A model generated the notes under the pieces. That model was not told the origin of the DNA. It was given only the letters and a program-made list of their open reading frames with translations, and searched no databases. From assembly GCA_039027135.1 (NCBI GenBank), contig JBCCKZ010000001.1:1-41996 (forward strand): 41,996 nucleotides of DNA, given 5' to 3'. Shown piece after piece: positions 1 through 41,996 of the stretch. Within the stretch, counting starts at the first letter, position 1, and each line of letters starts with the position of its first letter. Made by a program: the position numbers and the translations under genes. The DNA comes from Planctomycetota bacterium (lineage in GTDB: Bacteria > Planctomycetota > Planctomycetia > Pirellulales > Pirellulaceae).

Positions 1-1810
1 ATCCGACTCACCCAACGTCCAATCTCCGAATTCAGGCAGTCTGCTATTCGATGGTCAAAATGACTTCATCGAAATCGGGCCCGATCAGTCGCTTGATCTC
101 AGCAGCGGCAACTTCACGCAGTCGGTTTGGATCAAGCCGACCGCCAACAATCAAACCTATCAAGGCGTCTTGGGCTACCAACCCGCGGGTGGCACGTCCA
201 CACGCTACCCGGGGATTTGGGTCTACCAACAAGACCGCATACACGCTGGCTTCGGCGACGGCACGAATTGGAACTCGTTCAATTCGGGCAGCGTTCTTAC
301 GGTCGGCGAATGGAACCATGTGGCAACCACGTTCGACGGTACAACCTATTCGATCTTCGTCAATGGCACGTTGGTCGCAAGCAGCGACAGCTTTGCTGGT
401 CGCTCTCCCTCCGGAACGCAGCGTGTCGATATCGGCCGCGTGGATAACTATTTCAAAGGCGGTATTGATGACGTTCAGATCTACAACCGAGCACTAACGG
501 CCCAAGAGGTTGGTGTCCTTATCGATGGTGCAGATGTTCCGTCAATCCCCGTGGATGGTCGCTTTGTCACCAATCAACTCTACAGCGGCTTCGACACTCC
601 GCTGGCCGTGGATTGGTTGCCGGACGGTCGAGCGGTCGTATTGGAACAACCAGGACTGCTTCAAGTAGTCAACCTGGACGGCTCGCGTCAGAGCACACCA
701 CTTTTGGATATCCGAGACCGGGTCAACGCCGGAACCAAGGATCGTGGTGCGTTGGGATTTACGATCCATCCGGACTTCGAAAACAACCCTTACGTTTATG
801 TTTCTTACACTTATGATCCGCCCGAGGTTTATCAGAGTTCAGGTTTGGGAGGACCCGATGGCAACGGAGCTCGCGTCGCACGGATTTCTCGGTTTACCGT
901 TGACGCTTCAGGAACTTTTGCCGATCCGTCGAGCGAGTTTGTTCTGGTCGGAAACAACAGCACCTATGAGAATATTGGCAATCCGAATATTCGACCAGGA
1001 TTAGATGATCCGCACTCATGCATCGATGCTAGCGGCAATCCTACTGAAGACTGCATTCCCGCGGATGAGACCAGTCATACGATCGGTGACTTGGAGTTCG
1101 GCACGGACGGGTACCTGTATGCCAGTAGCGGTGACGGTGGTTCGTTCGGACGAGTGGATCCAATTAACCTTCGTGCGTTAGACATTGATTCGCTTGCTGG
1201 CAAAATTCTGAGAATCGATCCGGTCACAGGGCAAGGTCCCAGCGACAATCCGTTTTACGATGGGGACCCAAACTCGAACGCGTCCAAGGTTTACCAGTAC
1301 GGACTTCGCAACCCATTCCGTATAGCAGTCAATCCAGTCACCGGTGGCGTTTACAACGGAGATGTTGGCTGGACCCAGTGGGAAGAAATCAACACAGGCC
1401 GCGGCGCCAACTTTGGGTGGCCCGCATTCGAAGGCGGCGATGGCGTCAGTTCACAAACACGTCGTTATCGTGACCTACAGCAAGTCCAAGACTACTATGC
1501 GACCAACCCCGATGTGACCGCTCCCATTTGGGCGCGAACGCACGCTGATGGTGCCCGCGCTATCGTGATGGGTGACTTCGTTGGCGATTCGGTTTATCCA
1601 TCGCAGTTCGCCGGAGACTTGTTATTCACCGACATTGGCGACCAGGTTCTACGCGCTGTTGATTTTGATGCCGCAGGCGGCGTGACGTCCGTCGATGTTG
1701 TGAGCGACTCCGTTGGATTCCTGGTTGATGTGCAAATGCACTCCGACGGGTTCCTCTATTACGTCGACATCACGGGAACGGTCGGGCGTTTGGAATATCA
1801 GCTGACCTAA
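1..1810 (+). CDS. 5'-truncated extracellular protein: LamG-like jelly-roll domain followed by a glucose/sorbosone dehydrogenase (GSDH) beta-propeller
   Basis: The frame is open from nt 2 (SDSPNVQ...LLFDGQNDFIEI...FTQSVWIKP), so TTG 170 is not the true start. LamG motifs WNHVATTFDG and FKGGIDDVQIYNRALT. GSDH motifs DRGALGFTIHPDF, GDLEFGTDGYLYASSGDG, GKILRIDP, YGLRNPFR, DVGWTQWEEIN, GANFGWP. Confidence 0.85.
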   Translation, partial: SDSPNVQSPNSGSLLFDGQNDFIEIGPDQSLDLSSGNFTQSVWIKPTANNQTYQGVLGYQPAGGTSTRYPGIWVYQQDRIHAGFGDGTNWNSFNSGSVLTVGEWNHVATTFDGTTYSIFVNGTLVASSDSFAGRSPSGTQRVDIGRVDNYFKGGIDDVQIYNRALTAQEVGVLIDGADVPSIPVDGRFVTNQLYSGFDTPLAVDWLPDGRAVVLEQPGLLQVVNLDGSRQSTPLLDIRDRVNAGTKDRGALGFTIHPDFENNPYVYVSYTYDPPEVYQSSGLGGPDGNGARVARISRFTVDASGTFADPSSEFVLVGNNSTYENIGNPNIRPGLDDPHSCIDASGNPTEDCIPADETSHTIGDLEFGTDGYLYASSGDGGSFGRVDPINLRALDIDSLAGKILRIDPVTGQGPSDNPFYDGDPNSNASKVYQYGLRNPFRIAVNPVTGGVYNGDVGWTQWEEINTGRGANFGWPAFEGGDGVSSQTRRYRDLQQVQDYYATNPDVTAPIWARTHADGARAIVMGDFVGDSVYPSQFAGDLLFTDIGDQVLRAVDFDAAGGVTSVDVVSDSVGFLVDVQMHSDGFLYYVDITGTVGRLEYQLT

Positions 1811-2048
1811 GATCGGCTAGCTGGCGTTTTAGACTATTTGAAAACGGGTCTGGCCCTTTGCCAAGCGATTTTGATTGGTTGAAATCGCCTACCATTGGTG
1901 CCGTTTCGAGTTTTCCGACTCATTTCTCTGAGGGTCAGCCCCCTTTTCATACAGTCTCTTCGATGATGAAGCGAGGAACGGGCCGGGAGGAAAGACGCTA
2001 TATTCACGAACCCCTTTTCGAACTTCGCGATTCTCTTCTTAGTACTTC

Positions 2049-2219
2049 ATGGATAAAAAAGCCAAAAAACGACTCGACGTCATCAACAAGAAGCTTCAAA
2101 CGCTACGTCCACGACTCGCGGGTTCCAGGGCACAGGCAGATGATCCCGAAGAGCTCAAGCAGCTGGAAGATGAGATCTCAGCCTTAGAGGCTGAAGCCAA
2201 AGAGCTCAAGGCTTCCTAA
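2049..2219 (+). CDS. Small 56-aa predicted coiled-coil protein, absent from the supplied ORF track
   Basis: ATG 2049 to TAA 2217-2219 reads MDKKAKKRLDVINKKLQTLRPRLAGSRAQADDPEELKQLEDEISALEAEAKELKAS. Two amphipathic helices; ends 5 nt before rhaB. Confidence 0.75.
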   Translation: MDKKAKKRLDVINKKLQTLRPRLAGSRAQADDPEELKQLEDEISALEAEAKELKAS

Positions 2220-2224
2220 GAATC

Positions 2225-3757
2225 GTGAAAGATCTATCCAAGCTCTCAGTACGTATCGCGGTCGACCTTGGTGCCTCAAGTGGTCGACTGATCGCCGGTT
2301 GGCTTCACGAAGGGTGTTTAGAAACCGAGGTCATTCACCGCTTCGAGAATAACCCTGTTCGCGTGGCGGGTTCGCTGCAATGGAACTTGACTGGACTTTG
2401 GTCTGAGATCCTTCGAGGCCTATCGCTGTCGGCGTCCCGGTGCTCTGAAATCGAATCGATTGGCGTCGACTCATGGGGTGTCGATTTCGGATGGATCGAC
2501 TCGTGTGGTCAACTCGCTGGCCCCGTCTATCACTATCGTGACGATCGAACGGCCGGCATGATGGAACATGTGGATCAAACTGTCGGCTTCGGTCGGGTCT
2601 TCGACACGACGGGGATCCAGTTCATGCCAATCAACTCGATCTATCAAATCTGTGGAGCGGTTGCCCGTTCGGATTCGGCTCTTTCGAGCGCTGAATCATT
2701 TTTAATGATCGCAGATTTATTCCATTACTGGCTTTGTGGCATCCGTTCAATAGAAGTAACCAATGCCTCGACAACGCAGCTGCTTGACGCCCAGACGCAG
2801 CAATGGGATACCGAACTAATCAATGCACTCGAGATCCCATCCCAACCTTTCGCTGCCCCAATTGCACCCGCCACACGTTTAGGTCAGATCACCGATGAAG
2901 TCAAAACCGAAACGGGCCTGACTGGCGGCGAGGTGATCGTGCCCGCCACCCATGACACCGCCTCTGCCGTTATTGCAGTTCCTGCGGAGCCCGGCGAGGC
3001 TTCATCCCAACCGAAATGGTGCTACATCAGCAGTGGTACATGGTCATTGATGGGCGTTGAGATTGATAAACCTATCATCAATGAAAAGTCGCGAAGCCTC
3101 AACTTTACGAACGAAGCTGGCATCAACGGAACAACACGTCTGGTGAAAAACATCGGCGGCCTATGGATTTTCCAACAATTACGCCGATCAATGATCCGGC
3201 GTGGCGTTGAACGTGACTGGTCGGCGATGGTTGAGATGGCTTCAAAAGCAGAGCCTTTCTCGGCGATCATTCATCCTGATCATCCTGACTTGATTGCTCC
3301 GTCGGACATGTGGTCAGCGGCGTGCAAGGTAGCTGCATTCAAAGGGCCACCCATCAATCCGGATACGCCCGTTGACGAACAAATGGAAGGGCGAATGTAT
3401 CGCGCCGCACTGGAGGGTTTGGCATTACGCTATCGCGAATGCTTGCAATTGCTTGAGAGCCTCGTTGGCGGGTCGATTGAAACAATCCACATCGTCGGTG
3501 GCGGCTGTGTCAATGAATTGCTTTGTGAAATGACGGCGGATGCCTGCAATCGCAAAGTGGTTGCAGGTCCCGATGAAGCGACATCGCTTGGCAATTTACT
3601 CGTCCAGCTGATCGGAGGAGGGCAGGTCGCGGATCTTTCTGCGGCACGCCAGATCGTTCGCGATTCCATCGAAGTTCGCACCTATCTTCCCAGAGAAGAT
3701 GCCGGAAGGGACGCGGCGGCTTATGCTAATGTCGTACTTCCCGACTTACCTTCGTGA
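2225..3757 (+). CDS. rhaB: Rhamnulokinase (FGGY family; could also act on fuculose)
   Basis: AVDLGASSGR, SIGVDSWGVDFG, HYRDDRT, TGIQFMPINSIYQ, EVTNASTTQL, ATHDTASAV, YISSGTWSLMG, NFTNEAG, IHIVGGG, AGPDEATSLGN. Confidence 0.9.
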   Translation: MKDLSKLSVRIAVDLGASSGRLIAGWLHEGCLETEVIHRFENNPVRVAGSLQWNLTGLWSEILRGLSLSASRCSEIESIGVDSWGVDFGWIDSCGQLAGPVYHYRDDRTAGMMEHVDQTVGFGRVFDTTGIQFMPINSIYQICGAVARSDSALSSAESFLMIADLFHYWLCGIRSIEVTNASTTQLLDAQTQQWDTELINALEIPSQPFAAPIAPATRLGQITDEVKTETGLTGGEVIVPATHDTASAVIAVPAEPGEASSQPKWCYISSGTWSLMGVEIDKPIINEKSRSLNFTNEAGINGTTRLVKNIGGLWIFQQLRRSMIRRGVERDWSAMVEMASKAEPFSAIIHPDHPDLIAPSDMWSAACKVAAFKGPPINPDTPVDEQMEGRMYRAALEGLALRYRECLQLLESLVGGSIETIHIVGGGCVNELLCEMTADACNRKVVAGPDEATSLGNLLVQLIGGGQVADLSAARQIVRDSIEVRTYLPREDAGRDAAAYANVVLPDLPS

Positions 3758-3766
3758 TGGGGAACC

Positions 3767-4507
3767 ATGAGCCTTCCACGAGCATCACTGACGTCGATTT
3801 CTGGCGATTGCCGTTTGGTGATGGTTCATCGCGAATCACAGAGTTGCCCCTATCGCGCCGGCCAAGTCGCCACCATGCCACTGAGTCTTGTCGTCGGTGG
3901 AACGGTTGAATCGGCAACCGATCATTGGCTGGGAAACGGTTACCGACGCACTGGCGAGTTTGTCTACCACACCGAATGCGAGAGCTGTCAAGCTTGTCAA
4001 CCCACTCGCCTGGAGGTCGCAAGGTTTGAGCCCACACGATCGATGCGTCGGATCCTCAACCGCGGTGATCGTGAACTAACTTGGGCTTGGCAACCCCCAC
4101 GAGTCAGCGCCGATCGTCTTGAGCTCTTCAATCGGCATCGTCAGGTTCGAGGACTGGGAACACCATTTGAAGTCGTTGATGCGGACTCTTACCAGAACTT
4201 TCTCGTAGACAGCTGTTGCCAGTCGATGGAACTGGCCTCGTATCGAAACGATCGTCTTGTCGGGATTTCAATCGTGGACTTTGGACGCACGAGTCTTTCG
4301 GCGGTTTACACATTCTTTGATCCCGCCGAGTCAAAATACAGCCTTGGAACATGGGGTGTTCTCAAGCAGATCGAACAGGCGAGACAAACGGGCCGACGTT
4401 ACGTCTACCTCGGTATGTACGTCGATGACAATTCACATCTCAATTACAAAGCACGGTTCCGACCGCAACAGAGACTTATCGAGGGGACTTGGATTGATGT
4501 CAATTAA
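3767..4507 (+). CDS. Arginyl-tRNA-protein transferase family (bacterial ATE/Bpt-like aminoacyl transferase)
   Basis: CPY...GYRRTG...YHTECESCQACQPTR (ATE_N) and LSAVYTFFDP...YSLGT...YVYLGMYV...YKARFRPQQRL (ATE_C). Confidence 0.88.
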   Translation: MSLPRASLTSISGDCRLVMVHRESQSCPYRAGQVATMPLSLVVGGTVESATDHWLGNGYRRTGEFVYHTECESCQACQPTRLEVARFEPTRSMRRILNRGDRELTWAWQPPRVSADRLELFNRHRQVRGLGTPFEVVDADSYQNFLVDSCCQSMELASYRNDRLVGISIVDFGRTSLSAVYTFFDPAESKYSLGTWGVLKQIEQARQTGRRYVYLGMYVDDNSHLNYKARFRPQQRLIEGTWIDVN

Positions 4508-6077
4508 AATTGATGCTTCGAGGTGGACTAGATTGATCCTAGCAATGGTTTTCGCAATCTCGCTTTTTGCCGGATCTCCCAAACAGTCTACAGGACAATC
4601 GAATGCACCGGATAAAACATCCGACGCTGGCGGAAGCGAAACCGCCCTCGGCGACGTGAGCAATGCTGGTGGGGCAGCGTTCGCCGATTTCGACTCACTG
4701 ATTGATCTGATTCAAACGACCGTCAATCCGGAAACCTGGGAGACGCTGGGCGGACAGAGCACAATCGAACCGTATCCGCAGGGCGTCATGGTCTCACCTG
4801 AAGGAACCCTTGCCAACGTTGCGTCGGTTAGGAACTCGGATGCCAAAAGCATGATTGCCAAGAGCAACTTAGCCCCAATTGGCAATCCAACGGACCCTGA
4901 TGCTCAGAAGAAGGACTGGAGATTACCCGCCAAGATACGCGTTGTATCTTTGACCAGGCTCAGAAATGCCATCGTTGCAACCTATGCTCGAGGCGGACGA
5001 CCAGATGAAGCCATGTGGAACTTGGCGGGACTTTCAGACATTCGAGTGGTGACGGCGTCCGATGGTGAGCTTTGGGTTGCCGGAACAGTCGGTGGCATTG
5101 CGACCGACGGCGATGGCTGGCTTCGGGATCGCCGTACTGGTCGCACGCCGCTGCGATGGGACTGGCTTGCGTCAACGATGCAGTCAGCGATCAGCAATAC
5201 TCCCTTCGGTTGCACCATCGACCCCACCGCACAGGGAATGCGTTCGGCTGCCAACGTCGCTTCAGCGGTGAATCAGGGAAACGTGACAGCGTCCGAAGCG
5301 GACACCTTGCTTTCGGAGGCGTTTGGGTTCCAAGACATTCGCGTCTTTGGTACGCAACCCGATGGAGTCGTGGCACTGATGCTTGTCGAAGCAGATCGAC
5401 ACATGAAAGAGCTGGCGCTCGGAGTTCATTCGATGCCCGATGAAACCGCCAATTACTTTGACGTGGTTGGACAAAGCATTGCCAGTGGCCCACCTAGCGA
5501 CCTGCTATTGCGACTATGGTTTACTGCGTCACCCAGAAAGTGGAAGCAAAGCGAGGATGGCAGCCTGATTCAAATGTCTGGAATTCCGGTGCGTTTATCC
5601 GGCGAGAATCAATTGGCATTGGCAAACGGCGGCAGGGGACAGGTCGTCGTCGATGAGCGCACGAAACATTTCGTCGATAACTTCAATGAGAACTGGATAG
5701 GCATCCGTTCAAAGTATCCCATCTACGCGTCCGTTGAATCCGTCTTCCAAGCTGCCTCATTGGCCGAAGCTAGCCAGCGTGTCTCCGGTGACGACACCGA
5801 CCTCAATCGACTATGCCAGTCGATTGCGGCATCATCTTCGGTCTTCATTACGGGTGGCCCGGTACCAAAGCAAACACCAACGCTGGCCGTTCATCGACAG
5901 TTTCGCCAAGGCAAGAAGCGTCATGACGTCGTCGTCGCGAGCGGCGGAGTGATGGTGAGCCCCGAGGGCACTCTGAACACATCCCCGGACGGCAAGGCGA
6001 ACATAAAGACTGAGTATCTCTCAGGAAACGCCACCGATCCAACCGGATTCGACGGTTGGTGGTGGGACGTTCGATAA
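4497..6077 (+). CDS. DUF1598-family secreted protein
   Basis: ATG 4497 gives a signal-peptide-like N-terminus (RWTRLILAMVFAISLFAG). Motifs ADFDSLIDLIQTTVNPETW, RVVSLTRL, FGCTIDPT, LVEADRHMKELALG, RLWF, SGGV, C-terminal WWWD. Confidence 0.8.
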   Translation: MSIKIDASRWTRLILAMVFAISLFAGSPKQSTGQSNAPDKTSDAGGSETALGDVSNAGGAAFADFDSLIDLIQTTVNPETWETLGGQSTIEPYPQGVMVSPEGTLANVASVRNSDAKSMIAKSNLAPIGNPTDPDAQKKDWRLPAKIRVVSLTRLRNAIVATYARGGRPDEAMWNLAGLSDIRVVTASDGELWVAGTVGGIATDGDGWLRDRRTGRTPLRWDWLASTMQSAISNTPFGCTIDPTAQGMRSAANVASAVNQGNVTASEADTLLSEAFGFQDIRVFGTQPDGVVALMLVEADRHMKELALGVHSMPDETANYFDVVGQSIASGPPSDLLLRLWFTASPRKWKQSEDGSLIQMSGIPVRLSGENQLALANGGRGQVVVDERTKHFVDNFNENWIGIRSKYPIYASVESVFQAASLAEASQRVSGDDTDLNRLCQSIAASSSVFITGGPVPKQTPTLAVHRQFRQGKKRHDVVVASGGVMVSPEGTLNTSPDGKANIKTEYLSGNATDPTGFDGWWWDVR

Positions 6078-6204
6078 GCCACGAGATGCATCTTGCATGC
6101 CCAGAGCCGGCGAGTCCTAAAATTGACGGTTAGATCGGTTTTTCGGATTGACGCGGTCACCCCGGTGAATCAATCTACGGGCCCGCGCAATAGGAAATTG
6201 GCTG

Positions 6205-6813
6205 ATGCATCGTTGTTTTACTGTCTTGGGGTTACTGGCGGCTTTATCTGCCTCCACGGAGCACGCACTGGGTGCGGTTAGCGTTTCTCTCACGCCTTCG
6301 ATTGCAGCAATTTCTTCAAGCGGTGGAACCGTTACATTCACCGGTTCGATCGATGGCGATCCAGGTGATGCCCTCGTAGGCTACGATCTGTTTATTGATA
6401 TCGTTGGGCTTGACCTTGACGATGCCGGGCCAATCAGCATCACGAACCAGGTGCCCCTGACCGCTTTCGACTTGCCCAGTACCACGCTTCCGGCAGACGG
6501 CCGAGATATCGGGTTTGGTGGTGCGAATCTGTTCAGCGTCCCGATTCCGATCGATGCTCCCACCGACTTATTCTCTTTCGATGCTGTCTTTTCAGCCTTA
6601 CCGATCGGACAGACATTCGATTTCGAGTTTGATACACAAGCTATAGGTTCCGGAATCACCGTCAACGGATCTGACCTGGATTTAAGCACTGACGTCGCGT
6701 TCAGTGGCGGAAGTGTCACCGTTATCCCTGAGCCTTCGCCCGCTCTTGCTCTCGGACTCGTTATTTTTCACGTTGCTCTACGTGTTCGAAGACGTTGCGT
6801 TTCCAAAAGGTGA
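6205..6813 (+). CDS. PEP-CTERM (exosortase target) surface protein with a single cohesin-like beta-sandwich
   Basis: N-terminal signal peptide; C-terminal VTVIPEPS + hydrophobic helix + RVRRR. The beta-rich body ends in VAFSGGSVTV. The cohesin call is by eye and less certain than the PEP-CTERM call. Confidence 0.8.
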   Translation: MHRCFTVLGLLAALSASTEHALGAVSVSLTPSIAAISSSGGTVTFTGSIDGDPGDALVGYDLFIDIVGLDLDDAGPISITNQVPLTAFDLPSTTLPADGRDIGFGGANLFSVPIPIDAPTDLFSFDAVFSALPIGQTFDFEFDTQAIGSGITVNGSDLDLSTDVAFSGGSVTVIPEPSPALALGLVIFHVALRVRRRCVSKR

Positions 6814-7065
6814 ACCAGCCGGCGACTTAGTAGATGGAACGGGGCATACTAACGGGGGATAATGAGCCGGTCTCAAAGACCATGCCCGGCTCGATTTGGC
6901 GCGAGTCTTCTCAGCGATGCCATACGCATCAAGCGATGCGAGTTCTTTCGGTCCTAGCAAATCGCTTTGCAAAGAAGATCGACTTCTTTCCATCAAACTC
7001 AGACACAAGGGCTGAAGGGTTCAGCCTTTGGGAACTTTGGCAATCAATTCCAAGTAAGTTGAATC

Positions 7066-10000
7066 ATGAAGAATCATCTTTCATCACGTTCAAGAAAATC
7101 GTTTTTCAAGTCGATCGAGCAACGAAAGTTGCGAATCGAAACGCTCGAAAAACGACATCTTCTGGCGGCGTCCCTTGGGATTGATGAGAGCTTTCTTGAA
7201 TGGGAGTCATACGGCATTGAGAGGTCAATTGTCCCCGGTGAGCTGGTTGTCGCCTTTGAACACAGTGAGTCGATCGAGGGCTTTGCAAGGTTTATGCAAA
7301 CGATCGATTTACCGAACGAGGCATCTTATGAGGCAAGCATCCCCAGTACATTGCTGACTCTGCAGCCTGAGTCTGAATCCAATCTTGTCACCCTCGTGCA
7401 GTTTGAGTTCGACCCGAACGAAGACTTGCAATCTCTCGTGAGTGACTTCGAGCGACTCGGCGAGGTCGCCTGGGCATCGCCAAACTACCAATATAGCGGT
7501 GACATTTTTGATTTCATTCCCAATGACCCAAGCTTTTCAACGCAGTATCACCATACCCTGATGCAAAACGATGTCGCGTGGGACACGACGCTCGGCGACC
7601 CGAGTGTGATCATTGCGGTAACCGATGATGGTGTACAGCTCGACCACCCGGATCTTGCCGCGAATATCTGGGTGAATGATGACCCGATCGATGGGATCGA
7701 CAACGACGGCAACGGCTTCATCGACGATATCAATGGCTGGGATTTCGTGGCCAACGACAATGACCCTAGCCCTAATATTTCCAGCAATGATCACGGAACC
7801 CATGTGGCAGGAATTCTCGCGGGTGTGACCAACAACTCCGTTGGGATCGCGGGAACAGCTGGCGGCGCATCCATCATGCCGATACGGATTGCCGGAAACG
7901 ATGGTGGATTTACTTCCACCATCCTCGCCAACACATTCGCCTACGCGATAGACAATGGCGCTCGCATCGCCAACACCAGCTACAACATCAATGGTTTTGT
8001 TGGCGATCCAACCTTTACGGCAGGCCTTCAATACTACTACGACAATGGTGGGCTGCATTTCAACTCGGCAGGCAACAACAACGAACTCAATCCAGCCAGA
8101 CAAGCCTTTCACCAAACACTCTTGGTGGCCAGCACGACATCGACTGACACCAAAAGCAGCTTCAGCAACTACGGTACGGGCATCGACATCTCGGCTCCCG
8201 GTAGCTCAATTTTTTCCACGGTCACCAATAGCGGGTATGGATTCAAGAGTGGAACGTCGATGTCAGCGCCGAATGCTGCAGGTGCCGCTGCACTCATATG
8301 GTCGGCTAATCCCACCTGGAGCAGGGATCAAGTCGCTGCGCAACTTCTAGCGACGGCTGACTCAATCGAAAGCCTCAACCCGACTTACCAGGGATTACTT
8401 GGCGCTGGACGTGTTAATACAAGCAACTTGTCAGGTCCGCTATCCGCACCAATTGTGTCCAAAGTTGATGGATTGCCCGCCGACGGCTCCTTTATTTTGG
8501 CGGCCGAATCACCGACCGATTTCTCGATTGCGTTCAATCAGATCATGGATCCGGCGTCAGTGAACGATGCGTCGAACTTCAGTCTCGTCGAAGCGGGAAT
8601 CAACGGTATCTTCGGAGACGCTGACGATGTGACACGACCTATCACGCTCGACAGCGACTACATGATCGGCACAAACGAGCTTGATTTCTCGATAGTCGGT
8701 GGACCGTTGTCACCAGGTCGATACGCCTTCGCAGTATCAGCCAATGTGACCAATCCATTCGGCACATCCATTGATGGAGATGGCAACGGTGTTGGAGGAG
8801 ATGCTTTCCTGAGCACGTTCAACGTCATCGTCCCACCACTTGATCCGATCGAACCGCTTGGTTCACTCGCCTATCGCGGTGATTTTTCGGGAAGCGTTTT
8901 GACTGCCGGACAAACGCAACAATACACCGTTGAACTCGATGATGGCCAATCTCTGACAGTCGTTGGTGTTCCAGACAGCACGCTGACGGTCGCGATTTCG
9001 GTGGAGGCTCCCAGCGGTTCGATATCATCGCTAGCGGCGGCTTCGCCTGGTGATGACTTAGTTCTAGGTCCGGTTACCAGCCAGGTCGCGGGGACTTACA
9101 CCATCACGGTCAGTGGCGCGAACTCAACCACTGGAAGCTTTGATCTCCAGGTGCTCGTTAACACTTCGGTCGAATCTGAGACGCATGGGGGCGCATCAAA
9201 TGATACGTTGGCCAATGCTCAATCAATCTCAGCAAGCAATACGACTCTTGGTTTCGGGAACTCAGATCGACTCTCAGTCCTCGGTTCATTTCCAGGCGGT
9301 CCGAGCCAAGAGATATTCAGCGAGGACTTTGAGTCTGGAGTCCTTGGTAATAGTTGGACGACAAGCTCATCGGATCAACGCGGTCAGATTCGTGCCTCGA
9401 ATGAGCAAACGGCTGCATCCGGCACCTTCGCATTACTCATGGACGTGTCAACGAGTGGCGACCCCGCATTGAATGAAGCGATTTGGACGGTCGACCTGAG
9501 TGGTTTGAATGACGTCACACTCGCATTTTCTCATGCCGAGTGGTCCGATGAAACCGACGCTTTGCCCGAGACGTTCACGGGCAGCTTTAACGGCGATGGC
9601 GTGGCGGTCAGTGACGACGGAGTCAATTGGTTCACCGTATTGAGTGCTCCCCAAACAACGAACGGCATCTGGACACAAGAAACCATTGATCTCGTTGCCT
9701 TGGCCAACCAGACAGGCATGACGCTAGGTGCAGGATTTCAAATCAAGTTCCAGCAATACGATAACTTTCCTTTGACCACCGATGGTCGAGGTTATGACGA
9801 CATCCAAATTCTCGCGTCAGTTCCTCAGAACGATTGGTACTCCTTTGACGTTGTTGGCGGCGAAACCAATTCGATAAGCCTCACCAAGCTTTCGGAGGGT
9901 GCAGCCGCTTTAGGCCTTTTCGATAGTTCAGGCAATCAACTTGCCACCTTCAACGAACTGGACACAGGCGAACAACGAATCGACCAATTCGAGGCACCCG

Positions 10001-13000
10001 CCGGCACCTACTTCGTGAATGTTGTTGGTAGCGCAGCCGACTACCACCTGATCATCGCAAGGCAAAGTGATTTTGTCCCAGAGGATTCCGGGCCGAACTC
10101 CGCTTTTGATATTTCACAATCATCAACCGGTGTCTCGTTCGGCAGACTGGGTGAGCTTTCTTCATCAGGCATCGAACCGGACGATTACTCAACCGGCACA
10201 GTGCTTAACAACGTCGACCCGGCAGTCACGCTATCTAGTGATTTAACCGGCGGGAGTATCTTTGCCGCCACAGCTGCATTCAACGCACCGACGGGGAACC
10301 TTGTATTCGCAACCACAGCGACAGGCGCCAATGGATTTTCGGCAACCAACGCTTTTCGAGCGGACTTTACTGATCCGGTAGCCATCGTTTCCATCGATGC
10401 TGGGTCCGATGATTCATCAGACACTTCGCAGCTGCAGGCCTATTCATCAAGTGGGGTCTTACTTGACACAGTCGTTAGTTCACCACTTGCATCGGGCAAC
10501 TCGGAAACGTTAGCGATTACGCGATCTACCGCGGATATCGCCTACGTTTTAGCTTCCGGCGTGGCGGGAGATGTTTCTCCGCTCGATAACTTGCAATACA
10601 GTACTCGTCCTGACGAAGACGTCTTCACCTTGACCGCGGAAGCAGGTGACGCTCTTACCCTGGAGACGCTGACACCGGGAGATGGTCCCCTTGAACCTTT
10701 TAACCTTGTCGACGTGGGAATCGAACTGTTCGATCCAACGGGAACACTTGTTGCCAGTGGAACCAACGCCGGTAACGAAAACATCTCGCATGTAGCCACC
10801 CAGTCCGGACTCTATGAAGTTCGCGCCTATGCACAGCAGAACGAGGGCGACTATGTCTTAAGGGTCACTGGCGCGACGTCTCCGCAACCCGCCTTCAACG
10901 CATCGGCCTTGTCTCCAGCGGATGGTGCGGTACTTGCCACCACGCCCACGTCAGTCCTTCTCGACTTCAACGACAGCGTCTTACTGACTAGCTTGCAAGC
11001 GAGTGACTTCAAACTCAACGGGGTTTCAGCATCGACGGTTGAAACCCTCGATGGTGATAGTGTGGTTGTGGAGTTTCCGTCGATACCCGGCGGTGCAAAC
11101 ACACTGACTATCGATGCAGGTGACATTCTTGATCTGCAGTCGACCCCACTGCAGGCGTTCTCCAGCACGTTCACTGTCGACATCTCACCTCCACAGATCG
11201 TTGGATCGACCGTGCAGGAGGGTGACGTGTTGCCAAATGACGCTGTCTCGTTCTCATTCGACTTCAGTGAGCCAATGAGCGTTGGGCAGTTTGACGAAAG
11301 CGACTTTCGGTTGGTGGGAAATCGATTGGGCGCGATTGCCCCAGACTCATTCAACCTGGTTAACAGCTCATCGGGAGCAACGCTGACAATCACCTATGGA
11401 ATCCTTCCGGAAGACGCCTTCACGTTAACGCTGGATAGCGGTGATGGTGCGTTAGAGGACCTAGCCGGCAATGATCTAGATGGTGAGCCGCTTGCCTTCC
11501 CTCTTCCGCCCAACAGCAGTGGTGATGGGGTCGCCGGAGGTGATTTTTCGCTTAACTTCGAAACGGATATCTCATCCGTTGTTTTGGACGCACCATTGAG
11601 ACAATTGGTCCCTGCGGGCTCACAGGGCTATGACCAGGTTGTCTCGGGGCGTTTCAACGCCATTGGAGAAGTTGATGTTTATCAAATAGATATCGACGAC
11701 AATCAATTGATATCGATCCAGCTTATCACCGATCCATCGGTGACCCCAGCTTTCACCTTAGCTGATTCAAACCAAGTCGTTGCCAACTCACGAGCATCGG
11801 CTGCCGGTGCTTCGGTTCAGTCTTACCGAGTTACCGAGTCAGAGGGCGGAACCTATCAGATCTCTGTATCAGCGGCCGATGCTGGAGATTATGAGCTTCG
11901 AGTGATTCTCAATAGCGACTTTGAAGAGGAAGGTTTTGGTTTCGGCAACAACGATTCTGCCTCTTTCGCGCAGCCGATTGCTTCGATCAACCTTCCACCC
12001 GCCGCCGCCTCAACGATTGCGGATGCTACCGTTTCGGAGACTGCGGGCACAGCTTTGTTGCCCATTTCGCTGTCAAGCGAACCTCAAGGAACCATTTATG
12101 TCGAACTTGATAGCTCAGATGCAAGCGAAGTCGCTGTATTGAGCCCTCGCTTGGCGTTCGACAGCGAGAACTGGGACCAGCCCCAAATGGTGAGCGTCAT
12201 CGGCATCGATGACCTGGCAAGTGATGGCGACCAAATCAGCTTGGTTACCGCGTCAGTTGATCCCGTTCTCGAAAGCGATCAGAACATTAGTCTCACACGT
12301 GGTGAGTTCTCAGTTGCCACTCTGGATAACGAAACCTACTCGCCGCCAGACGATCAAACGGCGACGGTCATCGTGACAGATCCCGTTGGAGGTAGCCAAC
12401 CACACGAGAACCGTCAGCCTTCCCTGGCGATGAACTATATCGTTGCGATCACGGGAGTCTTTCCAAGCAGCTTTGGCCCTATTGAAGACTCAGCCCACAA
12501 TGGTCCTTTCATTGCAGAACAAGCGGAAGCCTCTGAGCCCTTCATTGGTGAGGTCTCTGTCTTTGCCGGCAGCTTCGCGCCAAGAGGCTGGGCATTCGCT
12601 CATGGCCAGCTGCTTCCAATCAACCAGAACGCTGCGTTGTTTTCAATACTCGGAACGACCTATGGTGGTGACGGTCAAACGACGTTTGCACTCCCCGATT
12701 TAAGAGGCCGAAGCGCTATCGGTGCCGGCGATGCCCCAGGACTGACCACGAGATCACCCGGAGACCGAATCGGTGCTTCTGAAGTCACGCTCAACGAAGC
12801 ACAAATCCCGGGACACCTGCATCGACTACAGCCACCTTTCGGAGCGCTCACCACAGATGGAGTTGGAAATGTAGCAACGCACTCCAATATGATGCCATCG
12901 TTGGGCTTGAGCTACATTATCGCAACAGAAGGCGTCTTTCCGAGTCTAAGTACGCCGGTCGCCGACATGGAGTCCAATGAAGCTTTCGACCCATTGATCG

Positions 13001-16000
13001 GTGAAGTCCGATTGTTCGCCGGCAACTTTGCGCCAACGGGCTGGACCTTCGCAGACGGCCGCATCCTTCCAATCTCACCGAACTCAAACTTGTTTTCACT
13101 GATTGGTACGATTTATGGCGGTGACGGTACGACAAACTTCCGAGTGCCCGATTTTAGAGGTCGATTAGCCATCGGACAGGGAACAGGTCCGGGTCTATCT
13201 ACAAGAGTCCTTGGATCGCACAGCGGATCAGAAGTCAGCACGTTGTTTTCTTCTACACTGCCATCCCATTCCCACAACGTCCCGACTCTCAACACGGAAA
13301 CAATCACCGTCGGGGGATCCGGCTCTCATAATAATGTTCAACCGCAACTGGCGATTAACTACGCCATCGCTCTGACAGGCACATTCCCCAGCCCAACGGC
13401 CCCTGAATCAGCTGATCCGTTTCTGGGTGAGATCATGATGGTTGGTTTCAACTTCGCGCCTCGAGGTTGGGCGTTGGCCAACGGTCAACTCTTGCCCATC
13501 TCGCAGAATCAATCGCTGTTTTCACTACTGGGCACTCAGTACGGAGGTGATGGCGTAACCACGTTTGCGCTGCCAGACCTTAGAGGACGAGCCATCGTTG
13601 GCGCAGGGCAGGGCCCCGGGCTTCCCGATTATTCGGTCGGTCAAGTCTTTGGGAGTGAGGAGGTATCTCTAACTATCGCGGAACTCCCAAATCACTCACA
13701 CACCATTCAGATTGCGGAGATCGATCCGTCTATTCGTTCGGTTGTAGGTTCGCTGGACGCATCGGGTTCCGACGAGGATTGGTATAGCTTTGCGATTGAC
13801 ACTGACGATGTCGTTACGGTTTCTGTAACGGGCCAAGAGTCGAACGATTTCGTCGTCGACCTCTTTGACCAATCGGGAGGCCAACAGCTCGCGGCAGGAG
13901 TGCCGGCAGCGAATCTGAGCTCAGTAATCAATGACTTCGTTAACTTAGGTGAATTCCACCAGTTCACCGTTCGCGTGACAGGATCAGAGCCAGGTGAGTA
14001 TCTGTTGGTCGTTACCGTCAATGCTGCATTTGACACCGAGGCCAACAACGAAGATGCCGATGCCCAGCCGCTAGGGACATCGCAATCAGCTTTTGGCCAT
14101 GTGCGTTCACCGTCGGCAACAACACCATCATTGCCCGAGGCCGAACGCGGTGGAGGAATTGACCTAAATGGACTTAGTGACAACCGAGACTCTACGAATG
14201 TGCCGGTGGCTTACGAAACGCAAGACGCCAGCGTGCCACTTCCTTTTGATCCCTATCAGAGCTTCCAAGTAAGCACTCCCGAACCGATCACGGTCAGTTT
14301 GCCAGAGGACTCGGAGGCATCGGCCCTCTCCGGACCGATACCGGTGCTATCTCAGTTTGCGGGTCCCGATTCAACCGGCTTCATTCCCCCGGACCCCATC
14401 ATCGCGGCAGGCCCCGAACAGGTCGTAACGATGGTCAATACGGCCATTGGAATTTATGACAAATCAACGGGAGCAGAACTCTTCTTTCAGAATCTCAACG
14501 GACCCAGCGGCTTCTTCGGATCCGTCGGCGCAACAACCACCGTATTTGATCCATGGATTTTCTACGACCATGAAACGGATCGGTTCATGGCGGTTGCAAT
14601 CGACATTGAAAGCTCATCCGTTAGCAATGTCTTCTTAGCAATTTCGACGGATTCGACCCCCACCAACGGCGATGACTGGCACAAATACAAGATTGACTTT
14701 TCGCACGACCCGACGGGCACCGGTTTAGGTACTGGCATCCATTTCCCCGACTACGAGAAGATGGGCGTCAACAGCGATGCGATTTTCATTTCGGGGAATT
14801 ACTTTCCCATTGAAGCAGGCACGGGAGTCTACGCTGGCATCACCGCGATTGAGAAAGCTCCGCTGCTTTCTGGTGGACCAGCCAACATCGTTTTCGAAGA
14901 GCACTTCAGCGGATTTAGCGTCTTCCCGATGCAGCAGTATGGCAGTACGACTACGCAGTACTTTGCAGAGTCAACGGGAAGCGGCTTTCAACGCATCCAT
15001 GCCATCGACAACGTGTTAGGTGGATCACCGACGAGACAAACCTTCAACCTTAACGTTCCCGCGTACAACGAGCCCGTGAACGTGCCTCAACTTGGTGGTG
15101 GAACGTCCGCTGATTCGATCAGTTCGCGTGTCATGACGGGCATTTATCGCGATGGATCAATGTGGTTCGCTCATGGCGCGACCGATCCGGCGATAGGTGA
15201 TGGCGAATCGGTTGCACGATGGTATGAGGTCAACACCAATGGTTTCGCCGCTGGCGGTGGCCTACCCACTCTCGTGCAAGCTGGCAATGTCGATCCTGGT
15301 CCAGGAGTCCATGCCTGGATGCCAGCCATCAATGTTGATGCCGAAGGCAATATGGGTATTGGTTTCGCTGTCGGTGGTCCCAACCAGTTCTATGGCGCCG
15401 GATTTACCGGGCGGCTTGCCGACGATCCCCTCGGTGACACAGTCCTCCCCGTCACCGAGTATGCGATAGGACAAGCTAACTACGTTGGCTTAGATGGCTC
15501 CGGTCGCAATCGCTGGGGCGACTACACCGGCTTGGCTCTCGATCCAACCGACGATGCGACATTCTGGGTCTATAACGAATACGCATCGACGGGCAATCGC
15601 TGGGCTACTGAGATTGCCTCCTTCCAGCTGGAGTCACCCAACGATGATGATTGGTACGAATTCGAGGCAACCGTTGGTGATTCGCTGACCATTACCACCG
15701 AAACACCTGGCGGTGGCCCGTACCTGATTGAAAATCAGCTTGATCCGACGATTGAGCTATACAATTCGGATGGTGTTCAGGTTGCATCCGCAGATTCTGA
15801 TGGCAACGAAACACTGAACTTCAATGTGACGGTATCCGGCATTTACCGCGTTCGAGTATTCGCGGCTGCAGGCAGTGAAGGTGAATACTTCGTTTCCGTT
15901 GCTGGAGCAAGCGGCACCGATTCAAGCCCCAGGGTAATCGATAGCGACCCAGATAATGGAATCAGCCTGGGTGCCTTCCCATCAACCATCACTCTCGACT

Positions 16001-19000
16001 TCAGCGAGCCGATTCTCACTTCATCGGTCGATCTCCAGGATCTCCTGATTGGCGGTCTGCCGGCAACATCGGTTGCGCAGATTGATGGCGACACCTTCGA
16101 GTTCACGATCAACCCCGCTGCCAACGTGGGTGACGGGAGCTACTCCGTCGTCATGGCTTCGGGTGCCGTCCTCGATCTGCAGGGTTCTGCAGTAGACGCT
16201 TATTCTGGGACGTTCACTCTCGATACAACCGGTCCAAGGATCACTTCAACGACTTGGAACGGAGGCCCGCTGACCACTCTGGCACCAGGCCCACTTGTGT
16301 TCGAGGCCTTTCTCGACGAGGACCTCTTTCAACTTGGAAGCGCTCGAAGAGGTCCATTTGCACCGGGTCCCGATGACATTGAATTGATTGACCAAGACAG
16401 CGGAGATCTCTTCACACCAAGTTTGGTTGATTACGATTCCACCCTGGACAAGATAACGATTGAATTTGGAGATCTGCCCGAGGCACGATACACGCTAACC
16501 CTCAAATCGGGTGATGGTGCCATCGAGGACGAAGTTGGCAATGATCTTGATGGTGAGCCCATAGGCACCGGCCTCGATGGAACGATCACAGGTGATGGCA
16601 CGCCCGGCGGAGACTATTCCATCGACTTTACGGTCGACTTTGGGACGAGACCTGTTCAGCCCTTCGAAAGGCTTGAACCGCTAGGAAGCCTGATGTCGAT
16701 CAGCGCATTGAACGAGGGCATCATTGACGCCGACGGCGACACGGACACGTTCAGCTTTACGGCGGCTGCGGGCCAGGTCATTAGCGTGATCGCGGAGGAC
16801 ACGAGTGACAGCGGTGGCTCAATTGGCGTTGAGCTAGTTGGCTTGGCTCCTGGAGCAAGTGGCGTCGAGAGAGTCATCTTGTCACCAACGGTCATTCCCT
16901 TGGATGGCAACTATGAGCTACGAGTGACGGCAAACCAAAGACTCCCCTACTCAATCTCCATACTCAATGGATTCCTATCCGAATTGGAAGCCGTCGGTGG
17001 AGACTCTTCTGACAATAATCCTTTGCAGATCAATGATTCATTTGTTCCGCTAGGCGATGGTCGTGCTCGCTTCTCCATCGTCGGTCATTCCAAGTCATTG
17101 GGCGTTGCTTCGCAGCCGGTGCTATTCGGTATCGACGCGGCTAACAATCAGATCGTTGAGTTGGATACTTCGGACGGATCGATAAGGCGATCCTTTACCG
17201 TTCCTAACGGTTTCGCCGGTGCCCTGTCAGGATTGTCCGGTGCCGAAAACGGATCGACACTGATTTTTCAAGACAGCTCTTTCCCGACAAATCTCTACCG
17301 AGTGGATCCAACGAACGGCAATGTCCTCAGTGTTGAACAAATGCTTGACATTGGAAGCGGTGGCCGAGGGGGGCTCTCCTTTGAGGATTCAGCTATCTTT
17401 GCCATCGATGTCAATGGCCCCATCGATCGTCAAGACGGTTTCAGCGGAAGCGTATCGGATCACGTGGGACTGGTATCACCGGACTTCCCTGGTGCATTGG
17501 GTGGCGATGATAACGGTCGTCATTTCTTCGTCGACGCTGGGACGATTGTTGAGTTCGATGCAAATGTCGCCAACACGATTATCAACTCTTTTTCGGCGCC
17601 TCAAGGATCAACGATCGGTGGCCTGGCTTTCGACGGGACTGTCCTATACGCGTCCGACTGGAATACCGACAGCGTGTACTCTTTGGATCCCAACACAGGA
17701 GCGATCCTTAGTCAGTTACCAGTTGGAAGAGACTTGTCAGGTCTCGGCGTGGTATCGCGATCACCCACAAGTACTGGTGATGCGATTATCAACGGGAGCT
17801 TCGAAACCGGCGACTTTAACGGTTGGACGACGGCCGTTTCCGGGTCGCCCTTTCGACCTTGGGCAGTTTCAGGTGCCGGGCAGGGCGGTGGCTTCAGCCT
17901 TTCACTTACAGACCCACAAGATGGCGACTTCGTTGCTTGGAATGGGTTCGACGGGTCAGGTCCATTGGACTTCACAATGAACCAGGTTGTTACGGTACCC
18001 AACGCGGGAGAGCTAAGCTTCCAGTATCGGGCTCAGTGGGACTTTACCCTGGGCTCGAACGCCAACATCGGCCGGGACTTCTTTGTCGAGATACTCGACC
18101 CTAACTCCAACGCATTGCTGAGCACGGTATTCAGCTTCAACACTGGTACTCAAAGTGTGAATCCAACCGGAGACACCGGCTGGCAAACCGAGATCATCGA
18201 CTTGAGTGCGTTCTCTGGACAAACCGTCGCTCTTCAGTTCCGCGAGTTCATCCCCGAAACCCTTACGGGACCGGGACAGATCGAGTTTGATGCGATCTCA
18301 TTGACCTCAGCAGCCCCCTTGGTGCCGGATGTCGATCAATACGATCTGGACCTGACTGGCCAATCCGGACAATCAATCGACGTTGTACTAGCCGGTCATA
18401 ACGGGGCGGATTTCCGGGGCGAAACACTCGAGCTCATCGCTCCCGATGGTGTGACGGTGCTTGCAGCGGGAACCATTCCGATTGGCCCCAATGAAAACTA
18501 CGATCTAAGTATCCGTGATTTCACCGTTCCCGCAGACGGAGTCTATTCGATTCGATTCTCGTCACTCGTTTCAGGCGAGTATGGACTGTCCGTAACAACT
18601 TCGATGGTCTTTGATTCCGAGCCAAACAACTCGGACATCTTTCCGCTGCGTAGCCTGGATACGCATGATGCGGCACTTGGCTATCTTGAAGCACCTGGCA
18701 CCACGGTTGGTGATTTAATTGACCTCTATGAGTTCAATGCCCAAGCGGGCGACGTGTTCACTTTTTCAACTGAAACACCTTTCGATTCAACTGCGTCTTC
18801 AAGTCCCAACAACTTGGACGTGAGTCTTACAGTCCTTGAGCCTATCGCCTCGTTTGTCGTTGCCTCAGACTCTGATTCGGCGCCAGATGGCAAGAATGCA
18901 ATTGTGACGTTCACCGCGCGTTCCAGCGGCACCTACTCCCTAAGAGTCGAAGCCGAACAGGGCTTGGGTGAATATGTCGTTAAGAAGTCCTCTCCTCAGC

Positions 19001-19806
19001 TGATTAGCATCACCGATGTGATTGTTTCATCCTCATCTTGGGACAGTAGCTTTATCGATATCGTGGACGGTGGTGGTCCCGGTGCAGGCAACGGCCTTGG
19101 CTTGTCACTGCCAGGTTCTAACCAGACGCGGAACCTGCCCTGGCTAACGGGAATCGACACTTTGTTCATTGAGTTTGATGACGACGTCTCAAACGGGTTC
19201 TCAAAGACAAATCTATCGCTAATTGGCAACGAGTCCGACCACCTTGCCGAGGCGCTGATTTCATTTGATTCCAACACGAACATTGGCACGATTAGCCTGG
19301 CGACTCCGGTGACACGCGATGCACTGATCTTGACTGTCTTCGATTCCATTGCGAGTTCGTTTGATGGCGAATGGGTAGACTCGGTAAGCCTATTGTCCGG
19401 AAACGGCACACCGGGCGGTCGATTTGATTTTCGCATCGATGTTTTGGCCGGTGATGTCAACGACGATAACGCTGTCAGCTTGACCGGCGATGTCTTGCCG
19501 ACGTATCAGCAGAACACGCTGCTGCCAACCACTCTGAACGAGAGCTACTTTGATGTAAGTGCTGATGGTGCTGTCAGCTTGACCGGAGATGTCCTCGGTA
19601 TTTATGGAAAGAATACCGACCTACTTCCAGACCCACCTCAACCACCTTCGCAACCGTTGGCCCCGCAAAGCTTTGAATCGATCGATCAGGTCATGGAGAC
19701 TTATGGTCTTCCAGACGAAGATGATCAGGAGCTAGCGTTGATGGTGTCAGATGAATCTCAAGTCAGTGCTCGCATTGGTCAGCAAGAATCAGAGGAGATG
19801 CGCTGA
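7066..19806 (+). CDS. Giant (4246 aa) secreted S8 serine protease with Ig-like, PPC-like, Calx-beta-like, three phage tail-collar, beta-propeller and C-terminal dockerin-like domains
   Basis: Planctomycete extracellular motif LRIETLEKRHLLAA. Intact S8 triad: VAVTDDG-type Asp (IAVTDDGV, 7624), HGTHVAG (His 7792), GTSMSAP (Ser 8257). Repeated DWYSF/DWYEF PPC-like domains and DLDGE...GDGxxGGD Ig-like domains. Three P(F/L)(I/L)GE...FAPxGW...YGGDGxTxFxxPDxRGR collar units. Duplicated DVxxDxAVSLTGDVL. Confidence 0.9.
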   Translation: MKNHLSSRSRKSFFKSIEQRKLRIETLEKRHLLAASLGIDESFLEWESYGIERSIVPGELVVAFEHSESIEGFARFMQTIDLPNEASYEASIPSTLLTLQPESESNLVTLVQFEFDPNEDLQSLVSDFERLGEVAWASPNYQYSGDIFDFIPNDPSFSTQYHHTLMQNDVAWDTTLGDPSVIIAVTDDGVQLDHPDLAANIWVNDDPIDGIDNDGNGFIDDINGWDFVANDNDPSPNISSNDHGTHVAGILAGVTNNSVGIAGTAGGASIMPIRIAGNDGGFTSTILANTFAYAIDNGARIANTSYNINGFVGDPTFTAGLQYYYDNGGLHFNSAGNNNELNPARQAFHQTLLVASTTSTDTKSSFSNYGTGIDISAPGSSIFSTVTNSGYGFKSGTSMSAPNAAGAAALIWSANPTWSRDQVAAQLLATADSIESLNPTYQGLLGAGRVNTSNLSGPLSAPIVSKVDGLPADGSFILAAESPTDFSIAFNQIMDPASVNDASNFSLVEAGINGIFGDADDVTRPITLDSDYMIGTNELDFSIVGGPLSPGRYAFAVSANVTNPFGTSIDGDGNGVGGDAFLSTFNVIVPPLDPIEPLGSLAYRGDFSGSVLTAGQTQQYTVELDDGQSLTVVGVPDSTLTVAISVEAPSGSISSLAAASPGDDLVLGPVTSQVAGTYTITVSGANSTTGSFDLQVLVNTSVESETHGGASNDTLANAQSISASNTTLGFGNSDRLSVLGSFPGGPSQEIFSEDFESGVLGNSWTTSSSDQRGQIRASNEQTAASGTFALLMDVSTSGDPALNEAIWTVDLSGLNDVTLAFSHAEWSDETDALPETFTGSFNGDGVAVSDDGVNWFTVLSAPQTTNGIWTQETIDLVALANQTGMTLGAGFQIKFQQYDNFPLTTDGRGYDDIQILASVPQNDWYSFDVVGGETNSISLTKLSEGAAALGLFDSSGNQLATFNELDTGEQRIDQFEAPAGTYFVNVVGSAADYHLIIARQSDFVPEDSGPNSAFDISQSSTGVSFGRLGELSSSGIEPDDYSTGTVLNNVDPAVTLSSDLTGGSIFAATAAFNAPTGNLVFATTATGANGFSATNAFRADFTDPVAIVSIDAGSDDSSDTSQLQAYSSSGVLLDTVVSSPLASGNSETLAITRSTADIAYVLASGVAGDVSPLDNLQYSTRPDEDVFTLTAEAGDALTLETLTPGDGPLEPFNLVDVGIELFDPTGTLVASGTNAGNENISHVATQSGLYEVRAYAQQNEGDYVLRVTGATSPQPAFNASALSPADGAVLATTPTSVLLDFNDSVLLTSLQASDFKLNGVSASTVETLDGDSVVVEFPSIPGGANTLTIDAGDILDLQSTPLQAFSSTFTVDISPPQIVGSTVQEGDVLPNDAVSFSFDFSEPMSVGQFDESDFRLVGNRLGAIAPDSFNLVNSSSGATLTITYGILPEDAFTLTLDSGDGALEDLAGNDLDGEPLAFPLPPNSSGDGVAGGDFSLNFETDISSVVLDAPLRQLVPAGSQGYDQVVSGRFNAIGEVDVYQIDIDDNQLISIQLITDPSVTPAFTLADSNQVVANSRASAAGASVQSYRVTESEGGTYQISVSAADAGDYELRVILNSDFEEEGFGFGNNDSASFAQPIASINLPPAAASTIADATVSETAGTALLPISLSSEPQGTIYVELDSSDASEVAVLSPRLAFDSENWDQPQMVSVIGIDDLASDGDQISLVTASVDPVLESDQNISLTRGEFSVATLDNETYSPPDDQTATVIVTDPVGGSQPHENRQPSLAMNYIVAITGVFPSSFGPIEDSAHNGPFIAEQAEASEPFIGEVSVFAGSFAPRGWAFAHGQLLPINQNAALFSILGTTYGGDGQTTFALPDLRGRSAIGAGDAPGLTTRSPGDRIGASEVTLNEAQIPGHLHRLQPPFGALTTDGVGNVATHSNMMPSLGLSYIIATEGVFPSLSTPVADMESNEAFDPLIGEVRLFAGNFAPTGWTFADGRILPISPNSNLFSLIGTIYGGDGTTNFRVPDFRGRLAIGQGTGPGLSTRVLGSHSGSEVSTLFSSTLPSHSHNVPTLNTETITVGGSGSHNNVQPQLAINYAIALTGTFPSPTAPESADPFLGEIMMVGFNFAPRGWALANGQLLPISQNQSLFSLLGTQYGGDGVTTFALPDLRGRAIVGAGQGPGLPDYSVGQVFGSEEVSLTIAELPNHSHTIQIAEIDPSIRSVVGSLDASGSDEDWYSFAIDTDDVVTVSVTGQESNDFVVDLFDQSGGQQLAAGVPAANLSSVINDFVNLGEFHQFTVRVTGSEPGEYLLVVTVNAAFDTEANNEDADAQPLGTSQSAFGHVRSPSATTPSLPEAERGGGIDLNGLSDNRDSTNVPVAYETQDASVPLPFDPYQSFQVSTPEPITVSLPEDSEASALSGPIPVLSQFAGPDSTGFIPPDPIIAAGPEQVVTMVNTAIGIYDKSTGAELFFQNLNGPSGFFGSVGATTTVFDPWIFYDHETDRFMAVAIDIESSSVSNVFLAISTDSTPTNGDDWHKYKIDFSHDPTGTGLGTGIHFPDYEKMGVNSDAIFISGNYFPIEAGTGVYAGITAIEKAPLLSGGPANIVFEEHFSGFSVFPMQQYGSTTTQYFAESTGSGFQRIHAIDNVLGGSPTRQTFNLNVPAYNEPVNVPQLGGGTSADSISSRVMTGIYRDGSMWFAHGATDPAIGDGESVARWYEVNTNGFAAGGGLPTLVQAGNVDPGPGVHAWMPAINVDAEGNMGIGFAVGGPNQFYGAGFTGRLADDPLGDTVLPVTEYAIGQANYVGLDGSGRNRWGDYTGLALDPTDDATFWVYNEYASTGNRWATEIASFQLESPNDDDWYEFEATVGDSLTITTETPGGGPYLIENQLDPTIELYNSDGVQVASADSDGNETLNFNVTVSGIYRVRVFAAAGSEGEYFVSVAGASGTDSSPRVIDSDPDNGISLGAFPSTITLDFSEPILTSSVDLQDLLIGGLPATSVAQIDGDTFEFTINPAANVGDGSYSVVMASGAVLDLQGSAVDAYSGTFTLDTTGPRITSTTWNGGPLTTLAPGPLVFEAFLDEDLFQLGSARRGPFAPGPDDIELIDQDSGDLFTPSLVDYDSTLDKITIEFGDLPEARYTLTLKSGDGAIEDEVGNDLDGEPIGTGLDGTITGDGTPGGDYSIDFTVDFGTRPVQPFERLEPLGSLMSISALNEGIIDADGDTDTFSFTAAAGQVISVIAEDTSDSGGSIGVELVGLAPGASGVERVILSPTVIPLDGNYELRVTANQRLPYSISILNGFLSELEAVGGDSSDNNPLQINDSFVPLGDGRARFSIVGHSKSLGVASQPVLFGIDAANNQIVELDTSDGSIRRSFTVPNGFAGALSGLSGAENGSTLIFQDSSFPTNLYRVDPTNGNVLSVEQMLDIGSGGRGGLSFEDSAIFAIDVNGPIDRQDGFSGSVSDHVGLVSPDFPGALGGDDNGRHFFVDAGTIVEFDANVANTIINSFSAPQGSTIGGLAFDGTVLYASDWNTDSVYSLDPNTGAILSQLPVGRDLSGLGVVSRSPTSTGDAIINGSFETGDFNGWTTAVSGSPFRPWAVSGAGQGGGFSLSLTDPQDGDFVAWNGFDGSGPLDFTMNQVVTVPNAGELSFQYRAQWDFTLGSNANIGRDFFVEILDPNSNALLSTVFSFNTGTQSVNPTGDTGWQTEIIDLSAFSGQTVALQFREFIPETLTGPGQIEFDAISLTSAAPLVPDVDQYDLDLTGQSGQSIDVVLAGHNGADFRGETLELIAPDGVTVLAAGTIPIGPNENYDLSIRDFTVPADGVYSIRFSSLVSGEYGLSVTTSMVFDSEPNNSDIFPLRSLDTHDAALGYLEAPGTTVGDLIDLYEFNAQAGDVFTFSTETPFDSTASSSPNNLDVSLTVLEPIASFVVASDSDSAPDGKNAIVTFTARSSGTYSLRVEAEQGLGEYVVKKSSPQLISITDVIVSSSSWDSSFIDIVDGGGPGAGNGLGLSLPGSNQTRNLPWLTGIDTLFIEFDDDVSNGFSKTNLSLIGNESDHLAEALISFDSNTNIGTISLATPVTRDALILTVFDSIASSFDGEWVDSVSLLSGNGTPGGRFDFRIDVLAGDVNDDNAVSLTGDVLPTYQQNTLLPTTLNESYFDVSADGAVSLTGDVLGIYGKNTDLLPDPPQPPSQPLAPQSFESIDQVMETYGLPDEDDQELALMVSDESQVSARIGQQESEEMR
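12388..13701 (+). repeat. Tandem array of three phage tail-collar (MdpB / microcystin-dependent protein-like) units inside the giant CDS, circularly permuted
   Basis: Unit N-halves start at 12535, 12988 and 13414. C-terminal segments (HxNxxPxLxxxYxIAxxGxFPS) end at 12468, 12945 and 13392. The first C-segment precedes unit 1, and unit 3 stops after NHSH at 13701. Confidence 0.85.
19471..19593 (+). repeat. 24-nt direct repeat (23/24 identical) encoding the duplicated segment of a dockerin-like domain
   Basis: gctgtcagcttgaccggcgatgtc (19471-19494) and gctgtcagcttgaccggagatgtc (19570-19593). Protein: GDVNDDNAVSLTGDVL and FDVSADGAVSLTGDVL. Confidence 0.8.
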
Positions 19807-19855
19807 CTCATCTTCAAATCTGCATCTCGATGAAATTTGCCTGATTCAGTCCGAC

Positions 19856-20125
19856 CTACTCAGTTGGACCGATCTGCTTGATTCGCATACCGAACTTGTC
19901 GCCAATTTTGATGGTCTCGCCGGTTCCGATCACCGAATCCCCGGCGCGCAGCGTCAAAGGTTGGTCGTACCGTTCGTCAAATGTGATCATCGCCCCGGGC
20001 ACCAAGCGAACCAAGTCACCCAAACTCATCCGCTTCTCGGCAAGCCGAACGGATAACGGTGTCGAAATCTGGAGCACGCCGTTTTTGTAGCTCATCGAAT
20101 CGTCGCTCCGTTTCAGCGTGGACAT
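19856..20125 (-). CDS. FliM/FliN C-terminal (SpoA) domain protein
   Basis: LQISTPLSVRLAEKRMSLGDLVRLVPGAMITF...IGTGETIKIGDKFGMRI matches the SpoA pattern. Start uncertain (20155, 20125 or 20095). Confidence 0.8.
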   Translation of the reverse strand: MSTLKRSDDSMSYKNGVLQISTPLSVRLAEKRMSLGDLVRLVPGAMITFDERYDQPLTLRAGDSVIGTGETIKIGDKFGMRIKQIGPTE

Positions 20126-20398
20126 CAACCGAGTTTGGGTCCATCGAAAGGACAATAGTCCTTAACGAATGAGTCCGGCTGAATGATGGGGTAAAGCTTT
20201 CCGCGTAGGCATACTCTGCCTGTTAATGGTCAATCGACCGTTTTCAAGCGTTTAGCCAGCAAAAATCCTTGCTTACCACCCATAAGGGGGTGTAGATTCT
20301 TTGTCGGTCCAGATAAGTTATCTGGCGTCTTAGGGGTGGTTGAAACCCCTTTGGCGCAACCCAAAAGCTCACTGATCTTTACAACGAAAGTCCTGCCC

Positions 20399-21178
20399 AT
20401 GTGCTTATTGGCGGTTCAATACCGGCTGGTGCCCGAAAGTCCTATTTTGGTTGCCGCCAACCGCGAAGAGTACTTTGATCGACTCAGTCAGCCCCCGTCG
20501 ATTCAGTCAGGAAAGCCGAGAATTCTTTGTGGTTTGGACCAGCGTTCCGGCGGGACGTGGTTGGGAGTCAACCAGAATGGGCTCTTTGTCGGACTCTGCA
20601 ACCGAGCCACGATGACCCCTCTATTTGGGCAGCGGTCTCGAGGCCTCCTGGCGATGGACCTCCTTCGCTGCTCGTCAGCCGCCAAGGCGCTCGACAAGGC
20701 CCAGACAGAGTTTGCCAAGAACCGCTACGAGGGTTGCAACCTGATCATCGCGGACGCAGAAAACGGCTACGCCGTCTACGCGGACGAACGTCAGCAGGTT
20801 GTCCCACTTCAGGAAGGTCTGAACATCATTGGGGCTCGAAATCTGAACGATCCAGATGATGAACGAGTTCAGATGGCTCGGCGGTTGTTGACGCTCCAAA
20901 CACTGGATTCGCCGGTAAAGTTTTTAGCCGTCGCCAGTAAAGTTTTCGCTCGAGCTCCTGTGGGACCTGGAAGACCAAGCATGGTGATGCGTGGCAAGGA
21001 CTACGGGACGGTCAGCAGCACGCTTATTGCCTTGGGAGTACGGCCCAGGGATGCCATCTATCAATTCAGCGATGGCGCGCCAGACCGAAATCGTTATGAA
21101 GACTACTCGCCGATGCTGCGTGACATTCTTAGTCGTGGATTACGCGAATCACGAAGCAAAGCCAAGGCGGCAACCTAG
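20399..21178 (+). CDS. NRDE/TANGO2 family protein
   Basis: Starts MCLL (ATG 20399). Motifs LVAANREEYFDR, DQRSGGTWLGVNQNG, RSRGLL, YGTVSSTLI. Confidence 0.88.
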   Translation: MCLLAVQYRLVPESPILVAANREEYFDRLSQPPSIQSGKPRILCGLDQRSGGTWLGVNQNGLFVGLCNRATMTPLFGQRSRGLLAMDLLRCSSAAKALDKAQTEFAKNRYEGCNLIIADAENGYAVYADERQQVVPLQEGLNIIGARNLNDPDDERVQMARRLLTLQTLDSPVKFLAVASKVFARAPVGPGRPSMVMRGKDYGTVSSTLIALGVRPRDAIYQFSDGAPDRNRYEDYSPMLRDILSRGLRESRSKAKAAT

Positions 21179-21183
21179 AAGCA

Positions 21184-22209
21184 GTGGAAGATCGCATGGA
21201 CGCTCAAACGAATCACGCTATGGTCGAGACCGCTTTGGCCGGCTCCCGATGTCTCGTTACCGGTGGTGCAGGCTTTATCGGCTCTCATCTAGTCGATCAA
21301 CTTCTCAACGCGGGTGCCGGTGTTCGGGTCCTCGATAACCTCAGCACGGGATTCCGTCACAATCTCGAGCACCTTGATCATGATGCTTCCGTTGAGTTGA
21401 TCGAAGGAGATGCCTCGGATTCAAATGCAATTGACTACGCCGTTCAGGGAATCGATTACATCTTCCACTTGGCGGCCATGGCGAGCGTTCCTCGAAGCCT
21501 TCGAGAACCAGACCTCTGTCATAGCTGGTGTACGACAAGCACGGTGCACCTTCTCAACGCTGGCCAGAAAGCCAAGATCAAACGCTTCGTGCTGGCTTCA
21601 ACGAGTGCCGCCTACGGCAATTCACCCTATCTTTCGAAGCGCGAGACTGACGCTGTCGACCCGCTCTCACCCTACGCTGCATCCAAGCTAGCCGCTGAAC
21701 ACTACACCCGGACGTTCGCGCAGGCATTCGATATCGAAACAACCATACTCAGGTTTTTTAATGTATTCGGGCCGCGACAAGATCCCCAGAGCGAATACAG
21801 CGCCGTAATACCTCGGTTCGTTTCGATGATTTTGGCTGGTGAACCACCCATCATCTACGGTGATGGGAGCCAATCGAGAGACTTTGTCTATGTTGGCGAC
21901 GTCGCGCGAGCGAATCTTCTCGCGGCCTGCACGCCGGATGTTTCCGGCCAAACATTCAACATCGCAAAAGGAAACCAAACAACGCTCCTGCAGTTGATCG
22001 AAACACTATCTGATTTACTCGGTCAGCCGATTAAGCCAATTCATGAACCTCCACGTGTTGGTGATGTAAGACACTCACTTGCCGATACCAACGCTGCATC
22101 GAAAAAACTCGGCTTCACCGCCGAGACCAGCATCCAAGATGGCCTCGAAAAGAGCATCGAGTACTACCGATCGATCGCAGAACAGCCAGCGGACTTAGCG
22201 GCAAACTGA
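21184..22209 (+). CDS. NAD-dependent nucleotide-sugar epimerase/dehydratase (extended SDR)
   Basis: LVTGGAGFIGSHL, HLAAMASVPRS, PLSPYAASK (YxxxK), LRFFNVFGPRQDP, IYGDGSQSRDFVYV. Confidence 0.92.
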   Translation: MEDRMDAQTNHAMVETALAGSRCLVTGGAGFIGSHLVDQLLNAGAGVRVLDNLSTGFRHNLEHLDHDASVELIEGDASDSNAIDYAVQGIDYIFHLAAMASVPRSLREPDLCHSWCTTSTVHLLNAGQKAKIKRFVLASTSAAYGNSPYLSKRETDAVDPLSPYAASKLAAEHYTRTFAQAFDIETTILRFFNVFGPRQDPQSEYSAVIPRFVSMILAGEPPIIYGDGSQSRDFVYVGDVARANLLAACTPDVSGQTFNIAKGNQTTLLQLIETLSDLLGQPIKPIHEPPRVGDVRHSLADTNAASKKLGFTAETSIQDGLEKSIEYYRSIAEQPADLAAN

Positions 22210-22353
22210 ATTCGAGATCGCGGTTTACATTCGAGCGATCGGTCCGCAGCCCTTAGCGTTCATTCGCGACGGGATAAGGTGCCTCGCTCGATCGGCGAGT
22301 TATCATTGAGTTGACACTCCGTCTCGCTCATCTGAAACCTTAGACCGAAAGCC

Positions 22354-24129
22354 ATGCTTCGTAGCTTCGTTTGCCTGATCGCATCTTTCTTTGTTTTTGA
22401 AATTGTCAGTGCGGAGAAAGTCATTGAGTTTCGCGATCCCGCCAGCATGCGTGCGGTAGGGTCTCAGTCAGCCACCTCAAAGATCGTGAATGACGAGTTC
22501 GGTGATTCCGCCTTTCGCGTCGATATCGAAAAGGCGGGTGAGGTTCCCTGGGCAGTTGTCATGCATACGGGAACGAACACAAAGCCACTCTTGAAAGGAG
22601 ATCGCTTACTTTGCGAAATCTCCGCCCGGGTCACCGGGGAGCGAACGGAGTACGGCAATCTTCGAATCGCAACGGAATCGGCCGTCAAACATAAACAAGG
22701 TTACGCGGGCGATCAGATAGAGCTGACAACCAAGAAGAAGACCTATCGCTTTACGGTCACTTGTCCAGGTGACTATGACGCCGGCGAATACCGAATCGCA
22801 TTGCACCTCGCTCAAATTCCTCAAGTGGTCGATATTTATGCGGTATCTATGGAGCGGTACGATGCCGATACACCAACAAGCCAACTAAATATCTCCCCTA
22901 TTTCTTGGCGAGGACAGGAAGAGGATGCGCCGTGGCGAATTCAAGCTCAGAAAAGAATTGAAGAGTTTCGAAAGCAAACGCTAAAAATCATCATTACCGA
23001 TGACCTTGGAAACCCCGTCCCTGATGCCAAACTAAACATCCAGCAACGAAAACATGCTTGGCGTTTCGGGATGTTTGTAGGACCAACTCTGTTGGCTGAA
23101 AATGAAGACGGACGCAAGTACCGCGAACTCATCAAGAGTCGTTACAACTACCTTGCTTTACCTGCCTACCTCGCCAACTGGGGATGGCTCAACGAGGAAT
23201 CACGTTCTCGATACTTTCGGTTCGCTGATTGGGCTCAAGAGAACAAGCTGCCAGCCCGTGGACACTTGCTAGTGTATCCAGGCTGGGCCGTTACACCGCC
23301 GGAGTGGTTTAATATTCCCAAACCAGATCTGAGAAAGAATCTCGAGCAGCATATTCCAACGGCGATCGATGCCTTGAGAGTGCGAGGCGTAACGGAATGG
23401 GATGTGACCAACGAGCTCAGAATGAATGAAGCTTTCATGGATGAAATCGGTGGCGTTCAAGTCGCAGCCGACTGGTTCAAAGCTGCCCGCGAGCGTTTAC
23501 CTTCGGGTGATCTTTATATCAACGAGACATTCATCCTTTCCAATGGAGGAAAAACGGAGACCGAACAAGCCAAGTACGAGGAACACATCGAACAACTTCT
23601 GGCGGCGGGAGCACCAATCGACGGTCTCGGGATGCAGGGGCACTTCGGTTCACAACTCACACCACCGGAAAAACTTATCGAAACGCTGAATCGCTTCGCC
23701 AGATATGGCAAGAAGATTCAGATAACAGAATTCGATATCGATACCGATGACAAGCGAGCCCAGGCTCTCTACATGCGAGACTTCTACACCGCTTGTTTCT
23801 CGCATCCCTCAGTCGTAGGCGTCGTTCGCTGGGGTTTTTGGGAAGGCGAAATGTGGAAACCGCGTGGGCACGCGTTCACCAAAGAATGGCAAACCACACT
23901 CGTATCGGAAGCCTATGAAGACCTGGTTCTGGGCAAATGGTGGACAAACCTCGAAGGCCAAACAGATGCCAATGGCATTTGGAAAGACCGTGTTTTCCGA
24001 GGCGTTCAAAACATCAGTGTCGATGTCAAAGGCTATCGGTATAACCGCGATCTGGAAGTCGATTCCGATGCGGTGACTCATGAGGTCATTTTGCCAATCC
24101 GGACTTCGACCAATACAAAAAGCGGCTGA
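22354..24129 (+). CDS. Secreted glycoside hydrolase family 10 (endo-1,4-beta-xylanase-like) with an N-terminal CBM-like domain
   Basis: Signal peptide; RGHLLVY, EWDVTNE (acid/base), LYINE, IDGLGMQGHF, IQITEFDI (nucleophile), WGFWE. Confidence 0.85.
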   Translation: MLRSFVCLIASFFVFEIVSAEKVIEFRDPASMRAVGSQSATSKIVNDEFGDSAFRVDIEKAGEVPWAVVMHTGTNTKPLLKGDRLLCEISARVTGERTEYGNLRIATESAVKHKQGYAGDQIELTTKKKTYRFTVTCPGDYDAGEYRIALHLAQIPQVVDIYAVSMERYDADTPTSQLNISPISWRGQEEDAPWRIQAQKRIEEFRKQTLKIIITDDLGNPVPDAKLNIQQRKHAWRFGMFVGPTLLAENEDGRKYRELIKSRYNYLALPAYLANWGWLNEESRSRYFRFADWAQENKLPARGHLLVYPGWAVTPPEWFNIPKPDLRKNLEQHIPTAIDALRVRGVTEWDVTNELRMNEAFMDEIGGVQVAADWFKAARERLPSGDLYINETFILSNGGKTETEQAKYEEHIEQLLAAGAPIDGLGMQGHFGSQLTPPEKLIETLNRFARYGKKIQITEFDIDTDDKRAQALYMRDFYTACFSHPSVVGVVRWGFWEGEMWKPRGHAFTKEWQTTLVSEAYEDLVLGKWWTNLEGQTDANGIWKDRVFRGVQNISVDVKGYRYNRDLEVDSDAVTHEVILPIRTSTNTKSG

Positions 24130-24157
24130 AGAAGTCGCCGGACATCTATCGTGCCCC

Positions 24158-25201
24158 ATGGTACAAACCAACGAGATGGACGACTTGATTCGCTGGACCG
24201 AGAAGGGTTTCTATTGCGAAGCAGGTGACTTTTTCATCGACCCACACACCGGTGTTGATCGCGCCGTCGTTTCCCACGCCCACACGGACCACGCACATTG
24301 GGGGTGCAAGCGATATTTGGCAGCATCGCCGAGTGAGCACTTGCTGAGAATGCGAGTCAACGCTGACGCTGAATTCACATTCGCCGGCTATGGCGAGACC
24401 ACGAAAATCCGCGGAGTGAATATTTCTTTTCACCCTGCCGGGCATATTTTGGGAAGCGCTCAAATAAGGCTTGAGCACGCTGGACGTGTGGTGGTAGTCA
24501 CCGGTGATTATAAGTTGGGCGATGACCCAACTTGCGAATCTTGGCAACCTATCCCATGCCATCTACTCGTCACCGAATCAACCTTTGGTTTACCGATTTA
24601 TCGTTGGAAGCCACAGATTGAAATCTATAACGAGATCAACCATTGGTGGCGAGCCAATCGAGATGCGGGGAAGTGTTCCATCATTTACGGATACGCCGTC
24701 GGAAAGTCTCAACGAATTCTCGCCGGACTAGACCCGAGCATAGGCCCCATCTACACACATGGGGCGGTTGAGAAAGGTGTCGATGCTTATCGGCGAAGTG
24801 GTGTTGCCATGCCCGAAACGACCTATGTCGCAACGTTGCCAAACAAACATGACTTTGCCGGATCCATAGTCGTTGCCGTTCCCTCTGCTCATGGAACGTC
24901 TTGGATACGTCGATTCGGTAAGGCAAGCACTGCGATGGTTAGCGGTTGGATGATGGTGCGTGGTTCGCGTCGCCGTCGATCTGTCGATCGAGGATTCGTG
25001 CTTAGCGATCATGTCGATTGGCCATCATTGCTGAAGGCCATCGATGAGTCAGATCCTGCAATGGTTTGGGTTACCCACGGCTATACCGCAGCGGTGGCTC
25101 GCTATCTGAATGAGACTGGAAGACCAGCAGCGCCAGTTGATTCTGCAATGCGAACGGAAGAGGATAGCGAAGAACGACTTGATGCGATGGAGGATCTGTG
25201 A
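24158..25201 (+). CDS. Ligase-associated DNA damage response exonuclease (metallo-beta-lactamase fold)
   Basis: GDFFIDP, SHAHTDHA, HPAGHILGSAQIR, TGDYK, TESTFGLPIYRW, SGWM, LSDHVDWP, VTHG. Start at 24158 or 24176. Overlaps the ligase start (GTGA). Confidence 0.9.
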   Translation: MVQTNEMDDLIRWTEKGFYCEAGDFFIDPHTGVDRAVVSHAHTDHAHWGCKRYLAASPSEHLLRMRVNADAEFTFAGYGETTKIRGVNISFHPAGHILGSAQIRLEHAGRVVVVTGDYKLGDDPTCESWQPIPCHLLVTESTFGLPIYRWKPQIEIYNEINHWWRANRDAGKCSIIYGYAVGKSQRILAGLDPSIGPIYTHGAVEKGVDAYRRSGVAMPETTYVATLPNKHDFAGSIVVAVPSAHGTSWIRRFGKASTAMVSGWMMVRGSRRRRSVDRGFVLSDHVDWPSLLKAIDESDPAMVWVTHGYTAAVARYLNETGRPAAPVDSAMRTEEDSEERLDAMEDL

Positions 25202-26796
25202 AGCAATTCTCCGAGCTGTATCGTCGCCTCGACTCAACAACGAAAACGAACGAGAAGATTGAAGCGATGGTGGAATATTTCTCCACCGCTGAGCCCAAGG
25301 ACATCGCTTGGGCAGTTCATTTTCTTTCGGGGGCCAAACTGAGGCGGCAATTGCCATCACGATTACTTCGCGCAATTGCCGCGGAGCAGGCCGGCATTCC
25401 CGACTGGCTACTTGATGAATGCTACCACGTGGTGGGCGATCTGGCGGAGACACTATCGTTGGCAGTTCCGCCCGGAAACTCAACCAGCGACCAATCGCTG
25501 CACTGGTGGGTTGAAGAGCGACTCAAGCCGATTGCCTCGATGGGCGAGGATGAGCAAATCGATGCGGTCAAAGCCATTTGGTCTGAAACACCGCCTGGCA
25601 TGCGTCTGGTCATCATGAAGTTAGTAACGGGAGCTTTTCGGGTGGGGGTCAGCAAAAGGTTGGTGACTCGCGCGTTAGCCAAGCATTGCAACCTATCCCC
25701 CGACGTGATTGCCCATCGACTAATGGGTGATTGGCAGCCCAGTGAGTCGTTCTATGAATCGTTGGTGCACCCGGATGACGGGGACACTCTGATCAGCCAA
25801 CCCTATCCGTTCTGTTTGGCCCACCCACTGGACATTGACGGTGACCCGGCTGATCTGGGGTCCGTTGAAGAGTATGCCGCCGAATGGAAATGGGATGGCA
25901 TTCGTGGGCAAGTCATTCGTCGACAGGGTGAAACATTCATTTGGTCACGTGGCGAAGATTTGATGGAGAATCGTTGGCCCGAAATTGAAGACGCGGCCCA
26001 GACATTACCTGATGGCACGGTCATCGATGGTGAGATCCTCGCGTCGTTGCAAGACGGAACCGTTTTGCCGTTTGGTCAATTGCAACGACGAATTGGAAGG
26101 AAAACAGTCGGCAAGAAATTACTCAAAGAGGTTCCTGTAATCTTCCACACCTTTGATCTGCTGGAACTTGGCGGTGAAGACTTGCGCAGCCAACCACTGG
26201 AAACACGCAGGAAGCGTCTAGAAGAACTTTTGGATCAGATAGACCATCCACACCTGCGGGCCACTGAATGGATCATCAATAAGAGCTGGACTCAACTAGC
26301 AAGCCTTCGCCAAACCAGCCGAGAGCGACACGCTGAAGGGCTGATGCTTAAACGGCTCAATGGTGTCTACGATGTCGGACGTGTCAGAGGCAACTGGTGG
26401 AAATGGAAGATCGAACCCTATACGGTTGATGCGGTATTGATCTACGCGCAAAAAGGTCACGGCAAACGCTCGGGCTTGTTTACCGATTACACCTTTGCCG
26501 TTTGGGACAATGAGAAACTCGTTCCCTTTGCTAGGGCCTACTCAGGCTTGGATGATGCCGAGATCCGAAAGGTCGATCGCTTTATACGCCAAAATACGAA
26601 CGATACGTTTGGCCCCGTTCGCGCAGTGACGCCCGAGCTGGTGATGGAACTTGCATTTGAGGGATTACAACGTAGCAGCCGGCACAAGAGCGGTATTGCG
26701 ACACGTTTTCCACGCATCGTTCGGTGGCGGCATGACAAAAAACCTGTCGATGCGAATACGCTCAGCGAACTATTGGAGATGCTTCCCACTGATTGA
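25198..26796 (+). CDS. ATP-dependent DNA ligase
   Basis: EWKWDGIR (adenylation Lys), IDGE, FDLL, EGLMLK, WWKWK, ARAYSGL, ELAFEG, RFPRI. Confidence 0.93.
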   Translation: MKQFSELYRRLDSTTKTNEKIEAMVEYFSTAEPKDIAWAVHFLSGAKLRRQLPSRLLRAIAAEQAGIPDWLLDECYHVVGDLAETLSLAVPPGNSTSDQSLHWWVEERLKPIASMGEDEQIDAVKAIWSETPPGMRLVIMKLVTGAFRVGVSKRLVTRALAKHCNLSPDVIAHRLMGDWQPSESFYESLVHPDDGDTLISQPYPFCLAHPLDIDGDPADLGSVEEYAAEWKWDGIRGQVIRRQGETFIWSRGEDLMENRWPEIEDAAQTLPDGTVIDGEILASLQDGTVLPFGQLQRRIGRKTVGKKLLKEVPVIFHTFDLLELGGEDLRSQPLETRRKRLEELLDQIDHPHLRATEWIINKSWTQLASLRQTSRERHAEGLMLKRLNGVYDVGRVRGNWWKWKIEPYTVDAVLIYAQKGHGKRSGLFTDYTFAVWDNEKLVPFARAYSGLDDAEIRKVDRFIRQNTNDTFGPVRAVTPELVMELAFEGLQRSSRHKSGIATRFPRIVRWRHDKKPVDANTLSELLEMLPTD

Positions 26797-26833
26797 TAAC
26801 CGATGACCTCTGCGAGGTATTGGCGAGTAGGTA

Positions 26834-26839
26834 TACAAT
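26834..26839 (+). promoter_or_regulatory. Putative sigma70-type -10 box of a leaderless promoter for the UDG gene
   Basis: TACAAT ends 6 nt (cggcga) before ATG 26846, with no Shine-Dalgarno sequence in between. Confidence 0.5.
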
Positions 26840-26845
26840 CGGCGA

Positions 26846-27808
26846 ATGACGTCTAGAGAACCTAACAACGCATCAGCTGCACTCGCCCGGGAAGAGATTC
26901 GCCGCTCGGCGGCGGCTATGGTGGATCACCTGAAGCGACTTGGTCTAGAGATGCTTCCGATACACGATCCCAGGAACGTGGAGCGTCTGACTGGAGTCTG
27001 GGTTAGCCAAGAAGAACCGCTGGCCGCCGCCTCCGATGTCGTGGCGAAAACCACCGGACCTAGTCCTTCGACCGCGACACGAACCGAGTCGGTTAGCAAC
27101 AAAAGCAAGACATTGCTTGGCACCGCGCCGTCTTCATCCTTGGCTCAACCATCCTCCCAACGGACGGGTGGACGCCTCACGACCGTCGATGCTTTCCATG
27201 CAGCGGAAGGTGAGTACCCGGGAACCAACCTATCGGCAGCTGAGCGAGAGACCCTCCTCAACAAACTCGCTGACGAGGTTGACGAATGCACGAAATGCGA
27301 CACCCTCGCGGCGACTCGAAATCGAACCGTCTTTGGTGAGGGAAGCATCACCCCCCGATTTGTATTCCTCGGAGAAGCTCCGGGAGCCGACGAGGATCGC
27401 AGCGGCCGCCCGTTTGTTGGTCGCGCCGGCCAGCTCCTGACGAAGATGATTTCCGCCTGCAATATTGATCGTGAAGATTGCTTCATTCTCAACACGATCA
27501 AATGCCGACCACCCGGAAATCGCAACCCAGAGCCGGGCGAATTGTCGAGTTGCCGCGGATACTACCAGCAACAACTATCGATTCTTCGACCTGAATACGT
27601 GGTTTGTCTCGGTGCCGTCTCGGCCAAGGAGCTTCTCTCGAGCACGCTTTCGGTGGGACGCTTGCGAGGAAAACTGCATTCGTATTACTCAAGCAAAGTT
27701 CTGGTGACCTACCACCCCGCCTACCTGCTACGTAATCCAGATGCAAAAAAAGCCGCCTGGCAGGACCTTCAGCTCATGATGGCAGATGCAGGATTGAGTC
27801 CGGCATAG
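26846..27808 (+). CDS. Uracil-DNA glycosylase family 4 (Fe-S) with a long N-terminal extension
   Basis: CTKC, VFGEG, FLGEAPGADED, GRPFVGRAGQLL, NTIKCRPPGNRNP, TYHPAYLLRNP. Confidence 0.92.
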   Translation: MTSREPNNASAALAREEIRRSAAAMVDHLKRLGLEMLPIHDPRNVERLTGVWVSQEEPLAAASDVVAKTTGPSPSTATRTESVSNKSKTLLGTAPSSSLAQPSSQRTGGRLTTVDAFHAAEGEYPGTNLSAAERETLLNKLADEVDECTKCDTLAATRNRTVFGEGSITPRFVFLGEAPGADEDRSGRPFVGRAGQLLTKMISACNIDREDCFILNTIKCRPPGNRNPEPGELSSCRGYYQQQLSILRPEYVVCLGAVSAKELLSSTLSVGRLRGKLHSYYSSKVLVTYHPAYLLRNPDAKKAAWQDLQLMMADAGLSPA

Positions 27809-27881
27809 CCCATTCCATTCATTTTCCGATATCATGAGGGTCTATTTCATACTCACTCGATGATCGCCCGCGAGCCAATTC

Positions 27882-28841
27882 ATGCAACCCTGGACCGTAA
27901 TTGTTGGCACCGTGACCCTGGTGCTATTCGTCTTTGTGCTGGTTATTGGGGCCCTTTTTGTTCGCTACATCAAGCTGTGGTTTCAGGCACTCATGTCGGG
28001 CGCGGATGTACCATTCTTGAACCTCGTTCGGATGCACCTAACCAAGGTCAACCCGAACGTGATCGTGCAAGCCAAGGTGATGGCAGCCCAAGCGGATCTT
28101 TCCATTGATCGGACGCACGGAATTAGTACCAATCGTTTGGAAACGCACTACTTGGCCGGCGGCAATGTGATGAATGTGATCCACGCAATCATCGCAGCTC
28201 ACCGAGCTCAGATTCCACTCGACTTTGATCAGGCGGCCGCGATCGACCTCGCCGGTCGTGATGTTCTCGACGCCGTGCAGACAAGCGTCTATCCCAAGGT
28301 GATCGATTGCCCCGATCCCGGACGCAGTGGAAAGACCACACTCAGTGCGATCACCAAGAACGGTATCGAGTTGCGTGTAAGAGCCCGAGTTACCGTTCGC
28401 ACGAACATCCAACAACTTATCGGCGGTGCGACTGAAGACACAATCATTGCACGGGTCGGTGAAGCCATCATTAGTTCAATTGGTTCAGCCGACACCCACT
28501 TCGATGTTTTGGAGAATCCAGACATGATCACTCGCAAGGTTCTCTCGCGAGGCCTTGATGCGCAAACGGCATTTGAGATTGTGTCGATCGACATCGCGGA
28601 CATCGATGTCGGCGAAAATATTGGTGCACGCCTTCAGAACGACCAAGCGGAAGCGGACACTCGAGTAGCACAAGCAGCAGCTGAACGTCGCCGAAGTGAG
28701 GCCATTGCCGAAGAGCAACAGATGAAAGCTCGTGTGACAGAGAACCGTTCGACATTGGTGTTGGCCGAGGCTGAAGTCCCGCGTGCGATGGCGGAGGCTT
28801 TCAAGGCGGGACGCATCACGACAGGCCAAAACGGCGTTTGA
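27882..28841 (+). CDS. floA: Flotillin-like protein FloA (YqfA family)
   Basis: N-terminal TM helix; [77 protein letters not shown]. Confidence 0.9.
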
Positions 28842-28878
28842 CAACCGTCATTCAACGAACGCTTTGAAAAGTTAAGTC

Positions 28879-29664
28879 GTGCCCCGCACCTCAAGTCGCG
28901 TCCAGTTTAAGAATCCGCGAGGACTCAATCTTGCTGGCATCGTTGACCATGCGAGCATATCGGACGAAGCACCGACACCAATCGTCGTGTTTTCGCACTG
29001 CTTTACCTGCAGTAAAGATCTCAAGGCGATTGTTCGGATCAGTCGTCGAATGGCCGAAGCGGGTACAACAGTCCTGCGTTATGACATGACGGGTCTGGGA
29101 GGCAGCGAAGGAGACTTTAGCTCGACTCATTTTTCTTCGAACATCGAAGATCTCAGGTCGGCGATTGATTTTGCCAATCAATCAATCGGTCCTGTCACGG
29201 CACTCTTGGGACACAGCTTCGGAGGTGCAGCGTCACTAGCAATAGCCGCGACTGATTCTCGATCCCTCGGGTTGAGGGGTGTCATGACATTAGCGGCACC
29301 AAGCGACACCGTGCACCTCGCTGAGCTTCTGATTCAAATGAACCCCGCCATCGATTTAGGCGATCGGCTGGGCGAGGTGTCTATTGGTGGGCGGGATTGG
29401 ATGATCACCGGCGAGATGATTGATGACTTTCGAAGTCACGACTTGGTTCAACTTCTACCAAGTCTGGATATTCCGGCTCTGCTAATGCACTCGCCCCGTG
29501 ATGAGACAGTGCCTTTCGGGCATATGAAAACGATTGCCGATTCGATAGGAGCCGATGCTTCAACCATCATCTTGCACGGTGCCGATCACCTGCTTTCAAG
29601 TCAGACGGACATTGAATACGTCGCCGACCTGGCAGCCGCGTTTGCCTCACGACTGGCCAACTAG
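28879..29664 (+). CDS. Alpha/beta hydrolase, resembling the N-terminal half of hydrolase/OsmC fusions but without the OsmC domain
   Basis: FSHCFTCSKD, LRYDMTGLGGSEGDF, GHSFGG (nucleophile), HSPRDETV, GADHLL. Confidence 0.85.
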   Translation: MPRTSSRVQFKNPRGLNLAGIVDHASISDEAPTPIVVFSHCFTCSKDLKAIVRISRRMAEAGTTVLRYDMTGLGGSEGDFSSTHFSSNIEDLRSAIDFANQSIGPVTALLGHSFGGAASLAIAATDSRSLGLRGVMTLAAPSDTVHLAELLIQMNPAIDLGDRLGEVSIGGRDWMITGEMIDDFRSHDLVQLLPSLDIPALLMHSPRDETVPFGHMKTIADSIGADASTIILHGADHLLSSQTDIEYVADLAAAFASRLAN

Positions 29665-29844
29665 TCACGACGCCAACGCCGTTCGTCGCTGGCAAAATCG
29701 ATTCAATCGATAAACACGCCTCATCTGTTTAGATCGGTCCCCAAGAGGAATCGGCGACAAGCACTTCAGGCATCGACTACGGTTCGCCAGCATCGATGAC
29801 CTAGGTTTCGAATGATGTACCATTCCGAGGCCATTGTTAGACCG

Positions 29845-30255
29845 ATGTACCATCGCAAACAACTTAATTTGAACTCAACGCCACGAGGCACGGCCGTCAC
29901 CGAACTAGCCATTTGTCTCCCACTGCTTGTTTTGATCACACTTGGGACCGTGGAAGCCTGTTCGATGCTGTATCTTCAGCAGAAACTTGAGACAGCTGCC
30001 TATGAAGGGTCTCGAGTCGGATGCGTCCCAGATGCAACTGCCGCGAACGTACGATACCAGTGCGAGACGCTGCTTGATGCCCAATCGGTCAACGACTACG
30101 TGATCACGTTGAATCCGTCTGACCCCGCCAGCTTGCAACAAGGCGAGTTCCTTCGAGTCAGCATTGAAGCTCCCTGTAATACCAACTCAGTCATCGGTGG
30201 GTGGTTTTACATGGGCAGACTTCTTTCTGGCGACGCCTCACTAAGTAAGGAATAG
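29845..30255 (+). CDS. tadE: TadE-like pseudopilin
   Basis: Prepilin motif PRG/TAVTELAICLPLLVLITLGTVE, then AAYEGSRVG. Alternative start at 29812. Confidence 0.85.
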   Translation: MYHRKQLNLNSTPRGTAVTELAICLPLLVLITLGTVEACSMLYLQQKLETAAYEGSRVGCVPDATAANVRYQCETLLDAQSVNDYVITLNPSDPASLQQGEFLRVSIEAPCNTNSVIGGWFYMGRLLSGDASLSKE

Positions 30256-30259
30256 ACTG

Positions 30260-31399
30260 ATGAATCTCTCGAAAGAAATCTCCGGCGTTTGCGATCGACG
30301 ACGCGGCGCGATGATGGCAATGATCGTGATTCTACTGCCTGTACTGCTCAGTCTCGCGGCATTGGCGATCAACCTGGTTTACATTGAGCTTTGTAGTACT
30401 CAAGTACAAATCGCTACCGACGCCTCAGCACATGCAGCCAGCCGGGCTCTTGCCACAACAAAGAGCCGCAGCGAGGCTTTGAACGCAGCCAATGCAGCCT
30501 CCGCCCAGAACCCCGTTGGTGATCAGGTCATCACATTCTCGAACGGCGACTTGGAACTTGGTGTTGCGACCCGTGCCAGCGTAGGTGATGAGTATTCTTT
30601 TGCACCGACCGGCGACGCCACAGTCGCGAATTCCGTGCGAATGACTGCGAAATCTTTCATGGCTAGTTCCAACGGTGGATTCGCTCCGTTGTTTCCGTTC
30701 CTTGGCAACTCTTACCGAATTCGACCCCAGAAAACGGCCACGGTAACCCAGGGGGTTGTTGATATTTCACTGGTGATCGATCGCAGTGGATCGATGGCAT
30801 ATGCCGCCAACGAGATTGCCGCTTATCCACCCGCCCCCGCGGCGGCTCCGGCAGATTGGGAGTTTGGAGATCCCGTACCAAGGGATGCACGTTGGCTTGA
30901 CCTAGTCGCCGCAACGAGAGTGTTCCTGGATGAACTGCAAAGCAACGGCAATGAAGAGCAGGTTTCGCTTACAACCTACTCAGACGCGGCAACGACACCT
31001 GTCCAACTAACGACTCAGTTCGATCAAATTACGAACCAGCTTGATCTGATCTCAACTTCATACGCATCCGGTGCGACGAACATCACACAAGGATTGGTTG
31101 AAGGTGCAGCAGCACTGACCAACCCAAGCTTGTCACGCGACCATGCTCAACAAGTTTTGGTTTTGATGACTGATGGCGTTTACAACCTAGGCGGGTCCCC
31201 AAAATGGAAAGCGGGGAACATCGCGGATCAAGGTGTCATGCTTTACCTAATCACTTTTAGCAACGAAGCTGACACTGCATTGATGCAGACCATCGTTCGA
31301 GATCATGGAGCCGTGCACATCCACGCTGACAGTGGCGCAGCTTTGCGTGAAGCCTTTCGGGAAGTCGCGCGTCGAATACCCACACTGCTTACCAACTAG
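30260..31399 (+). CDS. tadG: TadG-like pilus protein with a von Willebrand factor A domain
   Basis: RRRGAMMAMIVILLPVLL...ATDASAHAA (Tad N-terminus); MIDAS elements DISLVIDRSGSM, GATNI, VLMTDG. Confidence 0.82.
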   Translation: MNLSKEISGVCDRRRGAMMAMIVILLPVLLSLAALAINLVYIELCSTQVQIATDASAHAASRALATTKSRSEALNAANAASAQNPVGDQVITFSNGDLELGVATRASVGDEYSFAPTGDATVANSVRMTAKSFMASSNGGFAPLFPFLGNSYRIRPQKTATVTQGVVDISLVIDRSGSMAYAANEIAAYPPAPAAAPADWEFGDPVPRDARWLDLVAATRVFLDELQSNGNEEQVSLTTYSDAATTPVQLTTQFDQITNQLDLISTSYASGATNITQGLVEGAAALTNPSLSRDHAQQVLVLMTDGVYNLGGSPKWKAGNIADQGVMLYLITFSNEADTALMQTIVRDHGAVHIHADSGAALREAFREVARRIPTLLTN

Positions 31400-31413
31400 A
31401 TAAGCCAAACCGC

Positions 31414-32034
31414 ATGAATCTTGTTATGAAACCTAAACGAAACGGGGCAGCAGCCGTCGAGTTTGCCGTCGCAGCTACCGTGCTTGTGTTCTTCCTGTTT
31501 GCGGCTCTTGAATTTTACCGGACCTCAATGCTGCGGCAATCAGCCGAACATGCCGCCTACTTAGCGACACGACGGGCGATCGTTCCCGGTGCCGACACTC
31601 AAGATGCCATTGATGCTGCGGAAGCTCATCTCGCCCTAATGGGAATTCAAAACGCATCAATCCAGATCGATCCCACGGTTCTGGTCGAATCGAGCGGCCA
31701 TTTGCAAGCGACCGTGACCATTCCAGTACCTGAAAACAGCTACATCATCCCCGACTACTTTTCGGGCAATGTTGCAGGCATGGCAAAGATGATGACGGAA
31801 CGTCCTCCCCAGAAAATGGCGCAGGTCCTACCAACTCCCCCTCCTCCTCCTCCGCCACCACCACCGCCACCCGCGCCGACACCTCCTTCGACTGGCGATG
31901 ATGATGACGACGATGATGATGATGGTAGCGATGACGACGATGATGATGGCGGATCGACACCAGCACCAACGCCTCCTCCAACACCGCCGAGTCCTTCACC
32001 AACGCCTCCTCCTCCACCACGTCCATTGCTCTAG
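31414..32034 (+). CDS. tadE: TadE-like pseudopilin with a Pro/Asp low-complexity C-terminal tail
   Basis: KRNG/AAAVEFAVAATVLVFFLFAALE, AAYLATRRAIVPGA; tail of poly-Pro, D9-GS-D6, then Pro/Thr/Ser-rich. Confidence 0.85.
   Translation: MNLVMKPKRNGAAAVEFAVAATVLVFFLFAALEFYRTSMLRQSAEHAAYLATRRAIVPGADTQDAIDAAEAHLALMGIQNASIQIDPTVLVESSGHLQATVTIPVPENSYIIPDYFSGNVAGMAKMMTERPPQKMAQVLPTPPPPPPPPPPPPAPTPPSTGDDDDDDDDDGSDDDDDDGGSTPAPTPPPTPPSPSPTPPPPPRPLL
31831..32025 (+). repeat. CCN and GAY trinucleotide low-complexity tract (poly-Pro / poly-Asp / Pro-rich)
   Basis: A cct/ccg/cca run from 31831, gat/gac runs at 31897-31923 and 31930-31947, then a second Pro-rich block. Confidence 0.9.
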
Positions 32035-32297
32035 ATCAAATTCCAGAGTGAGTTACACGGCGTGGCCGGCCGGCAAACGAGTAAGGATCCAAAGCTGCCA
32101 GTTCAGTTTCGCAATTCTTAGGCCAGCGTCTGCAGCGAACAGCCAAAGTTTTACGCGGGCAATTGCTTGATTTGACGGATCAAGTCCGACATGTTGGTCG
32201 TTTTCGGACTGGTTGTGGTATTCTCTACGGGAGGCTTTTTGAAGGTCTCTAAGAGTGTCTTTGTGTCGTCGCAACAATCCGATTCTGGGCCGTCCTC

Positions 32298-32861
32298 ATG
32301 GTCATGACCTACTTCAAACGCTTCCAAATGGAGTTAGCGTTTGATCCAGATCGATTGGAGACATTGCTAAGTGACGAGGTGCCTCTGCCCGCTGGCTACG
32401 AAATGGTTCCATTCAGTCGAGGTATCTTGAAGGAACACGCGACGGCGAAGTACGAAAGCTTTCGAAGCGAACTTGACTGCCACGTGTTTGCTTGCCTGGG
32501 AAAGTTGGATGGTTGTCTTCGGCTCATGCGAGAGATTGCCGGACGTGGAAATTTTCTGCCGGAGTCGACTTGGCTGGGTCGCTACCGAGACCCATCAACC
32601 GGTCACCACCAACCTGTCGCGACCATTCAAGCGATTGAGACCGACCAGTGGGCATCCATTCAAAACGTTGGAGTCGTTCCCGAGCATCGAAACCGACGCC
32701 TTGGCGAAATACTCATTCGTCTTGCGGCTCGCGGAGCCGCCTCTTCTGGTTTGCGTGGCTTACAGCTAGAGGTCACACGCGAAAACATTGCGGCGATTAG
32801 ATTCTACGAACGCCTCGGGTTTCGTCAGACCAAGACGCTATACAAGGCATGCGAAGTTTGA
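32298..32861 (+). CDS. GNAT family N-acetyltransferase
   Basis: IQNVGVVPEHRNRRLG (motif A) and LEVTRENIAAIRFYERLGF (motif B). Confidence 0.88.
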   Translation: MVMTYFKRFQMELAFDPDRLETLLSDEVPLPAGYEMVPFSRGILKEHATAKYESFRSELDCHVFACLGKLDGCLRLMREIAGRGNFLPESTWLGRYRDPSTGHHQPVATIQAIETDQWASIQNVGVVPEHRNRRLGEILIRLAARGAASSGLRGLQLEVTRENIAAIRFYERLGFRQTKTLYKACEV

Positions 32862-34147
32862 CTCGCCGATTTGTCTTCTTTACCGCTGGTGCAGCCGGTA
32901 TGTATTGCGGATCGTGCATGCACGACAACGCCCTGGCAAAGGCAATCATTGCTGAAGGACACGAATGCCTTTTGCAACCGCTGTACACTCCCATCCGCTC
33001 AGATGAAACCAGTATCGCAAGCGACAATGTATTTTTTGGCGGCATTCATATTTATGCGCTGCAGAAGATGCCTTGGCTAAGTAGCCTTCCGCGGTTTGCC
33101 AGACGATGGCTCGATTCCCCGAGATTACTCCGACGCATCACCGCTGGAGATCACAAGACTTCACCGAAAGCGTTGGGTGAGCTAACGGTCTCAATGATGC
33201 GAGGAACTGATGGTAGACAAGCCGACGAAGTGCGACGTTTGATTCGATGGCTTCGTGATGAGATCAAGCCTGATGCGGTGCTTTACAGTAATTTGCTCAT
33301 CGCCGGATCTTTACCGGCCATTCAAGATGCATTGCCTGACGTTCGTTCAGCGTTAATCCTACAGGGAGACGATATCTTCATTGAGTACCTTCCGGAGCCC
33401 TATCGCCAACAAGTTCTCGACCTCGGGCATAATCTTGTATCTCGCTTTGATCACACATGGTCGAATAGCCGGTTCTACGCAGACTCCATGGCTGACCGTC
33501 TCGCAATCAAAGGATCTTCAATTGAGACCCTACCGCTGACGATTGACATCGGCGCCTATTCAAATCCACCGGCGACCTCTGATGAATCGCCGACGTCATT
33601 TGATCTTGGCTTCCTGGCTCGCATCGCACCGGAAAAAGGCTTGCATCATCTTGTCGATGCATTTTGCCACATGGGCAATGAAGATGAGCATGATGACTTG
33701 CAACTCCACGTTGCAGGCTGGCTCGGCAAAGATCACCAGGACTACCTCGATGAGCAACTTGATAAGATTTCGGCAGCCGGGTTATCGCATCGAATGACCC
33801 ATTACGGATCGATTGATCTCAATGAAAAAGTCCGGTTCTTGAATCGCCTAGACGCCCTGTGCGTGCCAACCGACTACCAAGATCCCAAAGGACTCTTCGC
33901 ACTCGAGTCAATGGCCTCGGGAACGCCGGTCGTATTACCTGATCATGGAGCATTTCCCGAACTGATCCAGTCGACTGGAGGTGGATTGCTATATCGAAGT
34001 GGCGATGATGCAGCACTACGACAAACTCTGACCCGGTTAAAGAATGATCCGGGTCTCAAGCGAGATCTTGCAGAAACTGGCCGCAGAGCCGTTCTCGAAA
34101 AGCACAACATCCAAGTTGCGGCACGTCACGTGCTGGAAAGCCTCTAG
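32849..34147 (+). CDS. Glycosyltransferase family 4
   Basis: N-terminal GAAGMYCGSCMHDN; GFLARIAPEKGL; DPKGLFALESMASGTPVVLPDHGAFPE. Overlaps the GNAT stop; alternative TTG start at 32858. Confidence 0.88.
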   Translation: MRSLTRRFVFFTAGAAGMYCGSCMHDNALAKAIIAEGHECLLQPLYTPIRSDETSIASDNVFFGGIHIYALQKMPWLSSLPRFARRWLDSPRLLRRITAGDHKTSPKALGELTVSMMRGTDGRQADEVRRLIRWLRDEIKPDAVLYSNLLIAGSLPAIQDALPDVRSALILQGDDIFIEYLPEPYRQQVLDLGHNLVSRFDHTWSNSRFYADSMADRLAIKGSSIETLPLTIDIGAYSNPPATSDESPTSFDLGFLARIAPEKGLHHLVDAFCHMGNEDEHDDLQLHVAGWLGKDHQDYLDEQLDKISAAGLSHRMTHYGSIDLNEKVRFLNRLDALCVPTDYQDPKGLFALESMASGTPVVLPDHGAFPELIQSTGGGLLYRSGDDAALRQTLTRLKNDPGLKRDLAETGRRAVLEKHNIQVAARHVLESL

Positions 34148-34172
34148 CCTTCAAGTTTGAACAAACTTGTTG

Positions 34173-35171
34173 CTAGTTCGTGGGAACAGAAAGCATCTTG
34201 CGATACATGCTGATCGCGGCGGGCCCCACCAGAACGACGAAAATTCCAGGAAAGATGAAAACCACGAGAGGGAAGATCATCTTCACGGCAGTCTTTGCCG
34301 CTTTCTCCTCAGCAATCTGACGACGACGTGTCCGCATGGAGTCGGACTGCACTCGAAGAGCCTGCGCGACTGACGAGCCGAACTTATCTGCCTGAATGAG
34401 GATCGAAGCGAGCTGCTTAAGATCATCCACACCGCTCCGGAAACCGAGAGCCTGCAAGACCTCAGCTCGTGTGCGTCCGAACTGCAGTTGTTGGTTAGCG
34501 ATTGCAAATTCCTCGCCGATTTCCTTATGGCTCTTGCTCATTTCGTCGGCGACCTTTCGAAGCGCTTGGTCAATACCAAGCCCCGCTTCCACGCAAACCA
34601 CCATCAAGTCCAAAGCATCGGGTAGACCTAAGAAGACCTTTTCCATGCGTTTCTTCGCCATCATTCCTAGGACCATGGTCGGTCCGAAATAGCCCAGTGC
34701 CAGTCCCATCGCAGCCTTCATGATAAGGCCTTGGGAAAACCCATCCATCATCAAGCCAAAGACACCGCCGATTGCGAGAAAAACTCCAGCGATAATAAGT
34801 TGAAGTCCGCGGAACACGATGGGAGATCGTTCTCTTCGGAAACCGGCCGTGAGCAACTTCTCTCGAAGCTTACTCATTTCTTGCTCGCTACCGGTAACGG
34901 TTTTCTCAAGCGGCTGAGTCACCTTCTCAAGCTGCGAAGCGAGCGCATCACGCTTAGCTTGGCGGCTATTGCCGGCTGACTCATCGTGGCCACCCTTCCG
35001 AGGATCACGACGCAAACGATCCAGTCGCGCCTCGGTAACCGCGGCGTCTTCTTCGCTCGCACGCCCAATAACAAACCAAGCCGCACCGGTCACGGCGATA
35101 AAGATCACGACCGAGATACCGGTTACCACCAGCGATCCGAAGAGCAATGTCGTTGTAGCAAGGATAGCCAT
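34173..35171 (-). CDS. tadC: Tad pilus inner-membrane platform protein TadC (T2SSF family)
   Basis: LPDALDLMVVCVEAGLGIDQAL, ILIQADKFGSSVAQALRVQSD, AEEKAAKTAVKMIFPLV. ATG 35171 is preferred because it avoids overlap with tadB. Confidence 0.9.
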   Translation of the reverse strand: MAILATTTLLFGSLVVTGISVVIFIAVTGAAWFVIGRASEEDAAVTEARLDRLRRDPRKGGHDESAGNSRQAKRDALASQLEKVTQPLEKTVTGSEQEMSKLREKLLTAGFRRERSPIVFRGLQLIIAGVFLAIGGVFGLMMDGFSQGLIMKAAMGLALGYFGPTMVLGMMAKKRMEKVFLGLPDALDLMVVCVEAGLGIDQALRKVADEMSKSHKEIGEEFAIANQQLQFGRTRAEVLQALGFRSGVDDLKQLASILIQADKFGSSVAQALRVQSDSMRTRRRQIAEEKAAKTAVKMIFPLVVFIFPGIFVVLVGPAAISMYRKMLSVPTN

Positions 35172-35223
35172 GATTACGAGCTTGCGAGTAGGTGAATGTT
35201 TGTTAGGAAGAAACTGGTTTGGA

Positions 35224-36198
35224 TCAGACTTTGATCGTGATAATTTTCTTGATGACGATCGCACCAAGAGCTTGTGTGAAGATGCCTATCCCCATGAACA
35301 AGTGACCCAGCGGATCAGTGAAGAGCAAAGAGATGTACTCAAAGTTCATCTTCAGCATCATCAAGAACAACGCTGGCGGCATCCCAAGAAGCACGGCCCC
35401 TGACATACGACCTTCTCCAGTTAATGCCTGGATCTGACCTTGAATGGTCAAACGCTCGCGTACCAAACGTCCTATCTTGTCCAAGATCTCGGCAAGATCA
35501 CCACCCGTTTGTCTTTGAAGTGCGACAGCGGTCGCAAAGAATCGAACATCCATATTGGGGATGCGATTAGCCATCTCCTCAATCGCTTCGTCAAGCGGAA
35601 TACCCAAATTCTGCTCTTCGAAGGCCCTCTGGAATTCGGGTCCCAAGGGATCTTCCATCTCGCTTCCCACGAGTCCGAATCCGGCATTGAGAGAGTGTCC
35701 AGCACGAAGTGAACGCGAAAGCAACTCCAAAGCTTCGGGCATTTGATTGCCGAACTTCTTCAAACGCTTGCGGCGTTTCATGAAGATGTAGCCAATCGGG
35801 AGCACCGCGAGCATTCCGCCAAGTACAGGCCCTAGGGCGACGGGCACGGGAGTCGCGACGCACGCAATAAAGCCAAGCCCAAAGAGTACCAGGCATACGA
35901 ACAAGACTTTCGCTGGATGAATCTTCAGACCCGCCTGCTCCATGAAGTCCTTGAATCCCGGAACAGAATCCAAAAGATCCGCGAACGGCAGCTTATCGAC
36001 TTCGGCACCCAGCAGCATGAGAGACTGGCTGCTGGCCTCATCGTCAGGTTCGCCCCGACCTCGACGGCGATTGGCCATCATGGCCAACCGATCCTCAGTC
36101 GCGGATTGTTGTGGACCCGGCATCAAAGTGACCGCAGCAAAACCCGCTGCCGCCGCTACGAAGACACCAAAGCCAATGGCGATTGCAACCACACTCAT
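35224..36198 (-). CDS. tadB: Tad pilus inner-membrane platform protein TadB (T2SSF family)
   Basis: QMPEALELLSRSLRAGHSL, QRQTGGDLAEIL, ALTGEGRMSG. Confidence 0.9.
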   Translation of the reverse strand: MSVVAIAIGFGVFVAAAAGFAAVTLMPGPQQSATEDRLAMMANRRRGRGEPDDEASSQSLMLLGAEVDKLPFADLLDSVPGFKDFMEQAGLKIHPAKVLFVCLVLFGLGFIACVATPVPVALGPVLGGMLAVLPIGYIFMKRRKRLKKFGNQMPEALELLSRSLRAGHSLNAGFGLVGSEMEDPLGPEFQRAFEEQNLGIPLDEAIEEMANRIPNMDVRFFATAVALQRQTGGDLAEILDKIGRLVRERLTIQGQIQALTGEGRMSGAVLLGMPPALFLMMLKMNFEYISLLFTDPLGHLFMGIGIFTQALGAIVIKKIITIKV

Positions 36199-36199
36199 A

Positions 36200-37507
36200 T
36201 TAAGCTTCCATCATCACGCGTTCGCGGAATGCACTGGATGGCAACCGAACGCCGGCCGCCTCTAATTTGTGCATGAACGACGGGCGGACTCCGGTGCATT
36301 CAAAATGCCCATAAGCCTTTCCGTCTGGTCCAACGCCGATTTGATTGAACCGATAGATGTCTTGAAGAACGATCGTGTCTTGTTCCATACCAACCACCTC
36401 AGTGATCGCGGTGACACGTCGAGGCCCACCCTGCAATCGGTTAGCCTGAATCAGCACATCCACCGCACCAGCGACTTGTTGGCGAATTGCTTTGACCGGT
36501 AATTCAAAACCGCTCATCATCACAAGGGTTTCCAAACGGGCAATTGCGTCACGTGGAGTATTGGCGTGAATGGTGGTCATTGATCCATCGTGACCCGTGT
36601 TCATGGCTTGGAGCATGTCGAGTGTCTCACCGCCACGACACTCACCGATGATGATTCGCTCTGGCCGCATCCGCAGTGCGTTTTTCACAAGATCCGTCGC
36701 GGTGACGGCACCATTGCCTTCGATGTTGGGAGGTCTCGTTTCCAAACGAACGATGTGATCCTGCTGAAGTTGCAATTCGGCCGCGTCTTCAATCGTCACG
36801 ATCCGATCATCGTGTCCGATGAAGGAGGAAAGCGTGTTAAGGAGAGTCGTTTTACCGGAACCCGTACCACCGGCGATGATGCAATTGAGACGAGCTTTGA
36901 TACAACCCTCAAGCAACATCACCATCTCGGGAGTGAAAGCCTTGTATCCGAGTAGATTCTCGAGTTTCAGCGGGTTGCTACCGAATCGTCGAATCGATAC
37001 CGCGGCACCATCAAGTGCAAGCGGAGGAATGATCGCGTTCACACGCGAACCATCTTCCAATCGAGCATCAACCATGGGCGAAGTCTCGTCGACTCGACGA
37101 CCCACTTTCGAAACGATCCGGTCAATGATTTGAAGTAGGTGTTTATTGTCGCGAAACTCGACCTCTGACTTCTGCATCTGACCGCCTTTCTCGACGTAGA
37201 TGTTCTTCGGACCGTTGATCAAAATATCGCTGACAGCCGTGTCTTTCAGAATGAGCTCAAGCGGCCCTAGACCGAGGACCTCGTCAATCACTTCGTCGAC
37301 TAGACGATCTCGCTCTTGGCGGTTTAGCAGTGCTTCTTCGGCATCGCACAGGTGTTCAACCACCATGCGGATCTCGCGGCGAAGTGTTTCGCCTTTGAGG
37401 TCACCAACGCGGGAAAGGTCGAGCTTGTCAACAAGCTTCCCGTGAATACGACGCTTTACGTCTTCAAATTGATTTTGCTTTTGAGCGGCGGTGGTGACTG
37501 GCGGCAT
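36200..37507 (-). CDS. cpaF: Tad pilus assembly ATPase TadA/CpaF
   Basis: Walker [10 protein letters not shown]; TIEDAAEL; [16 protein letters not shown]; [16 protein letters not shown]. Confidence 0.95.
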
Positions 37508-37654
37508 TGAATTTCCCCTCGATCGAAAGTTCCGATGATTCCGTGCATAGCGGCTCTCGAGGTCCTTGAACCGAGGTGAGCCACATCAGGTCATTCCGAT
37601 CATGCCGGTCGCACCGATGCTATTTCGATGCTGACTTTCATGAAGACAGACTGA

Positions 37655-37688
37655 CCCGGGCAAACATACGACGCAAACTTTGCCCAGG
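37655..37688 (-). terminator. Imperfect inverted repeat between nagB and cpaF; possible terminator or stabilising hairpin
   Basis: cccgggcaaa...tttgcccagg forms a 10-bp stem (one G-U pair on the minus strand) with a 14-nt loop. No clear U-tract. Confidence 0.3.
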
Positions 37689-37717
37689 CGTCTAAGTCAC
37701 GCTAGTAAATGTGAAAT

Positions 37718-38494
37718 TTAGACAGCGGCTTTATCGAGATAAAAAGAAGTCGCGGAATGACCGCGAAGAAACGTGGCGGGTACGTCCGAAGATGGGGGAC
37801 CACTTACGAGTGTTCGTCGAATGATGTCGCGTTTGCCTTGGCCTATACCCATCAACACGATCTCCTTGGCATCAAGTATCGTGCTGATGCCCATCGTGAT
37901 GGCATACTTGGGTACTTTATCAATACCACCGAACGAATCAGCCGCATCGTTCCGAGTGATCTCCACTAACTCAACCAGTCGAGTTCGGCTCTCAGGTGTC
38001 GAACCTGGTTCATTAAAACCGATATGACCCGTACGTCCGATTCCCAAAAGCTGCATATCAATTCCGCCAGATTCTTTGATTAAAGATTCGTACTCGGAAC
38101 AGTGTTCCTGCACCTCTTGGCGAGAGACCGAACCGCTGGGCAAATGAGTGTTGCTTCGCTCAATATCGACGTGGTCAAATAGGTGTCGACGCATGAAGGC
38201 GTGGTAGCTATGTCGATTAGCCTCATCCATGGGATGATACTCATCCAGGTTGAAGGTCGTCACATTCGCAAATGAAAGCCCATCTTCGCGATGCCTTCTT
38301 ACTAGCTCGGCATAGACGGGGATGGGCGTCGAACCAGTCGCCAAGCCGAGAACACATCCAACACCGGCGTCGCGACGCTTTCGAATCAAAGATTCAATCT
38401 TTGACGCAACCGCATATGCCGTCTCCCGAGGATCTGCAAACTTTTGAACCTCAATACCGTGAAACTGAGGTTCTTGCTCAGGCGATGATGTCAT
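37718..38494 (-). CDS. nagB: Glucosamine-6-phosphate deaminase
   Basis: VLGLATGSTP, TFNLDEY, GGIDMQLLGIGRTGHIGFNEPGS, AITMGISTI, VPATFL. Confidence 0.93.
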   Translation of the reverse strand: MTSSPEQEPQFHGIEVQKFADPRETAYAVASKIESLIRKRRDAGVGCVLGLATGSTPIPVYAELVRRHREDGLSFANVTTFNLDEYHPMDEANRHSYHAFMRRHLFDHVDIERSNTHLPSGSVSRQEVQEHCSEYESLIKESGGIDMQLLGIGRTGHIGFNEPGSTPESRTRLVELVEITRNDAADSFGGIDKVPKYAITMGISTILDAKEIVLMGIGQGKRDIIRRTLVSGPPSSDVPATFLRGHSATSFYLDKAAV

Positions 38495-39938
38495 TTACGA
38501 TGCGACCGTGAACGTCCGTCAAGCGAAAGTCTCGTCCAGCATAGCGATAGGTGAGACGCTTGTGGTCGTAGCCCAAAAGACGCAGGATCGTTGCATGCAG
38601 GTCGTGCACATGGACTCGGTTCTCGACCGCCGCAAAACCTAACTCATCGGTCGCCCCATAAACTGTTCCCCCACGAACACCACCACCCGCCATCCAGACT
38701 GAAAAACCGTAATGGTTGTGGTCGCGGCCATTCATCTTTCCTTGATTGGCTCCTTTTTTTGGCATCTCAACCACGGGTGTGCGACCGAACTCACCACCCC
38801 AAAGCACTAGCGTCTCATCCAGGAGCCCCATTCGCTTGAGGTCACCCAATAAGGCCGCGACCGCTCTGTCGACACGCTTGGCAAGATCTCGGTGCCGGTC
38901 CTCGAGATTGTCATGGTTGTCCCAGGGCTGGCCCGCGCCCGTATACAGTTGAACGAAGCGAACACCACGCTCCACCAGACGTCTCGCAAGCAATGTTTGT
39001 CGACCAAACTCGTTGCGACCATAAGAATCGCGAACTGCATCCGGTTCATCAGCCAAGTTCAGTGCATCGGTAGCTTCAAACTGCATCCGATAGGCGAGCT
39101 CAAAAGATTCAATCCGAGAATCAAGACGAGCATCACTTCGACTGCCAGCGTGACTCTCGTTGAACTTAGCCAAGAGATCCAATTGCTGACGCTGATCATG
39201 TCGTGAAATGGTGGACGAGCGAATGTTCTCAATCAGTTGATCAACTCTTGTGCCAGCCGAATCAATGTAGGTTGCCTGATACTCGCCAGGTAAAAAGGCA
39301 CTCTGCCAATTCTGTGATTCCTTGATGGGGTAACCACCTGGGCACATCGTGATGAACGTCGGAAGATTCTCGTTCTCACTACCCAAACCATAACTAAGCC
39401 AAGAACCCATCGAAGGACGCACCAATCTTGATTCGCCCGTGTTCATGAGCATCAACGAGGGCTCATGATTGGGAACATCTGCGTGCATGCTCCTGATGAC
39501 GCACATATCATCAGCGAAAGCAGCCGTTTGGCTAAACAGCTCACTAACTTCCAACCCTGATTCGCCGTACCGTTCAAACTTGAATGGTGACTGCATCACC
39601 GCGCCAGTGGGACGCTCGGTTTTCAAGTTAGGGGTCGGTGCAGACTTACCGTGCAAATCTGCCAGGGCGGCCTTCGGATCGAAGGTGTCAACATGCGATG
39701 GACCGCCGTTCATGAACAGGTGAATAACGCGTTTCGCCTTGGCGGGGAAATGAGGCTCGACTCGCCCCCGGAAAACCGGCGTTTCAACACTCGAGCCCCC
39801 GGTAGTCTCGGACACTTCTGACGCAAAGACACCGTCGTTTCGCATCAATAAATCAGCCAGTGCCAGCGTTCCCATACCAGTGCCACAGCTCGAGAGCATT
39901 CGGCGACGACTTATCGAGTTCATGTTCATTATTCTCAA
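38478..39938 (-). CDS. DUF1501 family protein with a Tat-like signal
   Basis: SRRRML; AKRVIHLFMNGGPSHVDTFDPK; RPSMGSWLSYGLG; LLARRLVERGVRFVQL; WGGEFGRTP; GRDH; VHDLHATIL. Confidence 0.92.
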   Translation of the reverse strand: MRIMNMNSISRRRMLSSCGTGMGTLALADLLMRNDGVFASEVSETTGGSSVETPVFRGRVEPHFPAKAKRVIHLFMNGGPSHVDTFDPKAALADLHGKSAPTPNLKTERPTGAVMQSPFKFERYGESGLEVSELFSQTAAFADDMCVIRSMHADVPNHEPSLMLMNTGESRLVRPSMGSWLSYGLGSENENLPTFITMCPGGYPIKESQNWQSAFLPGEYQATYIDSAGTRVDQLIENIRSSTISRHDQRQQLDLLAKFNESHAGSRSDARLDSRIESFELAYRMQFEATDALNLADEPDAVRDSYGRNEFGRQTLLARRLVERGVRFVQLYTGAGQPWDNHDNLEDRHRDLAKRVDRAVAALLGDLKRMGLLDETLVLWGGEFGRTPVVEMPKKGANQGKMNGRDHNHYGFSVWMAGGGVRGGTVYGATDELGFAAVENRVHVHDLHATILRLLGYDHKRLTYRYAGRDFRLTDVHGRIVNDIIA

Positions 39939-41996
39939 TCGACGAAGGCGAATTCGTTGCTTGCCAAAAGCACCTGGATCAGCTGTCCAACCTTCGAAAT
40001 GGTGACTGGGTTCGTTAGAGTTTCGGGGTCGGCGAAGTGATTCAGCGAACTACTCTCAATCACGGCGGGCATGTTTGAATGTTCGTCTGAAGCGATCCGT
40101 CGGAACTGAACCGTAGTGTGCAAAACGAAGCTATCGTGATTCGATGTTTCGCCGCTTAATGCAATGAAGTCAATCGGTTGGTTCTCTTTTACCTCCACCT
40201 GAATGGGTCCAAATGGACTATTAAATCCTTTGCCGTTTCGCTTGTAGATTTGATCGTTTCCAGCACAAATCATAAAACGAATCCCATCCCCTTGCTCACC
40301 ACGGTGTCGCAATTGGCCACTTATGGTGATTGTCCCTTGGCCAGGCGAGATAAATCGGCGGGTGACTCCGATCCGGGGATCACTTGGGGGATGGGCGGAC
40401 TCTTTTCCAATCGATGCGTATCCAAGTGGTGGCTTGAGAGGAAATGAAGTCTCAGGCTGATAGCGTTGATCTTTGAATACGGAGAGTGGCTCAAAGGATT
40501 GCGGATATTTCAGCGGCCCCTTCGCATCAAACCGAGAAAGACCGTACCTCCAGAGCTGTCTCGGATCCAGTTGATCACTGACTTCGACCGATGGCATTTC
40601 CAAGAACTCGATACAGGATGTCAATTCGGTTGGCTCCGGCTCTCGACCCAAGATCTGAACAAATAGATCCCTGGTTAGTAACGCTGTATCTTCGCTTTGT
40701 AGTGGGTAACGCTTCTCCATCCTTCCAACCATGCCGGCCATCAAAGGGCTATTCAACAGGTGCAGGGACTGCTGAGGCACGGTCGTGTAATATCGACCTG
40801 GCGAATGCGTATTGGGGTCAGGGAAGTCAAACGTTCGAAAGATCGGAGGCAGATTCTGCCGATCGATCCGAGCATAAATCGTTCGTCGATTACCGGCTTG
40901 ATCAGTAGTAATATCGACGGACGGTCCACCAAAGCGATGAACCAACTGGCCGCAGGACTCCAGCATCGAATCCCGCAAAGTTTCAAAGTCCATGCGTTTT
41001 CGATTCCCTCGCGCGAAGTACCGATTCTCCGGATCGCGTTGAAGGACATCGGGAGAACACTCGGCGGCTCGGCGGTATGTTTGACTGAGCACCAACCTCC
41101 GAACCAAACGCTTGATGCTGAAATCATCGGCAAAATCGACCGAAAGATCCTCCAGCAACTCAGGAACAACCGGTGGTTCGGTTCGGACACCGAAGTCACT
41201 CGCAGAATCAACCAGCGGGCGTCCCATCAAGAACATCCAAACGCGGTTAACCATGACCCGTGCGAAGAGTGGATTATCAGCCGTCGCAATTCGCTGGGCC
41301 AACTCGTATCGACCGCTACCATCGGCAAATCGCGGTTCATCGTCGCTTCGCAATGCCGTCAAAAACTGCCGAGGCGCTTTCTCACCTCGTCGCCCAGGCT
41401 GGCCGCGAATCAATACGTGTCGATCCGCAACCTGCTCTTTATCAACCATGGCTAGTGGGCTTGCCGACTCTTCGTCATGCCGGCTACTTTCGATAACACC
41501 AAAGAGCGAGTAATAGTCTTTGGTTGGAATCGGGTCAAACTTGTGATCGTGGCATCGGGCACAGGCGACGGTTAACCCCAACAGCCCTCGAGTGATCACG
41601 TCAATCCGATCGTCCGTGGTATCGAGTCGGTTTTGAAACCGTCGCCCAATGGTCAGGAAGCCCATCGCATCGAGATTACCATGTTCGTTGTCTCGATCCG
41701 TGCGATCGCCTGCGACCTGATGCATTACCATTTCGTCATAAGGCATGTCGTTTGCAAAAGCGTTTAAGACCCAATCACGGTACAGGTAAGCCCCTTCGAT
41801 CTCACGCTTTTTATTCGCAACGGCATATCCAATTGTGTCAGCGTATCGTGCTACATCCAGCCAGTGCCGACCAAAACGTTCGGCGAATGCCGGCGACGCC
41901 AAGAGCTGATCAACCAAACGTTCAACTTTATCAACACGGACGTCATCTTCGAATCGCGTGATCTGCTGATGTGTCGGCGTAAGACCTGTTAGGTCA
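39935..41996 (-). CDS. DUF1549/DUF1553 (PSCyt2/PSD1) planctomycete protein, 5'-truncated by the window end
   Basis: The frame is open to the window edge (DLTGLTPT...ERLVDQLLASP). Motifs WLDVARYADT, CARCHDHKFDPIPTKDYY (CxxCH), NPLFARVMVNRVW, FDFPDP, QSLHLLNS, SNEFAFVD. Confidence 0.92.
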   Translation of the reverse strand, partial: DLTGLTPTHQQITRFEDDVRVDKVERLVDQLLASPAFAERFGRHWLDVARYADTIGYAVANKKREIEGAYLYRDWVLNAFANDMPYDEMVMHQVAGDRTDRDNEHGNLDAMGFLTIGRRFQNRLDTTDDRIDVITRGLLGLTVACARCHDHKFDPIPTKDYYSLFGVIESSRHDEESASPLAMVDKEQVADRHVLIRGQPGRRGEKAPRQFLTALRSDDEPRFADGSGRYELAQRIATADNPLFARVMVNRVWMFLMGRPLVDSASDFGVRTEPPVVPELLEDLSVDFADDFSIKRLVRRLVLSQTYRRAAECSPDVLQRDPENRYFARGNRKRMDFETLRDSMLESCGQLVHRFGGPSVDITTDQAGNRRTIYARIDRQNLPPIFRTFDFPDPNTHSPGRYYTTVPQQSLHLLNSPLMAGMVGRMEKRYPLQSEDTALLTRDLFVQILGREPEPTELTSCIEFLEMPSVEVSDQLDPRQLWRYGLSRFDAKGPLKYPQSFEPLSVFKDQRYQPETSFPLKPPLGYASIGKESAHPPSDPRIGVTRRFISPGQGTITISGQLRHRGEQGDGIRFMICAGNDQIYKRNGKGFNSPFGPIQVEVKENQPIDFIALSGETSNHDSFVLHTTVQFRRIASDEHSNMPAVIESSSLNHFADPETLTNPVTISKVGQLIQVLLASNEFAFVD

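Follow-up and report, generated by a model that had tools for sequence, protein, structure and literature searches.

The window, that is, the whole stretch of 41,996 nucleotides analyzed here (contig JBCCKZ010000001.1 of a Planctomycetota bacterium), carries on its forward strand an ORF of 4246 aa (7066..19806) annotated as a planctomycete extracellular multidomain protein with an S8 peptidase domain, PPC and Ig-like repeats, and a triplet of collar units. Export of this host protein is suggested by a single sequence feature, the planctomycete extracellular N-terminal motif PF07595 (aa 19-36, 7120..7173), which is matched with 25.5 bits, at the Pfam cut-off. The subtilase S8 domain (PF00082, 155 bits; aa 180-433, 7603..8364) has intact Asp-His-Ser motifs at 185, 242 and 396, whose residues D187, H243 and S398 would be the catalytic triad of a subtilase. 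Two PPC-like repeats flank an insertion, one upstream at 11671..11874 (E 5e-5, below the Pfam cut-off) and one downstream at 13771..14013, and the lead-in of the latter is interrupted by the inserted sequence, measuring 594 aa in the host versus 20 aa in protein P0366. The insertion comprises the collar triplet along with a beta-rich domain of ~120 aa (12001..12360), which has no Pfam match and presumably resembles Calx-beta. No phage gene families were found among the 25 ORFs of the window scanned, and no holder of the stretch is listed in the RNA data.

The collar module was delimited using two HMMs, one for the N segment (collar to HxH) and one for the C segment (the terminal segment), trained solely on 16 stand-alone genes from other genomes. 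These models reproduce exactly the order C0-N1-C1-N2-C2-N3 (12388-13701) that a first-pass annotation of the locus had read as a circular permutation. On the forward strand, the permuted terminal segment C0 (aa 1775-1801, with His1780; 12388..12468) comes first. Each N segment comprises a collar, a neck and an HxH motif: N1 (aa 1824-1919, 12535..12822) carries H1917 and H1919, N2 (aa 1975-2070, 12988..13275) H2068 and H2070, and N3 (aa 2117-2212, 13414..13701) H2210 and H2212, confirming that the motif is present in all three units. C1 (aa 1934-1960, with His1939; 12865..12945) lies behind a distal loop of 14 aa and C2 (aa 2083-2109, with His2088; 13312..13392) behind one of 12 aa, and N3 is followed by no C segment. 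The three N stretches also match Pfam Collar (PF07484) with 88-102 bits each and 253.7 bits in total, against a cut-off of 24. All located in one ORF, the three units are mutually 53-59% identical, and no fourth C or N segment occurs elsewhere in the genome assembly, which is 83% complete. An entry strand (12361..12387; AlphaFold2 strand, pLDDT 94) precedes C0; its predicted path follows the needle end of N3 and the exit strand (13702..13725; AlphaFold2 strand 448-451 and two-chain prediction), which returns to the host chain.

The first-pass annotation also held that the module had been grafted into its host, and the evidence agrees, as the insertion splits the lead-in of the PPC-like repeat and the host relatives P0359-P0364 have no collar module. 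A separate protein, P0357, combines an S8 domain with the same kind of permuted triplet and of downstream domains; its best local match to the host is 56% over query positions 1771-3512, and a similar beta-rich domain also lies upstream of its C0. None of 44 congeners has a Collar match and the downstream part of the host was not found in a set of 36 congeners, so the gene is patchily distributed. Misassembly, which had been named as a possible flaw of the earlier reading, does not account for the locus: a single Logan contig of run X1 covers 11489-15000 without joints (no independent support, since X1 may be the window's own source), reads of run X2, from the same study, extend over 12164-12588 (the C0-N1 junction) and 12867-13216 (C1-N2) and leave the N3 half uncovered, and P0357 has the same triplet.

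The permuted triplet is neither a misassembly nor a one-off. When the arrangement was sought in other proteins, the exact order CNCNCN was found in 304 of the 354 listed homologues. By list, it is recovered with a refined C model in 110/120 and 113/120 proteins of the first two lists and in 81/114 new representatives of the third, and with the C model from stand-alone genes only in 79/120 and 112/120 of the first two lists. Three N units per protein are present in 340 of the 354 (six in 5, two in 6, and four, nine and eleven in 1 each), in lists of the highest-scoring matches to a query of three units, a choice biased against proteins with one or two. All three HxH motifs are retained in 262 of the 304 permuted homologues; every HxH is lost in 37, most of them with loops of 0-4 aa, and the collar is retained. 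Homologues that naturally lack the needle include a Pseudahrensia type. Collar residues are highly conserved. Internal distal loops have a median of 12 aa in permuted fusions versus 43-50 aa in stand-alone genes, and the C2-N3 linker of 38/304 contains a matrixin-like HExxH domain of ~190 aa. Of 191 small homologues, 100 consist only of a hydrophobic, signal-like head, the module and a PEP-CTERM-like tail (a regex count), and a PEP-like motif lies 1-14 aa behind the third HxH in 109. Partner domains are mostly non-proteolytic (PEP-CTERM, dockerin-like, RTX, LamG, FG-GAP, cadherin). The permuted order is present at none of 78 viral loci, the module is not modelled in NCBIfam, and the ESM Atlas offers nothing but Collar clusters for it. 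No description of a permuted or single-chain collar triplet was found in the literature searched, which took in few subscription journals and no supplements.

Covariation was computed over 305 sequences, with Neff 211 and 1936 pairs in each block. Five pairs were picked from C1-N1 and C2-N2, leaving C0 aside; in C0-N3 they rank 1, 2, 23, 4 and 278, and their mean z is 4.57 versus 1.32 for the best of 40 row shuffles; the same pairs give a mean z of 1.43 in C0-N1 and 1.73 in C0-N2. A second set of five, picked from C1-N2 and C2-N3, occupies ranks 4-22 in C0-N1, with a mean z of 4.04 there (shuffle maximum 1.16) and of about 0 in C0-N2 and C0-N3. The covariation background is not zero: the pairs obtained by training on the third block class still score z 2.7-2.8 in two of the C0 blocks, owing to a single promiscuous pair (C17-N9). 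When C0 was treated as a chain of its own in a two-chain prediction with the remaining module, the score was 0.91, with 0.00 for the best of 3 controls, agreement between runs in at least 97% of contacts and partner pLDDT of at least 85. The mark is reached by 116/157 solved and 2/215 mismatched pairs (approximate counts with our own alignment), and the pass may partly reflect likeness, because chain halves tend to pass and the gp12/gp37 trimers are solved. The best contacts, C0 21-24 with N3 410-415 and 426-430, and C0 26-27 with N1 65-66, 77-79 and 114, coincide with the covarying pairs. The proposal that C0 completes N3 thus stands in part: C0 is predicted to pair with the N3 neck through its first half and to place its last strand in the N1 collar sheet, so that each collar would be composed of C(i-1) and N(i).

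Modelled with AlphaFold2 from 138 sequences, the whole module folds as one body (pLDDT 93.2, pTM 0.90), with the C0 blocks at 98. The N1-C1 unit alone, modelled from a differing alignment of 70 sequences, reaches pLDDT 78.1 and pTM 0.59 and loses the neck, residues 61-120 being at 58-72. The single-unit model resembles a T4 gp12/gp37-type tip in Foldseek (E 5e-4, prob 1.00) and aligns in VIA with 1ocy 336-527 (Z 9.4, rmsd 3.1, 95 aligned) and with 2xgf (Z 8.7, rmsd 8.1). This comparison needed the single unit: the whole-module model yields no Foldseek match against the PDB at E up to 0.001 and only Z 2-4 in VIA. A sequence search of the PDB returned T4 gp12 as its sole match (E ~7e-4). AlphaFold2, the two-chain prediction and covariation together argue for a single-chain pseudo-trimer of exactly three units, and the predictions also back the idea that the host chain enters and leaves at the variable distal, or needle, end, the two-chain interface including partner residues 1-38 and module residues 437-453.

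The units closest to those of the host occur as stand-alone MdpB-like proteins, which we take to be COG4675, a name also in use as a JGI label; the best of them are 60-66% identical to the units of the host. They are separate N-C proteins with loops of 43-50 aa, in contrast to the single chain with loops of 12-14 aa in the module, have a Met at most 4 aa from the collar in 189/204 genes, and keep a Cys in 98% of cases that the module has lost. Three adjacent genes occur at 58/80 stand-alone genome loci. A GNAT gene is nearby in 50/66 gene-triplet loci versus 2/17 fused loci, and DUF6916 in 43/66 versus 0/17, the 17 fused loci having less flanking room and including five whose frames are truncated or split and one whose C segment went undetected; at loci with 2 kb on both sides, the figures are 42/51 versus 2/10 and 35/51 versus 0/10. 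The 83% complete genome of the window contains no DUF6916-like match, and the GNAT nearest to the host gene is a weak match 12 kb downstream. No published function of the cassette was found in the literature searched, and COG4675 is listed in soil metaproteomes in the part of that report available (PMC5579227). Seventeen unpermuted triple fusions, N-C-N-C-N-C, resemble the module in having three units per chain, many of them behind a signal-like N-terminus, but they keep the normal order, lie at or near the C-terminus in all 17 (tail of at most 10 aa in 16) and retain loops of at least 42 aa in 15/17. Average-linkage clustering did not yield three classes of stand-alone genes, and nearest-neighbour and motif counts were used instead: 46/96 dereplicated stand-alone units have a nearest neighbour of the same gene position. 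In a poorly resolved unit tree (123 columns), the nearest units to those of the host are of mixed gene positions, and fused positions are not mapped onto gene classes. Candidate origins of the permuted fusion are the joining of a gene triplet, a tandem duplication that lost its ends, and the triplication of one permuted C-N unit. The covariation sample across stand-alone triplets comprises 68 loci (Neff 37).

The T4 gp12 C-terminal domain (1OCY) and gp37 tip (2XGF) share with the module the collar fold and a returning terminal strand. In gp12, Zn is bound by His445/His447 on the trimer axis (PMC3004832), and the three HxH motifs in the sequence of the module could be placed for a similar axial site. 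Unlike the module, gp12 and gp37 are homotrimers of separate chains that fold with chaperones and carry a long receptor-binding head on the virion; in the cellular protein the head is cut to 12-14 aa and its third position is occupied by the host chain. As far as the available part of the report goes (PMC12724248), the tripartite collar proteins of virophage DSLV2 co-purify as a heterotrimer and bind Synechococcus cells, the proposed binding patch being the variable head rather than the collar. Three non-identical collar units would thus form one trimer in both cases, although in that account DSLV2 uses three viral genes in normal order and the module is a single permuted chain attached via the head end. 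The bacterial gene triplets may form heterotrimers as well, as the first-pass annotation suggested; the indications, from the comparison of stand-alone gene classes and from the virophage, are indirect.

Our preferred interpretation, which we consider probable without regarding it as secure, is that the three permuted collar units form one pseudo-threefold knob, likely an outward-facing binder through which the protease (in relatives, the cell) would be tethered to a surface ligand. Covariation and two independent predictors suggest that each C(i) pairs with the N(i) neck and contributes its final strand to the N(i+1) collar sheet, and that the ring is closed by C0, which pairs with the N3 neck and completes the N1 collar. 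Both chain ends would exit at the needle end, so an anchor or host protein would replace the variable receptor-binding tip and the conserved collar would face outward. The face that does the work is probably the collar rather than the tip of the needle, since small homologues are attached via the needle end, internal loops are short and 37/304 have no HxH at all. By analogy with T4 gp12, six His may staple the axis via one Zn/Fe-type ion, in a structural role dropped by some lineages. The permuted chain would require neither partner subunits nor the GNAT/DUF6916 helpers of the three-gene cassette, and the permutation may exist because it allows the trimer either to be exported in one chain that ends in an anchor or to be placed inside a larger protein. 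The likeliest class of ligand, again by analogy, would be a conserved cell-surface or matrix glycan, e.g., LPS or exopolysaccharide.

There is a modest chance that the knob is instead a protein-docking plug, its collar fitting a socket on a protein (a giant adhesin, the S-layer or another partner) and the permuted form hanging cargo there where the variable tip would otherwise be. An ORF of at least 800 aa adjoins the gene triplets in 46/51 loci with enough flank (stop-to-stop frames, some perhaps spurious), cadherin/Ig proteins lie beside gene triplets in the loci scanned, the fused module occurs inside proteins of such kinds, collar conservation is as high as expected with a fixed partner, and the available part of the virophage report gives an AlphaFold3-predicted collar-capsid binding (PMC12724248); however, the 100/191 small fused proteins appear cell-anchored without cargo, and no partner gene is conserved at fused loci. 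It is unlikely that the module mainly binds metal or stabilizes, as a rigid metal-stapled spacer or surface metal sponge without a specific macromolecular ligand: the HxH sets intact in 262/304 and the extra His in each C segment of the window's copy fit such a role, but the collar outlasts the loss of every HxH in 37/304, the ion is buried in gp12, and 440 aa is a costly module for one or two ions. A protease-specific device that targets, activates or inhibits the joined S8 or metalloprotease domain is improbable, despite the S8 domains of the host (P0001) and P0357 and the matrixin-like insert in 38/304, given that most partners are non-proteolytic and that host relatives P0359-P0364 do without the module; protease targeting, suggested in the first-pass annotation, is accordingly not upheld as a specific role, most small homologues having no protease. 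Trimerization between chains, a degenerating remnant of a prophage fibre or an assembly error would fit the patchiness among congeners, but can be given hardly any weight with the frame intact, the contig contiguous, the order shared by 304 homologues, the ring covariation intra-chain, no phage genes in the 25 scanned ORFs and the order seen at 0/78 viral loci.

Extending the outward-facing knob to the whole family, we tentatively propose, at somewhat less than even confidence, that bacteria of many phyla have inverted a phage fibre tip into a single-chain, chaperone-free permuted collar trimer, a general surface grip that holds one conserved ligand via the collar face and carries an anchor or cargo in place of the variable tip. 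If true, this would define a large undescribed adhesin family and provide a Rosetta stone for the MdpB-GNAT-DUF6916 cassette, the products of its three genes then assembling into this ring too. The single-chain form is expressible from one gene, so the ligand of MdpB-like proteins becomes directly testable, with Adhaeretor mobilis, Lacipirellula limnantheis, Pseudahrensia aquimaris and Asticcacaulis as cultured hosts. The module would also represent a clean natural circular permutation, through which a viral homotrimer of intertwined chains became a portable domain whose two ends lie on the same side, and would point to a structural rule for a very common bacterial family: collars come in threes, as three genes or as unpermuted or permuted fusions.

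The collar stretch at 12388-13701 lies within a 4246-aa open reading frame (7066-19806), whose product (P0001) carries a planctomycete extracellular motif, an S8 peptidase (aa 180-433), three matches to Collar (PF07484), and repeats of the PPC and Ig-like types. Using an N profile (collar to HxH) and a C profile (terminal segment), trained on 16 stand-alone genes from genomes of the same family, the module resolves into C0 (aa 1775-1801), N1 (aa 1824-1919), C1 (aa 1934-1960), N2 (aa 1975-2070), C2 (aa 2083-2109) and N3 (aa 2117-2212), with no further N or C match in the reading frame downstream of N3. This bears out the permuted order (CNCNCN) proposed in the first-pass annotation, and all three HxH motifs (3/3) are present. 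Each C segment contains one extra His, and the distal loops measure 14 and 12 aa, versus 43-50 aa in stand-alone genes.

A misassembly, considered in the same annotation, is not upheld: a single Logan contig from sequencing run X1, possibly the window's own source, is continuous over 11489-15000 with two letter differences and zero joints, and protein P0357 combines S8 with a triplet in the same permuted order and with matching downstream domains. Run X2, from the same study, covers only the C0-N1 and C1-N2 junctions. Collar units are absent from the host relatives P0358-P0370, and the insertion site spans 20 aa in P0366 versus 594 aa in the window's protein, a difference that supports the suggested graft into a protease; by these sequence comparisons, the triplet was probably inserted jointly with the unannotated ~120-aa domain that accompanies it within the insertion. 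No Collar match occurs among 44 congeners searched, the downstream part of the gene was not found in 36 congeners searched, and the gene appears patchy among congeners. A ~495-aa host domain at 14161-15645, without a Pfam match, is 45-56% conserved in several giant planctomycete proteins, with weak matches in three genomes of the order. Elsewhere in the window, ATP-dependent DNA ligase and uracil-DNA glycosylase genes adjoin an unannotated 373-aa reading frame (24080-27808), and Tad pilus-type genes (TadE-like, VWA/Tad, two T2SSF, T2SSE) on both strands flank GNAT and glycosyltransferase genes (29812-37507).

Homologue searches returned 409, 4411 and 2271 matches (the last at E up to 1e-30); the 120, 120 and 150 listed represent 354 distinct proteins. 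The same permuted triplet, sought elsewhere as the annotation had proposed, is present in 304/354 among the matches listed (110/120, 113/120 and 81/114) with a C profile refined on those matches, which also assigns the unpermuted order NCNCNC to 17/354; the C profile trained on stand-alone genes recovers CNCNCN in 79/120 and 112/120 of the first two lists. Three units are found in 340 of the 354, six in five, nine in one, two in six, four in one and eleven in one, with a query biased towards proteins of at least three units; four or five units are nearly absent among the matches listed, though such proteins would score well. In proteins P0006, P0012, P0013, P0048, P0251, P0257 and P0243 the unit count is six, nine or eleven, in most cases a multiple of three. 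Among 80 GTDB loci, 58 contain three adjacent genes and 10 a single CNCNCN frame, the latter in Planctomycetota, Verrucomicrobia, Polyangia, Acidobacteriota, and Alpha- and Gammaproteobacteria, and CNCNCN order occurs in none of 78 viral loci. Viral contig L139 encodes four N-C units within one 1511-aa frame. Paired collar genes without GNAT (loci L036, L037, L090, L103, L109 and L112) may reflect another stoichiometry, or a third gene elsewhere.

The AlphaFold2 model of the whole module (138 sequences) is a single body of high confidence (pLDDT 93.2, pTM 0.90), with dips confined to the C-to-N linkers; N1-C1 alone, from a different alignment, yields 78.1 and 0.59, with neck and needle at 58-72. 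The single-unit model resembles T4 gp12 (range 336-527 of 1ocy, 95 aligned at rmsd 3.1, Z 9.4); its matches to gp37 and to a cyanophage fibre score Z 8.7 and Z 8.6, respectively.

The pairing of C0, claimed to complete N3, was analyzed by MI-APC on all nine C-N blocks (305 CNCNCN sequences, Neff 211). Five pairs chosen from C1-N1/C2-N2, with C0 unused, take ranks 1, 2, 23, 4 and 278 among the 1936 C0-N3 pairs; their mean z there is 4.57, where none of 40 shuffles exceeds 1.32, against 1.43 in C0-N1 and 1.73 in C0-N2. The top pair swaps small against large residues (S with F/Y/L/V, or Y/F with G). The five pairs chosen from C1-N2/C2-N3 have a mean z of 4.04 in C0-N1, at ranks 4-22 (shuffles reach 1.16 at most), and their signal vanishes in C0-N2 and C0-N3. 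Across the 305 sequences, the third block class lacks consistent covarying pairs, save one promiscuous column pair. With C0 and the remainder of the module predicted as two chains, the score is 0.91 (best control 0.00; contact agreement of 97% or more, partner pLDDT of 85 or more), above a roughly applicable mark reached by 116/157 solved and 2/215 mismatched pairs, which halves of one chain or likeness to solved fibre tips can also pass. The best contacts join C0 21-24 to N3 410-415 and 426-430, and C0 26-27 to N1 65-66, 77-79 and 114; because these residues coincide with the covarying pairs, ring closure by C0 holds. The claim is refined in that C0 also completes the N1 collar sheet: in the model, each collar sheet would be completed by the preceding C segment, and an equally valid description of the module is three permuted C-N collars linked at short needle loops.

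For 192/204 stand-alone triplet genes, the nearest relative lies in another locus and is not either neighbour gene; judged from sequence, triplet genes would fit old, non-interchangeable subunits. After dereplication, 46/96 stand-alone nearest neighbours share gene position. For fused units 427/630 nearest neighbours share position, and universal classes are absent; the window's three units show 53-59% mutual identity and nearest relatives of mixed position, so that descent from a hetero-triplet would be no more than a possible origin. In PMC12724248, three consecutive virophage collar proteins co-purify as a heterotrimer binding Synechococcus cells, whereas the window's module is one permuted chain; T4 gp12 has an axial Zn site and requires chaperones (PMC3004832). 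A permuted or single-chain collar triplet is undescribed in the literature searched, subscription journals and supplements lying outside its coverage.

A PEP-like motif lies 1-14 aa past the third HxH in 109 small homologues, and 100/191 (regex count) have nothing besides the module except a hydrophobic head and a PEP-CTERM-like tail, so the phage tip position would abut the anchor. Both chain ends would exit at the needle end, the anchor taking the position of the phage receptor-binding tip and the collar presumably facing outward. Unpermuted fusions are C-terminal in 17/17 and retain long loops in 15/17, which fits permutation as a route to adding an anchor or embedding the trimer. Two unpermuted triple fusions (L039:7750-9540 and L041:9537-11194, the latter split across two frames) have very short His-less needles and an unrelated N-terminal domain upstream. 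All three HxH are retained in 262/304 CNCNCN proteins and entirely absent in 37/304, most with 0-4 aa loops; therefore, the collar can persist without a needle. Alphaproteobacterial RTX-repeat proteins (P0031, P0073, P0085, P0103, P0121; Pseudahrensia, Asticcacaulis) carry permuted triplets without HxH or needle loops, and P0096, P0105, P0107 and P0114 combine a needle-less triplet with a Hint_2 domain and a glycosyltransferase (Pfam annotation). Fused forms have lost a Cys whose conservation among stand-alone genes is 98%. GNAT lies near 50/66 triplet loci versus 2/17 fused loci, and DUF6916 near 43/66 versus 0/17 (with 2 kb on both sides, 42/51 versus 2/10 and 35/51 versus 0/10).

Protease targeting is not supported as the specific role, since protease partners recur but are a minority: S8 in the window's protein and a matrixin-like insert in 38/304. 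This insert, a ~190-aa HExxH domain, sits at the collar face within the C2-N3 linker (P0004, P0010, P0017, L038:4217-9016 and others). The permuted triplet is real, widespread and structurally well supported. Surface glycans would be the favoured ligand class, solely by analogy with gp12 and the virophage trimer. As the likeliest reading, the module would act as a self-assembling grip on surfaces and, in the window's protein, tether the protease.
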